Part shown: in pieces, positions 1 to 64,000 of the stretch | Position numbering within the stretch: position 1 is the first letter of the stretch | Layout of the letters: every line of letters begins with the position of its first letter | From: Betaproteobacteria bacterium | GTDB lineage: Bacteria > Pseudomonadota > Gammaproteobacteria > Burkholderiales > SG8-39 | DNA length: 64,000 nucleotides | Assembly (NCBI GenBank): GCA_947476535.1 | Contig: CANJRC010000001.1 | Coordinates: 60,023 to 124,022 of the forward strand | Direction of reading: 5' to 3' | Program-made: the position numbers and the translations under genes | Notes under the pieces: generated by a model | Told to the model about the DNA's origin: nothing | Seen by the model: the letters and a program-made list of their open reading frames with translations, nothing else | Databases searched by the model: none

Positions 1-43
1 AGAAATCGAGCGAGGTTCGCCGCGCCGTCCTGATTCCGTAGCA

Positions 44-123
44 GGCTGTTGAAAAACGCTTCCCCAATGCGAGACTCGTCAACCCATGTGCTTCTCTTCA
101 TAGGGAAGCGTTTTTCAACAGCC
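44..123. repeat. Perfect 21-bp inverted repeat with 38-nt spacer (hairpin / MITE-like element)
   Basis: GGCTGTTGAAAAACGCTTCCC at 44-64 is the exact reverse complement of GGGAAGCGTTTTTCAACAGCC at 103-123. It lies in non-coding DNA upstream of the CDS starting at 180. Confidence 0.85.
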
Positions 124-179
124 CCCTACTAGGCGCCGAACGCGCGTTGCAATCAAGCACAGATCAAGGAGACAGCAGC

Positions 180-1496
180 ATGGCAAGGTCGAAAGCGGTA
201 GCGAAACCTGCAGCGCGAAAGGCACCCAAGCCCTCGGCACAATCGAAGGCCATGGCAAAGCCGGCGACGAAGACGGCAGCAAAACCAGCGCCGAAGTCCG
301 CGGCGAAAGCCTCCCCCGGGAAGTCCACCCGGTTCAGGGTCATGGACACGGACAGCCATGTACTGGAGGGGCCCGAGCTGTGGACGAAATTCCTGGAGCC
401 CGAATACCGCGCGCTGGCGCGCAGCTGGTTCTGGCCGTATGGCGACGACATCGACGAGAAGGTGTTCCTCAACGGCTCCTCAGTCCCGGGGCTGAATCGC
501 TCCGGCATCCCGCGCCATGCCATCTGGAAACCGGGCATGACCGCGGACCAGATCGGCGGCCTGGACCCCAAGGTCAGGCATCCCATCAATCCGGGCGCGA
601 GCAATGCCCGTGCGCGCCTGGCGGATATGGACAAGATGGGGATTCACCGCGCGGTGCTCTACCCGACACTGTTCCTGCATTACTTCCCGCTGGTGGAGAA
701 CCCCGATGTCGCTGCGGCGCTCGCCCGCGCATACAACAATTGGGTCCGCGACTTCGCCAAGGCCGCTCCGGACCGACTCATCCCCGTGGCGGTGTTGCCG
801 GCGCAAAACATCGGCCTCGCGGTCAAGGAGCTCAAGCGCGTCGCCAAGCTGGGGTTCCGGGCCGCCATGATGACACCGGCCTTCCACAAGGACCTCTACC
901 CGTCGCAGCGCGTGTTCGACCCGCTGTGGAAGACCTTCGAGGCGAGCGGCCTGGTTGCCTGCGTGCATCCCATGGCCGGTCCTGCAGCCAGGGAAGGCGA
1001 CATCAATGCGCCCTTCATCGATCGCATGGCGGAATACGCCAATGTGGGACAGCCCGTGTCGGAGGCCATCGCGCCAACCATGGACATGTCGGTATTCCTC
1101 ACCTCCATGATGGCTGAAGGCCTGCTCGAGAACTTCCCCAGGCTCAAGCTGGTGCTTGCGCATTCGGGGGCGAGCTGGCTGCCGGTGATCCTGGAAAAAG
1201 CGGAGACCTACCTGTGGCTGTCACCGCAGGAGCACCCGGTGAGCCTCGAGCCGGAGAAGGTGTTCTTCAACCGGCAGACGATGGTCAACTTCTCCACCGG
1301 CGAAGGCGGCGTGCGCCGCATGCCGGAAGACTTCGCCAGCGTCGCAGGCTGGGGCTCGCTGTATCCGAACCACGATGCGAGCGGTCCGGCCGAGGCCATC
1401 AGCGACCTGGAGCAAGGCGGCGTCCCGCGCGACATCATCGAACGGCTGATGGGCGGCAATGCGGCGACACTTTTCGGGTTCGCGAAATCCACCTGA
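180..1496 (+). CDS. Amidohydrolase-2 family metal-dependent hydrolase with Ala/Lys/Pro-rich N-terminal tail
   Basis: ORF 147..1496. ATG at 180 sits 8 nt after AAGGAG (166-171). From about residue 60 the sequence follows the amidohydrolase-2 pattern (RFRVMDTDSHVLEGPELW, HSGASWLP, NHDAS). The first ~50 aa are AKP-type low complexity. Confidence 0.8.
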   Translation: MARSKAVAKPAARKAPKPSAQSKAMAKPATKTAAKPAPKSAAKASPGKSTRFRVMDTDSHVLEGPELWTKFLEPEYRALARSWFWPYGDDIDEKVFLNGSSVPGLNRSGIPRHAIWKPGMTADQIGGLDPKVRHPINPGASNARARLADMDKMGIHRAVLYPTLFLHYFPLVENPDVAAALARAYNNWVRDFAKAAPDRLIPVAVLPAQNIGLAVKELKRVAKLGFRAAMMTPAFHKDLYPSQRVFDPLWKTFEASGLVACVHPMAGPAAREGDINAPFIDRMAEYANVGQPVSEAIAPTMDMSVFLTSMMAEGLLENFPRLKLVLAHSGASWLPVILEKAETYLWLSPQEHPVSLEPEKVFFNRQTMVNFSTGEGGVRRMPEDFASVAGWGSLYPNHDASGPAEAISDLEQGGVPRDIIERLMGGNAATLFGFAKST

Positions 1497-1521
1497 TCGG
1501 CCTGAAACGAAGGATCCTGCA

Positions 1522-2172
1522 ATGAAAGCAAGACTTGCACTGTGGCTCGCTTGCCTGATGTTTACTGTTCAATGCGCCGCCGCCGAACTGGCCGGCGTCA
1601 AGCTGGACGACAGGATCCGCCTCTCGCCCGCCGGGCCCGAACTGGTGCTCAACGGCATGGGCATTCGCACCCGCTTCGTGTTCAAAGTCTACGTGGGTGG
1701 CCTCTATCTCCCGGAGAAGAAGACGACCGCGCCAGACATCCTATCGCTGCCCGGCGCAAAGCGCGTGTCGATCACGCTGCTGCACGACATCACGGCGCAG
1801 CAACTCACCGAATCGCTGGTCGAAGGCGTGCGCAACAACGGCAGCCCGGCAGAACAGGAAGCATAGAAGGCGCGCGTTGATCTCCTCTTCGGCATCATGA
1901 ATGCGCTCAAGGAAGCGAAAAAAGGCGATGTCATCCTGCTCGACTACCTACCCGACTCTGGCGTGAACTTGACGGTCAATGCCCAGCCGCAAGGCAAACC
2001 CATCCCGGGCGAGGACTTCCAGCGCGCATTGTTGCGCATCTGGCTCGGTGACAAGCCCTCGAACCCCGACCTGAAGAAGGGCATGCTGGGCGGCAGACCA
2101 CCCGCTCTGCGCGAGGGCGAGTCATCACGAGCCCCGCCACCCAAGCCACCCGACGCATTGCCAAACCGATGA
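1522..2172 (+). pseudogene. Chalcone-isomerase-like family periplasmic protein interrupted by an in-frame TAG (1864-1866)
   Basis: ORFs 1459..1866 and 1897..2172 are in the same frame, with a single TAG between them. Read-through gives ...SPAEQEA*KARVDLLFGIMNALKEAKKGD... There is a signal peptide (MKARLALWLACLMFTVQCAAA). GIRTRFVFKVYVGGLYL is typical of bacterial chalcone-isomerase-like proteins. Confidence 0.6.
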
Positions 2173-2239
2173 ACACCATGCCACTTGCGGGCGACTCGGC
2201 TCGACGATCGATGACCTCCGCATTAGCGGCCGCTCAAAA

Positions 2240-3160
2240 TCACCGGAGCGGAAAGGGCACCATCCCCGGATGCTTCCACTGTGTCGTCACGACCTTGCCC
2301 GACATCGACTGCGTGACGTACAGGTCACGAAAGTCCGGACCGCCGAACGCGGCGTTGGTGATCCACCGATCGGAGAGCAGTACGCGGTCGATCAATTCAC
2401 CCTTGGGGTCGAAGACCGCGATCTGTCCGCCCTGCCAGCCGCACACCAGGGCATTGCCCTTGGCGTCCATGGTCATGCTGTCGCCCTGGTCACGCCCGGG
2501 AAACGCCCAGCGCGCCGGAATCTGCGGCATCAATCCAAATCCCTGGCGCGGACCTACCTTGCCCGGAGAGAGGATTTCGTGGCGCCACACCACGCCGGTC
2601 GGTGTCTCCACGACAAGGAGTGTCGCAGCGTCTTCCGTCACCCAGACGCCATTCGCAAAAGCGTAGCCAGTCGCGACGCGACTCAGTTCCCGAGCCCGGT
2701 TGAAGAACCAGACCTCCCCGGCCCAGCCGGTGGTGAAGTAGCAGTTGCCCTGGCGGTCGAAAACGAGATCGTTTACCCCGGTGAAGCTGCCGGGCCCTCC
2801 GGCGAACACCACTTCGGCTCGCCCACTCTGCAGGTCGACCCGGTGAATCTTCGGCGGGCCCTTGTATTGCGAGGGATTGGGCCCGGAGCCACCCATGGCC
2901 GGCGGTATCATTGCGCGCGTCGCCAGGGGGCGGCCACTATTGTCGACCGCCCACAGTGCCTGGTCAGGGCCGACCTTGGTGCTGTTGATGCCACCCCCGG
3001 TTTCAAGAAAGGTCGTCACCTTCCCGTCCGCTGACCGCCGGGTGACGGTTCCCCGATCCATATCGCCCACGTAGAAATTGCCGTCGCGATCGAAGGCAGG
3101 CCCCTCCGGAAACCCGAGCCCGCTCAGGACCACGACCTCGTCCGCAAGGACTTCATTCAT
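2240..3160 (-). CDS. SMP-30/gluconolactonase/LRE family protein
   Basis: Internal ATG (codon 106 of ORF 2240..3475) overlaps the upstream stop as ATGA. Propeller-type motifs are present: GPAFDRDGNFY, NDLVFDRQGNCYFT, MDAKGNALV, TNAAFGGPD. Confidence 0.8.
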   Translation of the reverse strand: MNEVLADEVVVLSGLGFPEGPAFDRDGNFYVGDMDRGTVTRRSADGKVTTFLETGGGINSTKVGPDQALWAVDNSGRPLATRAMIPPAMGGSGPNPSQYKGPPKIHRVDLQSGRAEVVFAGGPGSFTGVNDLVFDRQGNCYFTTGWAGEVWFFNRARELSRVATGYAFANGVWVTEDAATLLVVETPTGVVWRHEILSPGKVGPRQGFGLMPQIPARWAFPGRDQGDSMTMDAKGNALVCGWQGGQIAVFDPKGELIDRVLLSDRWITNAAFGGPDFRDLYVTQSMSGKVVTTQWKHPGMVPFPLR

Positions 3161-3564
3161 CCGGCACTCCCCTTCTCGAACAGCAACGCGGTGAAATCCG
3201 TTTCGTCGCAATAGCGGGCGCGCACCGGGTCGCCGATATTTATTTCTCCGAATGCGCTGCCGACGACATTCGAGATCAGCGCCGGACCTTCGGTCAGCCT
3301 CACCAGGGCGACGTTGTACGGCACCTCGGGAAACCGCGCATCCAGCGACTTCATGTACCAGATGATCGACACGATGGAACCGGTCCCCGACAGGGGCTGC
3401 CACTCGAATTCCCCGCTCCAGCATTCGGGACAGAATTCGCCCGGCGGATGACGCACGAAGCCGCACCCCTTGCAACGCTGCAGCGACAGTTGATGCCGGG
3501 CAAGCGCATCCCAGTACGCCTGCTCAAATCTGTTCTTCGGCTTGGGACGCGTGCGTTCAGGCAT
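3157..3564 (-). CDS. Zn-ribbon OB-fold protein (DUF35 family), partner of SCP-x-type thiolase
   Basis: Start at MPERTRPK (ATG 3564) overlaps the thiolase stop by 8 nt (ATGCCTGA). It carries a CKGCG...CPEC zinc ribbon followed by an OB-fold-like segment. Confidence 0.75.
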   Translation of the reverse strand: MPERTRPKPKNRFEQAYWDALARHQLSLQRCKGCGFVRHPPGEFCPECWSGEFEWQPLSGTGSIVSIIWYMKSLDARFPEVPYNVALVRLTEGPALISNVVGSAFGEINIGDPVRARYCDETDFTALLFEKGSAG

Positions 3565-4705
3565 TCCAGTCTCCGCGGGCGAATAGCGTGGCTGCATGAT
3601 AGAACTGCGCGCGAATCCCGCCGCCGCTGGCATACAGCCCTACCTTCGCATTGGGCACCTGGCGCGGCCCGCACTCTCCGCGCAACTGACGCACCAACTC
3701 CACATGGTGCGTCAGGCCGATCAGGTAACCGCCGGAGAGGTGCCCGCCGTGGGTGTTCATCGGCAGCTCGCCGTTGATGCCGATACGGCTGCCGTCGCCG
3801 ACGAATGCCTCGCATCCACCCGGCTCGCAAAAACCGTAGTTCTCCAGGGCGGCCGCTGCCGCCACCGTCGTGGCCTCATACGGGAACAGCACGTCCACGT
3901 CCTGCGGGCCGATGCCCGCCGCCTCATACAGCTGCTTGGCGGCGCGACGCTCGGGTGAAAAGCTCATCTGGATGCCCCGCTCGAGCGCGTGCGTGGCCTC
4001 GCGCCCGATGGACAGGAAATCGATCGGCATCTTGGCGCAGTCGCGTGCAACCTCATTCGAAGCCATGATGATGGCGGCCGCACCGCCGCTCATCCTGCAG
4101 ACATCGTATTCGCGCAATGGCCAGATCATGGAAGGGCTGTTGCGATAGTCGTCCATGGTCATCGGTTCGCGGAACGCGGCATCCGGGTTGAGTTCGGCAT
4201 GCCGGCGCGACTGCACGGCGATTCGTCCCAGAACTTCCGTCGTCGTGCCGTACTTGTGCATGTGCTCAACCCAGCTCAAGCCATGCACCGCGGCTGCGTT
4301 GAAGAACCCGTGCACAAGGTCGTACTCCTGCGCCCCCGAAAGCTCGACCATCGAGCCTGGCGGATTGCGCCCGTACACGAATGCGAGCATGTCGCACGCC
4401 CCCGAGGCGATAAGCGCCGCGCCGTAGTGGAGCGTGAACGCCGCGGTGGCATAGTCGAGCGCGCCGGTAATCGACGGCGTGATGCCCGCCACTCGGCTGA
4501 ACAGCACGGGATCGATGCCGCTGCCGTCGAACTGCTTGGCACCCAGCAAGCCGTCGATGCGGTGCTTGTCGCGGATGCCCGCATCTTCCAGTGCGCCGCG
4601 AAATGCCTGCAACGCGAGCGCATAGCCATCGGCGTCGCCATGCGCACCCTGACGCGTCATGCCGACGCCGACGATGGATACCCGCCGGCTGAAGGCCTGC
4701 TTCAT
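3557..4705 (-). CDS. Thiolase-like protein (SCP-x / nonspecific lipid-transfer thiolase type)
   Basis: MKQAFSRRVSIVGVGMTRQG N-terminus with thiolase-fold length (~382 aa). C-terminal NTHGGHLSGGY and GLYASGGG motifs are present. It is translationally coupled to the DUF35 partner. Confidence 0.8.
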   Translation of the reverse strand: MKQAFSRRVSIVGVGMTRQGAHGDADGYALALQAFRGALEDAGIRDKHRIDGLLGAKQFDGSGIDPVLFSRVAGITPSITGALDYATAAFTLHYGAALIASGACDMLAFVYGRNPPGSMVELSGAQEYDLVHGFFNAAAVHGLSWVEHMHKYGTTTEVLGRIAVQSRRHAELNPDAAFREPMTMDDYRNSPSMIWPLREYDVCRMSGGAAAIIMASNEVARDCAKMPIDFLSIGREATHALERGIQMSFSPERRAAKQLYEAAGIGPQDVDVLFPYEATTVAAAAALENYGFCEPGGCEAFVGDGSRIGINGELPMNTHGGHLSGGYLIGLTHHVELVRQLRGECGPRQVPNAKVGLYASGGGIRAQFYHAATLFARGDWNA

Positions 4706-4725
4706 CCCCACTGCGCCTCGTCCCT

Positions 4726-5403
4726 CTACTTGAGGAGTGCGGGGGCGGGGTCTTCGTCCCTGAACCACTCGCTGTAGTCATAACCCTGCCAACCCGGATC
4801 TTCCAGGTCAAGGGTGGCTATCTCGAGCGGGTTGTTGCTCGGATCGGAAAAGTAGATCGAAATGACAAAGCGATTCCTGATGTCCGCCGAGTTGCGCTCA
4901 ACCGGGTCCGACACCGTCACGCCGCTGGCAATCAGGTGCTGCCTCATCCAGAGCAGGTCCGCCTTGCTCCTGACGTTGAATGCCAAGTGGTCGAGCTTCT
5001 GCAGGTGCCGTGGAGGCTGCGCGCCCGTCTGCGGCCAGAGGAACGAGACAATGGAGGCGTTCGGCTTCCTGTCCAGCTCGCGCACTTCATAGAACGAAAC
5101 CAGGTCGCCGTTGCCGATTTCAAAGAACACCTGGCGCGCGCGAACCTGGATGCCCGCATCGCCCGTCGTCGGCCCGGAACTCATGTGCGCGGCCTTGTTG
5201 AGGGACGCCGCGTTGTTCTCGAACCAACCGACCGTCCGCACCACCTTCATGCCGAGCAGGTCGCGATAGAAACGCACGCACTCGTCCATGTCGTGGGTGT
5301 AGAGCACCATATGGTTGATGCCCGTGATCTTGCCAACCGCGGGACCTTTGGTCGCGACGACCTGCTTGCGCCTTGGAAGCTGCTTGTCTGCTGCTGTGCT
5401 CAT
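4726..5403 (-). CDS. VOC (glyoxalase/bleomycin-resistance/extradiol dioxygenase) family protein
   Basis: ATG 5403 is preceded by GAAGGAG. There are two beta-alpha-beta-beta-beta modules (GINHMVLYTHDMDECVRFYRDLLGM and LDHLAFNV...). Confidence 0.75.
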   Translation of the reverse strand: MSTAADKQLPRRKQVVATKGPAVGKITGINHMVLYTHDMDECVRFYRDLLGMKVVRTVGWFENNAASLNKAAHMSSGPTTGDAGIQVRARQVFFEIGNGDLVSFYEVRELDRKPNASIVSFLWPQTGAQPPRHLQKLDHLAFNVRSKADLLWMRQHLIASGVTVSDPVERNSADIRNRFVISIYFSDPSNNPLEIATLDLEDPGWQGYDYSEWFRDEDPAPALLK

Positions 5404-5439
5404 GTTGACTCCTTCAAGTCGCCAGTAGCTTTCTGCCAA

Positions 5440-5722
5440 GATGAAAACACGATAATCGAACGGACACTTTCACCGCTTTTCATCACGTCGAACCCGCGGT
5501 TGGTGCGTCCCTCCACGTACCAGTCCACGTAGCGCGCGCCGTCGTTGCGCTTTGCCCCGCCCATCACCCCGATCCTGTCCATCGCCGCCCCGACCTGCAG
5601 ACATCGCACACGCCGCAATCGGGCGCGAGATACGGAATAACCGTGTCGCCGACCTTGAACTGCGTCACCGAATCGCCGCATTGAATGACCGTGCCAAAAG
5701 CATTGGTGGAAAAGCCTGGCGA
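5440..5722 (-). pseudogene. Possible relic of a Zn-dependent alcohol dehydrogenase N-terminal (GroES-like) domain
   Basis: The 320-bp gap between two CDSs contains GDSVTQFKVGDTVIPYLAPDCGVCDVCRSG (frame of ORF 5564..5860). It continues in another frame as DRIGVMGG.... There is no start codon and the GHE motif is absent. Confidence 0.3.
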
Positions 5723-5724
5723 CC

Positions 5725-7401
5725 TTACGCCGCTAGCACCGCGCCGGCGCGCTTCGCCCGCTTCACGACTTCCCCGCCGGCGATGAACCCGTAGGTCAGG
5801 GCCACGCCGATCGTTCCGCCCGCGCCCCAATAGGCCTGTCCGGCCGGAGAGGCCACGCAATTACCGGCCGCAAAGAGCCCGGCAATGGGGGCACCCGACG
5901 CGTGCAGCACCTGCGCCCGCTCATCGGTGACCGGGCCGCCCTTGGTGTCGAGCGCCGCAGGGCCCAGGACGATGCAGTGGTAGGGGCCGCTCCTCGCGAA
6001 CGGATGCATGGCACCGGTGATCGCGCCCTCGCGCGGCGCCTGCGCCCAGGCTTTCTCGATCGGCGTTTCACCGCGCGTAAAGTCGAGATCCTTGCCCTCT
6101 GCCGCCATGGCGTTGAAGCGCGCCAGCGTCGCCTCGAGGTTGGCATCGAACTCGGGGGCGAGCGTCACGCCGCCGGTGTGCGGGGCGATCTTCTGCAGGC
6201 GTTCGCGGATGGCCACGCCCAGCCCCTGCCAGGTCGACGCGCTGACCACGTACTCCAGCTTCTCACCCGGCGCCGGGATCGGGAAGCGGAAGCGCGAAGC
6301 CTGCGGGTTGTGGATGAGCGCATCGTCGAACAGCCAGAACATCAGGTAGTTGGGGTACTCGCGGCGCCCGGCGTCCCAGTGATAGTGCACCTGCCCGCGC
6401 TCGTTGTAAGTGGCCTTTTCGTTCATGGCGCGCCGGCCGTAGCGGTTCACCATCATCATGCTGTCGCCGTAGGGCGAGTACACGTCGCGCAGCGTGGCGC
6501 GGTTGCGGATGGCAAGCTCCACCACCAGCTGCGACCACCATGCATGTGTCATGTTGCCGAGCGACGCACCGAGCGACGTGCCGATACTGACGAAGTCGCC
6601 CGTGCTGCCTTCGGAGGCCGCGCCGCCCATCACCGGCCCGCGCAGGTACTCGAGTGCCATGCGCTCGTTGTGCAGGAACCCGCCGGTGGCGAACACGATG
6701 CCCTGGCGCGCCCCGATGAGCTCGGTGCGATGGCCGACGCGCACTTCGAGCCCGACGACCTCGCCCGACTCGTCTTTCAGCGGGTTGAGCACGCGGCTGT
6801 TGGTCTGCACGTTCACGCCGAGTTTCTCGCAGCCGGCCATCAACTGGTCGACGAGGATCTGCCCCTCCAGCTTGTCGATGCCGCGCCGGAAACCCGCCCA
6901 GGTCACCGGTTTCAACGCGCGGCCCTCGGGCGCCGTGTCCTCGGGCATGTCGGCGTAGTAGTCCGGGTAGAAGATTTCCTCCAGCGCCAAGATGCCGGCG
7001 CCGGTAAGTTCGTCCACCGCGATGTGGCCGGTGTCGTAGAAGGCCTCGATCAGGCGGTACTTGTCCTGCGGCAGTCCGAGGGTCTCGTGCGCGGCGTTGT
7101 ACAAGGTCGGGTAGGCGGACTTCGCCATGTAACGCATGGCGTCTTCGCGCTTGTCGACCAGGCCGCGCGCGCGCATGAATTTGTTGTTGGGGATCCACAG
7201 CACGCCGCCCGACTTGGCCGTGGTGCCGCCGGGCAGCGCGCCGCGCTCGAGCACCAGCACGCTCGCGCCCTTGCGCCCCGCAGTGACCGCCGCGGTCAGC
7301 CCAGCCACGCCGCTGCCCACCACCACCACGTCGACCACCTGGGTCCATTCGGAGCCCCAGCCCATCTCAGACGAACAATTCTTATCAACTTTAGCGTTCA
7401 T
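5725..7401 (-). CDS. FAD-dependent oxidoreductase, 3-ketosteroid-dehydrogenase / fumarate-reductase flavoprotein-like
   Basis: VVVVGSGVAGLTAAVTAGRKGASVLVLE dinucleotide-binding motif, GGTTAKSGG, and C-terminal GLFAAGNC. 558 aa. Confidence 0.8.
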   Translation of the reverse strand: MNAKVDKNCSSEMGWGSEWTQVVDVVVVGSGVAGLTAAVTAGRKGASVLVLERGALPGGTTAKSGGVLWIPNNKFMRARGLVDKREDAMRYMAKSAYPTLYNAAHETLGLPQDKYRLIEAFYDTGHIAVDELTGAGILALEEIFYPDYYADMPEDTAPEGRALKPVTWAGFRRGIDKLEGQILVDQLMAGCEKLGVNVQTNSRVLNPLKDESGEVVGLEVRVGHRTELIGARQGIVFATGGFLHNERMALEYLRGPVMGGAASEGSTGDFVSIGTSLGASLGNMTHAWWSQLVVELAIRNRATLRDVYSPYGDSMMMVNRYGRRAMNEKATYNERGQVHYHWDAGRREYPNYLMFWLFDDALIHNPQASRFRFPIPAPGEKLEYVVSASTWQGLGVAIRERLQKIAPHTGGVTLAPEFDANLEATLARFNAMAAEGKDLDFTRGETPIEKAWAQAPREGAITGAMHPFARSGPYHCIVLGPAALDTKGGPVTDERAQVLHASGAPIAGLFAAGNCVASPAGQAYWGAGGTIGVALTYGFIAGGEVVKRAKRAGAVLAA

Positions 7402-7444
7402 GCGTTACCTATAGAACCTAAGCGTAATTATTGTGATCATGCGT

Positions 7445-9142
7445 TCACCCGCGCAAAACGACCGAGAGGCGACGCTCCCGCTTGGCCGCATGACTCCCCG
7501 CAATATAGCCGAACGTCATCGCCACACCGACCGTGCCGCCGGCACCCCAGTAGGCCTGCCCCGCGGGCGAGGCCGCGCAGTTGCCCGCCGCATACAGACC
7601 GGGAATGGGTTCACCCGCCATCGACAGCACGCGCGCGTCCTCGTCAATCACCGGCCCGCCCTTGGTATCGAGCGCGCCCGGACCGAGGATGATGCAATGG
7701 TAGGGACCGGTGGCCGCCAGCGGGTGCAGGGTGCCGCTGACCGCGCCCGGGCGCGCCTCCTGTGACCAGAAGCGGTCGATAGCGGCCTCGCCGCGGCCGA
7801 AGTCGAGGTCGCGGCCTTCGCCAGCCATGGCATTGAAGCGCGCCAGCGTCGCCGCCAGGTTGTCCTCGAACTGCGGCGCCAGCGCCACGCCGCCGGTGTG
7901 AGCCGTCAGCGCGGCAAGCCTAGCGCGGATGCCGGCGACGAGCCCCGGCCAATCGGGCGCGCTGATGATGTATTCGCGCGATTCGCCCGGCGGCGGCATG
8001 GGCGAGCGGTGCCTTGCGTATCGAGGGTCCTTGGCCCAGTGGCCGTTGATCAGCGCGTCGTCGAACACCCAGAACATCAGGTAGTTGGGGTATTCGCGCC
8101 GCGTGGCATCCCAGGTGAAGTGCACCTGCCCGCGCTCGTTATAGGGGGCCTTCTCATTCATTGCCCGCACGCCGTAGCGATTGACCATGAACATGCTGTC
8201 GCCGTAAGGCACGTAGACATCGCGCAGCGTGGCGCGGTTGCGGGCGACGAATTCCACCACGGCCTGCGACCACCAGGCGTGCGACATGTTGCCGAGCGCC
8301 GCGCCCAGCTGCTGGCCGATGCGCACGAAGTCCCCGGTGCTGCCCTCCACCGCGGAGCCCCCCATCACCGGGCCGCGCAGGTAAGCCGAGGCCATGGCTT
8401 CATCGTGGAGAAAACCGCCCGTGCCGAAAACGATGCCCTGGCGCGCGCCGATGAACTCGGCGCGATGGCCGACGCGCACTTCCAGGCCGACGGCGTCTCC
8501 CAGCTCATCACGGATGACGTTCAGCACGCGACTGTCGACCTGCACCGCCCCGCCCAGCGCCTCGAAGGCCGCTTGCAGACGGTCGATGAAGATCTGCCCC
8601 TCGCCGGGATCGATGCCCCGGCGATGGCCAGCCCACACGGTGGGGCGCAGGCTGCGGCCGATCGGCGCACGGTCCTCGGGCATCTCGGCGTAGTAGTCGG
8701 GGTAGAAAGTCTCCGCAATATCGTGCACCCCGGCATCGAGCAGCTCATCGAGGGCGATGCTGGCGGTATCGTAGTAGCGCGCGATCAGCCGGTACTTTTC
8801 GTCAGACAAGCCGAGCGTCGCGTGCGCCGCGTTGTAGCGCGTCGGGTAGGCGGACTTCGCCATGTACCGGATGGCGTCTTCGCGCGGGTCGGCCACGCCG
8901 CGCGCGCGCATGAAGCGGTTGTTGGGGATCCATATCGTGGCGCTCGACTTGGCCGTGGTGCCGCCGGTGAAGGCTGCGCGCTCCAACACCAGCACGCTGC
9001 ACCCGCACCTTGCTGCCGCCCACGCCGCAGTGAGTCCGGCCGCGCCGCTGCCGACCACCACCACGTCGACCACGCGCGTCCATTCAGAACCCCAGTCTGC
9101 GGAGCCCAAGTCCGGGGAATTACTATGATCAGAAACGATCAC
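7445..9142 (-). CDS. FAD-dependent oxidoreductase, tandem paralog of 5725..7401
   Basis: Collinear with the downstream paralog along its whole length (WGSEWT.VVDVVVVGSG.AGLTAA, GLYAAGNC). GTG 9142 is the only start available, because an in-frame TAA lies immediately upstream. Confidence 0.8.
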   Translation of the reverse strand: MIVSDHSNSPDLGSADWGSEWTRVVDVVVVGSGAAGLTAAWAAARCGCSVLVLERAAFTGGTTAKSSATIWIPNNRFMRARGVADPREDAIRYMAKSAYPTRYNAAHATLGLSDEKYRLIARYYDTASIALDELLDAGVHDIAETFYPDYYAEMPEDRAPIGRSLRPTVWAGHRRGIDPGEGQIFIDRLQAAFEALGGAVQVDSRVLNVIRDELGDAVGLEVRVGHRAEFIGARQGIVFGTGGFLHDEAMASAYLRGPVMGGSAVEGSTGDFVRIGQQLGAALGNMSHAWWSQAVVEFVARNRATLRDVYVPYGDSMFMVNRYGVRAMNEKAPYNERGQVHFTWDATRREYPNYLMFWVFDDALINGHWAKDPRYARHRSPMPPPGESREYIISAPDWPGLVAGIRARLAALTAHTGGVALAPQFEDNLAATLARFNAMAGEGRDLDFGRGEAAIDRFWSQEARPGAVSGTLHPLAATGPYHCIILGPGALDTKGGPVIDEDARVLSMAGEPIPGLYAAGNCAASPAGQAYWGAGGTVGVAMTFGYIAGSHAAKRERRLSVVLRG

Positions 9143-9180
9143 TTAGTCCCATTTTTCCTGGACTGGCACTGCTATTGTGA

Positions 9181-10383
9181 TCACCAGTTGGATTCGGCGT
9201 CGACAAAGCCGCCCACGGCCTGCCACTTCCCGCCTTTGACCTCCACGCGCTGCAAGGCCAGCGTGCCCAGATGCTGCTGCGGGCCGAAGGTCACCGGTGG
9301 GAGGATGCCCGTCTCGAAGTTTTTCAGCGTCTCCAAGGCTTTCACCAGCGATGCGCGGTTGATCGGGCCGTCGATGCGCCGCACCGCCTCCACGAAGATC
9401 TTGGCATTGCCAAAGGAGAACAGCGAACCGTAGTCCGGCTTCTCTCCCGGCGAGTACTTCGCCAGCGCCTCGCGGTACTCGCGAACCGCTGGCGTGTCGC
9501 TGTTCGGCGGCACCACGTGCGCCACCGCCCGCAGCCCTTCGACCGCCGCTCCGCCGGTGTCGATCAGGGAGTTGGTCGAAGCCGGGCCGTAGCTGTAGAC
9601 CGCCGTCTTGATGCCCTGCTGCACGATCTCTTTGGCCATGGCGATGGTTTCGCCCTGCTGCAGGATGCCGATCACGGCATCGGGCTTTCTGCGCGCGATG
9701 TCGAGAACAATCGGACCGAAGTCTGTCGTACCGAACTTGACTGGGTAGTACTCGGTCGTTACGTCCCCGCGCACCGACTTGATGCCCACCGGCACTTCCT
9801 TCGCCACGGACTCGAACACCGACAGCGCCTCATGAACGATGACGATGTTCTTGTGCCCGTCCTTGGCCATCCAGCGTCCCATGGCGCGACCATGCGCCTC
9901 GTAATAGACCAGCGTGCCGTACAGGTTGTCGCGTACCGGCCGCCACCATTCGAGCAGCCCGGCCTGCGGCAGGAGCAGCGGCACCTTGGCTTCGCCCAGC
10001 ACGTAGTCGAACGCAGCTGCCGACTGTGCGGTGCCCAGCGGGTGCACGATGGCCAGCACTTCATCACGGTCGATGAGCTTGCGCGCGGCGGTGACCGTAC
10101 GCTGAGGATTGAAACCATTGTCTTCGACCACGTACTCGAACTTTCGTCCCTTGATGCCGCCACGGTCGTTGATCATCTTGAGGTAAGCCTCGAAGCCGGC
10201 ACGCTGCGGGATGCCGTAGGCTGCGATCGGTCCGGTCAAGGTGATCCAGGCGCCGATCTTGATCTCCCTGTCGGTGACGCCAGGGCCCTGCTGCGCATGA
10301 ACGACGCCAGTGAACATCGAGCCAATGGCAAGGGACAAAGCCCCCAGCACGATGTGGCGGCGGGAATGCTTGATCTGGTTCAT
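9181..10383 (-). CDS. ABC transporter substrate-binding protein, branched-chain amino acid (LivK/Peripla_BP_6) type
   Basis: ATG 10383 follows GAGG. Signal peptide present. GVTDREIKIGAWITLTGPIAAYG is the typical N-terminus of this family. Confidence 0.75.
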   Translation of the reverse strand: MNQIKHSRRHIVLGALSLAIGSMFTGVVHAQQGPGVTDREIKIGAWITLTGPIAAYGIPQRAGFEAYLKMINDRGGIKGRKFEYVVEDNGFNPQRTVTAARKLIDRDEVLAIVHPLGTAQSAAAFDYVLGEAKVPLLLPQAGLLEWWRPVRDNLYGTLVYYEAHGRAMGRWMAKDGHKNIVIVHEALSVFESVAKEVPVGIKSVRGDVTTEYYPVKFGTTDFGPIVLDIARRKPDAVIGILQQGETIAMAKEIVQQGIKTAVYSYGPASTNSLIDTGGAAVEGLRAVAHVVPPNSDTPAVREYREALAKYSPGEKPDYGSLFSFGNAKIFVEAVRRIDGPINRASLVKALETLKNFETGILPPVTFGPQQHLGTLALQRVEVKGGKWQAVGGFVDAESNW

Positions 10384-10442
10384 GACAATGACCTCTTCAG
10401 GTTGATCGATGGTGCCGAGGGCCAAACGATTTCATGCACTGG

Positions 10443-11438
10443 CTAGCGGGGAGCCTGTCCGAAGGCAGCCGTCCAGTACGACATGTCGACGCGCGACTCG
10501 TACGAATACAGCTTGTTGCCGTGGTCGATGAAGGGCAAGCCGTACTTGTAGTAAGTGAGCGCGCCGTTCCAGTTGGACTGGCGCACGAACCCGCTGTCCG
10601 GGAACCAGAACAACTTCTCGGCCTCGACCTGCTTGGCGATGTCGGCCGGTTTGTAGGTCTTGAAATCGGGGTGCTTGACGATCTCCGCGGCCACCTGGTC
10701 CACCGGGGTCTTCTTGATGTACTCCTCGACGCGCTTGAGCGCGCGCATCAATTTCTCCACCGCCACCCGCTTCTTCTGCAGGTTGTCTTTCATGCCCCAC
10801 AGCCCCGAGCCGTAGGTCCCCTGGACGGTGTTCGGCGGCACGGTGGATGGATTGCGCGGGTCGATCAGTAGATGCAGGCCCTGCTCCAGGCCGGGCTGCA
10901 GCACGGCCATCGCGCTCACGGCACAGTCGCTGCCGCCCGAGAGGACGGAGGGGACGATCTGGTTGGCGTCGCCCAGCTCCAGGATGGTGAACTTGCCGCC
11001 GCCCGTGGTCTTGTAGGCCATTGCCGAGGAAAACACCGCGGAGCCCGCGCGCGAGGTAGACACGCGCGTGCAATCGGCAACCGTCTTCACTTTTTGCGAG
11101 GCAACCATGAAGCCGGTGGCAAGGCCCGAGCTGATGGCATAGACAATGGACGTTTCCTTGCCCTCGCGCACCGGCACCAGTGCCGAGGAGATGCCGATCA
11201 CGGAGAAATCGCCCTCGCCCGCCACCACCAGGTTGAGCGAATTGGCGAACACCGTCTTGACCGAGTAATCCAGTCCTTCCTGCTTGGCATAACCGAGCGT
11301 CTCGGCCAGGTAGATTGGCGCAAGCGGCGTGGTGTTGCCGGCGCTCAATGCCACGAGCTTGTCGGCGTTCTGGGACAGGGCCAGCGTTGAGGCGGCCGTC
11401 AGGCATAAGAGTGCAATCGCGCGAGTCAGATGCTTCAT
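10443..11438 (-). CDS. ABC transporter substrate-binding protein, NMT1/THI5-like (NitT/TauT family)
   Basis: ATG 11438 follows AAGGAGGAAA. Signal peptide MKHLTRAIALLCLTAASTLALS. Size and pattern match SsuA/TauA-like binding proteins. Confidence 0.65.
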   Translation of the reverse strand: MKHLTRAIALLCLTAASTLALSQNADKLVALSAGNTTPLAPIYLAETLGYAKQEGLDYSVKTVFANSLNLVVAGEGDFSVIGISSALVPVREGKETSIVYAISSGLATGFMVASQKVKTVADCTRVSTSRAGSAVFSSAMAYKTTGGGKFTILELGDANQIVPSVLSGGSDCAVSAMAVLQPGLEQGLHLLIDPRNPSTVPPNTVQGTYGSGLWGMKDNLQKKRVAVEKLMRALKRVEEYIKKTPVDQVAAEIVKHPDFKTYKPADIAKQVEAEKLFWFPDSGFVRQSNWNGALTYYKYGLPFIDHGNKLYSYESRVDMSYWTAAFGQAPR

Positions 11439-11482
11439 GCTTTCCTCCTTGTTGAAATTCAAATCATTGTGACTACAATTTA

Positions 11483-12238
11483 TTACGACAACGTGAGGCC
11501 ACCGTCCACCACCATGCAGTGGCCGGTGGTGTAGCTCGCCTCATCCGACAGGAGATGGCAGACCGGTGCGGCGATTTCATCGGGCTGGCCGACACGCTGC
11601 ACGCCGAAGTGCTGCGCGTGCAATTGCGCGCCCTTGGACAGGTCGCCCTCGCCGCGCTTGAGCATGTAGGGCTCGGTCATGCCGGTCTGGATGGAACCCG
11701 GCGCGACGATATTGATGCGGATGTTGTGCGGCGCCACATCGGCCGCCACCTGCCGCGACAATTGCAGAATGGCTGCCTTGGCCGCGCCATAAGGCCCATT
11801 GTTCTTCTGCGCCACCAGCGCCGCGACCGACGCCACCGTCACGATGGAGCCGCCGCCCTGCGCCTTCATGATGGGGATCAGGTACTTGAAGCAGAGGAAT
11901 GTTCCATTCAGGTGGATGGCTATCAGCCGCTTGAAGCGGTCGTACGCCCACGTCTCGATCGGGTCGGTCTCGGCGATGCCGGCGGCGGCGAAGCCGCAAT
12001 CGATGCGACCGAAGTGCTTGTGCGCTTCACCCACGACACGGGCCATGCCCGCTTCGTCCGACACATCCACCTGCAGCGCAATCGCCCCCTCCAGTTCTGA
12101 GGCAACCTTCTTGGCGGCATCGCCATTGAAGTCCGCCACGGCGACGCGTCCGCCCTCCCGCGTGAAGCGCTGTGCCACCGCGCGCGCCAGGCCTGAACCG
12201 GCGCCGGTTGCAAACAGTACTTTTCCCTTGTGCCTCAT
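11483..12238 (-). CDS. SDR family oxidoreductase
   Basis: TGAGSGLARA cofactor motif and YGAAK catalytic motif. 251 aa. Confidence 0.85.
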   Translation of the reverse strand: MRHKGKVLFATGAGSGLARAVAQRFTREGGRVAVADFNGDAAKKVASELEGAIALQVDVSDEAGMARVVGEAHKHFGRIDCGFAAAGIAETDPIETWAYDRFKRLIAIHLNGTFLCFKYLIPIMKAQGGGSIVTVASVAALVAQKNNGPYGAAKAAILQLSRQVAADVAPHNIRINIVAPGSIQTGMTEPYMLKRGEGDLSKGAQLHAQHFGVQRVGQPDEIAAPVCHLLSDEASYTTGHCMVVDGGLTLS

Positions 12239-12300
12239 GTCATTTCCTTTGTGTGTTCATTCGCGCACCTGTCGGCGCAGTCCCAGCCTTTGACTCTACA

Positions 12301-12334
12301 GCGCCGCCGAGCCTGCGTAGCAGGCGGCGCGGTC
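12301..12334 (-). repeat. REP-like palindrome, copy 1 (GACCGCGCCGCCTGCTACGCAGGCTCGGCGGCGC on minus strand)
   Basis: Abuts the stop codon (12335-12337) of the upstream SDR gene. It has the same core as the copies at 29855 and 51901. Confidence 0.8.
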
Positions 12335-13090
12335 TTATACGACGGTCTGGCCGCCGTCGATCACCATGCAGTGGCCGGTGGTGTAGGCTGCCTCGTCCGA
12401 CAGCAGGTGGCACACCGGCGCCGCGATTTCGTCCGGCTGGCCGACTCGCCCCATGACGCAGCGCGAGCCGCTCATCGCCGCTCCCTTTGCAAGGTCACCG
12501 TCGCCGCGCTTGGCATACAGCGGCTCGGTCATGTTGGTCTGGATGCTGCCCGGTGCAATGATGTTGATGCGGATATTGTCCGGCGCCACATCGGCCGCCA
12601 CCTGGCGCGACAACTGCAGGATGCCGGCCTTGGCCGCGCCGTAAGGCGCATTGCCGTGCTGGGCGACGAGCGCCGCCACCGAGGCCACCGTGACGATGGC
12701 GCCGCCGCCCTGCCCCTTCATGATCGGGATGATGTACTTGAAGCACAGGAAGGTGCCACCCAGGTGCGTATTGATCATGCGGTTGAAGCGCTCGAGCGAC
12801 CAGTTCTCGATCGGGTCGAAGTCGGCAATGCCGGCAGCAGGGAAGGCACAGTCGATGCGCCCGAATTTCTGGTGCACCTCCTTGACGGCCCTCGCGACCG
12901 CCTCTTCATTGGTGACATCGACCTGGATTGCGATTGCGCCTTCCAGCTCGGAGGCGACCTTCTTGGCTGCTTCGAGGTTGAAGTCCGCCACCGCCACGCG
13001 CCCGCCCTCGCGCGTGAAGCGCTGCGCGACCGCGCGCGCCAGCCCGGAACCGGCGCCAGTTGCAAGCAATGTCTTTCCCTTGTGACGCAT
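12335..13090 (-). CDS. SDR family oxidoreductase, tandem paralog of 11483..12238
   Basis: Same length (251 aa) and collinear sequence (MRHKGK.L.ATGAGSGLARAVAQRFTREGGRVAVADFN...). Confidence 0.85.
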   Translation of the reverse strand: MRHKGKTLLATGAGSGLARAVAQRFTREGGRVAVADFNLEAAKKVASELEGAIAIQVDVTNEEAVARAVKEVHQKFGRIDCAFPAAGIADFDPIENWSLERFNRMINTHLGGTFLCFKYIIPIMKGQGGGAIVTVASVAALVAQHGNAPYGAAKAGILQLSRQVAADVAPDNIRINIIAPGSIQTNMTEPLYAKRGDGDLAKGAAMSGSRCVMGRVGQPDEIAAPVCHLLSDEAAYTTGHCMVIDGGQTVV

Positions 13091-13168
13091 GCTGGTCCCC
13101 CTTCGTTTCGGAATGCCGGATTGTAGAGGCTAAGGCGAAGGCTGTCAGCGCCAGTCCGTTTCAGGCGC

Positions 13169-14836
13169 TCAACTCGCGCGGGGCTCGCCTTCGACCAGGC
13201 CCGCGACATGCCTCGCCGCCAGCCAGCCGAAGGCCATGGCGCGACTGAGGGAGTAGCCGCTGTTATAGCCGACGCCTGCGGCCGCCCGCGCGGAACTCTC
13301 CCCTACGGCGTACACGCCCTCGATGACGCTGCCATCGGCGCGCTGCACCCGGCCCTCGCCGTCTGCGCGCACGCCGCCAGCGGCGATACCGGTATTGAGA
13401 AGGCGGATGCGCATGCCATGGAATGGGGGCTTTTCCACCGGCGCCATGTTGGGATTGGGCTTCTGGTTCCAGTCGCCGCGAAAGCGCCGCACCGACAGGT
13501 TGGAGCCGCGACTGAAATCGAGGTCCGTGCCCTCGCGCGCCATGGTATTGAATCGTTCTGCCGTTGCGGCAAGCCCTGCGGCATCGATTCCCAGCTTCGC
13601 CGCAAGTTCACCCAGCGTGGGCGCCGAGCTCACCAGCCCCGGCATGTATTCGCCGCCCGGCATAGTGCGGCCAAGACCATACTTCTGGCGGTGGTTCTCG
13701 TCCCAGATCATGAAGATGGGCAAGTTGGCGGGCTTGCCTTGGGCGTCGTGCTTCAAGGCTTCTGCGACGATGGTGGAGTGGAACGAGTCGTCGGCAAAGC
13801 GTCGGCCCTGCCGGTTCACGAGGAAAGTGTGCGGCAGGCAGTGCTCGAAGCAGGCGCGATAGCCGGTATCACCCGGAAACTGCGGCGCATCGAACTTGTA
13901 CCCGGGTAGCACCGGCGCCGCCCATGCGGGCAGCGCGTGAATGTCCCCGCCGAGGGGTTCTACAAGCGTCATGGCATCGCCCGAGATGCCAGGCGGCGTG
14001 ACGCTGCCGCCATCGACGGTCGGGATGCCGGTGAACCTGCCCGAATATTCGCTCGACCAGTCGTGCGAACCGGTAGCGAGGATCACCGGCCCGTGCAATT
14101 CGATGTCGTGGTCGGGCGTGCGGGCGCGCAGTCCGGTCACCTGCCGGCCGTCCCGTGACAAGAGCGCCACGGCTGCCGTGCGCAGCATGAGCTTCACGCG
14201 CCGGTCGAGCACCGCCTTGAAGAGTGCGGCTGCAATGCCGGTGCCGAAGGTGAGGATGTCGTCCTCGCGGCGCTTGGCCACGAGGTCCCAATCCCATTGC
14301 GTCTTGCTCGACATGCCGCCCCACGCGAACATCTCGCCATAGGTGATGCCCACCGGGAAATGCGGGCTGACGTGCAGCAGTGCGCGCGACTCGCCCAACG
14401 CATGCCCGTCGAATGGCGCTCCGGTGAGATAGCGCCCCGCCGCGCGCGAGCCGGGCAGGGTCGGATAGTAATAGTCGGGATAATCAGGGATGACTTCCCA
14501 GCGGATGGCGCCACGCTCCTCCAACCACTGCGCAGCGCCCGCAGCCGCCCGAATCCACCGCTCGCACAAGGCCGAGTCGATGCTGGTGGTATCGCGCTTG
14601 GCCGCTGCGTGCACGTAGTCGAGCGTGGCTGCGACGTTGTCCTCCAGGCCCAGGCGCGCGGCAACGTGATTGGCTCCCGCCCACACCTGCCCGCCCGAAT
14701 AAGCCGCGGCGCCGCCGACCTTGTCGCCTTTCTCGATCAGCGTGACATCGAGCCCGGCTTCCGCCGCGGTGATGGCCGCAGTCATGCCGCCGATGCCGGC
14801 GCCCACGACAATGACAGCACCTCCCTTATGCCCCAT
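13169..14836 (-). CDS. FAD-dependent oxidoreductase (third KstD / fumarate-reductase-like flavoprotein)
   Basis: Start at MGHKGGAVIVVGAGIGGMTAAITAAEAG. GGAAAYSGGQVW motif and C-terminal GVYAVGES. Confidence 0.75.
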   Translation of the reverse strand: MGHKGGAVIVVGAGIGGMTAAITAAEAGLDVTLIEKGDKVGGAAAYSGGQVWAGANHVAARLGLEDNVAATLDYVHAAAKRDTTSIDSALCERWIRAAAGAAQWLEERGAIRWEVIPDYPDYYYPTLPGSRAAGRYLTGAPFDGHALGESRALLHVSPHFPVGITYGEMFAWGGMSSKTQWDWDLVAKRREDDILTFGTGIAAALFKAVLDRRVKLMLRTAAVALLSRDGRQVTGLRARTPDHDIELHGPVILATGSHDWSSEYSGRFTGIPTVDGGSVTPPGISGDAMTLVEPLGGDIHALPAWAAPVLPGYKFDAPQFPGDTGYRACFEHCLPHTFLVNRQGRRFADDSFHSTIVAEALKHDAQGKPANLPIFMIWDENHRQKYGLGRTMPGGEYMPGLVSSAPTLGELAAKLGIDAAGLAATAERFNTMAREGTDLDFSRGSNLSVRRFRGDWNQKPNPNMAPVEKPPFHGMRIRLLNTGIAAGGVRADGEGRVQRADGSVIEGVYAVGESSARAAAGVGYNSGYSLSRAMAFGWLAARHVAGLVEGEPRAS

Positions 14837-15127
14837 GAATGCCGCCCCCCCCTCAAGAAACGCCACCGATTATTATCGAATACTGTCTGTAGTGCGCTTT
14901 GGTTCCAACATTTTCCCGCAAATTATGATCACCGTTTCTGCGCTATTCAGCAACATTCGCCCGGCTCCAGGTACCAGCAGGAGTCGCCGGCGCCAACCCT
15001 GCCAAGTGTAATCCCGGACCGGGCCAGATCCACCCGGAACTGCAACGTGACGATTCTTCGGCCGCCTTAATGTCCCCTTAAGGTTCGCCTGCGAGCATGG
15101 ACGTGTCCAAGCCAATTGGAGGCATCC

Positions 15128-15550
15128 ATGAATGCACGAATACTGACCGCCGCACTCGCCCTGATGGGCACCCAGCTCGCCACATCCGCAACGGGGTTCG
15201 CCGCAACGCCAGCCGAGATCCAGGCCGGCTACGAAGCCTTGGCCCGCCAATCCACGTCGGGGTTCAGCGGTTTTTCCGCCGCGCGCGGCGAACAGTTCTA
15301 TCGCGCCACGCACGGCAACGACTGGAGCTGCGCCTCCTGCCATGGCGCGACGCCCTCGGTGGAAGGCAAGCACGCCAAGACCGGCAAGACGATCTCGCCG
15401 CTGGCCCCGTCGGCCGATGCGCAACGCTTCAGCGAAGCGGCCAAGGTCGAGAAATGGTTTCGCCGAAACTGCAACGATGTCGCAGGCCGCGTGTGCACGC
15501 CCCTAGAAAAGGGCGACGTCATGGCCTTCCTGCTGCGCTTCGGAAAATAA
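15128..15550 (+). CDS. Monoheme c-type cytochrome, DUF1924-like
   Basis: GGAGG lies 5 nt before ATG 15128. Signal peptide present. There is a single CASCH heme-binding motif. Confidence 0.7.
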   Translation: MNARILTAALALMGTQLATSATGFAATPAEIQAGYEALARQSTSGFSGFSAARGEQFYRATHGNDWSCASCHGATPSVEGKHAKTGKTISPLAPSADAQRFSEAAKVEKWFRRNCNDVAGRVCTPLEKGDVMAFLLRFGK

Positions 15551-15569
15551 CAAAAAGGAGGAATACATC

Positions 15570-16109
15570 ATGAGATGCAACTGCACCGCGCCCCGTCAAA
15601 CCCGTCCCTTGCTCGCCCGCACCGGTGCAATGGTTGCCACTGCCGTCACCGCAGCGGCGCTGCTGCTGGCCACCGCCAATCCCGCCGGAGCGGGCGAGCA
15701 CATCTACGATATCGGCAACAAGACCTACAAGAGCGAGTGCGGCACCTGCCATGTCGCCTATCCGCCGCAACTGCTGCCTGCAGCCTCATTGCGCCTCATC
15801 ATGTCCGGACTGGACAAGCACTTCGGCAGCGACGCGTCCATCGACCCCAAGGCAGCCGAAGAACTGGGGCGATACCTGGCGCAGAACGCCGGCCAGCGGC
15901 GCGGGCTCGAAGGCACGCCGGCGAAAAACCCGGGCGCCGGAATGACTCCACGCATCTCCACCACCCCGTGGTTCATCAAGGAGCACCGCAAGGTGGCTGA
16001 CACCATCCGCAACAACAAGACCATCGGCAATGCAGCCAATTGCGCGGCCTGCCACACGCGCGCCGACAGCGGCGACTACTCCGAGCGCAGCCTCCGTCTG
16101 CCGCGCTGA
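15570..16109 (+). CDS. Diheme cytochrome c (DHC family)
   Basis: AAGGAGG RBS. Two CxxCH motifs (CGTCH, CAACH). Signal-like N-terminus. Confidence 0.75.
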   Translation: MRCNCTAPRQTRPLLARTGAMVATAVTAAALLLATANPAGAGEHIYDIGNKTYKSECGTCHVAYPPQLLPAASLRLIMSGLDKHFGSDASIDPKAAEELGRYLAQNAGQRRGLEGTPAKNPGAGMTPRISTTPWFIKEHRKVADTIRNNKTIGNAANCAACHTRADSGDYSERSLRLPR

Positions 16110-16137
16110 CCCCCGACACACCATGCAGGAGACCACC

Positions 16138-16893
16138 ATGCCCAGCACCATCGCATCCCCCGTGTCGTCAGTACGGGCGCACCCCGAAGCGCCGGCGGCG
16201 CGCGCCCGCACGGCTCCCAGCGTGCTTCCGATGCGCCTGTTGCACTGGCTGCTCGCGGCTGCCTTTGCCGGCGCCTGGCTGACGGCCGAATCCGAACGCT
16301 GGCGAGACACTCACGTTCTGCTCGGGTACACGGTGTTCGGCCTCGTCGCGATGCGCCTGCTGTGGCACTTCGTTGCCGGTCCGCGTGCGCGCATCGTCAG
16401 CCTCATCGCCGGCCCGGTGCGCACCTGGCGCTACGTTAGCGCCCTCCTCACTAGCGCACCCGGGCAGCACATCGGGCACAATGCCATCGGCGCGTGGGCT
16501 ATCGTGCTCGTGATCGCGCTGGCATTCATGACAACGGTGACGGGATACATGACCTTTCAGAACAACGGTGGCGAAATCGTCGCCGACCTGCATGAGATGC
16601 TCGCCACGACGATGCTCTTCGCCGCCATCGCGCACATGGCGTGGATCGTCGGGCGCACTCTGTTGCGCCGCCTTGCGCAGTCCAGCGGAGCCGCCCCAAA
16701 AGCACAGCACGCACCTCGTGGCCACACACCGGATAGCCGGCCCTGGCCGCGTCGCCTCGCGGCCGCAGCGCTCGTGGCGGGTGTGGCGGCATTCTGGGCG
16801 CTGGCCCTGCACGGCGACCTGCCGGGACTGTACGGATCGGAGGCAAGTGCAACGACAATCCGCCAGGACTCGCGAAGCAAGCATGACGACTGA
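16138..16893 (+). CDS. Membrane cytochrome b (Ni/Fe-hydrogenase b-type / cytochrome b561-like)
   Basis: AGGAGA lies 6 nt before ATG 16138 (alternative ATG at 16123). RLLHWLLA and HNAIGAW histidine-bearing transmembrane helices. Confidence 0.7.
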   Translation: MPSTIASPVSSVRAHPEAPAARARTAPSVLPMRLLHWLLAAAFAGAWLTAESERWRDTHVLLGYTVFGLVAMRLLWHFVAGPRARIVSLIAGPVRTWRYVSALLTSAPGQHIGHNAIGAWAIVLVIALAFMTTVTGYMTFQNNGGEIVADLHEMLATTMLFAAIAHMAWIVGRTLLRRLAQSSGAAPKAQHAPRGHTPDSRPWPRRLAAAALVAGVAAFWALALHGDLPGLYGSEASATTIRQDSRSKHDD

Positions 16894-16914
16894 GCGCGAC
16901 CTCCGGCAGCCGCC

Positions 16915-17637
16915 ATGCGCGTCCTGATCGTCGAGGACGACGCCATGATGGGGCGTGCCACGCAGGCGGGCCTGGGCGAGCTGGGATTCGCCGCCGACTG
17001 GGTGCGCGACGGCGTGCAGGCCGACGCCGCCGTGCTGGCGACCCGCTTCGCCGCGCTGGTGCTGGACCTCGGCCTTCCGCGGCTCCCGGGCCTGGATCTG
17101 CTCAAGCGCATGCGTGCGCGCGGAGACCGCACGCCGGTGCTGGTGCTCACGGCGCGCGACGCCATCGGTGACCGCATCAAAGGTCTGGATACGGGCGCCG
17201 ATGACTACATGATCAAGCCATTTGACCTGCATGAACTCGCTGCACGCCTGCGCGCGCTGGTGCGCCGGGCCAACGGCGAAGCCGCACCGGTCATCGTTGC
17301 CGCCGGCGTTACGCTGGACCCGGCGACGCGCGCCGTGCAGTTTGCCGGGAACGCGGTGGAGCTTTCCGGCCGCGAGTTCGATGTGCTGCGCGAACTGATG
17401 CTGGCCGCGGGGCGCGTGCTCTCGCGCGACCAGATCGTTGAGCGCGTCTACACGGCGCAGGAGGAAGTGGAGAGCAATGCAATCGAAGTGCATGTGCACC
17501 ATCTGCGCCGCAAACTTGCGCCGGACCTCATCCGCACGCTGCGTGGCGTGGGCTACCTGTTCCGGCGAGAGGCAGCCGATCGAGATTGCCCGGGGGGCAG
17601 CCCAGGGAGAATCCCGGACGGAAAACGCACGCCATGA
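16915..17637 (+). CDS. OmpR/PhoB-family response regulator
   Basis: MRVLIVEDD receiver domain with DLGLP and DDYMIKPF. Winged-helix C-terminus ending RTLRGVGY. Confidence 0.9.
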   Translation: MRVLIVEDDAMMGRATQAGLGELGFAADWVRDGVQADAAVLATRFAALVLDLGLPRLPGLDLLKRMRARGDRTPVLVLTARDAIGDRIKGLDTGADDYMIKPFDLHELAARLRALVRRANGEAAPVIVAAGVTLDPATRAVQFAGNAVELSGREFDVLRELMLAAGRVLSRDQIVERVYTAQEEVESNAIEVHVHHLRRKLAPDLIRTLRGVGYLFRREAADRDCPGGSPGRIPDGKRTP

Positions 17638-19040
17638 CTGCCCACCCGATCGCCCCCGGCCATGCATCCTTGCGGCGACGCCTGATGGCGCTGCTGCTCG
17701 GCGTGACCGCCACTGCATGGGTGATTACCAGCGTCATCGGCTACCAGGGTGCACGTCACGAGGCCGAGGAAATTCTCGACGCGCATCTTGCGCAGACCGC
17801 GGCGCTATTGATCGCACAACCTGGCGGTGAGCTGGAGGAAATCGACACGGAACATGCCCCCGCACTGCATCGCTACAGCACCAAGGTCGCATTCCAGGTC
17901 TGGGAGCACGGGACAAGGCTGCGCCTGCACTCGGCCAATGCGCCGGACACCCCGCTGTCCAAAGTCCGGGACGGCTTCAGCTCCACCGTGTATGGCGGAA
18001 CGGAATGGCGTGCGTTCAGCGCCTGGGACAGGCGACGCGAGACGCTGGTGCAAGTGGCCGAACGGCAGGACTCCCGCGACGAGATTGCCGGGGCCTTGGC
18101 ATGGGGATTGGCGACCTCGCTCATGCTGGTGCTGCCCTTTCTCGGGGCCGCCGTGTGGCTCGCGATCGGCGAGGGTCTTCGCCCGCTGCACTTCCTTCAG
18201 AAGGAACTGGCGCGCCGCGGACCGGCGCATCTGCAGCCACTGCCTCACAACGGCGTACCAGCCGAAGTGCTGCCACTAGTAGACGAACTGAACCGCCTGT
18301 TCGCCCGAATCGACGCCCTGATCACGCGCGAGCGGCGCTTCACCGCCGACGCCGCACACGAACTGCGCACGCCACTCGCCGTGCTGCAACTCCAGGCACA
18401 GGTGGCGAACACGGCGGCGGCCAACGATGTTCGCCGAGAAGCGCTTGATGGCCTGATCGCCGGCACAGCGCGCGCCACGCGGCTGGTCGAACAGCTGCTG
18501 ACCCTGGCGCGATTGGAGGCGTCGTCGGCGACCTTCGAACCTGCAATGGCCGCGAATTGCGACCTTCGCGAAATAGTGCGCATGGAAGCGGCAACCCTGG
18601 CTCCCCAGGCACTCGAGCGCGGCATCGACATCGAGTTTGCCGGCAGTGAAAAGGTCACGGTCGCGGGACAGCCAGAGCTACTGGCCATCCTCGCCCGCAA
18701 CCTGATCGACAATGCGGTGCGCTATTCGCCCGCCAATGGAATGGTCATGCTGAGTGTCGATGCCGGAGAGGGCGGCGGCCCCAGCTTCACCGTCAGCAAT
18801 GCCGGCAACGCACTATCCGAGGAGGAGCGACAGCGACTGGGTGAGCGTTTTTACCGCCCGGCGGGAACCGACGCGCCCGGTAGCGGCATTGGCGTATCAA
18901 TCGTCGCGAGAATCGCCCAACTGCACGGCGGCAGCGTTGAGTTTCTGCCGGGGCCAGGAGGTTCCGGACTGCGAGTGCATGTCAAGCTCCCGCAGCGAGA
19001 ACCTGCAGGGGGCAACCCGGAATGCGCATCGTGCTCTTAG
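17634..19040 (+). CDS. Sensor histidine kinase (QseC/PmrB-like architecture)
   Basis: ATGA overlap with the response-regulator stop. Two TM segments, H-box FTADAAHELRTPL, N-box NLIDNAVRYS, and a G-box (GSGIGVSIV). Confidence 0.85.
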   Translation: MTAHPIAPGHASLRRRLMALLLGVTATAWVITSVIGYQGARHEAEEILDAHLAQTAALLIAQPGGELEEIDTEHAPALHRYSTKVAFQVWEHGTRLRLHSANAPDTPLSKVRDGFSSTVYGGTEWRAFSAWDRRRETLVQVAERQDSRDEIAGALAWGLATSLMLVLPFLGAAVWLAIGEGLRPLHFLQKELARRGPAHLQPLPHNGVPAEVLPLVDELNRLFARIDALITRERRFTADAAHELRTPLAVLQLQAQVANTAAANDVRREALDGLIAGTARATRLVEQLLTLARLEASSATFEPAMAANCDLREIVRMEAATLAPQALERGIDIEFAGSEKVTVAGQPELLAILARNLIDNAVRYSPANGMVMLSVDAGEGGGPSFTVSNAGNALSEEERQRLGERFYRPAGTDAPGSGIGVSIVARIAQLHGGSVEFLPGPGGSGLRVHVKLPQREPAGGNPECASCS

Positions 19041-19055
19041 AGCCATTTCACTATT

Positions 19056-19125
19056 GAGGGGATACTCCCCTCAAACTCCCCTACTTCAGGGACCATTTCC
19101 GTAATTCTGAAATGGTCTCTTAGAA
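19056..19125 (+). repeat. Two-module intergenic repeat, copy A (GAGGGGA-TAC-TCCCCTC palindrome + CTCCCCTAC + second hairpin CCATTTC/GAAATGG)
   Basis: About 85 percent identical to the copy at 63823-63892. The first module is shared with the inverted copy at 28807-28875. Confidence 0.85.
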
Positions 19126-19152
19126 TAGCGCTCCCCTGCCTTGGCAAATACG

Positions 19153-19905
19153 ATGATCCGATACCTGACCGCAGTACTGTTGATCACCGGCCTGATCCAA
19201 TCATCCGGCACCTGCGCGCAGGACATGAGTGGCCTGCGCATGGGCATGACGCGCGCCGAAGTGGAGGCCGTCACCGGGCCGCTCGAGCCCGACGACACCT
19301 CGTTCCTGCGCAATGCCTTTACCGCGCAGCGCCTGCCCGGCGAGACGGCCAATCCCCTGTTCTCGTTCGCAGAACGCAATGTGTATTTCGACGACGAGGG
19401 TCGGCTGTGGCGGATACGCCTTCGCATTCACAATGCCGAGGGCGCCCTGTTCGCGCCCGATGCGGCGATGGGCTTCTACCGTTCGCTGTCCACCCGACTG
19501 GAGACTGCGCACCGACTGGTGAATTCGCGCGAGCCGCAGCCGATGCAAAGACCGGGCGGCGACTGTGAACTTCCCGCTGCGGCTGCCAAGGACGATGGCG
19601 CCAAGCGCAGTGAGTCCGCAGTGAAGAAAAATGGCAAACGCCAGGCAAAAGCGCCTGCCGCCGCAACCAGGAAAGCGGCCGCGCCGCCACGCAATGCGGC
19701 ACCGGCCGTCGTCCGCCAGATCGCCTGCGGCGTGCTGACCACCTGGTCGCGCACCTTCGTGGCCAGCGGCGGCGTGGCCCATGACGTGGCCCTGCGTGAC
19801 GGCACGCTGACCGCCAGCCCGGTGATCTACCACCTCTATCGTATCGAAGGCAACGACCCGCAAAACCTGTCGATGTACCAGCGACTGCGTCGCAAGCAGG
19901 ATTGA
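19153..19905 (+). CDS. Hypothetical secreted protein
   Basis: ORF 19141..19905. ATG 19153 gives MIRYLTAVLLITGLIQSSGTCAQ, a signal or lipoprotein-like peptide. There is a central Lys/Ala-rich stretch. I recognise no family. Confidence 0.55.
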   Translation: MIRYLTAVLLITGLIQSSGTCAQDMSGLRMGMTRAEVEAVTGPLEPDDTSFLRNAFTAQRLPGETANPLFSFAERNVYFDDEGRLWRIRLRIHNAEGALFAPDAAMGFYRSLSTRLETAHRLVNSREPQPMQRPGGDCELPAAAAKDDGAKRSESAVKKNGKRQAKAPAAATRKAAAPPRNAAPAVVRQIACGVLTTWSRTFVASGGVAHDVALRDGTLTASPVIYHLYRIEGNDPQNLSMYQRLRRKQD

Positions 19906-20161
19906 GTCCGCTGGCCGGGAGTGAAACCGGGGCGGGAACTGTTCAGCCAATTGTCAGATACCCCGTCTTTCGAAGGATTCCGGATGCTGAAAACGGTCCG
20001 TAGAACCCCTGAATTTGCTGTCAGGGAACGCAGTTGAGTGCATAATTGCGCGTCTTTTTTTGGGGGGGGCTCGCGTTCCGCGCGAAACGCCCCTGGTCCA
20101 GTCTATTTCACGGCTATCGGTCGATAAGGTCGCATCGCTTGGAAGTTCAGGAGCAGGATAG

Positions 20162-21397
20162 ATGAGTGCACTTAAAACAACAGTCCTGGTGGTGGTTGGG
20201 GCTGCACTGGCAGGTGGCGGTTACTGGTACGGAACACAGCGCTTGCAGGACACCGGGGCGCCCGGCGGCGCAGCAGGTGGAGCGGCAAAGCAGGCCCAGG
20301 CCGGCGGCGGCGCAGGAAAAGCGCCTGGCGGCGGCCCGGTCCCGGTGGAGTCGAGCAAGGTCGGCACGGCGCAGATGCCGCAGGTCATCACCGCAGTGGG
20401 AAGCCTTCGCTCCGATGAGTCGGTGACGCTGCGCCCGGAAGTCGCGGGTCGCATCGTCGCCATCAAGTTCGAAGAGGGCCAGCGCGTCACCAAGGGCCAG
20501 ACCCTGATCCAGCTCGATGCATCGGTGAACCAGGCTGAAGTGCAGCAGGCGCGCACCAACCTCGATCTTGCCAAGTCGAAATACGACCGTGCCGTGGACT
20601 TGTCGAGCAAGAACTTCATTTCCGGGCAGGCACGCGACGAAGCAAAAAGCGCCTTCGAGCTGGCACAGGCCTCGCTCGCCCTGGTCGAGGCGCGTTTTGC
20701 CAAGACCGAAATCAAGGCACCCTTCTCCGGCATCATCGGCCTGCGCGTCATCTCCATCGGCGACTACGTCAAGGAAGGCAACGACATCGTCAACCTCGAG
20801 GCCATCGACCCGATCAAGGTGGACTTTCGCGTGCCGGAGAACTTCCTGCGCGACGTCAAGGTCGGCCAGACCATGCAGATCGCGCTCGACGCCATGCCCG
20901 GGAAGACCTATGACGGCAAGGTCATTGCGGTCAACCCGCTGCTCGACGCCGCTGGCCGCTCGATGGTGGTGCGGGCGCAGGTTCGCAATCAGGACGTCTC
21001 GCTGCGGCCCGGCATGTTTGCCCGCATCAGCCTAGTAACCCAGGCCAAGCGCGATGCCCTCATCGTCGCCGAAGAAGCCCTGGTACCCCAGGGAACCGAC
21101 AATTACCTGTTTCGCATTGTCGATGGAAAGGCCAATCGCGTGAAGGTCGAGACCGGCCAGCGCCGCGACGGCAAGGTGGAGATCGTCTCCGGCATCAACA
21201 AGGATGACGTCGTCGTCACCGCGGGACAGGCGCGACTGCGCGATGGCGCGACGGTTGCAATGGCGGCTGGCGATAAAGCTGGCACCCAGGGGGCGGACAA
21301 GGGCGGCGAGAAGGGCGACAGCAAGCCTGTCGACAAATCGAAGTCCGGGGCAGGCGCCCCTGGCGCCGCGGCTGCGAAGACTGCCCCGAAATCCTGA
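20162..21397 (+). CDS. Efflux RND transporter periplasmic adaptor (MFP/HlyD family)
   Basis: N-terminal TM segment and a coiled-coil hairpin region. ITAVGSLRSDESVTLRPEVAGRI and IKAPFSGIIG lipoyl-like motifs. Confidence 0.9.
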   Translation: MSALKTTVLVVVGAALAGGGYWYGTQRLQDTGAPGGAAGGAAKQAQAGGGAGKAPGGGPVPVESSKVGTAQMPQVITAVGSLRSDESVTLRPEVAGRIVAIKFEEGQRVTKGQTLIQLDASVNQAEVQQARTNLDLAKSKYDRAVDLSSKNFISGQARDEAKSAFELAQASLALVEARFAKTEIKAPFSGIIGLRVISIGDYVKEGNDIVNLEAIDPIKVDFRVPENFLRDVKVGQTMQIALDAMPGKTYDGKVIAVNPLLDAAGRSMVVRAQVRNQDVSLRPGMFARISLVTQAKRDALIVAEEALVPQGTDNYLFRIVDGKANRVKVETGQRRDGKVEIVSGINKDDVVVTAGQARLRDGATVAMAAGDKAGTQGADKGGEKGDSKPVDKSKSGAGAPGAAAAKTAPKS

Positions 21398-21454
21398 TCT
21401 AGGTTTCCACCAGCCGTTTGTTGTTCGAACTGACATTCGACACGAGGTAATCCG

Positions 21455-24400
21455 ATGACGCTTCCAGAGATTTGCATTCGCCGCCCGGTGTTTGCCACCG
21501 TGTTGTCGCTGGTCATCCTGCTGGTGGGCCTAATCTCCTACCAGCGACTGTCGGTGCGCGAGTATCCGCGCATCGACGAGCCCATCGTCAGTATCAATAC
21601 CGACTACCGCGGCGCATCGGCAGAAGTGGTCGAGTCCCAGGTCACCAAGGTTCTCGAGGACTCCCTCTCCGGCATCGAGGGCGTCGACCTCATGACCTCC
21701 CAGAGCCGGCCCGAGCGAAGCCTCATCAACGTGCGCTTCCGCCTCACCCGCAGCCCCGACTCGGCGGCTGCCGACGTGCGCGACAAGGTGTCTCGCGTGC
21801 GCGCCCGCCTGCCGCTGGAAGTCTCCGAGCCTGTGATCGCCAAGGTGGAAGCCGATTCGCAGCCCGTGCTCAACATTTCAGTGGAAGCCGGATCGCTGAC
21901 CACGCTGGAGGCGACCGACTACGTCAACCGCTACATCAAGCCGCGCCTGTCGGTGCTGCCAGGAGCCGCCGACGTGCGCATCTTCGGCGAGCGGCCGGTG
22001 GCCATGCGCGTGAACCTCGACCGCACGCGCCTCGCCGGCTACAAGCTCACCGTGCAGGACGTGGAAGACGCCCTGCGACGCCAGAACGCGGAAATCCCGG
22101 CCGGCCGCATCGAGTCCTCCACGCGCGAATTCACGGTCGTAGCCGAGACCGACGTGCGCACCCCAGATGCCTTCGGCCAGATCATCGTCGCCAACGTGGC
22201 CGGCTACCCGGTGCGCATCAAGGACGTCGGCAGCGTCGCCATCGGCGCGGCCAACGAGCGCACCGTATCCCGATTCAACGGCAATCCCTCGCTCAACATT
22301 GGCGTGATCAAGCAGGCGGTGGCCAATCCGCTGGAACTGTCCCAGGCCGTGCAGACGGAACTCAAGGTCATCAACGAGAACCTGCCGCCCGGCATGAAGC
22401 TAATCCTCGCCTACGACACCTCGCAGTTCATCGAACGCTCGATCAAATCGGTGTTTACGACCATCGTCGAGGCGGTTGCGCTGGTGGTGCTGGTGATCTT
22501 CTTTTTCCTCAGAAGCCTGCGCGCCACCATCATCCCCATCATCACCATCCCGGTGTCGCTGGTCGGCGCCTTCGGCCTGATGTACTTCTTCGGCTTCACC
22601 ATCAACACGCTGACGCTGCTGGCCATGGTGCTCGCCATCGGCCTGGTAGTGGATGACGCCATCGTGGTGCTCGAGAACATCTTCCGCCACATCGAGGACG
22701 GCATGACGCGCATGGACGCCGCCATGCAGGGTGCCAAGGAAATCGCCTTTGCGGTGATCGCCATGACCCTGACCCTGGCCTCGGTGTTCGCGCCGCTGGC
22801 GTTTGCCACCGGCCGCACGGGGCGGCTATTCATCGAATTCGCGCTGACGCTGGCGGGTGCCGTCATGGTATCGGGCTTCATGGCGCTGACGCTCACGCCG
22901 ATGATGTGTTCCCTCCTTCTCAAGCACGAAACCAAGCATTCCTGGCTCTACAACAAGATCGAAGCGGGGTTCGTTGCCTTCACCAACGGCTATCGCGCGT
23001 TACTCACCGCGGCGCTCGGCGCGCGCTGGTTCGTCGTGCTGTGCTGGTTCGCTGTCATGGGCGTGTGTACGGCGCTGTTCATGACGCTGAAATCCGAGCT
23101 CTCGCCGATCGAAGATCGCGGCATCATCTTCGGCGCCGTCACGGCACCACAAGGCTCCACACCCGTGTACACCGGCGATCAAATGAAGGCGATCGAGGGG
23201 TTCTACGCCCAGGTGCCAGAAGCCTTCGCCTACACTGCCATCGCCGGCTTCCCGACGGTGGTGGACGGCAACGCCATCTTGCGCCTGAAGCCCTGGGAAG
23301 AGCGCAAGAAGTCGCAGCAGCAGATTGCCGAGGAACTGCGGCCCAAGCTCGCCACCATTCCCGGCGCGCAGGTGTTCACCATCAACCCGCCGTCGCTCGG
23401 CCAGCGCTTCCGCTCCACCCCGATCGAGTACGTGATCATGGCGCAGGTGCCCTATGCCGAGCTAAACCGCATCGTCGATCGCTTCCTCGAGGAAGTGCGC
23501 AAGTTTCCCGGCGCACAGAACCTGCAGACCGACCTGCGATTGAACACGCCGGAAGTGCGCGTGCAGATCAACCGCGACAAGCTGGGCGATGTCGGCGTCA
23601 ACGTGGACAACGTTGGCCGAACCCTGGAGACCATGCTGGGCGGGCGCCAGGTGACCCGCTTCAAGCGCGATGGTGAACAGTACGACGTGATCGTGCAAGT
23701 GGCACCGGTAGACCGTTCCACCCCCGCCGACATCAGCGACATCTACGTGCGCAGCCGCAATGGCACCATGATCCAGCTGTCGAACTTCGTCGACGTCAAG
23801 GAGGGCGTGGCGCCGCAGTCGCTCAACCACTTCCAGCGCATGCGCGCGGTGAAGATCACCGGCACGCTGGCCCCCGGTTACACCATCGACGACGCGCTGA
23901 AGGCCTTAGATGCTGCGGCCAAGACAACCGTCGGCTCTGTCGCGCAAACGGGCCTGGACGGCCAGTCTCTGGAGTTCCGCAACTCGGGCAGCGAAATCTA
24001 TTTCGTGTTCGTGCTGGCGCTGTTTTTCATCTACCTGGTGCTCTCCGCGCAGTTCGAGAGCTTCACCTCGCCCTTCGTGATCATGCTCTCGGTACCCTTG
24101 TCGATGGCCGGCGCGTTGTTCCTGCTGTGGATCACAGGCGGCACGCTCAACATCTACAGCCAGGTGGGCCTCATCACCCTGGTGGGCCTGATTACCAAGC
24201 ACGGCATCCTGATCGTGGAATTCACCAACCAGCGGCGCGCCGCCGGAGAGGAGATGACGTCCGCCATCATCGATGCGGCCACCATGCGCCTGCGCCCCAT
24301 CCTGATGACCACGGGCGCCATGGTGCTCGGTGCGATGCCGCTGGCATTGGCCAGCGGGGCCGGCGCCGAATCACGCGCGCAGATCGGCATGGTGATCGTC

Positions 24401-24571
24401 GGCGGCATGTCGTTCGGCACATTGCTCACGCTGTTCGTGGTGCCGGTGGCCTACTCGCTGCTTGCACGCAAGGCGCATATCGAAGCGCATGGCATCGATC
24501 CGGCGGCCGAGCATGTGCCGCCCAGCGGGGGCGTACTCGGCCACCCGGTTCCCGAGCGCCGCCTGCCATAG
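21455..24571 (+). CDS. Efflux RND transporter permease (AcrB/AcrD/AcrF, MdtB/C-like)
   Basis: 1038 aa. N-terminus MTLPEICIRRPVFATVLSLVILLVG. Has VDDAIVVLENI and the 12-TM layout. Confidence 0.92.
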   Translation: MTLPEICIRRPVFATVLSLVILLVGLISYQRLSVREYPRIDEPIVSINTDYRGASAEVVESQVTKVLEDSLSGIEGVDLMTSQSRPERSLINVRFRLTRSPDSAAADVRDKVSRVRARLPLEVSEPVIAKVEADSQPVLNISVEAGSLTTLEATDYVNRYIKPRLSVLPGAADVRIFGERPVAMRVNLDRTRLAGYKLTVQDVEDALRRQNAEIPAGRIESSTREFTVVAETDVRTPDAFGQIIVANVAGYPVRIKDVGSVAIGAANERTVSRFNGNPSLNIGVIKQAVANPLELSQAVQTELKVINENLPPGMKLILAYDTSQFIERSIKSVFTTIVEAVALVVLVIFFFLRSLRATIIPIITIPVSLVGAFGLMYFFGFTINTLTLLAMVLAIGLVVDDAIVVLENIFRHIEDGMTRMDAAMQGAKEIAFAVIAMTLTLASVFAPLAFATGRTGRLFIEFALTLAGAVMVSGFMALTLTPMMCSLLLKHETKHSWLYNKIEAGFVAFTNGYRALLTAALGARWFVVLCWFAVMGVCTALFMTLKSELSPIEDRGIIFGAVTAPQGSTPVYTGDQMKAIEGFYAQVPEAFAYTAIAGFPTVVDGNAILRLKPWEERKKSQQQIAEELRPKLATIPGAQVFTINPPSLGQRFRSTPIEYVIMAQVPYAELNRIVDRFLEEVRKFPGAQNLQTDLRLNTPEVRVQINRDKLGDVGVNVDNVGRTLETMLGGRQVTRFKRDGEQYDVIVQVAPVDRSTPADISDIYVRSRNGTMIQLSNFVDVKEGVAPQSLNHFQRMRAVKITGTLAPGYTIDDALKALDAAAKTTVGSVAQTGLDGQSLEFRNSGSEIYFVFVLALFFIYLVLSAQFESFTSPFVIMLSVPLSMAGALFLLWITGGTLNIYSQVGLITLVGLITKHGILIVEFTNQRRAAGEEMTSAIIDAATMRLRPILMTTGAMVLGAMPLALASGAGAESRAQIGMVIVGGMSFGTLLTLFVVPVAYSLLARKAHIEAHGIDPAAEHVPPSGGVLGHPVPERRLP

Positions 24572-24586
24572 GATCGCGCCGCCGGC

Positions 24587-26854
24587 TTACCTGACTATTT
24601 CCGCGGCCGCGCCATCGGGGCGCGCCGCGGTGATTTCACCGATCACCGCCGCCTCGCCGTATCCCGCCGCGCGCAATTGCGCGAGCGCATCCGGTACATC
24701 CTTTGCGTCGAACGCAAGCAACAGGCCCCCCGCCGTCTGCGGGTCGTAGATCAACTGCAATCGCGGATCGTCCCGCAAGCCGGGATCAACTGCCAGCGCC
24801 CGCGCCATACGCGCGTTTTCCGGATGGAAGGTACTGCGTTCGCCCCGCGCCAGCAGGGCCAGCGCACCGGGCAGCGCCGGCAATGCATCGACATGAATGC
24901 GCGCCGACACGCTGCCGCCGCCCAGCATAGACACGAGGTGCCCCGCAAGACCGAAGCCGGTGATGTCGGTGGCGGCCCTCGCCGCCCCCGCCACGCTTCG
25001 CGCGGCGCCATTGCCCCGCAACATCGAGGCCAGCGCCGCTTCGATCCATGGTCCGCGCGCCCTGCCCGCCATATCAGCGTGGAACAGCACGCCGGTGCCG
25101 AGCGCGCGCGTCAGCACCAGTTGCTGCCCTACCGCCAGCGCGCCGCGCCGCCTCGCAAGCACCGCGCCGGCGGCGCTGACACCCTGCACGCTGAACCCCA
25201 CCTCGAGGTCCATGGACTTGCTGGTATGGCCGCCCAAAAGGCGCACGCCTCGCGCATCGAACACCGCGCGCGCACCGGCCAGCACCTGGTACAACACCTC
25301 CTCGCCCTCCTCTTCGTCGGCAGCCAACGGAATGGCCACCAGCGCCTGCGCCCAGCGCGGCGTAACACCCTTGGCATCCAGGTCCGACAGCGCGTTCTCG
25401 GCCGCAATCCGGCCCACGAGATATGGGTCGTCGGTAAAGCCGCGAAAGAAATCCACCGACACCACCATCACGCTGCCGCCGGCGGCGCCTGCGTCAATCC
25501 GGTAAGCAGCCACATCGTCCGCCTCGTCCAGCCCGAGCACCACTTCCGGCGCCGCGGGCGGCGCATCGAGGCGCGCCAGCGCGCGCTCCAGCGCCGACTG
25601 GCCGAGCTTTGCGGCGCAGCCGCCGCACACGATATCCATCCCCGCCGGCATCGCAGGCAGCATGCGCACGGCCGGCCCGTCGCTGCCATCCGCCTCGAGC
25701 AACTGGAAGCCGCGCATGAACTTGCGGTCGATGCGGTCCTTCCAGCGCATCGCCCAGCGACCTTCGAAGGAAAACCCCTTCTTGACGCCGATCGCCGTTC
25801 CATCGCCCAGGTTGAGCAGCGTGAGAAAATCCGGCTGCGGCCGGTAACTTCGCAGCGCCTCGCGAAGCAGCGTGGCGCGCAGGTTATCTGCCAGATAAGG
25901 TCCCTCGCGCACCGCATACACGCCGGCCTTCGGCGTATCCGGATAGTCCACCAGCGCGGCGCAGTCGCCCACCGCGAAGAGATCGTCATGCCCGACCACC
26001 TGCAGCGTCGATCGCGTCAGCACAAAACCGCGCGCATCGGTAGGGAGTCCCGAGTCGGCGAATAGGGAGTGCGATGCCGCCCCGGTCGACCACACGAGCG
26101 CATCGCAATCCAGCACGGAGCCGTCATCCAGCGTGATGCTGTCGGCGCGCGCGCTGGCAACCTTGCGCTGCGTGACAAGCTGCACGCCGCGGCTCCCCAA
26201 CGCGCGCGCCACCCGATCGCCGATCGAGTTGCCGTAGCCGGGCAGCAATTGCGTCCCGGCATGCACCATGGTGATGTGCGCACGCACGCCCTTGGCTTTC
26301 AGGCGCGCATCGAAACAGCAGGCCAGTTCCACCCCGCCCGCGCCGCCACCGGCAATGACGAGGCGCAATGCGCGCGCCCCGCCCAGCGCCGCGGCCAACG
26401 CATCCACTTGCGCGACGCGAGCAGTGAAGCGCCCGATCGGTCGCGTCGACAAGGCGTGCTCCGAGACACCGGGCAACTCCAGTCCCATCACCGTAGACCC
26501 GATGTTGATCGACGCCACATCGTATTTCAGCGCCGACCGGCCCTCGACATGCACACACCGCGCGGCGGGGTCGATGCGCAGGGCCTTGCCGAACACCACG
26601 CGCGCGCCGGCACGGCGCGCCAGCGGCAACGGATCGATCTCGAGTTCCTCCGCGCGGTACTGGCCGGCCACATATCCCGGCACCATCCCTGAGTACACGG
26701 CAACGGGTCGGTCAATAATCAGCGTGACGCGGCAATGGGACGGGCGCTGCATCAGGAACGAGCGCAGCACCTGCACGTGGGCGTGCCCCGCCCCGATAAG
26801 GAGAAGATCGCGGACCTTGGGGGCTGGACTCCGATCAATGGCAACGGTGTTCAT
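24587..26854 (-). CDS. selD: Bifunctional FAD/NAD(P)-binding pyridine-nucleotide-disulfide oxidoreductase :: selenide,water dikinase (SelD)
   Basis: The N-terminal ~370 aa carry LLLIGAGHAH and VIAGGGAGGVE dinucleotide folds. The C-terminal ~350 aa begin with the SelD active-site-like motif VCGGCAAK (Cys413/Lys416) and have AIR-synthase-like domains. Confidence 0.8.
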   Translation of the reverse strand: MNTVAIDRSPAPKVRDLLLIGAGHAHVQVLRSFLMQRPSHCRVTLIIDRPVAVYSGMVPGYVAGQYRAEELEIDPLPLARRAGARVVFGKALRIDPAARCVHVEGRSALKYDVASINIGSTVMGLELPGVSEHALSTRPIGRFTARVAQVDALAAALGGARALRLVIAGGGAGGVELACCFDARLKAKGVRAHITMVHAGTQLLPGYGNSIGDRVARALGSRGVQLVTQRKVASARADSITLDDGSVLDCDALVWSTGAASHSLFADSGLPTDARGFVLTRSTLQVVGHDDLFAVGDCAALVDYPDTPKAGVYAVREGPYLADNLRATLLREALRSYRPQPDFLTLLNLGDGTAIGVKKGFSFEGRWAMRWKDRIDRKFMRGFQLLEADGSDGPAVRMLPAMPAGMDIVCGGCAAKLGQSALERALARLDAPPAAPEVVLGLDEADDVAAYRIDAGAAGGSVMVVSVDFFRGFTDDPYLVGRIAAENALSDLDAKGVTPRWAQALVAIPLAADEEEGEEVLYQVLAGARAVFDARGVRLLGGHTSKSMDLEVGFSVQGVSAAGAVLARRRGALAVGQQLVLTRALGTGVLFHADMAGRARGPWIEAALASMLRGNGAARSVAGAARAATDITGFGLAGHLVSMLGGGSVSARIHVDALPALPGALALLARGERSTFHPENARMARALAVDPGLRDDPRLQLIYDPQTAGGLLLAFDAKDVPDALAQLRAAGYGEAAVIGEITAARPDGAAAEIVR

Positions 26855-27123
26855 AGGTCGGCAATACTAGCGCACCCGCGCGCCGCCTCCGCCAAAACCC
26901 TTGAATTGGCGCGATTGGCCTCCGGATCGAGTATTTCCACGGCATCCGGACCAAGAACCCGCGCCTCTGCCCGCCCTCCTTGCGCGCGCATATGGCCAGC
27001 GACCAAAATAGTCGGCAACCGATCCACCGCACTGTAATAAAATCAACCCCACTGCCATGGGCGAAACAGCGGGCATCTCCGAGGTTTCATCTCCGCCCAA
27101 TCGAGGCCATTCCGGGGGAATTC

Positions 27124-27771
27124 ATGCTGTTTGCCAAACTGCTGCCGGTCGACGGCAACTTCTTCAAGCTGTTCAACCAGCACGCCGCCTACATCGAGGA
27201 GTCGGCAAAGGCCCTCTCCCTGCTGGTCGCCAACTATGACGACTTGAACCTGCGCGAGCAGTACACCAAGGCCATCGACGACGCGGAACATGCCGCCGAC
27301 CGCCTCACCCAGGAGGTCAACCGCCTCTTGCACAAGACCTTCATCACGCCGATCGACCGCGACCAGATCCACTCGCTGATCAACACCATGGACGATGTGG
27401 CGGACCTGATCCAGGACTGCGCCGAGGCCATGAGCCTGTACGGCGTGCACGAAATCACGGTGGAAGTGTCGCGCCTCACCGAATTGAGCCTGAAATGCTG
27501 CCAGCGCCTGCGCCATGCTGTGTCGCTGATTCCCGACGTCGCCAAGCCTGCAACGGCGGAGGCGGCGCTGAAAACCTGCGAGGAAATCGACCAGCTCGAG
27601 TCCGACGCTGACCGGGTCATGCGCGCGGCCATGAGCAAGCTGTTTCGCGACGAGCCGGACGTGCGCGAAGTCATCAAGCTCAAGGCGATCTACGAACTGC
27701 TGGAGACCATCACCGACAAGGTCGAGGATGTCGCCAACCTGATCGAGGGCATCGTCCTCGAGAACTCGTAA
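27124..27771 (+). CDS. DUF47 (PhoU-like, Pit accessory) protein
   Basis: MLFAKLLPVDGNFFKLF N-terminus and four-helix repeat pattern. Sits immediately upstream of the Pit transporter. Confidence 0.85.
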   Translation: MLFAKLLPVDGNFFKLFNQHAAYIEESAKALSLLVANYDDLNLREQYTKAIDDAEHAADRLTQEVNRLLHKTFITPIDRDQIHSLINTMDDVADLIQDCAEAMSLYGVHEITVEVSRLTELSLKCCQRLRHAVSLIPDVAKPATAEAALKTCEEIDQLESDADRVMRAAMSKLFRDEPDVREVIKLKAIYELLETITDKVEDVANLIEGIVLENS

Positions 27772-27780
27772 GCCAGCCGC

Positions 27781-28791
27781 ATGAGCTCGGTCCAGGTTGC
27801 GCTGTGGGTGGTGGTGCTGCTCGTCGTGGTGGCGCTGGTGTTCGATTTCATGAACGGGTTTCACGATGCCGCCAACTCCATAGCCACAGTGGTGTCGACG
27901 GGCGTGCTGCGCCCGGGCCAGGCGGTGCTGCTCGCTGCGGCCTTCAACTTCATTGCCGTGTTCATCTTTCACCTGAGCGTCGCGGCCACCGTGGGAAAGG
28001 GCATCATAGAAACCAGCGTCGTCGACACGCACGTGGTGTTCGGCGCCCTGATCGGGGCGATCGCCTGGAACCTGGTCACCTGGTACTACGGCATTCCGAG
28101 CAGTTCCTCGCATGCGCTGATCGGCGGCCTCGTGGGCGCGGCGATTGCAAAGGCCGGCGCGGGCTCGCTGGTTGCAACCGGCATCTGGCGCACCGTGGCC
28201 TTCATTTTCGTGTCCCCCTTTCTCGGCTTCCTCCTCGGCTCGCTAATGATGATCGCAGTGTCCTGGATCTGCCGCGGCATGTCGCCATCGAGGGTGGATC
28301 GCTGGTTCAGGCGCCTGCAACTGGTCTCGGCGAGCGCCTACAGCCTCGGCCATGGCGGCAATGACGCGCAAAAAACCATCGGCATCATCTGGATGCTGCT
28401 GATTGCCAGCGGCCATGCTGCGGCTGGAGACGCCTTGCCCCCCACCTGGACCATCGTCGCCTGCTACATCGCCATCGCCATGGGCACCATGTTCGGCGGC
28501 TGGCGCATCGTCAAGACCATGGGCCAGAGAATTACCCGGCTCAAGCCCGTGGGCGGTTTCTGCGCCGAGACCGGCGGTGCCATCACCTTGTTCCTGGCCA
28601 CGGCGATGGGCATTCCAGTGTCCACCACCCACACCATCACCGGTGCCATCGTCGGCGTAGGTGCGACACGTCGCGCCAGCGCCGTGCGCTGGGGGGTAGC
28701 CGGCGGCATCGTGTGGGCGTGGATCTTCACCATCCCTGCGAGCGCCTTCGTCGCCGCCGTTGCCTACGGGTTGAGCCTCGCCGTCTTCTGA
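27781..28791 (+). CDS. pit: Inorganic phosphate transporter, PiT family
   Basis: FDFMNGFHDAANSIAT and GHGGNDAQKTIG signature repeats. 336 aa. Confidence 0.9.
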   Translation: MSSVQVALWVVVLLVVVALVFDFMNGFHDAANSIATVVSTGVLRPGQAVLLAAAFNFIAVFIFHLSVAATVGKGIIETSVVDTHVVFGALIGAIAWNLVTWYYGIPSSSSHALIGGLVGAAIAKAGAGSLVATGIWRTVAFIFVSPFLGFLLGSLMMIAVSWICRGMSPSRVDRWFRRLQLVSASAYSLGHGGNDAQKTIGIIWMLLIASGHAAAGDALPPTWTIVACYIAIAMGTMFGGWRIVKTMGQRITRLKPVGGFCAETGGAITLFLATAMGIPVSTTHTITGAIVGVGATRRASAVRWGVAGGIVWAWIFTIPASAFVAAVAYGLSLAVF

Positions 28792-28806
28792 CCGCATCCT
28801 GACGTA

Positions 28807-28875
28807 CTTAGAACCGGTTGCAAAATGAAATTTTGCAACCCCCGTAGTAGGGGAGCATGAGGGGAGTATCCCCTC
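28807..28875 (-). repeat. Two-module intergenic repeat, copy B (inverted; second hairpin replaced by GGTTGCAAAAT/ATTTTGCAACC)
   Basis: The reverse complement reads GAGGGGATACTCCCCTCATGCTCCCCTACTACGGGGGTTGCAAAATTTCATTTTGCAACCGGTTCTAAG. The first module is identical to copy A. Confidence 0.8.
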
Positions 28876-28925
28876 ATATTGCAACAGACTCTTCCTGCGC
28901 CGGTTGCACCCATTAGAATCGGCAG

Positions 28926-29846
28926 ATGAAGCCCCCGCGTATTCGCATCGGCCTTATCCTCGACGACAAGGGGCGACTGAACCTGCCGTTCATCTGGGTG
29001 GCCGTCGCGCTCTCGATACTGCTGCACGCGGCCGCGCTGTTCGGCTGGAAGCTGCCGCACGATGTGCGCCAGCTGAGCGGCGCAGACGGCAGCCAGTTGA
29101 CCTCCCCATTGCGCCTGCGCGTGCTGCCGATACCCTCCGCGACACCCGCCCCCCCCGCCGTTGCGCGGAATGCACAGCCGCGATCGCGCCGACCTGCGCC
29201 TGCGCCAGCACCGGCGCAGCGCCCGCGCGCACCGGTCATCGCGCTCAACACGCCGACACCGGGCGCGCCTGCGGCACCCGTGACGCCGCCGCCCGTGCCG
29301 GCCGCGCCCGCCGCTGCTCCAATTGCCCCGCAGCCACCGGCTCCCCCCACCCCCGCGCGCCCACCCAACAACGATTTCATGGCCGCACTGGAAGCGCGAC
29401 GTCGAGCGCGCGGCAATAGCGCACCCAGCGCACCGCCCACGCAGGCTGCACTGGACGACGACAAGGCGCGCCGCGACAGCATCGTCGCATCCAACCTCGG
29501 TCAGAATCGCGCCCCCAGCTTCGGCTCCGATCCGCGCAAGCAGGGTGGCGGCGTATTCCAGATCCAGCGTGAAACCTTCGATCGAGCGGAACTAGTCTTC
29601 TATGGATGGAACAAGGAAATCGGACGCATGAGCGCACAGGCAATCGAGGTGCGCAAGGCCAACAACCCGGACATCCGCATTGCCGTGGTGCGCGCAATGA
29701 TTGCCATCATTCGCGACCAGGAAAAAGGCGATTTCATATGGGACTCGCGGCGCCTCGGGCGCTCGCTCGACCTGTCGGCCCGCCTTGAAGACAGCGCCGG
29801 ACTGGAAGATGTGTTGATGCGCGAGTTCTACGAGGTGAAGCGATAA
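28926..29846 (+). CDS. Hypothetical membrane-anchored proline-rich protein (TonB-like layout, non-TonB C-terminus)
   Basis: N-terminal TM segment (FIWVAVALSILLHAAALFGW), a ~100-aa Pro/Ala linker, and a ~110-aa C-terminal domain I do not recognise. Confidence 0.6.
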   Translation: MKPPRIRIGLILDDKGRLNLPFIWVAVALSILLHAAALFGWKLPHDVRQLSGADGSQLTSPLRLRVLPIPSATPAPPAVARNAQPRSRRPAPAPAPAQRPRAPVIALNTPTPGAPAAPVTPPPVPAAPAAAPIAPQPPAPPTPARPPNNDFMAALEARRRARGNSAPSAPPTQAALDDDKARRDSIVASNLGQNRAPSFGSDPRKQGGGVFQIQRETFDRAELVFYGWNKEIGRMSAQAIEVRKANNPDIRIAVVRAMIAIIRDQEKGDFIWDSRRLGRSLDLSARLEDSAGLEDVLMREFYEVKR

Positions 29847-29854
29847 GAAGGAGA

Positions 29855-29890
29855 GACCGCGCGGCCTGCTACGCAGGCTCGGCCGCGCTG
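29855..29890 (+). repeat. REP-like palindrome, copy 2 (GACCGCGCGGCCTGCTACGCAGGCTCGGCCGCGCTG)
   Basis: Lies 8 nt after the stop at 29846. A partial repeat of the 5' arm (GACCGCGCGGCC) occurs again at 29902-29913. Confidence 0.8.
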
Positions 29891-30126
29891 CTAACTATGG
29901 GGACCGCGCGGCCGGTCACTCGACCGCGTACACATCCACTTCGGCCTGGCGTCCCTTCACGCGCAGCGCCCAGATTGCCGAGCAGCATGGCGAGAATGAG
30001 TTTGCGTTCAACCGTACTGGCAGGAAGCCGTCGGGCGAAACGCCCGCTGCCAGCGTAAAATTGCGACTTGGGCCGCGATGCGAAGCAGACCCATGTGAAG
30101 CGGACAATGGCGAGAAGGGGAATTCC

Positions 30127-31179
30127 ATGAGCGCAGCAGCAGAAACGATCCTACGCAGTGTCCCGCAGGCACTCTCCGGCGACGTGTCCTTCACCCCTTA
30201 CAACACGGACGGCCTGCCCCTGTTCATCGAACCGCGAGCGCGCGGGCTCAAGTCCAGCGTCGATGAGACCGTGGCCTGGCTGCGCGACAACGGCGATGCG
30301 CTCAACACCCTGACGCGCGAGGCAGGCGCCATCGTGCTGCGCGGCTTTCCGCTCAAGGACACCGACGACTTCGCGCGCATGGTCGAGCACTTCCCCAGCA
30401 CCACCTACGGCTACGCGGGCGGCGCGGCGCAACGCAACAACCTCAAGGGCAAGGTGTTCGAGACCACGCACGCAGCGGCGCACACCACGCTGTGCCTGCA
30501 CCAGGAGATGTCCTACCTGCCCCACTACCCGAGCCAGCTCGCGTTTTTCTGCCAACACCCGGCGGACACGGGCGGCGAGACCTGGATCGGCGATATGCGC
30601 CGCGCCACCCGCATGCTGCCGCAGAAATTCGTGAATGCCGTACGCGAGCGTGGCGTGCTCTACACGCGCAACTGGCGCGCGCCGGGAACCAAGGCCGAGC
30701 ACATCCTCATCGAGCAGCAGCACCGCACCTGGCACGAGTCGTTCTACACGACGGACCCTGCCAAGGCCGAGGAGGCCTGCCGCGGCATGGGCGTCGAGCA
30801 TACCTGGGAGCCGGACGGCGGCCTCACCATCCGCTTTCGCGCCTCGGGCTTCATCCATCACCCGGTCACCGGTGAAGAAGTCTGGTTCAACCAGGCGCAC
30901 GGGCAAACGATGGTGCCGCGCAACATCGGCCAGGAGCGCTACGACCTCTACCAGCAGTACTACCCTCCCGGCCGCAAGCGCCCGATGAACACCACCTTCG
31001 GCGACGGCGTGCCCTTCGACCCGGCCGACATCGAGGCAGTGCTCGATGTCATGCAGGAAGTCACCGTCGCCTTCCCGTGGCGCGCCGGCGACATGATGCT
31101 GGTGGACAACATCTACACCGCGCACGGCCGCAATTCCTACACCGGCAAGCGCGACGTGCAGGTGTCGCTGGTCAAGTAG
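30127..31179 (+). CDS. TauD/TfdA family Fe(II)/2-oxoglutarate dioxygenase
   Basis: Start at MSAAAETIL (GAAGGGG upstream). HQE facial-triad segment (LCLHQEMSY), a distal His (YTAHGR) and an Arg near the C-terminus. Confidence 0.75.
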   Translation: MSAAAETILRSVPQALSGDVSFTPYNTDGLPLFIEPRARGLKSSVDETVAWLRDNGDALNTLTREAGAIVLRGFPLKDTDDFARMVEHFPSTTYGYAGGAAQRNNLKGKVFETTHAAAHTTLCLHQEMSYLPHYPSQLAFFCQHPADTGGETWIGDMRRATRMLPQKFVNAVRERGVLYTRNWRAPGTKAEHILIEQQHRTWHESFYTTDPAKAEEACRGMGVEHTWEPDGGLTIRFRASGFIHHPVTGEEVWFNQAHGQTMVPRNIGQERYDLYQQYYPPGRKRPMNTTFGDGVPFDPADIEAVLDVMQEVTVAFPWRAGDMMLVDNIYTAHGRNSYTGKRDVQVSLVK

Positions 31180-31254
31180 CCGCATTCCAGGACGCATCGC
31201 CACTGGTTGCACCGGCAACGCGTGCATTCATCCGAGCATTTGCGAAAGAACATC

Positions 31255-32871
31255 ATGAACATGCCTCATCAACGCACGGCTCCCCAGGGCGTCAGCTGGT
31301 CGCAAGCGGTGCGCCAATTCCCGAATACACCCGAGATCGCTGCCATCGTCCGAAAGCTCGGCAGCGTGCAGCACGGCGACAGCAGGATCGTTTCACCCGA
31401 ACAGGTGGCCGACATCCTCGAGCGCTTCAACGTCCCCGGCCGCGCGAGCTTTCGCTCATCGGCCCGATATCTTGCGGGCGGCTACCAGGGCGGCACCACG
31501 ATGGATTTCGTGCGGACCTACCTGGATGCCATCTGCTATCCCTGCTATCCCGTCGGTGACACGCGACGCGTCAGGATTCCATCGCTGAAAGTTCTGGCCG
31601 AGGTATATACGCCAGGTGTGGGCTTCATCTGCAATGTCATCAAGCACCTGCTGTGGGAGTCGATCGACCTGCGCCTGTTTGCAGCCGACATTGCCGACGA
31701 CAGGATGCGCCAGGCCATCCTGTTTCGCGCCAATGCGCTTTACGGCCTGGCCAAGGCCTTGTCGCACACCAACCTGATCATTCCAGTCAGCCGCTCGTCG
31801 AACCTGCCTGCCATCAAGGACAAGATCGCTGCACTCGGCAAGGCGGTCTACATCGTCACCGATGGAACCGCCATCCTGGGCTTGGGCGATATCGGCCCCC
31901 AACCCGGCGCTCCGGTCATGACCGGCAAGGCCATTCTGATTGCGGGCCTCGCGGACATTCCGGCCGTCAGCCTCGTCCTGGATGAAACCGATCCGGACAA
32001 GATCGTCGAGTTGCTCACCAAGATATTGCCCGAGCGCGGGGGCTCCATCAATCTGGAAGATCTGTCATCGCCGCACTCCTTCGAAGTCGAGCGAAAGCTA
32101 CAGAACGAGATCGCCATCCCCGTCTTCGACGACGATCAGTGGGGTACGGGCATCGTGGTCACCGCAGCGCTGATCAATGGCGCCAAGTTGATCGGCAAGC
32201 CCCTGAGCGAGCTGGCCATCCATTTTCAGGGCGCCGGCGCCGGCGCCATCGGCGTCGCGCTGATCCTGATTGCAGCAGGCGTCAATCCCGGCAAGATACA
32301 GATGGCCGACTCGAAAGGGCTCCTGTACGCCGGGCGCAAGGCCGGCATGAACGAAGAAAAAAAACATATCGCAGCCATCATCAACGCCGATGGCAGAACC
32401 GGATCCTGGGAGAACGGGCTGCGCGGCGCCGACGTCTACATCGGCCTGTCCGCCGCGGAAGCCGACAAGCGCACGCCGTTCAGACTCGAGCACATGCTCA
32501 TGATGAACGACCGCCCCGGCATCATCTCCCTGGCCAATCCCAATCCGGAAATCCTGACGACGGTGGGTGAAAACATCGCCGTGGCATTCGAGCGATTCCG
32601 CGATGGCGGTGCGGTCTTCGTCGGCACCGGCCGCTCGGACGCGCCCAACGGGGTCAACAATGTTCTCGGCTTCCCGTCGATTCACAAGGCCGGCGGCTTC
32701 CTGGCGAATGCCACCTCGTACCAGCGGTCGGACTACGTGGTCGCCGCGCGCGCCATTGCAGGCCTGCTGGGCGAGGTCACGCCGGAACGCATCATCGTCG
32801 ATCCGCTCGACTCCCGCGTGGTACCTGTCGTGTCCGAGGCGGTGGCGGCCGCCATTCGCGAACGTCAGTAG
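31255..32871 (+). CDS. Malic-enzyme family protein, divergent, with ~100-aa N-terminal extension
   Basis: VTDGTAILGLGDIG, PVMTGKAIL, INLEDLSSP, FDDDQWGTGIV, LANPNPEI and GRSDAPNGVNNVLGFP parallel the canonical malic-enzyme motifs but carry substitutions. Confidence 0.6.
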   Translation: MNMPHQRTAPQGVSWSQAVRQFPNTPEIAAIVRKLGSVQHGDSRIVSPEQVADILERFNVPGRASFRSSARYLAGGYQGGTTMDFVRTYLDAICYPCYPVGDTRRVRIPSLKVLAEVYTPGVGFICNVIKHLLWESIDLRLFAADIADDRMRQAILFRANALYGLAKALSHTNLIIPVSRSSNLPAIKDKIAALGKAVYIVTDGTAILGLGDIGPQPGAPVMTGKAILIAGLADIPAVSLVLDETDPDKIVELLTKILPERGGSINLEDLSSPHSFEVERKLQNEIAIPVFDDDQWGTGIVVTAALINGAKLIGKPLSELAIHFQGAGAGAIGVALILIAAGVNPGKIQMADSKGLLYAGRKAGMNEEKKHIAAIINADGRTGSWENGLRGADVYIGLSAAEADKRTPFRLEHMLMMNDRPGIISLANPNPEILTTVGENIAVAFERFRDGGAVFVGTGRSDAPNGVNNVLGFPSIHKAGGFLANATSYQRSDYVVAARAIAGLLGEVTPERIIVDPLDSRVVPVVSEAVAAAIRERQ

Positions 32872-32900
32872 GGATAACGGGGCAACAGCCGCCGGTCGCC

Positions 32901-33764
32901 CTAGCGCTGCGCAGTCCAGGCGCCGGTGGCACCGCCGCTGCGCTCGCCTTCCATGCGACTGCCGTGCACGCGCCCCGTGTACTGCACGCCGCCGATGCCA
33001 AAGCGGATACGGTCGCCGTCCATGCGTGCATTGGTGATGCCAGTCTTCGCACCGCTTACGGTGTAGGTGCCGAACAGCACCTGAAAGCGCTGCTCCAGCT
33101 CCAGTTCGCCTTCGGCGAGGCGCCACTTGCCGGCTACCCTGGCGGGGACGATGTAGAGCTTGATCACGCACCAAGGCTCGCAATCCGATTTCATCTCTTC
33201 CTCGTAATCGGGCTGCCAGCCGTCGATACCGAAGTAGTTCACCACGATGCGCGAACCCGGCTTCATGTCGATGAACTTCGGCGTCAGGCGGCGCAGGTTG
33301 TCGGTGAGCAGGAACAGCGCCAGCACCGAGGCCTGCGACATGTCGGCGGCGAACATGTCGCCCTGAACGAAGGAGGCGCGATCGGCCACGCCCTGGCGCG
33401 CCGCGTTGCGGTTGGACAGGCCGACGAGGTCCGGATTGAACTCCACGCCCACGGCGCGGGCGCCGCGCCGGCCCGCGGCGATGATGTTGCGCCCGTCGCC
33501 CGAGCCCAGGTCCATGACGAAGTCATCGCGCGTCACGCGGGCGATGTCGAGCATGCGCTCCACCACCGCCGGCGGCGAGGGCACCCACACCACGTCCTTG
33601 CCCATCTGCCCGGGCGTGGGCTTGTAGGTCTCCTCGGCTACGAGCGGAACCTGCGCGCAGGCCGATGACAGCACCGCCACGCCGAGCGCCAGCATGCAGC
33701 TGGCCATTCGAGTCGCACCGTACGCACGGTTCATTGTGTCAGTAAATATAACGCCATAATCCAT
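32901..33764 (-). CDS. Class I SAM-dependent methyltransferase with signal/lipoprotein-like N-terminus
   Basis: [10 protein letters not shown] motif I. N-terminal hydrophobic segment ending LSSAC. Start is at 33764 (GGGGGA upstream) or at the internal ATG 33734. Confidence 0.7.
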
Positions 33765-33798
33765 GGGAAATATCCCCCATTTATTTCTTGTCAGTATT

Positions 33799-35418
33799 TT
33801 ATGATGACAATTGTGCCACCGGCAGCGGCGGCAGCCCGAGAATCATGTCGGCGGCCTTCTCGCCGATCATGATCGCGGACGCATTGGTGTTGCCACCGGG
33901 CACGGTCGGCATGATGGAAGCATCGGCCACACGCAGGCCTTCCACGCCATGCACCCGAAGCTGCGCATCAACCACCGCAGCGCGTTCATCGCGCCCCATG
34001 GCGCAGCTCCCCACCAGGTGATAGGCCGTGCCGCTCGTGCGGCGCACGTAGTTCGCAAGCGCAGCATCGTCGTGAACCGCCGGCCCCGGCAACACCTCCG
34101 GCCCACGCACCGGGTCCCAGGCTTTCTGCGCCAGCAGTTTGCGCCCGAGCTTCATCGCCGTGACCATCAGGTCGAGGTCTTCGGACTCGCGCCAGTAGGC
34201 CGGGTCGATCATGGGCGCGGCGTCCGCGCCCGGCCCCGTGAGCCCGATGCGCCCGCGCCCCTTGGGACGCATGAGGATGGGGATGATGCTGTAGCCCTGC
34301 CCCTTGCCGGTCGGGTTGGCCGGCGTGCGGTTGTTGGGATAGAGCGCGAACAACAGGTCCGGCCGATCGAGGTCATCGCGCGAGCGCACGTAGCCGCAGG
34401 CATGCCCAACGTTGTTGGCAAACACACCGGTGCGAAGGAACAGGTACTTGAACACCTGCAGGGCGCCCCAAGGCAGGCGCGACAACGACAGGCCATAAGG
34501 CAATGACGAATCAGAGGCATGGTTGATCAGGCACGTGTAATGATCCTGCACATTGCCGCCCACGCCGGGCAGCGCGTGCAACACGGCAATGCCGAAGCGC
34601 GCGAGTTCTTCGGGATTGCCGATGCCCGAGCGCATCAGCATCAGAGGCGAGCCGACGGCGCCGCCTGCAAGCACGACTTCGCGCTGGGCAACGATCCGGC
34701 GCCGGGCGCCCGCTTGCACGACGACCACGCCGTTGGCGCGCCGCCCCTCGAACGCCACCGTGTCCGCAAGGCAATCGGTCAGCACCGTCAGGTTCTTGCG
34801 ATGCATCACGGGCTTGAGGAATGCCACCGCGGTGGACTGCCGGCGCCCACGCCAGATGGTGGCCTGCCGCCTGCCGAATCCCTCCTGCTCCTCGCCGTTC
34901 ATGTCCAGGTTGACCCGCCAGCCGGCGCTGAGCGCCGCATCGAACATCATGTCCGTCAGCGGTGAGTACGACTCCACATTGCCCACGCGCAAGGGGCCGT
35001 GGGTGCCGTGGTACGGGCCGCCGTGCTGGGCGTTGGTCTCGCTGCGATTGAAGTACGGCAGCACCTCGCGATACGACCAGCCGGGATTGCCGGCGGCGGC
35101 CCAGTCGTCGAAGTCCAGGCGATGGCCGCGCAGGTACACCATGCCGTTGATGGCGCTGGTTCCGCCCAGTGTCCTGCCGCGCGGCGTGTAGACCTGCCGC
35201 CCCGCGGCATGCGCCTGTTGCACGGTGGAAAAGCGCCAGTTGTAGGTGCGGTGCTGCATCAACGGCAGGATGCCCAGCGGCACGTGGATAAGCGGGCTGT
35301 TGTCGGGCGGACCTGCCTCGATGAGGCACACACTGTTGTTGGCATCGGCCGACAGGCGGTTGGCGAGCACACAACCGGCCGAGCCGGCGCCGACGATCAC
35401 GTAATCGAATGCCTGCAT
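33799..35418 (-). CDS. GMC family oxidoreductase (choline-dehydrogenase-like)
   Basis: [32 protein letters not shown], and C-terminal HLVGSCAMG...VADASIMP. Confidence 0.9.
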
Positions 35419-35432
35419 GGCGTCCCCTTTCA

Positions 35433-37064
35433 CTATGCCTCGATGGGCGCGAGCGCCGGGCGCCCCAGCACCATGTCGGCAGCCTTCTCGCCGATCATGA
35501 TTGCGGGCGCATTGGTGTTGCCGCCGATGATGCGCGGCATGATGGAGGCATCGGCCACCCTGAGCCCCTCGACCCCGCGCACGCGCAACTGGTTATCCAC
35601 CACCGCATCGTCACCCTGCCCCATGCGGCAGGTGCCCACCGGATGGAAGGCCGTGGCGCAACGATTACGCGCGTAGGCCTCAAGCGCTGCGTCGTCGCGA
35701 ACGCCCTCGCCGGGAAGGATCTCCGGGCCGCGCACCGGATCGAAAGCCGGGTCGGCGAGCATTTGGCGCGCGAGCTTCATGCCGTGCACCACGAGATCGA
35801 CGTCGGCGCGCGCACTGAGGAACTGCGGGTCGATCACGGGCGCTGCCAGCGGGTCGGCGCTCGCGATGGTGACGCGCCCGTGACTCTCGGGCCGCAGCAG
35901 CAGCACGATGATGCCGTAGCCATGCCCCTTGGCATTGGGGTTCTCCGGCGTGCGTCCGGCGGGCAGCAGGATGAACTGCAGGTCGGGACGATCGAGGTCG
36001 GGGCGCGAGCGAATGAAGCCGCCCGCATGCAGGATATTGTTGGCGAAGGCGCCGCTGCGCACAAACAAGTACTTGAGCACCTGCCCACCAAGCCAGGGCA
36101 GCTTCGCCGCTGTCAGCCCGTACGGGATCGTCGACTCGGTGACGTGGCCCACCTGCGTGATGAGGTGGTCCTGCAGGTTGCGGCCGACGCCAGGCAGATC
36201 GACCACGCTCGCAATGCCCAGGCGCGCGAGTTCTGCCGCCTCGCCGATGCCCGAGCGCAGCAGGATCGCCGGCGACGCGTAGGTGCCGCCGGCGAGGATG
36301 ATTTCGCGCCGCGCACGGATATGCCGACCGGCTTGCCGACCTCGGCTGCCCGTAGTCGCGTCGATCACGTCGATGCTCACGGCGCGCCGGCCCTCGAACA
36401 CGATCTTGTCGACGAGCACGCCGTTCTTCACCACGAGGTTCGGCCGCTGCAGCACTGGCCGCAGAAATGCGATGGACGTGGAATGCCGGCGCCCGCGCTT
36501 GATGGTGGCCTGGCGCCGGGAAAAGCCCTCCTGCGCCGCGCCGTTGAAGTCCTCGATCACCGGGTAGCCCATGCGCCGGGCCGCGGCGAACATCATGTCC
36601 ATCAGCGGCGAATACGATTCCACGTCGCACACGTTGAGCGGCCCGCCCTTGCCGTGATAGGGCGCGCCGAATTTCTCGTTGTGCTCGCTTCGAAGGAAAT
36701 ACGGCAGCACCTCGCGATACGACCAGCCCGGGTTGGCCGCCGCCGCCCACTCGTCGTAGTCGCCGCGGTGGCCACGCATGTACACCATGCCGTTGATGGA
36801 ACTGGTGCCGCCCAGGGTTTTTCCGCGCGGCGCATAGATGGACCGGTCGGCCGTGCCCGGCTGCGGCACAGTGTTGAAACACCAATTGAGCAGCGGGTGC
36901 GTCATCAGCGGCAGCATGCCCAGCGGCACGTGGATTAGCGGGCTCGTGTCCGGAGGTCCCGCTTCGAGCAGGCACACCCGGGTATTCGGGTCAGCCGACA
37001 GCCGGTTGGCGAGCACGCAGCCCGCCGAGCCCGCGCCCACAATCACATAATCGAAATCATCCAT
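35433..37064 (-). CDS. GMC family oxidoreductase, tandem paralog
   Basis: [23 protein letters not shown]. Collinear with 33799..35418. Confidence 0.9.
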   Translation of the reverse strand: MDDFDYVIVGAGSAGCVLANRLSADPNTRVCLLEAGPPDTSPLIHVPLGMLPLMTHPLLNWCFNTVPQPGTADRSIYAPRGKTLGGTSSINGMVYMRGHRGDYDEWAAAANPGWSYREVLPYFLRSEHNEKFGAPYHGKGGPLNVCDVESYSPLMDMMFAAARRMGYPVIEDFNGAAQEGFSRRQATIKRGRRHSTSIAFLRPVLQRPNLVVKNGVLVDKIVFEGRRAVSIDVIDATTGSRGRQAGRHIRARREIILAGGTYASPAILLRSGIGEAAELARLGIASVVDLPGVGRNLQDHLITQVGHVTESTIPYGLTAAKLPWLGGQVLKYLFVRSGAFANNILHAGGFIRSRPDLDRPDLQFILLPAGRTPENPNAKGHGYGIIVLLLRPESHGRVTIASADPLAAPVIDPQFLSARADVDLVVHGMKLARQMLADPAFDPVRGPEILPGEGVRDDAALEAYARNRCATAFHPVGTCRMGQGDDAVVDNQLRVRGVEGLRVADASIMPRIIGGNTNAPAIMIGEKAADMVLGRPALAPIEA

Positions 37065-37091
37065 GCAGCCTCCTCCTCGGACCCGAGAATA

Positions 37092-37994
37092 TCAGCCCCG
37101 ATCGCCCGCGGTCGATTTACCCCCGCGCCATTTCGGCCACAGGAGGTTAATCGTCAACCCGAGCATGATCAGTAGCGCCGCGACCAGCTTCCACGCCGGC
37201 AATGGCTCGCCGAGCAGCAGCGCCGAGCTGCTCATGCCGAACACCGGCACCAACAGCGCCATGGGCGCGACGGTCGCCGCCGGATAGCGCGCGAGGAGCC
37301 ACCCCCAGGTTACGTAACCGAAAAGGGTATTGCCCCAGGCCTGCCAGCCCACCACGAGCCAGGTGCCCGCGTCGGCATCGCGTACGCCCGTCGAGATCGC
37401 GTCCCAGCCTTCGAAAACAAGCGAGAGCAGGAACAGCGGCGGCACGGCAAAGGCGCTTGCCCACACCACGTAGGACAGGATGTTGACCGGCCCGGCCTGC
37501 GTGGCCGTGATGTTGCCGCCCGCCCAACAGGCCGCGGCGACCAGCATCAGCGCGACGCCCAACGGTGTGGTCACGCCGCCGGTATGCGTGAGGATCACGC
37601 CAAGGCCCGCAGCCGCGAGGAGCAGCGCGCCCCACTGGTAGCCGCGCACGCGCTCGCCCCTGATCAGAACGGACAGGCCCACCGTGAAGAACACCTGCGT
37701 CTGCACCACCAGCGAGGCGAGCCCCGGCGAAATGTGGCCCTTCATCGCGATGTATAGCAGGCCGAACTGGCCCACGCCGATCAATACGCCGTAGAGACCG
37801 AGGTTTCGCCAGCTGCATGCCGGTCGCGCGATGAAGAACATCGCCGGCACCAGCGCCAGGGCAAAGCGCAGCGTGGCGAACAGCAGCGGCGGGATGTGCT
37901 CCAGCGCGTAGGGCACCACCACGAAATTGCTGCCCCACACCGCCGTGAGGGCGATGGCGAGCAGGAAATGGCGCGGGGACAGGCTGGATGGCAT
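37092..37994 (-). CDS. EamA/DMT-superfamily transporter
   Basis: Ten predicted TM helices with duplicated EamA halves. 300 aa. Confidence 0.8.
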   Translation of the reverse strand: MPSSLSPRHFLLAIALTAVWGSNFVVVPYALEHIPPLLFATLRFALALVPAMFFIARPACSWRNLGLYGVLIGVGQFGLLYIAMKGHISPGLASLVVQTQVFFTVGLSVLIRGERVRGYQWGALLLAAAGLGVILTHTGGVTTPLGVALMLVAAACWAGGNITATQAGPVNILSYVVWASAFAVPPLFLLSLVFEGWDAISTGVRDADAGTWLVVGWQAWGNTLFGYVTWGWLLARYPAATVAPMALLVPVFGMSSSALLLGEPLPAWKLVAALLIMLGLTINLLWPKWRGGKSTAGDRG

Positions 37995-38256
37995 GAATTA
38001 TTCTGTCAGTATTTATTTTGCGGTTATCCGTTCAACATGGATTCCGCCTTTAATTTGTCAGGAAATAAATGTCACGCCCAAGGCTCGCCAAACACCCCGG
38101 CTGTGAGGCGTCGCCAACATGCGCAGACTGTAACACGCTGATGGCGGGCGACCCGCCCCGAGCCATGGCGCGACCTCTGCGAGCTCGAGAGCCATTGTGT
38201 AAGATGCAGACGTTCGGCAAGCCCGGCGCAGTGCACCTATTCCACAGGAGGACAGC

Positions 38257-39045
38257 ATGCAAATCGTCACACGCGAGCAGACCCAGCAGCGGGAAATCCA
38301 GACCAAGGAATACGTATCGGTGGTCAACCCTTATTACGGGTCGATCCTGGAGACCTTCGAAGGCCCGCAGGCCTTCCTCGTCGACATGCCGAGCGAAGGC
38401 TCGACCATCCACCCGCACTTTCATGACATCGACCAGTTTCAGGTCATCGTGCGCGGCGACGGCCGCCTCGGGCCCGGCCCGGCGCGCCCGGTCGCGTTCC
38501 ACTACGCCGATGCCTTCACGCCCTACGGTCCCATCGTCGGCGGCGAAAAAGGCATCTCCTTCTATACCATCCGCGCAGCCTGCTCGACGGGCTACTTCCC
38601 CATGCCCGAGGCGCGCCACAAGATTCCCGGCAAACCCGGTCGCAACATCGCCGGCCAGTTCGACATCGACCAGCCGCTGCCGGCCGTGGGACAGCACACC
38701 CGGGAACGGCTGCTCGAAGCCAAGCCTGACAACGTGCTCGTCGTGGGCCTGCGCATGGGACCCGATGCCAAGGCAGCGGGAGAACCCACCGACGGCGGCG
38801 ACCAGTACTACCTCGTGTGCAGCGGGTCGCTGTCGCAGGACGGCAAGGAATTGCCGCCGCTCACCCTCATTCGCCTCGAGCGCGGCGAAGCGACGCCAAG
38901 CTTCACCGCTGGCCCCAAGGGCGCGCAGGTACTGATATTGCAGCTGCCCATGCCGACCGATCGCATCGGTTCTGACCCGGCGAAACTCGCGCAGCGCGAA
39001 TTCGGCGCCTACGAGACCCCGCCCGGGATGATCATGGCGAACTGA
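38257..39045 (+). CDS. Cupin-domain protein of unknown function
   Basis: CAGGAGG RBS. HPHFHDIDQFQVIVRG cupin motif 1. I recognise no specific family. Confidence 0.6.
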   Translation: MQIVTREQTQQREIQTKEYVSVVNPYYGSILETFEGPQAFLVDMPSEGSTIHPHFHDIDQFQVIVRGDGRLGPGPARPVAFHYADAFTPYGPIVGGEKGISFYTIRAACSTGYFPMPEARHKIPGKPGRNIAGQFDIDQPLPAVGQHTRERLLEAKPDNVLVVGLRMGPDAKAAGEPTDGGDQYYLVCSGSLSQDGKELPPLTLIRLERGEATPSFTAGPKGAQVLILQLPMPTDRIGSDPAKLAQREFGAYETPPGMIMAN

Positions 39046-39132
39046 TCACCAACACTGCGAGGCAGCGGGGATCACTCGCCCCGCCAATCCCTCCATCGGC
39101 CGTGCCCGGGCAATCCTCCTGGCGCGGCCGAT

Positions 39133-39708
39133 TTACTTCGGGGACGCCTTGCCGAAGCGGCCGACGAAGGCCACGAGCTCGATATCGCGCAGCACGCTCA
39201 GGTTCTTCTCTGCGGCGAAGGCCTCTGCCTGCGGCGAGAGCTCACCCGCCGTCACGAAGATGCCGGCGCGCACATCACCTGACTCACGCGCCGACTGCAG
39301 CTCGCGCAGCGGCGCGACGCCTGCCTGGGTCACCTTCCAGCGCCGGCAGGCCACCAGCGTCACGTAACCCTGCTTGCGCAATTCCATGTCGACCGCGCCG
39401 CCGCGGGTCGCTGTCACCTCGTAGCCCTCGCGACGAAAGCCATCGGCGACCAGCGCCGAGAACTCGTCCCAGGACATGCCGCGCAGGTGTGCGAGCGTGG
39501 CCTCCACGCGCGCGGCCCCGGGCACCTTCATCTGCCGCCAGGCGCCGTAGATCGCGAGCGCCAGCCACGGAAAGGTGGACGCGGCCGCTGCCAGCGACGG
39601 CAGGAACAGGCGCGAGGCGAAGAAGAGACCCACCGCAATCAACAGGCTCGCCCACCAGGGCGAGCGCAGCAGGATGGAGAACAGTGAATCCTTGTGAGGC
39701 TTGAACAT
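39133..39708 (-). CDS. Membrane-anchored restriction-endonuclease-like (Mrr_cat) protein
   Basis: Two N-terminal TM helices followed by FEALV-type core (SWDEFSALVADGFRREGYEV...VDMEL...VACRRWK), the PD-(D/E)xK Mrr catalytic pattern. Confidence 0.65.
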   Translation of the reverse strand: MFKPHKDSLFSILLRSPWWASLLIAVGLFFASRLFLPSLAAAASTFPWLALAIYGAWRQMKVPGAARVEATLAHLRGMSWDEFSALVADGFRREGYEVTATRGGAVDMELRKQGYVTLVACRRWKVTQAGVAPLRELQSARESGDVRAGIFVTAGELSPQAEAFAAEKNLSVLRDIELVAFVGRFGKASPK

Positions 39709-39775
39709 TGGGCCGATCCGGCTGCCGGTTAGGGAGCCGGATTATAGGGGCCATCACAGCCTCTCGAGAATTTAT

Positions 39776-40732
39776 CTACTCCGCCTTGTAACCGGTGGCG
39801 CGAATTGCGTCCGTCCAGAAGCGCACTTCCGCCTCGTACTGCTTCATCTGCTCTTCAGGCGTGGTGCCGAGCGCTTCGCCACCCGACGATTTGCGGATCT
39901 GCTCGACGATGGCCGGCGTCCTGACCGCTGCCGCCGCCTCGGCGGAAAGCTTGGCAATGATGTCGCGCGGCGTGCCCAGCGGTGCCCACAGTCCATAGTA
40001 GGCGGGCACCTCGAAATTCGGCAGCCCGACTTCCGGTGCGGCGGGCACGTCCGGCACGACCGCCACGCGCTTGGTGGCGAGCGCGAACAGGGCACGCACC
40101 TTGCCCGCCTGCAATTGGGCGGTGTAGGTCTGCGCCGATCCCATGCCCAGGTCCACTTCGCCGGAGAGCAGCGCGATCATGACCTGGGGACTGGACTTGT
40201 AGGGAATGCTGCGCGACTCGAAGCCCGCGCGATCGCCGAGAACCTTCATCGGAATGTCGACGATGGCGGCCGGCGAACCATGCTTGAGGCTGCCCGGGTT
40301 CGCCTTCGAATAGGCCACCAGTTCCTGCAGCGTGGTCACCGGGAGCGAAGACCGCACGACCAGGACCCATGGCGTGGACACCAACTGGGATACGGGCAGG
40401 AGGTCCTTGCCCGCATCCACCGCGTTCTCGCGCACGAACAGCGAATGGCTCTGCATCACGAGGCTGTAGAACAGCGTGTAGCCATCGGGCGAAGCACCGA
40501 CCACGGCCTTGGCGCCGATCCGCGAATTGGCGCCGGGCCGGTTCTCGACGATCACCGGCTGGCCCATGCGGCGCGTCAGCTCCTCGGCCACCGGCCGGAT
40601 GGTGACATCCACCACGGAGGCCGGCGGATTGCCGATGATGATGCGTACGGGCCTCGAGGGGTAGGTCTGCGCGAGCGCAGTGCCCGCCGACATGGCCACA
40701 GCAATCAGTGCCGCCGAAACAAGCGTCTTCAT
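39776..40732 (-). CDS. Bug-family (TctC-like) tripartite tricarboxylate transporter substrate-binding protein
   Basis: GGAGGAGG RBS. Signal peptide, then QTYPSRPVRIIIGNPPAS (Bug N-terminal signature). 318 aa. Confidence 0.88.
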   Translation of the reverse strand: MKTLVSAALIAVAMSAGTALAQTYPSRPVRIIIGNPPASVVDVTIRPVAEELTRRMGQPVIVENRPGANSRIGAKAVVGASPDGYTLFYSLVMQSHSLFVRENAVDAGKDLLPVSQLVSTPWVLVVRSSLPVTTLQELVAYSKANPGSLKHGSPAAIVDIPMKVLGDRAGFESRSIPYKSSPQVMIALLSGEVDLGMGSAQTYTAQLQAGKVRALFALATKRVAVVPDVPAAPEVGLPNFEVPAYYGLWAPLGTPRDIIAKLSAEAAAAVRTPAIVEQIRKSSGGEALGTTPEEQMKQYEAEVRFWTDAIRATGYKAE

Positions 40733-40883
40733 CTTGACCTCCTCCAGGGTTGCGACGCTCCCATCATATCCGGCGAGCATCGCCATCGCCACAGGATTTG
40801 CACTGCATCGCGTCATTGACTGCACCCCAACCGGTCTGCACAATCGGGCACCGCCCCACACCTTGGGGATGAGGAGAACCGCC

Positions 40884-42515
40884 ATGAAATTCGTGCTTCC
40901 CGTCGCCCCCATGCCGGTGTCGCAGGCTCGCCCGGCGCCACGCCCGCAACCGGGCAAACGGCTCAAAGTCGGCCTCCTGCACAACGGCAAGCCCAACGGC
41001 GACGCCATCATCCAGTCGGTGTTCGACGCGCTTGCCGTGCGCGGGATCGCGGCCGACTCGGTGTCGCATTCGAAGCCGCAGGCGGGCGAGCCGCTCTCGG
41101 CGGCCATGCTGGAGGAACTGAAGCACTGCGACCTGGTGGTCACTGCGCTGGCCAATTGAGGGGCCTGCACGTCGTGGAGTGTCCACGACAGCGTACAGAT
41201 CGAAAAAGCCGGTGTGCCCACGCTCACCTTTGTCACCGACGCGTTCGTCCCGCTAGCCGAGCGCGTCTCGGCAAGCCTCGACCTGCCGATGCCGCTCCTG
41301 CGCACGCAGGTGCTGCCGCATGCCATCTCCAGCGAAGAACGCAGCGCCGCCTACGAGGCGATGGCCGGGTACCAGGACAGCATCGAACAGGCGATCTTCG
41401 CACCGGTCGCCGCCGACGCCGCAGCAGATGGAGCGACGGCGGCAGCGCCAGCAAATGCGCCACTCGAACGCATCGAGATCGACGGTGACGAGGAGGCAGT
41501 AGCAGACCTCTACCGCAGCCGCGGCTGGCTGGACGGCCTGCCCATCGTGCCGCCCACGGAAGCCCGCGTCGAGCGCATGCTCGGGCCGCTCGCATCGCAG
41601 CGCCAGCGCCAGCTCGGGAAAGTGCCACCCAAGGGCCGGCCGCTGACGTTGGAGAGCCTTGCCGTGTGCGCTGTCCTGGCCGGCTGCGCGCCTGCAACCT
41701 TCCCGGTGGTGGTGGCCGCCGCGCGCGCCATGCTGCGGCCCGAATTCAACCTGCTCGGCATCAACACCACCACCAACGCCGCGGCACCGCTGCTGATCGC
41801 GAGCGGCCCCATCGCGAATGCGGTCGGCATCCAGGGTGGCAACGATGTGTTCGGCGCATTTCACCGCGCCAATATCACCATCGGCCGCGCGATGCGCCTC
41901 ATGATGATCGCGGTGGGCGACTGCCGCCCCGGCGACGGGGACATGGCCACCCAGGGCCAGGGCATGAAGGCCGGCATCTGCATCACCGAAAACACCTCGC
42001 CCTGGGAGCACCTGCACGTGGAGCTGGGCTGCCGAGCCGATGAAAGCACCGTGGCCGCAATCTCGGTGACGGCGCAGTTCAACCTGCTCGACTTCGCCAG
42101 CCGCAATGCCGATGACCTCTTGGGCATGATCGCGCGCACCATCTCGACGCCGGGCATGCAGAATGCGCAACTCGGCTACGGACCGGTGATCGTGTTCGGC
42201 ATCGAGCACGCGCGCATCCTCGCCGCGGCCGGCCTCACCAAGGCGGACGTCAAGCGCCGCCTCTTCGAGGAAGCCCGGCTGCCGCTCTCGGCCTTCAGCC
42301 CGGAGACGGTGGACGACGTGCTCAAGGTGCGCAGGCCGCAATGGGCCTTTGCCGAGCGCAACCCGTCGGGCGTGGTGCCCATGGCCGATGCACCCGGCGA
42401 CTTCACGCTGCTCGTGGCAGGCGGCGAAGGCCAGCACAGCGTGCTGTTGCCGACGTTCCTCGCGCCGCGGCCTGTGCTGGTGAAGGTGGGGAAGGACGGC
42501 CTCGGGGGCGAGTGA
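40884..42515 (+). CDS. Candidate selenoprotein P1: U-G-A-C redox module fused to a large uncharacterised domain (UGA 41157-41159 read as Sec, codon 92)
   Basis: ORFs 40680..41159 and 41214..42515 are in one frame and separated only by a TGA. GAGGAG lies 7 nt before ATG 40884. A paralog on the opposite strand has a TGA at the homologous site. A hairpin starts 11 nt after the TGA. Confidence 0.7.
41171..41189 (+). promoter_or_regulatory. Candidate bacterial SECIS hairpin for P1
   Basis: GTCGTGG-AGUGU-CCACGAC (7-8 bp stem). It begins 11 nt after the last base of UGA 41157-41159. Confidence 0.6.
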
Positions 42516-42537
42516 GCGGAGCCTCCTCCCCTCCCAC

Positions 42538-44310
42538 TCACACGATGCGCGCTGGCGGCTTCGCCTTCTCCAACAGCGCCTTCCACGCCTTCGGCAACGC
42601 CACGCGCCGGCTCACCGGCGCGCCCTGCTCGTGGTTGTTGATGTAGGCGCGCGACTGGTTGCGGCCGGGGTCTCCGGCGATGACGATGTTGATCCAGTCG
42701 GCGCGCATCAGCACCGGCACCAGGCGCTCGGGGTCCTTCGACTGCACGTACTCCTCGCCGATGGTGCCCTCGGCCACGCTGTCCTCGAGCTTCCAGCTGG
42801 CCGCCGACACATGCCAGTAGTAGCGCTCCAGCACGCGCGCCGGCAGCTTGATCGACTCGCGCAGGTGTTTGCGGATGTCGTCCTTCGTCCAGCCGTTGTC
42901 GGCGAACACCTTGGCCACCACCGGGCTCATCACGAGCAGCGGGTGCCAGTGCCCGAACACCGGCCCGGTGAAGGCGAAGGGCCCGTTGGCGCTGCCGAAG
43001 ATGGTGGTGATGAATTCGAGCTGCGTCTCGGGGGTGTCGCCGCCGCTGTAGATGGGCGGGCTGATGGCCACCACGCTTTGCACCGTCACCACGGTGTCGT
43101 CGCGCGTGAAGCCCCGGTCGACGCGGAACGGCTCCCACCCGATGGCCTTCACCGCCTCGTCGTTCTCGGCCAGCGCCACGTTGAACGACATGCCGATGGT
43201 GCCCTTGTCGGTCTGGCCCGGATAGCTGAGCAGCCCGGCGACATTGCGCATGAACATGCGCAGGAACCGCCCGATGGAGGAATTCGCCTGCGAGCCCACG
43301 CGCATGGCGCCGGCCTGGAAGTTGAATTCCAGTTCACGCACCAGTGAACCGCTGACGATGACCAGCGGCTCCCAGCCCGGCGTCGAGCCGGCATCCTGGA
43401 TGCGGAAGTGCGGATCGGAGATCGCCTCGGCAATCGCAATGAGAATGGGCATGTACTCGGGTCGGCAGCCGGCCATGACGGCGTTAACCGCCACATTCCA
43501 TACCGTGGCCTCGCGCAACTCCGGCAGCAGCACGCCGATCACCTCGTTCGGGTCGCGGTCGGTAAATGCGAGGAAGCGCTCGACGCGCTCGATGGTGGGC
43601 GGCACCACGGGCAGGCCGTCCGACCACAGGCGCTGGTGGAAATGGTCCTGCACTGCGTCGAAGCTGCCGGTAAAAACGATGTCGCGCGGCGCGGGCTCCG
43701 GCGCCTCCTTGACGAGCGCCTTGGGCGGCTCGCGCAAGCGCTCCATCAGCGCGGGGAAGAGGTTCTCGCGCACCTTGCGCTCGAACTCGTCCTGCGCATC
43801 GATGGTGATCACCCCGGGATATTCGGCAATGGCGATGTCCTGCACGCCGATGGCCTTGCCCGTGGCGCGCTGCATGCCCATGAAGGAGGTCTGCGTGATG
43901 GCCACGGCACGAGCGCCGCCCTGCTCTGCTGCCAGGTAAGCCCGCGACACGGCGGGCGTGCAGCTTCCTCAACCGGCGATGCCGACCACCGCCACGTCGG
44001 CCTTCACCTCCTGAAGAAGGCGCGGCAGGGCCGCGACCACTTCGGTTTCGGTGGCGCCATGGATGTTGCCGAAGGCATCGTGATCGACGAAGCGGATATC
44101 CGGGTACTCGCCCTTCAGCATGCCCTGCATGATGCGGTACATGTCGTCGCCCTTGCGCGCGTAGGTCCACACGAAGGCGACGGTTGCGCTGTTCAGGTCG
44201 ATGGGGCCTGCCTTGCGTGGCGGGGCGCTTCCCGCCGGTGCTGCCGGCCGCGAACGCCGCCCCAGCGGCCATACCACCTCGACATCGGATGCATTTTTCA
44301 ATGTACTCAT
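42538..44310 (-). CDS. Candidate selenoprotein P2: U-G-S-C redox module fused to the same large uncharacterised domain (UGA 43971-43969 read as Sec, codon 114)
   Basis: ORFs 43969..44322 and 42538..43950 are in one frame and separated only by a TGA. Read-through gives VAVVGIAG-U-GSCTPAVSRAYL. GGAG lies 6 nt before ATG 44310. A hairpin starts 11 nt after the TGA. Confidence 0.72.
43940..43957 (-). promoter_or_regulatory. Candidate bacterial SECIS hairpin for P2
   Basis: The minus-strand RNA reads GCCCGC-CGUGUC-GCGGGC. It begins 11 nt after the last base of the UGA. Confidence 0.6.
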
Positions 44311-44379
44311 TTTCGACTCCATCGCTTTGTCATTCGGACATTAACAGAATGATTGTTATCAACATTTCCCGCTGAATAT

Positions 44380-45849
44380 TCACCGTCCCTGCAACCCGTC
44401 TTCGGTCAGGAGGCGGTTGAGATCGCGCACATCCTTCACATCCTCCAGCCCGCGCACCATGCCGACGATCTCGTCCAGCACCTTCTCGGCCACCGGCACG
44501 CGCGCGCGTGCCGCGCACTCGCGGAATTTCTGCTCCACGCTGATCCACTGCATGCGGTTCTGCGGATGGCCATGGGGAAAGCGCTTCCACAGGCTCAGCG
44601 TCTTGCCGTTGGCGAGACGCATCTCCATGGTGACGGGCATGGGCAGCACGCGCCCTTCCGATTTCTCCGCAGCGGTGTCGTGCACCGGCAGCACGCGCTG
44701 CGCCATGGCGAGAATGTCGGCGTCCTTCAGGCCCTCGGCACCCACTTCATCCAGGCCCACGCGCCGGCGCACGATGGCGCTCGCCACCACGAAGGGCAGG
44801 CTGAACTGCGCATCCACCGAGGTCTTCGGGCGGCGCTTCTCGGCCACCGGCTGGCACACCTCGTCCCAGCTCTCGCGGCTGGCGATCTGCACCGTGACTT
44901 CCTCGATGTCCGACGGCTTGAGGTCGTGCTGCTCCACCAGTTCGAGCGCCGCGCTCACCGATGCATGCGTGATCTTGCAGCAGGGGTAGGGCTTGATGCT
45001 GATCTGGTCGACCTGGAAATTCGTGCCCAACCCATTGAGCAACTGGTTGCGGTCGTACTCGCCGCCGCAGAAGGCATTGAGGTAGCCGAACTTTCCCTCC
45101 AGCATGCGCCGCCCGCCGGTGATGCCCTTCTTGGCCAGCATGGCCCCGAGCGCCCCGTCGCGCGCCGACAGCCCCTGCTGCACGCGCACGATCAGCACGC
45201 CCTCCTGGATGCCCTGCTGGTTGCCGGCCATCTGGCTGTAGGCATTGCCGAGCGCATCCAGCGTCAGGTCGCGCGACAGTCGCTCCAGCTTCGCCACGAT
45301 GGCAGCCGCCCCGAAGGTGCCGCACTGGTAGGTGTAGGAGAACCAGCGCGGCTTGTGCAGCGCGCCCGCCACATGATAGGTGGGCGTCAGGCCGAGCCGG
45401 CACACCAGCTCCATGCCGGCGGTGCAGGCGGTGAGCAGGTCCGCGCCACTGACGGGCCCCTTCCAGTCCGCCCACGCCAGCGCCGTCGGGATGCACGACA
45501 CCGATGGGTGCAGCATGGCCATCTCGTGCACGTCGTCGAGTTCGAGCGCGCGCGCCATGGTGGTGTTGACGATGGTGGCATCGAGAAAGCTCACCCGCTG
45601 CGGAAAGCCGACGAGCCGGCTTTGTGCATGCCCGCCCCACTCGCCCACCTGCTCGACCAGCGCCGCGCTGCCTTCTGCGGCGGTGCCGGCCAGCGTCGCA
45701 CCCAGCGTGTCGAGGAAGGACTGCTTGACGTGCTCGCGCGTTTCGGCCGGGATATCGGCGAGGCGCAGTCCCTGGAGAAAATCGACGAGCGTGTCTTCCA
45801 GGGTCTTGCCTGCGGACAGATCGCTCATGGCAGCCGGGCCGCTCATCAC
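44380..45849 (-). CDS. MmgE/PrpD family protein (2-methylcitrate-dehydratase-like)
   Basis: 489 aa. LVDFLQGLRLADIPAETREHVKQSFLDTLGATLAG N-terminal pattern of the family. The start (GTG 45849 or ATG 45846) overlaps the Bug gene stop. Confidence 0.8.
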   Translation of the reverse strand: MMSGPAAMSDLSAGKTLEDTLVDFLQGLRLADIPAETREHVKQSFLDTLGATLAGTAAEGSAALVEQVGEWGGHAQSRLVGFPQRVSFLDATIVNTTMARALELDDVHEMAMLHPSVSCIPTALAWADWKGPVSGADLLTACTAGMELVCRLGLTPTYHVAGALHKPRWFSYTYQCGTFGAAAIVAKLERLSRDLTLDALGNAYSQMAGNQQGIQEGVLIVRVQQGLSARDGALGAMLAKKGITGGRRMLEGKFGYLNAFCGGEYDRNQLLNGLGTNFQVDQISIKPYPCCKITHASVSAALELVEQHDLKPSDIEEVTVQIASRESWDEVCQPVAEKRRPKTSVDAQFSLPFVVASAIVRRRVGLDEVGAEGLKDADILAMAQRVLPVHDTAAEKSEGRVLPMPVTMEMRLANGKTLSLWKRFPHGHPQNRMQWISVEQKFRECAARARVPVAEKVLDEIVGMVRGLEDVKDVRDLNRLLTEDGLQGR

Positions 45850-46832
45850 TGCGCGCGAATGCCGATGGCCTTGACCAGCTTGTCGTTGTCCGCGAGTTCG
45901 CGCTTGATCAGGGCGTCGAACTCGTCGGGCGTGAGGGTGAAGGGCTCCGCGCCCACTTTGAGCATACGCTCCTTCAAGTCAGTGGTGGCCAGCACCTTGA
46001 CGATTTCCTGCTGCAGCCTCAGCACCACTTCGCGCGGCGTCTTGGCCGGCGCCATGAGTCCCGTCCACACGCTGTAGCCCGCGCCCGGCACGCCGGCTTC
46101 CTCGATGGTGGGCACGCCCGGCAGCGAGGCCGAGCGCTTGGAGGACATGGCCAGCGGAATGAGCGCGCCATCCTTGATCATCGACTGCACCGAAGCCACG
46201 GCGGTATACACATAGTCCACGCGCCCGGCGAAGACTTCGGTTACGCCGTCGGTGGTGCTCTTGAACGGGATGTGCAGCACGTCGATGCCGGCTGCGATGC
46301 GGAACTTCTCCGCGCCCAGGTGCGCCGAGGTGCCGACGCCCGCCGAGGCGAAGGTGAGCGACCCGGGCTTCGCCTTTGCGCTGGCCACCAGTTCCTGCAC
46401 GCTGCGAATGCCCTTGGACTTGGCGATCACCATCACCAGCGGCAGCTCCGCGAGTGGGGTTACGCCGACGAAGTCGCGCAGCGTGTCGTAAGGCACGTTG
46501 GGCGTGAGCACCTGCAGGATGGAATGCGACGACGAATTGGCCAGCAGGGTGTAGCCGTCGGCGGGCGACGTCGCCACGAAGGCCGAGGCGATGGCGCCGC
46601 CGGCGCCGGTCTTGGTCTCGTGGATGAACGACTGCCCCAGGCTCTTGGCCAGTTCGTCGGTGACCAGGCGCGTGGCGATGGCTACGCCGCTGCTCGGGGC
46701 GTAGGGCACGATGACGCGCACCGGCTTGCTGGGCCAGGCCTGCGCGAAGGCCGGGCTCGAACAAACGACGCCGGCCACGACTCCCGCAACAACCAGCACG
46801 AACACGCTGCCGACACGATTCACGATGCGCAT
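45846..46832 (-). CDS. Bug-family (TctC-like) substrate-binding protein
   Basis: GGAGGAGGG RBS before ATG 46832. Signal peptide, then QAWPSKPVRVIVPYAPSSG. Confidence 0.88.
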   Translation of the reverse strand: MRIVNRVGSVFVLVVAGVVAGVVCSSPAFAQAWPSKPVRVIVPYAPSSGVAIATRLVTDELAKSLGQSFIHETKTGAGGAIASAFVATSPADGYTLLANSSSHSILQVLTPNVPYDTLRDFVGVTPLAELPLVMVIAKSKGIRSVQELVASAKAKPGSLTFASAGVGTSAHLGAEKFRIAAGIDVLHIPFKSTTDGVTEVFAGRVDYVYTAVASVQSMIKDGALIPLAMSSKRSASLPGVPTIEEAGVPGAGYSVWTGLMAPAKTPREVVLRLQQEIVKVLATTDLKERMLKVGAEPFTLTPDEFDALIKRELADNDKLVKAIGIRAQ

Positions 46833-46896
46833 GATGCCCTCCTCCACAGACAAACTCATGGCCATCAAGCCTAGCCGACGATGGCGCCTTGCCCCT

Positions 46897-48927
46897 TTAT
46901 ACCGCAATGCCAGCCAGGTGCCCTTCCCGGATGGCCACGTTCAGGAAGCGCGGCGAGTTGGCGTCGCCGACGACGCGCACGCTGGCACCCTTGGCCGACA
47001 AGGCGTCGTAGATGTCGCGATTGGAGCGGTTGGGCGACACGAACACCACGGTGTCGGCCGGCACCGTCACCAGTTGTCCCGGCTTGGCGTCAGGCAGCTT
47101 GATGAAGGTCGGCGCGATCACCGCCGTGCCTTTACCGATGGACACGGCGCGCCAGCGCGGATGGAAGCTGAAGTTGCCGCGTGCCGACAGGCGCGACAGC
47201 GCCGGCTCCGACATCGCCGCCATCTCCACCCCCGGGCCGAAGGAAATATGGCGCGTGACGAAGGTGATGGCCATGCCGCGCGCCTGCAGGGTCTCGGCCA
47301 CGCCGATGGCCTCGAAATGCCCGGTGTCGTCGATCACCAGCGCGGTCTTGCCGGTGATGCGCCGCTCGTCCTGGAACACATCCCACGACGAGAGCACATG
47401 CGGCTGCTCGAGCCCGGTGATGGGCTCGCCGGGATTGGTGACCTGCACGCCGTCCATGCGCGGCGTGGAGCCGGTGGCGACGATGACTTCGTCGGCGCCT
47501 TCTTTCGCCACGTCATCTGCATCCATGTAGGTGGACAGGCGCACCTCCACGCCCAGCCGATACACCTCCTGCTCCAGCCACACGATGGCATCGCGCATGG
47601 TCGCCCGCGTCGGCGCCTTCGAGGCGATCTTCACGACGCCGCCAAGCGCCGGTTCCGCCTCCACCAGCGTCACCTTGTGGCCGCGCGTGGCAGCCGCCCG
47701 CGCCGCCTCCATCCCCGCGGGGCCGCCGCCGATCACCAACACGCGCTTGGGTTTGGCCACCGGCGTGAGCATGTGGTCGCCGCTGGTGCGCTCCCAGCCC
47801 GCACCGGCGTTGACGGTGCAGGCCACGCGCGCGCTGGGGCCCCGCGAACCGGCGAGGCAGCCCTGGTTGCAGCCGATGCAGGGGCGCACGCGCTCCGGGT
47901 GTCCCGCCATGGTTTTCTTGACCAGGTCCGGGTCGGCGATGTGGGCGCGCGACAGCGCCACGATGCTGGCATCGCCTGCTCGAATCACGGCATCCGCCTC
48001 CTCCAGCGTGCGAAAGCGCCCGGTCACCAATGTCGGCACCTTTTTCGCGCGTCGCGTCACCGGCACGCTGGTCGGCAATTCGTAACCCATGGGTTCATGC
48101 ATGCCCGCCACCAGGCGCGGGAAGGCCTGGTAGCTGCCCAGCGACACGTTGAATAGGTCGGCAAGGCCCTTGGATTCGATGAGCTCCAGGATGCGACCGT
48201 TGTCCTCGACGCCCGAGCCGCCCGCCGCATCGTCGGGCGCGAGGCGCACGCCGACAGCGAAGTCCTTCGACACGGTGGCGCGGATCGCCGCCAGGCATTC
48301 CAGCGTGAAGCGCGCGCGGTTCTCGAAGGAACCGCCGTAGTCGTCCTCGCGCTTGTTGGTGTTGGGCGACAGGAACTGCTGCGGCAGGTAGCCGTGCGCT
48401 GCGTGCAGTTCCACGCCATCCAGGCCCCACTCCTCGCATTGCTTCGCCGTCATGGCATAGGCACCGACGATCTCGTCGATCATCATCTTGGTCATGGCGA
48501 TCGGCACCACGCCCGCCTCGGGGCTGGGCTGGTCTGAGGCCGACCACGGCGGCGAACCGTCGATGGGCAGCGAGTGATGGCCGCCGTGCCAGAGCTGCTG
48601 GAAGCACTTCATGCCGGTGGGACGCAATTTGGCCATCATGCGCGGGTAGCCCTCGGCATGCACCGGGTTGAAGACGTTCAGCGAGGCCGGCGTGGTGCGA
48701 TGCACGCCGAGGATCTCGAAAATGGTCAGGCCGACGCCGCCCTCGGCGCGCCGAAAGTGGAATTCGGTCAGGTCATCGAATGAATACAGCGCAAGGCGCG
48801 TGCCATGCGCGGTGCGCGCCACGCGGTTGCGCAACTGGATGGGACCCACCTGGATGGGCGTCAAGACATGCGTCAGTGCCACTGGTTTTCCTCCTGGATC
48901 AGTGATGTTGCGGGCGCCCGCGGACAC
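46897..48927 (-). CDS. NADH:flavin oxidoreductase (Old Yellow Enzyme domain) fused to FAD/NAD(P)-binding domain, 2,4-dienoyl-CoA-reductase-like
   Basis: HAAHGYLPQQFLSPNTNKREDDYGGSFENR (OYE), a CIGCNQGC Fe-S motif, and VLVIGGGPAGMEAA. GTG start at 48927 is tentative. Confidence 0.8.
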   Translation of the reverse strand: MSAGARNITDPGGKPVALTHVLTPIQVGPIQLRNRVARTAHGTRLALYSFDDLTEFHFRRAEGGVGLTIFEILGVHRTTPASLNVFNPVHAEGYPRMMAKLRPTGMKCFQQLWHGGHHSLPIDGSPPWSASDQPSPEAGVVPIAMTKMMIDEIVGAYAMTAKQCEEWGLDGVELHAAHGYLPQQFLSPNTNKREDDYGGSFENRARFTLECLAAIRATVSKDFAVGVRLAPDDAAGGSGVEDNGRILELIESKGLADLFNVSLGSYQAFPRLVAGMHEPMGYELPTSVPVTRRAKKVPTLVTGRFRTLEEADAVIRAGDASIVALSRAHIADPDLVKKTMAGHPERVRPCIGCNQGCLAGSRGPSARVACTVNAGAGWERTSGDHMLTPVAKPKRVLVIGGGPAGMEAARAAATRGHKVTLVEAEPALGGVVKIASKAPTRATMRDAIVWLEQEVYRLGVEVRLSTYMDADDVAKEGADEVIVATGSTPRMDGVQVTNPGEPITGLEQPHVLSSWDVFQDERRITGKTALVIDDTGHFEAIGVAETLQARGMAITFVTRHISFGPGVEMAAMSEPALSRLSARGNFSFHPRWRAVSIGKGTAVIAPTFIKLPDAKPGQLVTVPADTVVFVSPNRSNRDIYDALSAKGASVRVVGDANSPRFLNVAIREGHLAGIAV

Positions 48928-48936
48928 CCGCCTTGG

Positions 48937-50790
48937 CTACTCCGGAAACCCCGCCTTCAGCAGGGCATCGCGATAGTGCGCGAGATCGCCCTCCTGCTTG
49001 TAGTGCAATGAGGGCAGGACATGCTGGCGCAGGTTCGTTCCCGGCACGCGTGCAAGGGCCTCACGCACGCTCGACGCTGCGGCATTCCCATCGCCCAACG
49101 CGGCATGGCATGCAGCCAGCATGGCCATGTGCTGCTCGTTCCTGGCACTGATGCGTTGCACCGCTTCAATGGCCTCGACGTAGCGCTTCGCGCCGAACAA
49201 TGCCCGCCCCAGGTGCGACCAGAAGCGCTCGGGGTGATAGGGATTGAGCCGCATGGCCTTCCGGACCCACTCGCTGCCCTCCTCGCCACGCCCCAGCCAG
49301 GTGAGGAGCTCGCCCTGCTGCACCACGATCAGGTCGTCATTGGGATTGAGGCTCAGCCCGCGCTCCTGGTGATAGCTCGCCTTGTCCCAGTTGTCACGCG
49401 ACAGCGACACGGCCGCCATCACGCGATGCACGTCGCTGTCCTTGTCGTCGAGGGACAGCGCGATGGCCAATTCCCGCTCGACCTCCGCGTGGGTGGCTTC
49501 GCGGTCCTCGCACCAGCCCAGCACCCAGGACTGCCCTAGGATGCAGGCGCGCCAGGCATGCGCATGCGCATGCGCATAGCGAGAATCGAGCTCTGTGGCG
49601 CGCGCGATCAGGCGCTGCGCCTCGGCATTGTCTTCGCGCCGCGAACGATGGTGCAACACCTTGGCCGTGACCACGCATTCGTAGGCGGCCATGTTGTCCG
49701 TGGTCTTGCGCGCCGCGCGCTCGTGCTCCGATGCTTCCACGCGACCTGGCAGCACCGAAACAATGGCGCGGGTCATCTCATCCTGCAGGTCGAAGATGTC
49801 CTCGAGTTCGCGGTCGTAGCGCTCGGCCCATATGTGGCGATCAGCCTCGGCCTCGATCAGCTGGGCGGTGATGCGCAGGCGGTTGCCGGCGCGGCGCACG
49901 CTGCCCTCGAGCACGTACTGCACGTTGAGCGCGCCTGCGACCTTGCGCACGTCCACCGCCTGGCCCTTGTACTTCATCGAGGTGTTGCGCGATATGACGA
50001 ACAGCTCGTGAAAGCGCGACAGCTCGGTGAGAATGTCCTCGGTCAGGCCATCGACGAAGAACTCCTGCTCGGCCACTCCGCTCATGTTGGCGAAGGGCAG
50101 CACAATGATGGAGGGCTTGGCTCGGCCGGAAGCGGAGGCCGCAGCCTGGCTGGTCGGAGCCGCCACTGCGGCGCGTCCCGCCGCGGGCGTGGCCGCCGAC
50201 ATGCCCGCCGCCGCTTCTTCCTGTGCCGGCCTGGCTTCGGCCGCACCGCGCTCGCGCACCCGGTACACACGGATCGGCAGCGGGATGTTCTTCAACGCGT
50301 GCTCGCCGATGTCCTCGAACGCGAAGTCGAGCTTGCGATGCACCTCGTCGTGCACCTTGCCGGTGATGCAGATGCCGCCGGCTTCGGCCAGCGCCTCGAT
50401 GCGCGCCGCGATGTTCACGCCGTCGCCGTAAATCCGCTCGTCCTCGGCGACGATATCCCCCAGGTTCACGCCGATGCGAAACGCCATGCGCCGCGATTCC
50501 GGGAAATTGGCATTGCACTCGCGCAGCTGCACCTGCACCTCGGCCGCCGCCGCCACCGCATCGACCGCGCTGCCGAACTCGGCCAGCATGTTGTCGCCCG
50601 GCGAATCCACCACGCGGCCGTGATGCGAGGACACGATTTTGCCGACCAGCGTGCGGCAGGTGGACAGGATGCGCACCGTGGCGACATCGTCATCGGCCAT
50701 CAGGCGGCTGTAGCCCGCGGCATCCGCGCTCAGGATGGCGGCGAGGCGCCGTTGTACGCGCGGTCCCTGGTCCTGTTCGCGGTCCGGCAT
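48937..50790 (-). CDS. Class III adenylate/guanylate cyclase domain protein with central TolB-N-like and C-terminal TPR regions
   Basis: RRLAAILSADAAGYSRLM...GDNMLAEFGS...GVNIAARIE cyclase core, followed by ILPFANMSG...FVDGLTEDI and TPR-like helices. Alternative GTG start at 50823. Confidence 0.8.
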   Translation of the reverse strand: MPDREQDQGPRVQRRLAAILSADAAGYSRLMADDDVATVRILSTCRTLVGKIVSSHHGRVVDSPGDNMLAEFGSAVDAVAAAAEVQVQLRECNANFPESRRMAFRIGVNLGDIVAEDERIYGDGVNIAARIEALAEAGGICITGKVHDEVHRKLDFAFEDIGEHALKNIPLPIRVYRVRERGAAEARPAQEEAAAGMSAATPAAGRAAVAAPTSQAAASASGRAKPSIIVLPFANMSGVAEQEFFVDGLTEDILTELSRFHELFVISRNTSMKYKGQAVDVRKVAGALNVQYVLEGSVRRAGNRLRITAQLIEAEADRHIWAERYDRELEDIFDLQDEMTRAIVSVLPGRVEASEHERAARKTTDNMAAYECVVTAKVLHHRSRREDNAEAQRLIARATELDSRYAHAHAHAWRACILGQSWVLGWCEDREATHAEVERELAIALSLDDKDSDVHRVMAAVSLSRDNWDKASYHQERGLSLNPNDDLIVVQQGELLTWLGRGEEGSEWVRKAMRLNPYHPERFWSHLGRALFGAKRYVEAIEAVQRISARNEQHMAMLAACHAALGDGNAAASSVREALARVPGTNLRQHVLPSLHYKQEGDLAHYRDALLKAGFPE

Positions 50791-51129
50791 GGCTGTTGGA
50801 TAGGCTCTCGAATGACTGGTCACGCTTCAACGGGTTGCAACGCGGCGAAGCGCCTGCGCCGCCCCTGATGAGCGGGGAATCATACCAGCAAGGTTCAACT
50901 GGCCCTTGCTCCCCAACCAACGCGGAACTCGAGGGTCGCAGGACTTCCCTGGACCACTCCCGACGCGCCGCCCGCTACGGGGGCAGACACGTTAAACTTC
51001 ACGCTCACCGCGCAACAGTGCCTGCTGACACAAAGGAAACCTCGGTTCTATTTGTCAGTATTTTCAATTCCGATATGGCAATGGTGAAGGCCTTTCATTC
51101 TTCTTGTCAGTATTAGAGGGACCACCGCC

Positions 51130-51597
51130 ATGGCTGCATCCAACGACAACCCCATCCCCGCGCCCAACATGCGCGACTGGCAGCACGTGCACCTGGCACG
51201 CTACCTCGCCACCGACGGCGAAGACGGTTACTGGTGGCAGTCGCCACGGGCGGGCGTCCCGGGCCCGGTGCCCACACTCATCCTCACCACCACCGGGCGG
51301 CGCTCGGGCACGCAATACCTCAACCCGCTCATCTTCGGCGAGCACGAGGGGCGCTGCGTCATCGTGGCCTCGAGGGGTGGCGCACCGGCGCATCCGTCCT
51401 GGTACGTCAATCTCTCCGCGGTGCCCGAGGTCGGCGTGCAGGTGAAGGCGCGCAAGTTCCGCGCCCGCGCGCGCACCGCCAGTGGCCCAGAGCGCGCAAC
51501 GCTGTGGGCCCTCATGGTCAAGGTCTATCCCTCCTACGCCGAATACCAGGAGCGAACCGAGCGCGAAATCCCGGTGATAGTGCTCGATCCGCTCTAG
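51130..51597 (+). CDS. Deazaflavin-dependent nitroreductase/quinone-reductase family (DDN-like, DUF385) protein
   Basis: LTTTGRRSG....PL..........VASRGGA..HP.WY.NL pattern and C-terminal IPVIVLDP. Confidence 0.75.
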   Translation: MAASNDNPIPAPNMRDWQHVHLARYLATDGEDGYWWQSPRAGVPGPVPTLILTTTGRRSGTQYLNPLIFGEHEGRCVIVASRGGAPAHPSWYVNLSAVPEVGVQVKARKFRARARTASGPERATLWALMVKVYPSYAEYQERTEREIPVIVLDPL

Positions 51598-51621
51598 CCA
51601 TCCCGCACAGGAATGCTCCTA

Positions 51622-51897
51622 ATGCCACTCTATGTATATGCCCCCATCTCCGGCCAGTGCGACCAATGCCATGGCCACTTCGAAGTCATGCAACGCCTGG
51701 CCGAGGACAGACTGACGCAATGCCCGACCTGCGCGAAGCCCTGCGAGCGGCAGATCTGCGCGGTGCGCCTGGGCGGGAAATATTCGACCTCGGATTCCGC
51801 GGTCAAGGCGGCCGGCATGACCAAGTACCGCAAAGCCGAGTCCGGCGTGTATGAACGCGTGGTCGGCAACAGCGGGCCGAAGATACTCAATCGGTAG
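51622..51897 (+). CDS. FmdB-family zinc-ribbon protein (CxxC_CxxC_SSSS type)
   Basis: MPLYVYAPISGQCDQCHGHFEVMQRLAEDRLTQCPTCAKP matches the MP.Y.Y.C..C...FE........C..C signature. Confidence 0.8.
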   Translation: MPLYVYAPISGQCDQCHGHFEVMQRLAEDRLTQCPTCAKPCERQICAVRLGGKYSTSDSAVKAAGMTKYRKAESGVYERVVGNSGPKILNR

Positions 51898-51900
51898 TGT

Positions 51901-51931
51901 GACCGCGCGGCTTGCTACGCAAGCTCAGCCG
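51901..51931 (+). repeat. REP-like palindrome, copy 3 (GACCGCGCGGCTTGCTACGCAAGCTCAGCCG)
   Basis: Lies 3 nt after the fmdB-like stop. The inner stem carries a compensatory C-G to T-A change relative to copies 1 and 2. Confidence 0.75.
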
Positions 51932-51982
51932 AAATGGCGCCACGCAGTCAAGGAACGTCAAGCCCCGCACAAAAAAATTTGT

Positions 51983-52014
51983 GCAGGTGCAAAAAAACAA
52001 CCTGCCCTTTTTTT
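51983..52014 (+). terminator. Rho-independent terminator candidate
   Basis: GCAGGT (51983-51988) pairs with ACCTGC (52000-52005) and is followed by CC and T7 (52008-52014). An overlapping palindrome GCACAAA-AAAA-TTTGTGC lies at 51967-51984. Confidence 0.55.
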
Positions 52015-52200
52015 AAGCAACCCAGATCATGGCCCGTCACATGCGGTGGTTGCGGGGTGGCGGCAATTCGGCGGCCCGAGTTGTCCACAGAAGCTGTGGG
52101 TAATTTCCGCGGACGCCACCGGCAATAGTGCTTGCGCGGCAGAAAAAAATCGGCTAAAGCGACAGCCCGCCAATCGCAATAAGGGCCGCCAACGCGGCGC

Positions 52201-52545
52201 TCATTTCAGCAATTTTGCCAGCGCATCCGGATCGAACCCCACGTGTACCAGCGCGCCTTTTTCAATCACCGGGCGCTTGATCAGGCTGGTGTTGTCGAGC
52301 ATCAGCGCGATGGCGTCCGCCTGCGTGCTGACCGCCTGCTGGGCCGGGGTGAGCTTGCGCCAGGTGGTGCCGCGCGTGTTTACCAGCGTCTTCCAGCCCA
52401 CTTTCTTGCACCAATCGGCGAGCCGCGCGCAATCCACGCCCTCCTTCTTGTAGTCATGGAAGCGATAACCAATGCCTTCCTTGTCCAGCCAGGCAAAGGC
52501 CTTCTTCATGGTGTCGCAATTCTTGATGCCGTAGATGGCGATCAT
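52201..52545 (-). CDS. ArsC/Spx-family reductase-like protein (YffB type)
   Basis: MIAIYGIKNCDTMKKAFAWL N-terminus with a single Cys. 114 aa. Confidence 0.8.
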   Translation of the reverse strand: MIAIYGIKNCDTMKKAFAWLDKEGIGYRFHDYKKEGVDCARLADWCKKVGWKTLVNTRGTTWRKLTPAQQAVSTQADAIALMLDNTSLIKRPVIEKGALVHVGFDPDALAKLLK

Positions 52546-53525
52546 CGGGAATCTCCGCTGTCCTGGTCATGCTCGATTGCCGCACTGGCTTGGTCGACTT
52601 CGTTGTTGCGGCCTTTCCTGGCCTCCACCTTGGCCTTCCTTGCTTCGGCGGCTTGTTGCGCGAGCAGGTCTGCATCCATCATCTCGCGACGGGTGTGCGG
52701 CGTCTCGAGGCTGATGCGCCCGAGCGTTCCGCCGCGATAATCCTGCAACAGCACCAGCGAAGCCTTGCCGAAGTCCGGCTCGCCGCCACGTCCGCGCATG
52801 CCGCGCTTCTTCGCGATGGCCTCGATGAGCGCAATGCCGTCCATGCCCTTGAGGGAGAATCCGTAGCGCGCCGCGAGCAGACTCGGGTAGCGCGCCAGCA
52901 GCAAGTCAGCCAGGTAGGCCGCCACCTCGTCGTCGATGTAGGCATTGCGGCCGATGGAGTGGCTGGCCGCCAGCATCAGGCCGTCGCTCGCATGCTTGAT
53001 GGCCGGCCACATCAGCCCCGGCGTGTCGACCAGCTCCATGCGGTCGCTCAGGTCGTATCTTCCCTGTTGTTTCGTGATGGCCGGCTCGTCGCCGGTGAGC
53101 GCCACGCGCCGCTTGAGGAGCGCGTTGATCAGCGTGGACTTGCCGACGTTGGGAATGCCCATCACCAGCATGCGCAACGGCTTCAACGGGCTGTCGCGGT
53201 GCGGCGCCAGCGCCCCCGCCATGCGCGTGACCTTGGCCGCGTCGCCCGGCTTCTTGCACGACAGCGCGACGGCCGTCACGCCCTTTTCCGCGCCAAAGGC
53301 ACGCAGCCAGGCCGCGGTGGCATCAGGGTCGGCGAGGTCGGCCTTGTTGAGCACCTTGAGGCAGGGTCGCTGCCGCTTGGCGCGCAGCTCGGCAATCATC
53401 GGGTTGGTGCTGGCGCCCGGCAGGCGTGCGTCGAGCACCTCGATGACCACGTCGGTGGTCGCCATGGTCTCGGCCGCCTTGCGGCGCGCTGCGGTCATGT
53501 GGCCGGGATACCAACCGATTGCCAT
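52542..53525 (-). CDS. ylqF: Ribosome biogenesis GTPase YlqF/RbgA
   Basis: WYPGHMTAARRK start. Circularly permuted GTPase motif order: NKADL (G4) precedes GIPNVGKSTLIN (G1) and DTPG (G3). Confidence 0.88.
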   Translation of the reverse strand: MAIGWYPGHMTAARRKAAETMATTDVVIEVLDARLPGASTNPMIAELRAKRQRPCLKVLNKADLADPDATAAWLRAFGAEKGVTAVALSCKKPGDAAKVTRMAGALAPHRDSPLKPLRMLVMGIPNVGKSTLINALLKRRVALTGDEPAITKQQGRYDLSDRMELVDTPGLMWPAIKHASDGLMLAASHSIGRNAYIDDEVAAYLADLLLARYPSLLAARYGFSLKGMDGIALIEAIAKKRGMRGRGGEPDFGKASLVLLQDYRGGTLGRISLETPHTRREMMDADLLAQQAAEARKAKVEARKGRNNEVDQASAAIEHDQDSGDSR

Positions 53526-53627
53526 GGACTGGGGAACTCCGAAGTGAAGTAACTACACTTCTTTTACCATGCAGGCGCCCGGCACGGCACAATGATTCCG
53601 GGACACCGACATCCAGGAGAAAAATCA

Positions 53628-54089
53628 ATGACTGACACACCGATCACGCCGGCACCCCGACTCAACGACTGGCACGTGGACCATCTGCGGCGCTACCTCG
53701 CGAGCAACGGCGCCGATGGCCATGTCTGGACATCGCCGCGACCGGAGGCCCCGAACCCGGTGACCATCCTGTTGCTCACGACGACGGGCAGGCGCTCCGG
53801 GAAGCCGTTTACATTTCCGCTTATCTACGGCGCATACGGCAACAGCTTCGTCATCGTGGCCTCCAAGGGCGGCGCCGCGGAACACCCGGGCTGGTACCTC
53901 AACCTGCACGCCAACCCCGCGGTAGAAGTGCAGGTACTGGCCCGGCGCTTCAAGGCCCGCGCCCGCACTGCGGCAGGCGAAGAGCGCGCGAAACTCTGGA
54001 AGCAGATGGCGGATTTCTTCCCGCCCTATGTCGAATACAAGGAGAAGACCGGCCGCGAAATACCGGTCGTGGTGCTGGATCCGCAATAA
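53628..54089 (+). CDS. Deazaflavin-dependent nitroreductase family (DDN-like) protein, paralog of 51130..51597
   Basis: CAGGAGA RBS. Collinear with the first copy (LLTTTGRRSGKPF...VASKGGAAEHPGWYLNL...IPVVVLDP). Confidence 0.75.
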   Translation: MTDTPITPAPRLNDWHVDHLRRYLASNGADGHVWTSPRPEAPNPVTILLLTTTGRRSGKPFTFPLIYGAYGNSFVIVASKGGAAEHPGWYLNLHANPAVEVQVLARRFKARARTAAGEERAKLWKQMADFFPPYVEYKEKTGREIPVVVLDPQ

Positions 54090-54193
54090 GGTACCGGCTG
54101 CGGAGTGAATTTTTGCGCCCCCTGATGCCTACGAGCATCAGGGCAGGCATCCCCAATTTCGCAAAGAGTACCGCACGTCATCCAGGCAATGCC

Positions 54194-54230
54194 AAAAAAG
54201 AAACGCCACCCCGCACAAACGGAGTGGCGT
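54194..54230 (-). terminator. Rho-independent terminator candidate for 54278..55312
   Basis: The minus strand reads ACGCCAC-(14 nt)-GTGGCGT followed by TTCTTTTTTGG. It lies 48 nt after the stop. Confidence 0.6.
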
Positions 54231-54277
54231 CATGGTTTCGGACGGCGCCCAATGGACAGGGCACCATGCAGCAAGGG

Positions 54278-55312
54278 CTACGGCTTGAACAGCTTGTTCC
54301 ACTTCACCAAGTAGTTCTTCTGGAACTCCGGCGTGTAGCGGAACGGATCCCAGATGTTCATGGTCTTGGCATCCAATGAACCCGGGACGCCCGCCATGGG
54401 GCTGGCGGTTTCACCCCTGCCGTTCCAGGCGGTCTGTCCGCGCTTGGACATGATGAAATCCATGAACACCAGCGCCGCGTTCGGGCGCTTGGCATGCGCC
54501 ACGGCCGCCATCACGTCGGCACTGCCGAAGGCCGGGTTGGTCAGCACGGTCTTGATCGGTGCGCCCCCAGCGATCAACGGGTTGGCAATGGCGTAGATGC
54601 TCATGAGGGTGCCGGCAAGTTCGCCAGACGCCGTGCCCTGCGTGATCGGCACCACACCCACGGCGAGTTTCGGTCCCTGTGCAGCGAACTTCTCCAGGAA
54701 ATCCGCGCCCTGGGTCTTTTCCACCCACTCGTAGTACGCGAATACCGTTTCTGCGACCATGTCCGACGCCCCCACCCGGCCCTTGAACTCGGGTCGGAGC
54801 AGATCGCGATAGCCGGTAACCGGGGTCTTGATCAGGTTGGTGTTGTAAGACAGGAAAAACGGCTGGATGGCGATGATCGGCACCACCCCGTACAACAGGT
54901 ATTCCTTGGGAAAATCAGCAGTCGCCGGCCCGATCGGTTTCATGAAGTAGTTCTCGGCCGCCTTCTCCTTGTACCAGATGGCATTGGCGTACTGGGTGAT
55001 GTCGGCGCCATCGATGTTCATCTTCTTCTCGTTCTCGATCACCGCCATGTGTTGCGCCGGCTGGACCTGGCGCTTGGACTCGACGCGGATCTCGGGATAG
55101 ACCGCCTGGAAATCCTTGATGACGCGCTCGATCAGCGGCGACACGGTCTGGTAGTAAATGACGAGATTGCCTTCCTTCTTTGCGGCCGCGACGATCTTCT
55201 GCCAGTTGGCATCGCCTTGGGCAAAGGACAGGGGAGCCCACGCTGCCACAAGGGCAACCAGCGCAACCAAGCCGATTCTTGAAAACCATCCGGTGTTGGA
55301 TGTGAACTTCAT
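54278..55312 (-). CDS. ABC transporter substrate-binding protein (extracellular solute-binding family 1, Fe3+/polyamine-like)
   Basis: AGGAGGCAGCA RBS before ATG 55312. Signal peptide ending SFAQG. KEGNLVIYY N-terminal motif. Confidence 0.7.
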   Translation of the reverse strand: MKFTSNTGWFSRIGLVALVALVAAWAPLSFAQGDANWQKIVAAAKKEGNLVIYYQTVSPLIERVIKDFQAVYPEIRVESKRQVQPAQHMAVIENEKKMNIDGADITQYANAIWYKEKAAENYFMKPIGPATADFPKEYLLYGVVPIIAIQPFFLSYNTNLIKTPVTGYRDLLRPEFKGRVGASDMVAETVFAYYEWVEKTQGADFLEKFAAQGPKLAVGVVPITQGTASGELAGTLMSIYAIANPLIAGGAPIKTVLTNPAFGSADVMAAVAHAKRPNAALVFMDFIMSKRGQTAWNGRGETASPMAGVPGSLDAKTMNIWDPFRYTPEFQKNYLVKWNKLFKP

Positions 55313-55410
55313 TGCTGCCTCCTTATTGAACAGACATTGCAACAGTGACGACAGGTGTATTGCAACGAGAAGCCCAAGCCTCTCGTTACTTCAAACCACA
55401 GCGAGATCCT

Positions 55411-56424
55411 CTAGCACTTCCAGTTCTTGCTGAAACTGGTGTCCACGATCTCGTTGAACTTGGGTTGGATCTTCAGGATATTGGAATCCTGCATGAGCTT
55501 GATCCAGGACATGGTCGGCGCTTCGGGAATGTCGACCTTCCAGGCGACCGCACTGGCGACCAGGCCCGCCTTGACAATGGCGGCATCCGCACCGGTATTG
55601 GCACCATACCGCTCTGCCGCCGCGTTGGCCGCCGCATCGACATTCGACATCGCGCGCTTGGCGGCCTGGCAGATCGAGAGCGTGAAGCGCTCGAGCTCGC
55701 CGCGGTTGGAGTTGATCAGGCTCACCGGCGCGAGCACCGCCGCCTGCGGCACCGTGCTGGCGGGGCCGTGCTTGCCTTCGCGCAGGTCGATGAACATGCG
55801 CGCGGTCTTCTTGATCATCAGCGCGGAAGTCACCGGCTCGTTGGTTACGGCGATATCGGCCAGGCCGCGCTCCCAGGAAGCAATCCCTTCGGGGCCGGGC
55901 GGCTGCTCGACATAGGTGACATCATTGTCCGGGTCGAGCCCCGCCTCCTTGAGGAAGGCCTTGATCAGCGAATGCGCCGGCCGGCCATGACCAGGGATGC
56001 CGACTTTCATGCCCTTGAACTGCTTGAAGTCGTTGGGGATCAGGTTGGTCAGGCGCGGCTGCGCGACGATGGAAAACGCGCTGGCGCCATAGGTTGCGAC
56101 GAACGCGCGCCAGGGCGGCACGCCACCGCGCTGCGCCAGCAGCGCGGGCTGCTCGATGCCACTGTTGATGAGGTTGACTGCACCGCTGACACCGGCAGGA
56201 ATCATGTCGGCGGGATTGCGGAAATTCACCACTTCCACATCGACGCCGTTCTGCTTGAAGATGCCCCAGGTATCTGCCAGCCACACCAGCGCCTGCGCGC
56301 CGGTTTGCGAAGTGGCGACCTTGAGCTTGACGCCCTGCGCGAGGGTGCTGCCTGACGCCATCGCCAGGACGCCGAGCGCCGCGGCAAGCATCAAGCGCAA
56401 AGATTTCCCCATTGCCTTGTTCAT
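55411..56424 (-). CDS. ABC transporter substrate-binding protein, NMT1/SsuA-like (NitT/TauT family)
   Basis: AAAGGAGGAAA RBS and a signal peptide. The overall pattern resembles 10443..11438. Confidence 0.65.
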   Translation of the reverse strand: MNKAMGKSLRLMLAAALGVLAMASGSTLAQGVKLKVATSQTGAQALVWLADTWGIFKQNGVDVEVVNFRNPADMIPAGVSGAVNLINSGIEQPALLAQRGGVPPWRAFVATYGASAFSIVAQPRLTNLIPNDFKQFKGMKVGIPGHGRPAHSLIKAFLKEAGLDPDNDVTYVEQPPGPEGIASWERGLADIAVTNEPVTSALMIKKTARMFIDLREGKHGPASTVPQAAVLAPVSLINSNRGELERFTLSICQAAKRAMSNVDAAANAAAERYGANTGADAAIVKAGLVASAVAWKVDIPEAPTMSWIKLMQDSNILKIQPKFNEIVDTSFSKNWKC

Positions 56425-56512
56425 GCGTTTCCTCCTTTTGGATTCGGACTCGGGAACTAACGAGAGCGGGAAGACTAATCCTGTTGCTCTCGTTGCGCAA
56501 TACCCGGCTCTG

Positions 56513-58123
56513 CTAGGTGCCCGCGCGCATCAGGGCGGCCGCCTTCTCCGCGATCATGAGCACCGGCGCATGGATCGGCGCATTCAGCGCGGTTGGCATG
56601 ATGGATGCGTCGACCACGCGCAGGCCCGCGACGCCGCGCACCCTCAACTGCGGGTCCACGACGCTGGCAGCGTCGCCACCCATGCGGCAGGTGCCCAGCG
56701 GATGGTAGGAAGTGCCTCCCCGGGCGCGAATGGCTTCCGCAATGGCTGCTTCGCCTTCAACAGCCGGCCCGGGCTGAATCTCCTGGCTCACGTAACGACT
56801 GAAGGCCTCCCTCTTGAGCATCTGTCGCAGCATGCCCACGCCTCGCGCGAGGCGTCGCAGGTCGTCGGGCTCGGCAAGAAAATCGGATGACACCACCGGC
56901 GCCGCATGGGCGTCGGTGGAATTGAGCCGCAACTCACCAGAGCCGATCGGCCTGCCCAGCGCGAGGCTGACCATGAAGCCCTCCTCCTTGGGCAAGAGAT
57001 CCCGCAGACGCAGCGTGAGGCTGTTGTGCCGCAGCAGTGCGGGCGCGGCAACCATGTAGACGTCCGGCATATCCAATTGCGGTTCGGTGCGGAAATAGCC
57101 GCCAGCAGCGAAGAAGCTCTCGGCAAGCGGCCCCCGGCGACCAAGATAGGCAAGCAGGCAGGCCGCGCCGCGCACCGGATGCATGTACTTGTAGGCCGTG
57201 ACCGGAGCGGAACAGGCGTACTGAAGTTGAAAGTTGGGGTGATTGCGCAGGTTCCGGCCGACTTCACGCGCGTCCACTTCGACGCGAATGCCGAATGATT
57301 CCAATTGGTCGGCTGGACCTATTCCCGACAACATCAGCAATTGCGGGGATTGCAGTGCGCCGCAGCAGATGATGACTTCGCGTCGGGCCTTGAGCACGCG
57401 GCGCACCCCATGCCGTTCGACTTCGACGCCGCACGCGCGGCCGTTCTCGAAAACGATGCGCACGGTCCGTGTGTTCGTCAGCAGGTCCAGATTCGGACGC
57501 CGCAGCGCCGGTTCCAGATAACCCACCGCCGCGCTGATGCGCCGCCCCCTGCCGGCATTGATGTCGTGATAGCCGACACCTTCTTCCGCGTTGCCATTGA
57601 GATCGTCTTGCCGGGGAATGCCGGAGGCCGCCAACGCGGCGATGAACGCTTCGGTGATCGGCAGGCGCGCGCCCGAAGGCTTGACCGAGATGGGGCCGGC
57701 GCGACCGTGCAATGCGGTTTCGCCCAGTGCATGGTGCTCCACGCGCTTGAAAAATGGCAACACATCGTCGAAGGACCAGCCCGTGCACCCCATGCGAGCC
57801 CACGCGTCGTACTCCTTGGCGTAACCGCGCGCGTACACCATGCCGTTGATGGCGCTGCCGCCGCCCACGGACCGACCTTGCGTCCAGCGCAGGCGACGGT
57901 CGCCCAGCGCCGCATTGGGTTCGGTCATGAAATCGGTCTTGTACTGCGGCAGCGCCATCGCCATGCCGGAAAAGCCCGGGATGGACGGCAACGGATGACG
58001 TACCCGAACCCCATGCTCGACGAGGATGACGCGAAGGGCAGGGTCTTCCGTCAGGCGACTGGCAACAACGCACCCGGCCGCACCGGCACCGATGACGAGA
58101 TAATCGCAGGGTTCCATGGACAT
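56513..58123 (-). CDS. GMC family oxidoreductase (third copy in window)
   Basis: CDYLVIGAGAAGCVVASRLTED, GGGSAINGM and HPLGTCRMG...VVDASIMP. Start is ATG 58123 or 58117. Confidence 0.88.
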   Translation of the reverse strand: MSMEPCDYLVIGAGAAGCVVASRLTEDPALRVILVEHGVRVRHPLPSIPGFSGMAMALPQYKTDFMTEPNAALGDRRLRWTQGRSVGGGSAINGMVYARGYAKEYDAWARMGCTGWSFDDVLPFFKRVEHHALGETALHGRAGPISVKPSGARLPITEAFIAALAASGIPRQDDLNGNAEEGVGYHDINAGRGRRISAAVGYLEPALRRPNLDLLTNTRTVRIVFENGRACGVEVERHGVRRVLKARREVIICCGALQSPQLLMLSGIGPADQLESFGIRVEVDAREVGRNLRNHPNFQLQYACSAPVTAYKYMHPVRGAACLLAYLGRRGPLAESFFAAGGYFRTEPQLDMPDVYMVAAPALLRHNSLTLRLRDLLPKEEGFMVSLALGRPIGSGELRLNSTDAHAAPVVSSDFLAEPDDLRRLARGVGMLRQMLKREAFSRYVSQEIQPGPAVEGEAAIAEAIRARGGTSYHPLGTCRMGGDAASVVDPQLRVRGVAGLRVVDASIMPTALNAPIHAPVLMIAEKAAALMRAGT

Positions 58124-58160
58124 TGGGCTCCGGGACAATGACGGGGGCCGCGCCCCACGA

Positions 58161-61100
58161 TCATTCGATCCGCCCCTCCCTGCGATCGCGCTCCACGAGT
58201 TTCACATCGCGCGCAGCCACGGGTCCGTACCCGCCCCCGCTCGCGCCGCGCCAGATCAGCCGCTGCCCGCGCAGCATCTCGAACACATGCCGCGAAGGCA
58301 GCTCGATTTCCTTGCCGTCCGCCGTCACCAGCACCGACTTCGATGGCGTTCCCGGCAGTCCACCCGCGAGGCCCCATGGCGCATGCCGCTTGCGATCCGA
58401 GCGGATCACCACTTCCGCCTTGTCGCACAGCAATTCGTAGGAGCGCGTGATGGCATTGCCGCCGCGATAGGTTCCCTGCCCGCCCGTGCCGCAGGCACTG
58501 CCGTAAGCGAGGATGCGCACCGGGAAGGCGCGCTCCAATACCTCGATCGAAGTGTTGCGCGAATTGCCGATGGGCGGCGCCACGCCCTCGATGCCGTCCG
58601 CCGTCGGTCGCGCGCCGGTGGTGCCGCCCACCGGCTCCACCATGGTGAAGCGACTGCCGTCGTCGCGCAGCCCGCCGATAGTGAGCGGATCGAAGGACCC
58701 GTCGCCCGCCGCCCAGATGCGCCCGGGGAACATCTTCGCCATGGCCCCGAAGATGCAGTCCACCAGCCTGAATGCCGTGAGCCCGCGACTGGCCACCGGC
58801 GCATCGTTGTTGGAATTCACGATGGTGCCAGGCGTCGAGTGGATGGTGAGCAACCGGTAGAAGCCCGCGTTGTCCGGATAGTCCTCGGTCATCTGCGTGC
58901 GCAGGCACCATTGCAGCACCGAGCGCGTGGTGCTGAGCGTCGAATTGATGCCGGCCTTGACCTGCGGGTTCGACCCCGTGAAATCCGCCGTCACCTTGCC
59001 ATCGCGCAGCGCGAGCTTGATGTGATAGCGCACCGGCTCGCCGGTGACGCCATCGTTGTCGAGGTAATCGGTGAACTCGGCTTCGCTGTCGCCCAGCGCC
59101 GACAGTTCCCGCCGCCCCCGCTCCTCGGCGTAGTCGATCAGGTCGGTCATGGCCGAGAGCAGGCGCGGCGTGCCCAGCTCCGTCGCCAGCTCCTGCAGGC
59201 GCTGCGCGCCGATGCGCGTGGCCGCGACGAGACTGTGCAGGTCGCCCAAGGTTTCCACCGGCTGGCGGATGTTGCGCCCGAGGATGGCCTCCACCGCATG
59301 GTTGAGGTGCCCGCGGCTGTACAGGCGCACCGGCGGGATGATGATGCCTTCCTGGATCAGTTCCTTCGCGTTGGTCATGAACGAACCCGCAGCAATACCG
59401 CCAATGTCGATCATGTGCGCGATGGCCACGGTGTGGCCGATCAGCTCGCTGCCGGCGAAGGCCGGGCTCACCAGGATCAGGTCCGGCAGGTGCGTGCCGC
59501 CGTTGTACGGGTCGTTGAGCAGGATGACATCGCCGGGTTCCAGCGGCCCGAGGTCGGAAGCGGCGATGGCCTCCATGGCGGACGTCACCGACCCCAGGTG
59601 AATGAGCACGCCCAGCCCCTGGTTGACCACGCGCCCCTGCGCATCGCAGATCGCCACCGAGAAATCGTGCGAATCGGAGGCCATCGTGGAGTAGGCAGTA
59701 CGCGCGATGGTATAGGCCATGCGATCGACCACCGTGCCCATCTTGTTCTGGAACAGCTCCAATGCCGCCCGTCCGTCCCATCCCGGCGCCGCCTTCACCT
59801 GCGCCGCGCGCGGCGGCAGGCGAATGTCGAGCAGGTCGCTGCCGCAACGCTTCACCGCGCCGCCGCGCGGGATCACCGCCGTGGCCTGGCCGATCTGAAC
59901 CAGCACCGGACCGGGCGTCTCTTTTTCAGACAGATCGGCCATCGACAGGCGCGGGCAGTCGAGCCAGCCCTGTTCGCGACCGAAATACACGCGCGCCGTG
60001 GAAGGTCCCGCCTTTCCTCCCGGCCTCGGGGTGTCCGTCATCGACGCAGCCCCGCTACCCTGTGATGCGAAGCGAGACTCGGCCCTCACGCGCAGGTTCA
60101 CGATTTCGATCTCGCCCTTGGGTGGCAGATGGCCGTATTCGCGCGTGTAGTCGGCGACGAAACGGCCGGACAGCAATTCGCGCAGGTCGCCTGGCTGTTC
60201 GCCATCGCCATGCGGCACCGGAATCGGAATCTCGCTGCTTTGCCCGGCCAGCCTCAGGTCAGCGCGCCATTCGAGTTGCGGTGGCGCCAGCGCATCGCGC
60301 TGCATGCCGGCCTTCAGATCGTTTTCCATGGCAACGAATGCCGCCGTCAGCGCCGCCGAATCCAGCGTCTTCAGCGCGCGCAACCAGGGCTGCTGCGCGT
60401 CGCGACGCACTGCGCAATAGTGCAGGCCCACCGCGCTGAAGCAGTCAGCGGTCACTGGCACGACGATGCGCGTGATGCCCATTTCGCGCGAGATGGCACA
60501 GGCGTGCGCCGGGCCGCCGCCGCCGAACGCGACCAGCGCGAAATCGGCCGGATCGCGCCCGCGTTCGCTGGTGACCGCGGCGATGGCGCGCATCATGTTG
60601 GATGTGGCCACTTCGTTGATGAGCCAGGCCGCCTCTTCGACCGAACACTTCAGCGGTTGGGCCACGTGCTTGTCGATCGCGTTGCGTGCGAGGCCGGCAT
60701 CGAGAGCCACGCCGCCCGAGGCGACACCGGTCTCGTAGATGCCCAGCACGACCTGCGCATCGGTCACCGTGGGCAATGCGCCGCCGCGCCCGTAACACGC
60801 AGGCCCCGGCACCGCACCCGCGCTAGCGGGGCCCACGCGCAGCGCACCCGCCTCGTCCACGCGGCAAATGCTGCCCCCACCCGCGCCCACTTCCACCACA
60901 TCGACGGTGCGACCGCGCACCACGTAGCCGCCGCGATCGCGAAAGCCTTCTCCCGCATGCATCTCGCCACCAATGCGCAGCTCGCGCGTCTCGCCCGGGC
61001 GGCCGTCCTCGATCAGCGCCGCCTTGGCCGTGGTGCCACCCATGTCGAAGGAAATGGCGCGGGCGATCCCCTGCGCGCGGCACAGCTCGCCCGCGAAGAG

Positions 61101-61928
61101 CGCACCGGCCGCCGGGCCCGACTCAACGGCCGCCGCCGGCAGGTCGTGGATCTGCTCCTCCGAGGCAAGTCCGCCGTTGGACTGCATGACGAAAAGCCGC
61201 CCACCGAGAAGCTTCGCGCTGCGCAAGGATTGTGAAAGCTCCGACAGGTAAGCCGACACGATGGGCTTGAGCGCCGCATGCGCAACCGTCGTGGAGGTGC
61301 GCTCGTACTCGCCGATCTCCGGGACCATGTCACTGGAGGCGGAGACGGGTATGGCCGGCAGCAGCACCGTCAGGCGATCGCGCACCTGGCGCTCGTGGGC
61401 GGGATTGGCATAGGCGTTGAGGAAGCTGATGGCAACCGACTGGACGCCCATGTCGGCGATCCGCTTTGCAGCCGCGACAATCTCCGCGTCGTCGATCGGC
61501 TGCACGATTTCGCCGCGCGCGCCGATGCGCTCGCCGATTTCCAGGATGCGGTCGCGCGATACCAGCGCCGGCGGCGGCGACCAGTCCAGCGAATACAGGT
61601 TCTCGCGCTTCTGGCGGCGAAACGGCAGCACGTCGCGAAAGCCGCGCGTGGTCAAGAGCGCCGTTGGCGGCAACTTGTTCTCCAGCAGCGCGTTGGTGAA
61701 AACCGTGGTGGCGTGCAGCACGTGCTCCCAGGCCATGGCATCGCCCGCAATGTTGCCCACCGCCTTCACGACAGCGGCGGTGATGGTCGACAGATCGCTC
61801 GGCACCTTGGTCTTGAGCAGCGTGCCGTCTGCCGCGATGATCGCGATATCCGTAAACGTGCCGCCGATGTCGATGGCCAGCCGTGCCGCCCTGCCCGATG
61901 CCGGGGCGGATGTTCTTTTTGTGCTCAT
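58161..61928 (-). CDS. Fused hydantoinase A / hydantoinase B (N-methylhydantoinase / 5-oxoprolinase family)
   Basis: The N-terminal half has LAIDIGGTFTDIAI and FDMGGTTAK (HyuA). The C-terminal half has ALELFQNKMGTVVDRMAYTIARTAYS...DFSVAICDAQG (HyuB). Single ORF of 1255 aa from ATG 61928. Confidence 0.85.
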   Translation of the reverse strand: MSTKRTSAPASGRAARLAIDIGGTFTDIAIIAADGTLLKTKVPSDLSTITAAVVKAVGNIAGDAMAWEHVLHATTVFTNALLENKLPPTALLTTRGFRDVLPFRRQKRENLYSLDWSPPPALVSRDRILEIGERIGARGEIVQPIDDAEIVAAAKRIADMGVQSVAISFLNAYANPAHERQVRDRLTVLLPAIPVSASSDMVPEIGEYERTSTTVAHAALKPIVSAYLSELSQSLRSAKLLGGRLFVMQSNGGLASEEQIHDLPAAAVESGPAAGALFAGELCRAQGIARAISFDMGGTTAKAALIEDGRPGETRELRIGGEMHAGEGFRDRGGYVVRGRTVDVVEVGAGGGSICRVDEAGALRVGPASAGAVPGPACYGRGGALPTVTDAQVVLGIYETGVASGGVALDAGLARNAIDKHVAQPLKCSVEEAAWLINEVATSNMMRAIAAVTSERGRDPADFALVAFGGGGPAHACAISREMGITRIVVPVTADCFSAVGLHYCAVRRDAQQPWLRALKTLDSAALTAAFVAMENDLKAGMQRDALAPPQLEWRADLRLAGQSSEIPIPVPHGDGEQPGDLRELLSGRFVADYTREYGHLPPKGEIEIVNLRVRAESRFASQGSGAASMTDTPRPGGKAGPSTARVYFGREQGWLDCPRLSMADLSEKETPGPVLVQIGQATAVIPRGGAVKRCGSDLLDIRLPPRAAQVKAAPGWDGRAALELFQNKMGTVVDRMAYTIARTAYSTMASDSHDFSVAICDAQGRVVNQGLGVLIHLGSVTSAMEAIAASDLGPLEPGDVILLNDPYNGGTHLPDLILVSPAFAGSELIGHTVAIAHMIDIGGIAAGSFMTNAKELIQEGIIIPPVRLYSRGHLNHAVEAILGRNIRQPVETLGDLHSLVAATRIGAQRLQELATELGTPRLLSAMTDLIDYAEERGRRELSALGDSEAEFTDYLDNDGVTGEPVRYHIKLALRDGKVTADFTGSNPQVKAGINSTLSTTRSVLQWCLRTQMTEDYPDNAGFYRLLTIHSTPGTIVNSNNDAPVASRGLTAFRLVDCIFGAMAKMFPGRIWAAGDGSFDPLTIGGLRDDGSRFTMVEPVGGTTGARPTADGIEGVAPPIGNSRNTSIEVLERAFPVRILAYGSACGTGGQGTYRGGNAITRSYELLCDKAEVVIRSDRKRHAPWGLAGGLPGTPSKSVLVTADGKEIELPSRHVFEMLRGQRLIWRGASGGGYGPVAARDVKLVERDRREGRIE

Positions 61929-62007
61929 GAGTTTTTCACCACCAGAGAAAACCGCGAAGCACCCGCGATGTCGCAAGTGCAGCAACTGCCGTTCATTGCC
62001 TTCCTGT

Positions 62008-62925
62008 TCAACGCGCGCCCGGCGTCCATCCGGTCAGTTTGCGCACCGTCCCGCCAAGTAGCTGCTCCTTTTCCGACGCAGACAGTTGCGTGGTATGGAG
62101 GATGAAGTACAGCGCATCCGCGTAATTGTGCTTGCCCGGATAGGGCCGGTGCGCGACCTCGAATTCATTGCCCCAGCCGATGCGGCCCTGGAAGCGGCCC
62201 ACGTCGGACGCCCACATGACCCGCCCGGTGCCGAAGGCCTTGAGAATGCGATGGATGTTCGGCCAGATGTCGTCATAGGGATACGGCTGGTCGGAGAGCA
62301 CCGGCGCCCCGCACAGCTTCACGTACACGTTAGGGAGAGGCGCGAGCGCAAGCAGGTCGTCCAGCTCACTCCATGGGTTGGCTGTGTGCGGATTGAGCGG
62401 CGGCTGCGATATGCCCATGTGATCGGCGATGATTCGAAGCTTCGGGTATGCCTTCGCCGCGCGCCCCACCAGGTCCGACGATCCATAGGCGCTGCAGAAC
62501 AGCGGCCGGTCGTATTTCTGGCACGCAGCAAAGAGGCCATCGTAGGCGCCGGCATTGAACTTGTCCCGGCCGCGCTGGCCGGAGAGGTCCGTCGGCAGCT
62601 TGCCGAAGGAATGCCGGTGCCCCAGCACGCCAGGCAGGTCGCGCATGCGCGCCACCTCGTCCTCGACATTGGGCGCCTCGGCCGTCTTCAGGTGGAACAC
62701 GCCGCCAAGGCGCTGCGGCACCTGCCCCATGGCGCGCATCAGCCACGGCGGATCACCCGGATTCACGATGGCCGCGTCCACGCCCACGGCGTCCATCCAC
62801 CCGAGCATGAGTTCGGTCATCAGGTCATGCCGTGTCGTGTCGTCGATGCCGGCCCATTTCAGGCTCGGGCCGAAATCATGCAATTGCGAATCGATGATCT
62901 GCACACTACCCCCGTGACGCGGCAT
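62008..62925 (-). CDS. Amidohydrolase-2 family protein
   Basis: Start at MPRHGGSVQIIDSQLH (ATG 62925, 5 nt after the permease stop). DHMG and WASD motifs. The longer ORF to 63360 overlaps the permease gene and is rejected. Confidence 0.75.
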   Translation of the reverse strand: MPRHGGSVQIIDSQLHDFGPSLKWAGIDDTTRHDLMTELMLGWMDAVGVDAAIVNPGDPPWLMRAMGQVPQRLGGVFHLKTAEAPNVEDEVARMRDLPGVLGHRHSFGKLPTDLSGQRGRDKFNAGAYDGLFAACQKYDRPLFCSAYGSSDLVGRAAKAYPKLRIIADHMGISQPPLNPHTANPWSELDDLLALAPLPNVYVKLCGAPVLSDQPYPYDDIWPNIHRILKAFGTGRVMWASDVGRFQGRIGWGNEFEVAHRPYPGKHNYADALYFILHTTQLSASEKEQLLGGTVRKLTGWTPGAR

Positions 62926-62930
62926 TGACT

Positions 62931-63800
62931 TCAAATCGACTGCTGCACCACGTCCGCAGTCCCCGAACGCGGGCGCCAGCGCGTCAGCGATATCTCCAGC
63001 AGCTTGATCAAAGCATTGAGGAAGATGGCGAGCGCGGCAATGATCACCAGCACACCGAAGGTCCCTGCGGTATCGAGCAGGTCCTGTCGTTGTCGCAGCA
63101 ATTGCCCCATCCCGAACTGCGACACCAGCATTTCCCCAACGATGGCAGCAGAGATGGCGAAAGCGAGCGAGATGCGCAGGCCGGCAAACAGGAACGGCAC
63201 CGAGAACGGCAAGTACAGCCGCTTGAAGGTCAGCCAGCGCCCGGCACCCATCAGTCGCAGCGTGTCGATGAGGTCGGAGTCCACGCTGGTGATGGCAGCA
63301 TAGGTGTTGAGCAGCATGATGAAGTACACCACCGAAATCACCAGCGCGATCTTTGCCCACTCGTCGAGCCCGAACCAGAGGATGAACAGCGGCGCCAGCG
63401 CCACGCGCGGGAGGGTGTTGAGAGCGCTGATGATGGGATCGAAGAGCTTGTAGAGGAGCTTCGACTTGGCGAAGATGAAACCGGAGATGAGGCCGGCCCC
63501 GCCGCCGATGACCAGCCCGACGCTCGCCTCCACCAGCGTGGTGCGCAGGTGAATGAAGAAATTCTTCGTCTGCACGATCTTGGTCAGGAAAACGAAGATC
63601 GCCGACGGCCTGCTGAAGAAGAAATCATCCAGCACTTTGAGAATGGCCAAGCCCTCCCACAAACCCAGGATGGCCGCGATCACTGCAATCTGCGCCAGCA
63701 GCATCAGGCGCGGCCTGTGGATGAGTCCGCGTCGTTGCACGGGTGGCGGCGCGTCCGATGGTGCGACGCCTGCGGAATTGCGGTTGATCTGTGCGCTCAT
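62931..63800 (-). CDS. ABC transporter permease (NitT/TauT / BPD_transp_1 family)
   Basis: Six TM helices and an EAA-like loop (DTLRLMGAGRWLTFKRLYLPFSVP). Confidence 0.85.
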   Translation of the reverse strand: MSAQINRNSAGVAPSDAPPPVQRRGLIHRPRLMLLAQIAVIAAILGLWEGLAILKVLDDFFFSRPSAIFVFLTKIVQTKNFFIHLRTTLVEASVGLVIGGGAGLISGFIFAKSKLLYKLFDPIISALNTLPRVALAPLFILWFGLDEWAKIALVISVVYFIMLLNTYAAITSVDSDLIDTLRLMGAGRWLTFKRLYLPFSVPFLFAGLRISLAFAISAAIVGEMLVSQFGMGQLLRQRQDLLDTAGTFGVLVIIAALAIFLNALIKLLEISLTRWRPRSGTADVVQQSI

Positions 63801-63822
63801 GCGTTCGAGTCCGTTTCAAAAT

Positions 63823-63892
63823 GAGGGGATACATCCCCTCATACTCCCCTACATCGGGAGCCATTTCAGTATTTCTGAAATGGCCTCTTAGA
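63823..63892 (+). repeat. Two-module intergenic repeat, copy C
   Basis: GAGGGGATACATCCCCTCATACTCCCCTACATCGGGAGCCATTTCAGTATTTCTGAAATGGCCTCTTAGA. Lies 23 nt upstream of the permease start codon but in the opposite orientation. Confidence 0.85.
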
Positions 63893-64000
63893 TGCCCTCT
63901 CCATGACTTCCGATTCAGTCCGAGGTGCCCAGTACGGCCAGGTCCTTGGACTCGATGCCCTCCAGTTGCGTATCACGCGCCGGTATCGGCATCCAGCCAT

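Follow-up and report, generated by a model that had tools for sequence, protein, structure and literature searches.

The 64,000-nucleotide stretch of DNA analysed here (the window), from an uncultured betaproteobacterium, carries a complete gene predicted to encode a selenophosphate synthetase (SelD) fused behind an oxidoreductase (Ndh-SelD; Table 1). Ndh stands for NADH dehydrogenase-like, and selenophosphate, the product of SelD, is the activated selenium donor. The 755-aa open reading frame that a first-pass annotation had described at this position is real. It lies on the minus strand, which that annotation left unstated, begins with ATG, ends after 755 codons in a stop codon (TGA/TAA-type) at 24587–24589 and has a coding-like GC3 of 0.80. 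Full-length homologues of the 755-aa product were found at 53–99% identity; among the matches listed, the nearest GTDB species representatives share no more than 63% identity with it. An identical protein is encoded in the MAG GCA_947474265.1 (contig CANJIJ010000153.1). A promoter scan detected no sigma-70-like site around the gene. In an AlphaFold model of the protein (pTM 0.87), the CGGCAAK loop is the sole notably disordered region, and pLDDT is low from residue 404.

Table 1 Features of the Ndh-SelD fusion gene and of the two UGSC-family genes in the window.
Feature	Coordinates	Strand	Evidence
Complete Ndh-SelD fusion gene	24587..26854	-	ORF list; Pfam and NCBIfam matches; full-length homologues
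FAD/NAD(P)H two-dinucleotide-fold oxidoreductase domain, residues 16-383	25706..26809	-	TIGR03169; Pyr_redox_2; Foldseek
First dinucleotide-binding motif LLLIGAGHAH, residues 17-26	26777..26806	-	Translation; conserved in alignment
Second dinucleotide-binding motif VIAGGGAGGVE, residues 166-176	26327..26359	-	Translation; alignment; Pyr_redox
Inter-domain linker, residues 384-409	25628..25705	-	Variable in homologue alignment; low pLDDT from residue 404
Active-site loop CGGCAAK (VCGGCAAK = residues 409-416)	25607..25627	-	Alignment to 3u0o and 2yye
SelD (selenide, water dikinase) domain, residues 410-755, AIRS and AIRS_C	24590..25627	-	TIGR00476; 3u0o; Foldseek
P1, candidate selenoprotein of the UGSC family, joined to a ~380-aa domain without classification	40869..42515	+	TGA scan; translation; NF041046; Pfam UGSC
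P2, paralogous UGSC-family candidate selenoprotein	42538..44310	-	TGA scan; translation; Pfam UGSC

The N-terminal half matches the NCBIfam model TIGR03169 ("Nterm_to_SelD") over its full length (model positions 1–365, residues 16–383) at 386.6 bits (1e-115), above the curated cutoff of 310 bits, and also matches Pfam Pyr_redox_2 (3e-34, residues 16–318) and Pyr_redox (residues 164–238). The three motifs quoted in the first-pass annotation, LLLIGAGHAH, VIAGGGAGGVE and VCGGCAAK, could all be located in the translation, the first two of them in this half. LLLIGAGHAH is a GxGxxH variant (GAGHAH, residues 21–26) and presumably forms the FAD site. VIAGGGAGGVE (GGGAGG, residues 169–174), in which G169, G171, G174 and E176 are invariant in the homologue alignment, is the presumed NAD(P)H site. 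Foldseek matched this half to the type II NADH:quinone oxidoreductase (NDH-2) of Caldalkalibacillus thermarum (4nwz, TM 0.84) and to a sulfide:quinone oxidoreductase (SQR; 3sz0, TM 0.76), with which it shares a two-Rossmann-fold flavoprotein architecture, and showed that a near-complete NDH-2 fold has been kept. Sequence identity to these enzymes is just 17–23% (21–23% for NDH-2 alone), and the likeness to NDH-2 is one of fold only, since the C-terminus runs on into SelD instead of a membrane anchor. The GxGxxH form of the first motif also sets the fusion apart from NDH-2 and SQR, and the catalytic cysteines of SQR are not conserved in it. In the homologue alignment the oxidoreductase domain shows no conserved redox-active cysteine pair; its sole invariant cysteine, C298, sits within the GDC FAD motif. 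Judged from the modelled fold, a quinone-linked role for this half is possible.

The C-terminal half passes the SelD equivalog model TIGR00476 (234.9 bits, 1e-69, residues 410–718; curated cutoff 125 bits), so that the HMM search of both halves suggested in the first-pass annotation ended in a passing match for each. It falls below the threshold of the narrower and stricter SelD model NF002098 (176 bits versus 299). Pfam AIRS (3e-13) and AIRS_C (9e-13) were also matched, as was the PDB SelD entry 3u0o (1.5e-36), and Foldseek gave TM values of 0.75–0.81 to SelD structures. A ThiL/PurM relative, which would have overturned the SelD identity, was considered and rejected: the thiL model TIGR01379 (cutoff 184 bits) scored 51 bits, compared with 235 bits for the SelD model.

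Alignment to 3u0o places C413 on the catalytic cysteine of E. coli SelD (C17) and K416 on K20, an exact agreement with the Cys-x-x-Lys spacing that had been read from the sequence. The active-site residue is indeed Cys rather than Sec. Both C413 and K416 are invariant among the 24 homologues aligned, as are D447, D468, N487, D491 and D630; these correspond to E. coli D51, D68, N87, D91 and D227, which we take to be the metal and ATP ligands of SelD. Across related loci with identities down to 38%, the pattern C-x-G-C-x-x-K was present in 80/80, and none of the 80 had a stop codon in place of the catalytic residue. Like the stand-alone SelD proteins of E. coli (3u0o) and Aquifex aeolicus (2yye/2zod), the fusion has an AIRS/AIRS_C fold, Asp/Asn ligands for metal and ATP, and a mobile N-terminal loop that is rich in glycine and holds Cys/Sec-x-x-Lys. 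The stand-alone proteins lack its 400-residue flavoprotein extension. A further difference lies at position −3 of the catalytic cysteine, where the fusion carries an extra cysteine, C410, that creates a fusion-specific CxxC (C410-G-G-C413), whereas A. aeolicus has Ser and E. coli, presumably, Gly. This CxxC, found in all Ndh-SelD fusions versus <5% of single-domain SelDs, was recognised as a fusion hallmark in 2008 (PMC2398784). By homology, these data support the assignment of the C-terminal domain as a Cys-type selenophosphate synthetase, and there is good reason to infer that the organism makes selenophosphate.

The first-pass annotation had placed the fusion in a known family, and correctly so (PMC4561486, PMC2432076, PMC2398784). 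Like the Ndh-SelD fusions described previously (Zhang 2008; Zhang & Gladyshev 2008; Mariotti 2015), the protein has its oxidoreductase N-terminal and its SelD C-terminal, a Cys-type SelD with the CxxC loop and a length in the ~750 aa class, and it passes both curated models; the bacterium behind this copy is uncultured, has a high GC content and encodes many TctC/Bug receptors, which would fit Burkholderiales. Published work covers this architecture, the CxxC motif and the role proposed for the oxidoreductase, so the feature is already known, and the gene is an ordinary representative of the Ndh-SelD family, which is widespread in bacteria, with nothing substantively different about it.

Relatives of the gene link it to selenium metabolism. 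The fusion is kept across at least eight phyla (594 genome hits). In loci L069, L074, L076, L079, L080 and L081, the gene directly upstream of the fusion, in the same orientation, is selU, and Halieaceae-type relatives carry the fusion in one operon with selU, not with Sec genes. It adjoins selA in L070 and tRNA-Sec in L068, and selA or selB is found within 10 kb of it in L038, L048, L051 and L060. In L067, selA-selB-tRNA-Sec occur in the same cluster as the fusion, so that this cluster holds tRNA-Sec, Unknown_1, UGSC(U) and Ndh-SelD together. Overall, selenium genes (selU, selA, selB or tRNA-Sec) were near the fusion in 13 of the 80 loci, versus ~1 expected by chance on a rough estimate. That the fusion adjoins such genes in other lineages argues that it is a real selenophosphate synthetase. 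Genomes with Ndh-SelD fusions have also been reported to possess selenoproteins and Sec machinery (PMC4561486). When ~1,160 ORFs from the 80 loci were clustered, no conserved neighbour family was present in more than 8 loci. A divergent DUF47 and PiT permease pair in the window, conserved in same-species contigs only, was considered as a SelD-linked selenite/phosphate importer and rejected, as it was absent from 80/80 distant loci.

The two UGSC-family genes, P1 and P2, are convergent and lie ~14 kb from the fusion gene. UGA-containing genes had been noted at this distance before, and both indeed possess an in-frame TGA, at 41157–41159 (+) in P1 (context 'ALAN-U-GACTSW') and at 43969–43971 (−) in P2 (context 'GIAG-U-GSCTP'). 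On both sides of each TGA the GC3 is coding-like, and it continues so for hundreds of codons downstream. Both products pass Pfam UGSC (118 bits for P1, 58 bits for P2), and P1 also matches NF041046 (104 bits). Each TGA coincides exactly with the U of U-x-x-C, the motif of the UGSC family, and thus with a known Sec position; a UGSC homologue in L067, whose neighbours include selA, selB and tRNA-Sec, has a TGA at the equivalent site. A SECIS-like hairpin is located at +15..+33 in P1 (G23 and U24 in the loop) and a local one at +15..+32 in P2, in each case at the canonical distance and with GU in the apical loop; their folding energies did not differ significantly from those of shuffled sequence (z = −0.6 and +0.45). 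P1 and P2 probably use selenocysteine, and P1 is a likely consumer of selenophosphate via Sec-tRNA. Other adjacent same-frame stop-to-stop ORF pairs (29839/31180, 35433/37092, 46897/48937 and others) were rejected as read-through genes, as their junctions were TAG or normal gene ends.

Within the window, ARAGORN found no tRNA, including tRNA-Sec, a scan against Rfam gave no matches, and no selA, selB or selU was recovered when E. coli SelA, SelB and SelU served as tblastn queries. These searches agree with the absence of selA, selB and tRNA-Sec noted in the first pass, and no selenium genes were found in the ~4 kb beyond the 3′ end either. It is the two UGSC genes, as the sole such signal in the window, that point to a Sec trait.

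Taken together, we propose (with a probability of about 0.85) that the gene encodes a bifunctional Ndh-SelD, in which the oxidoreductase reduces selenium for the SelD half and the resulting selenophosphate feeds selenium traits. The NDH-2-like flavoprotein domain would draw reducing equivalents from NAD(P)H through FAD. These would act on an oxidised selenium species, or on a selenium adduct or disulfide on C410-x-x-C413 of the mobile SelD loop, such that selenide would arise or be set free within the kinase active site and not as free toxic selenide. The C-terminal domain would then convert ATP and reduced selenium to selenophosphate for the organism's selenium traits, presumably including at least Sec insertion into both UGSC-family proteins. 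This proposal starts from the established domain identities and catalytic residues and from the linkage of the fusion to selenium genes in the genomes of relatives; from these we infer the coupling of reductase to SelD, the electron donor and the selenium substrate. The oxidoreductase half had previously been predicted to generate the SelD substrate (PMC2432076). The searchable literature yielded no biochemical study of an Ndh-SelD fusion and nothing on TIGR03169 or TIGR04369, and the mechanism of coupling is therefore conjectural.

The C-terminal half might instead be a SelD look-alike that does not synthesise selenophosphate, either as a member of TIGR04369 ('oxidoreductase/SelD-related fusion protein', fusion_not_SelD) or as a sulfur-activating enzyme. 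TIGR04369 has the same two-domain layout, its full-length alignment (residues 19–726) gives the numerically top bit score (406.2), and SelD-like proteins with proposed sulfur roles are known in some archaea (PMC13188914). However, this score is far under the TIGR04369 cutoff of 700, so that the protein is not a member, whereas the cutoffs of TIGR00476 and TIGR03169 are both passed. With the SelD catalytic residues all invariant and the family operon-linked to selU, selA, selB and tRNA-Sec, we regard a look-alike as very improbable.

A genuine SelD could also serve mainly a non-Sec trait, such as 2-selenouridine in tRNA, a Se-molybdenum cofactor or selenoneine, with the TGAs in P1 and P2 being true stops or pseudogene lesions. 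The lack of selA, selB and tRNA-Sec in the window, the selU operons of Halieaceae-type relatives and the non-significant hairpin energies are all consistent with this. Against it, both TGAs coincide with the U of U-x-x-C and are followed by hundreds of coding-like codons, and both products pass the UGSC model. The L067 homologue, with its TGA at the same position beside Sec genes, and the spacing and apical GU of the hairpins likewise argue against it; moreover, selenium traits are not mutually exclusive. We therefore think this unlikely. Similarly low odds attach to the idea that the N-terminal domain is simply a respiratory NDH-2 or quinone reductase of the usual kind, fused to SelD without functional coupling. 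Its top structural matches are respiratory NDH-2 enzymes (TM 0.84; the alignment spans ~385 residues and takes in most of the C-terminal region), and it has no redox-active cysteine pair of its own. By contrast, the domain falls in a subfamily of its own (TIGR03169), the fusion has been maintained across all those phyla, a CxxC specific to the fusion has co-evolved in the SelD loop, and the high pTM of the model suggests a fixed inter-domain arrangement.

For the bifunctional Ndh-SelD that we favour, a more specific form can be tentatively put forward, which we rate at somewhat less than even odds. The flavoprotein half and C410-x-x-C413 might constitute a self-contained device for selenium reduction and channelling, in which NAD(P)H reduces a Cys-bound selenium adduct in the SelD active site. 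The core of this idea was proposed in 2008, and no test of it was found in the searchable literature. If true, it would settle an old question, namely what brings selenium to SelD in vivo. As a weaker addition, the L067 cluster and the presence of two UGSC::Unknown_1 genes near this selD suggest that UGSC proteins may act in selenium handling and not be mere clients.

By itself, this copy brings nothing new on selenium delivery to SelD; the Ndh-SelD family is abundant, and any member could be a test case for selenium reduction and its hand-over to SelD. For this uncultured bacterium, the fusion gene is a reliable marker of selenium use and, together with the two UGSC genes that contain an in-frame TGA, it alerts annotators that UGA may encode selenocysteine in this genome.

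The 755-aa open reading frame begins at an ATG and lies on the minus strand (table), the strand being the only thing that the first-pass annotation had omitted; the three motifs quoted there were recovered as exact translations at residues 17–26, 166–176 and 409–416. Its GC3 of 0.80 is usual for coding frames of the window (~65% GC). A Pfam search placed Pyr_redox_2 at residues 16–318 (3e-34), with Pyr_redox nested inside it, followed by AIRS at 446–553 and AIRS_C at 620–744. NCBIfam models, which are more specific than Pfam for naming the two halves, gave TIGR03169 'Nterm_to_SelD' at 386.6 bits (cutoff 310, residues 16–383) and TIGR00476 'selD' at 234.9 bits (cutoff 125, residues 410–718). 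TIGR04369, which models a family of look-alikes ('oxidoreductase/SelD-related fusion protein (fusion_not_SelD)'), scored 406 bits, far under its cutoff of 700.

HMMER alignments paired C413 with C17 of E. coli SelD and K416 with K20, while D447, D468, N487, D491 and D630 fell at the positions of D51, D68, N87, D91 and D227, which we take from SelD structure papers to be metal and ATP ligands. All seven residues were invariant in an alignment of 24 fusion homologues (52–93% identity). The active-site loop reads C410-G-G-C413-A-A-K416, so that cysteine rather than Sec occupies the catalytic position, as first read. The pattern C-x-G-C-x-x-K was present in all of 80 distant fusion-bearing loci drawn from a scan of GTDB species representatives, at identities down to 38%, and in none of the 80 was the catalytic codon a stop; the family is therefore Cys-type throughout. 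Within the oxidoreductase half the sole invariant cysteine was C298, in the GDC FAD motif. The first of the two dinucleotide-binding motifs (GAGHAH, residues 21–26) has the form GxGxxH and not GxGxxG, and its His was conserved throughout the 24 homologues. An AlphaFold2 model built from a 24-sequence alignment was confident (mean pLDDT 86, pTM 0.87), with notable disorder only at the active-site loop (residues 404–418), in agreement with what we take to be the mobility of the SelD N-terminal loop in crystal structures.

The first-pass statement that this is a known family proved sound. Zhang et al. 2008 recorded the Ndh-SelD fusion and proposed that its COG1252 oxidoreductase produces the substrate of SelD (PMC2432076). 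Hundreds of such fusions, ~40% of Cys-type SelDs, were found in ocean metagenomes by Zhang & Gladyshev 2008, with CxxC in all of them and in <5% of single-domain SelDs (PMC2398784). Mariotti et al. 2015 described it as by far the commonest SelD fusion, always Cys-type, and found it in genomes with both selenoproteins and the machinery for Sec (PMC4561486). What donates selenium to SelD in vivo is still described as unresolved in a 2026 review (PMC13188914), and no biochemical study of the fusion was found in the searchable literature. All features verified here, CxxC included, are already published; NCBI keeps models dedicated to the fusion, and the finding is correct but ordinary, a known gene family to which standard pipelines would give the SelD name. 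The protein database contained at least 2,784 relatives at E <= 1e-10, and each of the best 120 had the same four-domain Pfam string and ~750 aa, many being labelled 'selenide, water dikinase'. An identical protein occurred only in metagenome contigs and one MAG, GCA_947474265.1. The GTDB scan confirmed the fusion in 594 stretches (best match 63% identical) from Acidobacteriota, Myxococcota, Gemmatimonadota, Methylomirabilota, Planctomycetota, Alpha- and Gammaproteobacteria, Spirochaetales and Dehalococcoidia.

Features of the window and of the comparison locus L067 (Alphaproteobacteria MAG CBDDPY010000002.1, own coordinates)
Feature	Coordinates	Strand	Remark
Ndh-SelD fusion ORF	24587..26854	minus	ORF listing
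GAGHAH motif of fusion	26777-26806
RND efflux permease	end at 24571		convergent with fusion
DUF47/PhoU_div	27067-27771	+	divergent from fusion
PiT-family (PHO4) permease	27781-28791	+	divergent from fusion
P1, UGSC gene	40869-42515	+	TGA 41157-41159, '...ALAN-U-GACTSW...'
P2, UGSC gene	42538-44310	-	TGA 43969-43971, '...GIAG-U-GSCTP...'
FAD_binding_2 flavoproteins (three)	5725-7401, 7445-9142, 13169-14866	-	~560 aa, paralogous
SDR genes (two)	11483-13090
Block holding the five genes above	5725-14866	-
Dihaem cytochrome c	15570-16109
QseB/PmrA-like response regulator	16915-17637
Sensor kinase	17586-19040
GMC-family oxidoreductases	33799-35433, 35433-37064	-	choline-dehydrogenase-like
Mrr_cat-domain protein	39133-39708	-	small
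TctC/Bug-family receptors (examples)	39776-41326, 45846-46907	-
L067 one-direction cluster	1110-12223
L067 tRNA-Sec	8132-8227
L067 Unknown_1-like ORF	8192-9385
L067 TGA of UGSC gene	9712

The DUF47/PhoU_div and PiT permease pair was kept in three same-species contigs and was not found in the flanks of the 80 distant loci, so there is no selenium-uptake link at family level. Elsewhere in the window, solute-binding proteins and the SDR genes are interleaved with the flavoproteins in what looks like a catabolic cluster. The dihaem cytochrome c adjoins the two regulators, a block that in one same-species contig also has DUF1924 and Ni_hydr_CYTB cytochrome b. Both tandem GMC-family genes, overlapping by one base, fell slightly under the NF002550 cutoff. 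The Mrr_cat protein lies amid unannotated ORFs just upstream of P1 and P2. TctC/Bug-family periplasmic receptors, typical of Burkholderiales, are multiple; for the first one tabulated, the longest ORF overlaps the P1 start region, and its true start is therefore probably further downstream.

As the first-pass annotation had stated, the window holds UGA-containing genes and no selA, selB or tRNA-Sec: E. coli protein probes found no SelA, SelB or SelU homologue, tRNA and Rfam searches found no tRNA gene or Rfam family, and family scans found no yqeB/yqeC-like or sen-like gene among the ~50 of its genes that they covered. Nor were selA, selB or selC found in the ~4-kb contig extension past its 3' end. 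A TGA scan returned two convincing in-frame cases with coding-like GC3 on their flanks, the convergent paralogues P1 and P2, which gene callers would truncate. Both passed Pfam PF24696 UGSC (118 and 58 bits, respectively) and matched NF041046 'UGSC family (seleno)protein', with the TGA at the family's Sec position in the N-terminal domain. Neither Pfam nor NCBIfam had a family for their ~380-aa C-terminal domain, which probably represents the 'Unknown_1' part of the UGSC::'Unknown_1' fusion of 2008 (PMC2398784); P1 and P2 are probably selenoproteins of that type. A SECIS-like hairpin with GU in the apical loop follows each UGA at ~+15..+33. The GU of P1 is G23 and U24, presumably matching in position the GU of the E. 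coli fdhF SECIS. Folding energies were no better than for shuffled sequence (z = -0.6 and +0.45), and the hairpins are therefore consistent with SECIS elements rather than proof of them.

When flanking ORFs were clustered without supervision, no neighbour of the fusion proved to be generally conserved. Using the E. coli SelA/SelB/SelU probes and ARAGORN, selenium-trait genes adjoined it in 13/80 loci, where a rough estimate expects ~1/80 by chance. Six Halieaceae-type loci had selU directly upstream on the same strand, one locus had selA (L070), another tRNA-Sec (L068), and in four more selA or selB lay within 10 kb. The remaining locus, L067, has a complete cluster in the order selA, selB, ..., tRNA-Sec, an ORF with homology to the C-terminal domain of P1 and P2, a stand-alone UGSC gene and Ndh-SelD. 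The TGA of this UGSC gene is at the same position as in P1 and P2, and its hairpin resembles theirs (z = -1.95); the two parts are separate genes in L067, in the opposite order to the P1/P2 fusions.

That the C-terminal half is a non-SelD paralogue is unlikely: it matched E. coli SelD 3u0o (1.5e-36) and Aquifex SelD 2yye in a PDB sequence search, and Foldseek gave TM 0.75–0.81 to SelD structures, with no PDB entry covering both halves. The ThiL model gave 51 bits (cutoff 184), which speaks against a ThiL/PurM relative in place of SelD, and the SelD assignment made at first reading stands. A respiratory NDH-2 uncoupled from SelD would fit the N-terminal matches to type II NADH dehydrogenases and FSP1/AIF-type flavoproteins and the TM of 0.84 to NDH-2 4nwz (sulfide:quinone reductase 3sz0 reached 0.76); set beside the 'Nterm_to_SelD' match, this too is unlikely. 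A role confined to selenouridine or a cofactor, P1 and P2 then being pseudogenes, would suit the selU-linked loci and is likewise improbable; the TGA codons, the hairpins and the L067 parallel together make Sec decoding likely in this organism.

We therefore favour a bifunctional enzyme, an identity to which we give a probability of about 0.85, with less confidence in the details of coupling. The NDH-2-like FAD/NAD(P)H domain would provide reducing power, selenide may be generated or released at the C410/C413 loop, and the SelD domain would make selenophosphate, which would serve Sec insertion into at least two UGSC proteins, P1 and P2. For the family at large, the 13/80 linkage independently supports a role of the fusion in supplying selenophosphate for both Sec and selenouridine traits.

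Follow-up and report, generated by a model that had tools for sequence, protein, structure and literature searches.

Two convergent genes in the 64,000-nucleotide stretch of DNA analysed here (the window) encode true selenoproteins, P1 and P2, which are cytoplasmic selenocysteine (Sec) proteins of a known family, the UGSC family. Both look like thiol- or selenol-driven reductases, and on balance we favour their being a Sec-dependent thiol-relay reductase within a lineage-specific catabolic patchwork. P2 is the last gene of a minus-strand run of five separated by short gaps (cyclase, FadH/OYE flavoenzyme, TctC/Bug, MmgE/PrpD, P2), and P1, tail to tail with P2, points away from a second Bug gene, Bug-b. 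Only P1 and P2 stand out in this run; the other genes change even between close relatives.

Results

The features that bear on selenocysteine are as follows.

24587–26854, minus strand: pyridine-nucleotide-disulfide oxidoreductase fused to SelD (selenophosphate synthetase) (TIGR03169, TIGR00476)
40884–42515, plus strand: P1, 543-aa selenoprotein, divergent paralog of P2 (PF24696, 118 bits); UGSC domain at about 40899–41369, C-domain at 41505–42512
41157–41159, plus strand: Sec codon UGA of P1, motif U-G-A-C (Cys in P0258)
41171–41189, plus strand: SECIS-like hairpin of P1, GUCGUGGA-GUG-UCCACGAC, 11 nt after the UGA (from the fold)
42538–44310, minus strand: P2, 590-aa selenoprotein (PF24696, 57.9 bits); UGSC domain at about 43747–44277, uncharacterized C-domain at 42541–43698
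43939–43958, minus strand: SECIS-like hairpin of P2, GCCCGC-CGUGUC-GCGGGC, 13 nt after the UGA (shared with homologs)
43969–43971, minus strand: Sec codon UGA of P2, motif U-G-S-C (from alignment with Cys homologs)

The UGA of P2 falls on the Cys of CGSC or CGTC in 11 of 12 aligned full-length homologs (Ser in P0010), and P2 homologs form two length classes, about 465 aa when cut at the TGA and about 580 aa when Cys is present. The hairpin was also found in 50 Sec-form homologs, with 81% of cells paired against 34–63% in slid controls, and the Arg codon of the TPAVxR peptide was CGG in 47 of 47 Sec forms but in none of 4 Cys forms. For P1, which is 23% identical to P2 overall and 29% across the C-domains, the Sec position is CGSC in one full-length homolog, P0258, and a Chloroflexi homolog of the P1 type has UGA at the same place. 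Truncated P1-type Sec-form homologs (433–440 aa) occur, and the P1 ortholog on the contig of P0003 is a split gene (91 + 440 aa). The two hairpins differ in sequence and have near-equal spacing from the UGA. The SelD fusion, 14 kb from P1 and P2, scored 386.6 bits with TIGR03169 (cut-off 310) and 234.9 bits with the TIGR00476 selD model (cut-off 125); as context, it shows that this genome uses selenium. A TGA aligned with Cys, a hairpin after it and SelD in the window thus bear out the proposal of the first-pass annotation that P1 and P2 are real Sec proteins.

Membership of the UGSC family is seen in the match to its domain model (PF24696, NF041046), the U-G-S/A-C motif, the interchange of Sec and Cys and the SECIS hairpin. 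The NF041046 equivalog describes a stand-alone protein of about 147 aa; P1 and P2 instead carry an extra domain of about 390 aa after UGSC, and score 104 and 38 bits respectively, both under the 125-bit cut-off. The name 'UGSC-containing protein' is that of Zhang and Gladyshev (PMC2398784, PMC1976440), and the family is without known function (PMC13188914). Their 2008 account already mentions a 'UGSC/Unknown_1 fusion'; if Unknown_1 is the present C-domain, the fusion is probably one described before. The same source suggested a thioredoxin-like fold for the UGSC protein, whereas the fold predicted here is flavodoxin-like, an alpha/beta domain with U-G-S/A-C at a helix start.

No Pfam family covers the C-domain, and no fold in the PDB matches it convincingly. 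Its AlphaFold2 model in P2 has a pLDDT of 90.2 (92.5 for the full-length homolog P0014). A Cys in A-G-C-x-P is invariant in this domain, as are several Arg residues. The top Foldseek match in the PDB was class I (Fe–S) fumarate hydratase (6uqn and 7xky_A; E 4.5e-4 to 1e-3, probability 0.8–0.9), with a TM score of 0.23–0.31 and an rmsd of 17–19 Å. The conserved Arg residues are a point of likeness, those of the hydratase binding the dicarboxylate (R173, R421 and R471 variants in the entry titles), but the C-domain lacks the three-Cys cluster site, as only one Cys (A-type) or two (B-type) are invariant. Homology to the hydratase is not established, nor, with matches this marginal, is the catalytic nature of the C-domain.

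The genes and intervals around P1 and P2 are listed next; re-reading the open reading frames and matching them to profiles confirmed the ORFs and family assignments of the first-pass annotation.

39776–40732, minus strand: second TctC/Bug binding protein, Bug-b, divergent from P1 (PF03401, 179.6 bits)
40733–40883, between divergent genes: Bug-b/P1 control region with one sigma-70-like site (consensus scan)
44311–44379, minus strand: AT-rich spacer 5' of P2, candidate promoter/operator for P2 alone (composition)
44362–46897, minus strand: 2.5-kb segment with Bug-a and PrpD, missing from a relative of about 91% nucleotide identity, L087 (blastn)
44380–45849, minus strand: MmgE/PrpD-family protein, N and C domains (PF03972, PF19305)
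45846–46832, minus strand: TctC/Bug periplasmic solute-binding protein, Bug-a (PF03401, 204.6 bits)
46897–48882 (alternative long-ORF start 48927), minus strand: FadH/OYE-type two-domain flavoenzyme (PF00724, PF07992)
48937–50790 (or 50823), minus strand: class III adenylate/guanylate cyclase domain, middle region and TPR repeats (PF00211, TPR_2)

The flavoenzyme has an FMN domain (Oxidored_FMN, PF00724, 185 bits), a Cys motif for a 4Fe-4S cluster (CIGCNQGC...C in the translation) and an FAD/NAD(P)H domain (Pyr_redox_2, PF07992); its nearest solved structures are 6l6j, 2-naphthoyl-CoA reductase, trimethylamine dehydrogenase and FadH. The structures nearest to Bug-a are Bug27 and BugD, and no TctA or TctB was found among the window ORFs scanned. 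The MmgE/PrpD protein matched no NCBIfam equivalog and is not assignable to a specific enzyme, its best PDB relatives (the B. subtilis IRG1 homolog and IDS epimerase) reaching only E~1e-28. The wider conserved neighbourhood also holds an ArsC/Spx-family gene.

Re-measurement reproduced the spacings first reported between reductase and Bug-a (64 nt), Bug-a and PrpD (a 4-nt overlap, GTGA), PrpD and P2 (69 nt) and Bug-b and P1 (151 nt), and gave 22 nt between P1 and P2. The exception was the 9-nt gap between cyclase and reductase, which presupposes the longest ORF (GTG at 48927). The GTG at 48882 has an AGGAGG box 8 nt upstream, and the gene as called in L084 and L087, both close relatives, begins there (661 aa), so the true gap is likely 54 nt. 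The spacer ahead of P2 is 38% G+C in a window of 65% G+C and may therefore hold a promoter for P2 alone; it is kept in L087, there directly after the reductase gene. Scans for promoter and terminator consensus gave counts at chance level and so speak neither for nor against co-transcription of the run. The sigma-70-like site at 40816–40844 (plus strand), a single consensus match at chance frequency, is only a lead.

Discussion

The first-pass annotation read the run as an uptake-plus-conversion pathway for an unsaturated carboxylic acid in which the Sec proteins supply a redox step, and named conservation of the neighbourhood around P1/P2 homologs as one test of it. That conservation largely fails beyond the closest relatives. 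On the contig of P0003, with a P2 protein of 79% identity, the block OYE–TctC–PrpD–P2 is kept together with P1–TctC, so that both the P1/P2 and the Bug-b/P1 pairings recur; the cyclase is missing. In L087 the TctC–PrpD pair is missing and the reductase directly precedes P2 (blastn: 1–3656 to 50574–46898 and 3688–5521 to 44361–42528 of the window). P1 is not adjacent to P2 in two relatives about 93% identical, L080 and L087, which weakens the case for an obligate P1–P2 complex, and synteny with both ends 10 nt after the P2 stop. The wider family was surveyed as 79 species-level loci other than the window, with a 10-kb neighbourhood and 99 immediate neighbours. PrpD occurred in about 10 of the 79, as an immediate neighbour only once, and no OYE homolog lay within 10 kb of any. 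The run is thus not a conserved unit, and a fixed pathway of five genes is not supported; what survives of the proposal is the reality of the Sec proteins, a strongly suggested redox role and the block kept on the P0003 contig.

These rearrangements, with the absence of OYE and the rarity of adjacent PrpD in the 79 loci, give some substance to the view that genes of unrelated function, each transcribed independently, came to lie together by chance in a gene-dense catabolic region. On that view only the selenoproteins are of interest, and nothing links their function to that of the cyclase, reductase, Bug and PrpD genes. The AT-rich spacer also fits this view, suggesting as it does that P2 is transcribed on its own, and paralogous oxidoreductases and binding proteins crowd the window. 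Against it, all genes of the run lie on one strand with gaps of at most 69 nt, the whole block persists in the P0003 contig, and OYE and P2 remain together in all three rearranged versions (window, L087 and P0003 contig). We consider this explanation possible but the less probable one. As OYE is absent from the other 79 loci, the reductase–P2 link may nevertheless be adjacency only.

The redox role is strongly suggested by the family-wide context, in which a second divergent paralog, a thioredoxin reductase (TrxR)-like flavoprotein, thioredoxin-fold/CcdA proteins and solute-binding proteins are recurring partners. The TrxR-like protein (about 310 aa, with CxxC) is found in 11 of the 79 loci, several with the order UGSC fusion, UGSC-less paralog, TrxR-like gene; there is none in this window. 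A clade of gut bacteria has AhpC/TSA–thioredoxin-like and DsbD_TM/CcdA neighbours. The C-domain is itself fused to FeThRed_B (ferredoxin:thioredoxin-reductase, FTR-beta) in P0333 and, with CPTC replacing UGSC, to Redoxin/AhpC-TSA in P0429–P0440. A second paralog is adjacent in 11 loci and within 10 kb in about 8 more, and single polypeptides exist with two C-domains around one UGSC domain.

The redoxin fusions, and neighbours such as AhpC/TSA, thioredoxin and CcdA, could also mark general thiol-redox or antioxidant proteins instead of catabolic reductases. Such proteins would repair peroxide, disulfide or sulfoxide damage in the manner of peroxiredoxin or Msr systems, and their neighbours in the window would be irrelevant. 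The ArsC/Spx-family gene would suit such a role, and reviews class most prokaryotic selenoproteins of this kind as redox/antioxidant (PMC13188914). However, the commonest immediate neighbours are solute-binding proteins of five transporter families (TctC, 13 of 99; SBP_bac_5, 8; also DctP, NMT1 and SBP_bac_1), and the vicinity repeatedly contains CoA-transferases, acyl-CoA dehydrogenases, SDRs and amidohydrolases. Multiple divergent paralogs per genome or locus (e.g. L002, L003, L017, L040) are moreover typical of substrate-specialised catabolic enzymes rather than of housekeeping repair. A general thiol-redox or antioxidant function is thus unlikely.

A cyclase at the head of the run might suggest a regulatory gene, sensing a signal through its TPR/middle region and controlling, or being co-expressed with, the catabolic genes through cAMP. 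It shares a strand with the reductase across a 54-nt (or 9-nt) gap with no terminator-like site, and keeps its position in L084 (cyclase 89%, reductase fragment 96% identical) and L087. In the P0003 contig, however, the reductase is the first gene and begins 219 bp after a divergent gene, and cyclase paralogs at 65–68% identity adjoin unrelated genes (e.g. ADH/PALP, ThiS/ThiG). The family is hugely expanded (more than 8000 homologs, hundreds at about 65% identity). PF00211 matches at 44.6 bits (cut-off 21.9), and TPR_2 also matches. At the usual position of the substrate-specifying Lys before the GD motif stands, by eye, an Asp, which makes cyclase activity uncertain. Regulation of this kind is improbable; the cyclase heads the run but is a lineage-specific neighbour, one that would have been recently acquired and would lie outside the pathway.

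That the in-frame TGAs are true stops, leaving pseudogenes or split genes (a small UGSC fragment and a large C-terminal protein), is hardly credible: automatic gene callers do split every such homolog into products of about 110 and 465 aa, and no tRNA-Sec, SelA or SelB was found within the window, but the sequence stays conserved, in the same frame, before and after the TGA, Cys stands exactly at the TGA position in homologs, 50 independent species keep TGA and hairpin, SelD is in the window and UGSC is a curated (seleno)protein family (NF041046, PF24696).

In the favoured reading, a Sec-dependent thiol-relay reductase, the UxxC site would carry electrons within the protein as a selenol/thiol pair. 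A disulfide reductase dependent on pyridine nucleotide or ferredoxin would reduce this site, which would then hand reducing equivalents on to a small anionic substrate bound by the C-domain. P1-type and P2-type C-domains would probably cooperate as a hetero-oligomer. The FadH/OYE-type NAD(P)H enzyme, as the sole flavoprotein kept beside P2 in this lineage, could be the electron donor or act on that substrate in a neighbouring step. The two orphan Bug proteins would bring in a carboxylate, with the MmgE/PrpD protein as an accessory conversion step; as Burkholderiales carry a great many Bug and PrpD paralogs, their proximity has little weight, and an unsaturated carboxylate as substrate is a guess.

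Orphan TctC genes without TctA/TctB beside MmgE/PrpD and oxidoreductase paralogs, in a high-G+C genome of betaproteobacterial type, recall the Bug/TTT-linked catabolic clusters of Burkholderiales, the difference being the two selenoproteins embedded here; the literature searched held no characterised cluster of this composition. TrxR/thioredoxin or CcdA–TlpA relays that feed reductases of the Msr or ArsC type are matched by the TrxR-like protein with CxxC, thioredoxin-fold proteins, DsbD_TM/CcdA and FTR-beta found beside or fused to the family, but its acceptor domain is unrelated to MsrA/B or ArsC, and the solute-binding neighbours suggest a metabolite taken up by the cell rather than the repair of proteins. 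The glycine/sarcosine/betaine and D-proline reductases are Sec-dependent enzymes fed by thioredoxin reductase and thioredoxin: Sec lies in a U/C redox motif, a substrate-specific partner subunit is present, a TrxR-type reductase is encoded alongside, and a small imported acid is reductively converted. The P1/P2 family may share this working logic. It differs in that searches found no sequence or profile similarity to GRDB or PrdB, that no pyruvoyl-forming subunit is evident and that its hosts are largely aerobic soil and freshwater bacteria. The resemblance lies in a possible mode of working and not in membership.

Selenocysteine in P1 and P2

P1 and P2, the two window proteins with an N-terminal UGSC domain (PF24696) and a C-terminal domain of ~390 aa, are encoded by convergent genes separated by 22 nt, and each reading frame contains an in-frame TGA:

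40884-42515, + strand: P1, in-frame TGA at 41157-41159 (ORF, PF24696)
42538-44310, - strand: P2, single in-frame TGA at 43969-43971 (ORF, PF24696)

Judged by their sequences, both are selenoproteins of the UGSC family. Their description as Sec proteins in the first-pass annotation was borne out: the UGA is in frame, the coding sequence is conserved on both sides of it, a hairpin lies downstream and homologs have Cys at the UGA position. The motif reads UGSC in P2 and UGAC in P1. A database search with P2 gave at least 3,796 relatives, which fall into two groups by length. Those of ~465 aa, gene calls that resume past the TGA, correspond to the last 78% of P2, and those of ~580 aa cover 97% of P2 and have the Cys of CGSC or CGTC at the TGA position. 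The relatives of P1 comprised shortened forms of 433-440 aa and a full-length homolog, P0258 (54-55% identity), with CGSC, and the split gene calls of relatives could be joined in frame across the TGA.

Across 79 species-representative loci, TGA was found at the motif codon in 50 family members, and downstream of it all 50 have GGN-AGN-UGC-AC and then the hairpin GCCCGC-CGUGUU-GCGGGC. The hairpins of P1 and P2 start 11-13 nt past the UGA; that of P1 has another sequence than that of P2 at nearly equal spacing. RNAalifold, run on the region past the UGA, picked a shifted 3-bp helix, and the hairpin seen by eye was imposed and its pairs counted instead. With the helix imposed, 81% of cells were paired, compared with 34-63% in slid controls, and double changes were seen at three of its pairs; coding constraint confounds the covariation test. 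The Arg codon of the TPAVxR peptide is CGG in 47/47 Sec forms and in 0/4 Cys forms (only four Cys forms were available), and the alternative Arg codon disrupts the SECIS-like stem. The hairpin is tied to Sec decoding by this codon bias, by the pairing relative to the slid controls and by the near-equal spacing of the P1 hairpin.

A gene for selenium metabolism is also present:

24587-26854, - strand: pyridine-nucleotide-disulfide oxidoreductase–SelD fusion, 755 aa (TIGR03169 and TIGR00476, both above cut-off)

This fusion is of the 'Ndh-SelD' type, known from marine metagenomes, and shows selenium use by the genome. The window ORFs scanned included neither SelA nor SelB, and tRNA and Rfam scans of the 64-kb window found no tRNA or Rfam family.

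The UGSC family and its domains

P1 and P2 scored 118 and 57.9 bits against PF24696 (cut-off 25). Against NF041046, the 'UGSC family (seleno)protein' equivalog, they scored 104.4 and 37.6 bits and did not reach the cut-off of 125 bits. They are thus domain-level members and not equivalogs of the stand-alone UGSC protein. UGSC-containing proteins have been known from genomes and metagenomes since 2007-2008, with mention of a 'UGSC/Unknown_1 fusion' (PMC1976440, PMC2398784), reviews up to 2026 include the family but give it no function (PMC9312934, PMC13188914) and no functional study of it was found in the literature searched. The locus is therefore a further member of a known, uncharacterised family, and the patterns of partners and fusions gathered here are to be taken as leads and not as results.

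AlphaFold2 models were generated for a 55%-identical Cys homolog, P0014 (pLDDT 92.5, pTM 0.92), and for the C-domain of P2 alone (pLDDT 90.2). In the P0014 model the N-domain (residues ~13-190) is predicted to adopt an alternating beta-alpha fold in which a strand and a helix flank the redox motif, and the best PDB matches of the UGSC-domain model were the flavodoxin domains of flavodiiron proteins. A thioredoxin fold was suggested for the UGSC domain in 2008 (PMC2398784); the model does not support this and appears flavodoxin-like instead.

The ~390-aa C-domain matched no Pfam or NCBIfam family, and permissive Pfam E-values gave nothing consistent. No PDB relative was found by sequence, a profile search of PDB sequences giving only a spurious match to Hsp104. 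Its invariant residues include W-x-D-G-L-P-x-x-P-P-T, A-G-C-x-P, N-x-x-I-G-R-x-x-R and several more Arg. A profile of both window C-domains matched 5,735 clusters at 50% identity (E <= 1e-3), which include stand-alone C-domains (~350 aa), fusions to UGSC and long proteins in which the C-domain occurs twice, and the family ranges over Proteobacteria, Chloroflexi, Actinobacteria and gut anaerobes. In a Foldseek search the C-domain gave a marginal match to class I fumarate hydratase (E >= 4.5e-4, TM 0.23-0.31). This fold was rejected, as the superposition was not confident and the A-type C-domain has one invariant Cys and not three cluster ligands. Selenoprotein B of glycine/proline reductase (GRDB/PrdB) was dismissed, there being no Pfam or NCBIfam match to it even at E up to 5.

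The gene run ending in P2

The five long minus-strand ORFs from 42538 to 50823, of which P2 is the last, gave profile matches to the families first assigned to them. The other four, and the second binding-protein gene next to P1, are as follows:

48937-50790 or 50823, - strand: class III cyclase domain with TPR repeats (PF00211)
46897-48927 as longest ORF, likely start 48882, - strand: two-domain Oxidored_FMN and Pyr_redox_2 enzyme (PF00724, PF07992)
45846-46832, - strand: TctC/Bug binding protein, Bug-a (Pfam)
44380-45849, - strand: MmgE/PrpD protein (PF03972, PF19305)
39776-40732, divergent from P1: second TctC gene, Bug-b (Pfam)

P1 and Bug-b are 151 bp apart. Along the run, all on one strand, the gaps are 54 (or 9), 64, -4 and 69 nt, which reproduces the lengths in the first-pass annotation except that between the cyclase and the reductase 54 nt is likelier than 9. 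The longer gap results from placing the reductase start at GTG 48882, which is most likely the true start, and not at 48927 of the longest ORF; AGGAGG lies 8 nt upstream of this GTG, and the reductase orthologs (661 aa) in two close relatives, L084 and L087, are called from the equivalent position. The cyclase-reductase spacer contains a perfect 12-nt palindrome, GCGGGCGCCCGC, at 48910-48921. Scans for promoter and terminator consensus sequences gave counts at chance level. The 69-nt spacer before P2 (44311-44379), which includes TTGATAACAATCATTCTGTTAATG and is kept in L087, has a G+C content of 38%, compared with ~65% for the window, and this AT-rich stretch may be a P2 promoter or operator.

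The reductase is of the FadH/two-domain OYE type, with PF00724, PF07992 (the FAD/NAD(P)H domain) and the four-Cys Fe-S motif C-x2-C-x3-C-x11-C in its translation, and reached no NCBIfam equivalog threshold. The MmgE/PrpD protein was not accepted as 2-methylcitrate dehydratase PrpD proper: it has the family domains PF03972 and PF19305 only, no NCBIfam match and distant PDB relatives. A complete TTT system was also rejected, as the window ORFs scanned with Pfam include two TctC genes and no TctA or TctB; on this evidence both TctC genes are orphan Bug genes. The cyclase scored above threshold for PF00211, and by eye it appears to have the Asn/Arg pair and the two metal Asp residues, with Asp where a Lys usually precedes the GD motif.

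The region is a dense catabolic island. Its other features include:

5725-7401, 7445-9142 and 13169-14866: three paralogous FAD_binding_2 flavoproteins
33799-35433, 35433-37064 and 56513-58138: three paralogous GMC oxidoreductases
58161-61985: hydantoinase A/B fusion, 1274 aa
51130-51597 and 53592-54089, + strand: two F420H2_quin_red paralogs (deazaflavin-dependent nitroreductase family), flanking ArsC/GTPase genes

The F420H2_quin_red pair looks unusual in a betaproteobacterial-type genome because this family is typical of high-G+C Actinobacteria.

Conservation of the run

The run had been proposed as a single operon headed by the cyclase, but it is not a conserved unit, its make-up differing both between close relatives and among family loci. 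The metagenomic contig of P0003, in which P2 is 79% identical, is syntenic with the window from the methyltransferase/GMC genes to the GTPase/binding-protein genes. Its gene order is OYE-TctC-PrpD-P2, then P1 and TctC, and its flanking genes are also present in the window at 51130-53525. There is no cyclase in this contig, where the reductase gene lies 219 bp past a divergent F420H2_quin_red gene. In L084 this site is occupied by an 89%-identical cyclase, and the reductase comes next. L087 (~91% nucleotide identity) has cyclase-reductase-P2 and is missing a 2.5-kb TctC-PrpD segment (window 44362-46897). In L087 and in L080, another close relative, homology to the window ends 10 nt past the P2 stop (window 42528), and in L080 type IV pilus genes are found in place of P1 downstream of P2. 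A small gene with an Mrr_cat restriction-endonuclease domain (39133-39708, - strand) lies directly after Bug-b and has a counterpart at that position in the P0003 contig.

For P2 relatives at 65-78% identity the neighbours differ from those in the window: TctC-PrpD-NMT1-ABC; a 797-aa dehydrogenase-like protein and TctC; SnoaL and SBP_bac_1 genes; or SBP_bac_1 genes and an ABM protein. A PrpD homolog was found in about ten of the 79 family loci, as an immediate neighbour only once, and in none of the 79 is there an OYE homolog within 10 kb. The cyclase is one of a very large family of paralogs, other members of which are in unrelated contexts; with its absence from the P0003 contig, this led to its rejection as a pathway member on synteny, and it is best interpreted as a recent neighbour. 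Because the composition changes between close relatives, the proposed operon matters less.

Recurring neighbours and fusions

All ORFs of the family loci were clustered and then annotated with Pfam. The 99 immediate neighbours scanned included TctC (13), SBP_bac_5 (8), a ~310-aa Pyr_redox_2 protein (7), AhpC/TSA (3) and thioredoxin (2). The ~310-aa protein has a thioredoxin-reductase-like CxxC and occurs in 11 loci. In Alpha- and Betaproteobacteria (L013, L015, L016, L025, L026 and L030; e.g. L030 10001-13913) a module was observed that consists, in this order, of a Sec UGSC-fusion, a UGSC-less paralog and a TrxR-like CxxC flavoprotein; no TrxR-like gene was found in the window. In 11 loci a second, divergent paralog is an immediate neighbour, and about 8 further loci have one within 10 kb. 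These second paralogs are described simply as divergent, since their bit-score split into P1- and P2-type is ambiguous for short UGSC-less proteins.

In MAGs of gut bacteria and anaerobes (Treponema, Bacillota; L060, L062, L069 and L073), members of ~650 aa lie beside thioredoxin-fold, DsbD_TM/CcdA and Fer4_5 membrane proteins, which may point to an extracytoplasmic form supplied by a CcdA relay.

Among the recurring features, the fusions are the clearest pointer. The C-domain is fused to the catalytic chain of ferredoxin:thioredoxin reductase in P0333, and to a Redoxin/AhpC-TSA domain in P0429-P0440, where CPTC replaces UGSC. Single polypeptides carrying a C-domain, a UGSC domain and a C-domain in series were also found (P0354, P0287 and P0289). 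P0289 has, in addition, a Cu_amine_oxidN1 domain.

Discussion

The facts on the family fit a thiol/selenol relay, in which the UxxC or CxxC site would be reduced by a disulfide reductase module and would then serve the C-domain, with its invariant Cys and many Arg residues, which may often work with a second, divergent C-domain. The frequent binding-protein neighbours, drawn from five transporter families, suggest the import of a small substrate that is probably anionic. One flavoenzyme accompanies P2 in all the rearranged versions, the FadH/OYE-type enzyme, which may be the electron donor or may act on the same compound as P2. This putative functional link loses weight because OYE is absent from the other family loci.

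The initial interpretation, in which a carboxylate is taken up and converted and the Sec proteins supply a redox step, is compatible with these findings and gains partial support from them. The Sec proteins stand, and the TrxR-like, thioredoxin-fold and CcdA neighbours and the redoxin/FTR fusions point strongly to a redox role; a fixed five-gene pathway is not supported, as the composition of the run varies.

An unexplained selenoprotein family now has testable partners, namely the second paralog, the TrxR-like reductase, the redoxin/FTR fusions and the binding proteins, of which the last could reveal the substrate. Two Sec copies beside two Bug genes in one organism provide an experimental entry point.

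A broader and speculative proposal, to which we give rather less than even weight, is that the UGSC + C-domain proteins, together with the UGSC-less paralogs and a TrxR-like flavoprotein dedicated to them, might constitute a class of selenol/thiol-dependent reductases for imported small organic acids that is widespread and has gone unrecognised, the TrxR-like donor having perhaps been replaced here by the FadH/OYE-type enzyme. Such a class would follow the logic of glycine and proline reductase: it would be analogous to these enzymes in its action, whereas its catalytic fold would be unrelated to theirs.
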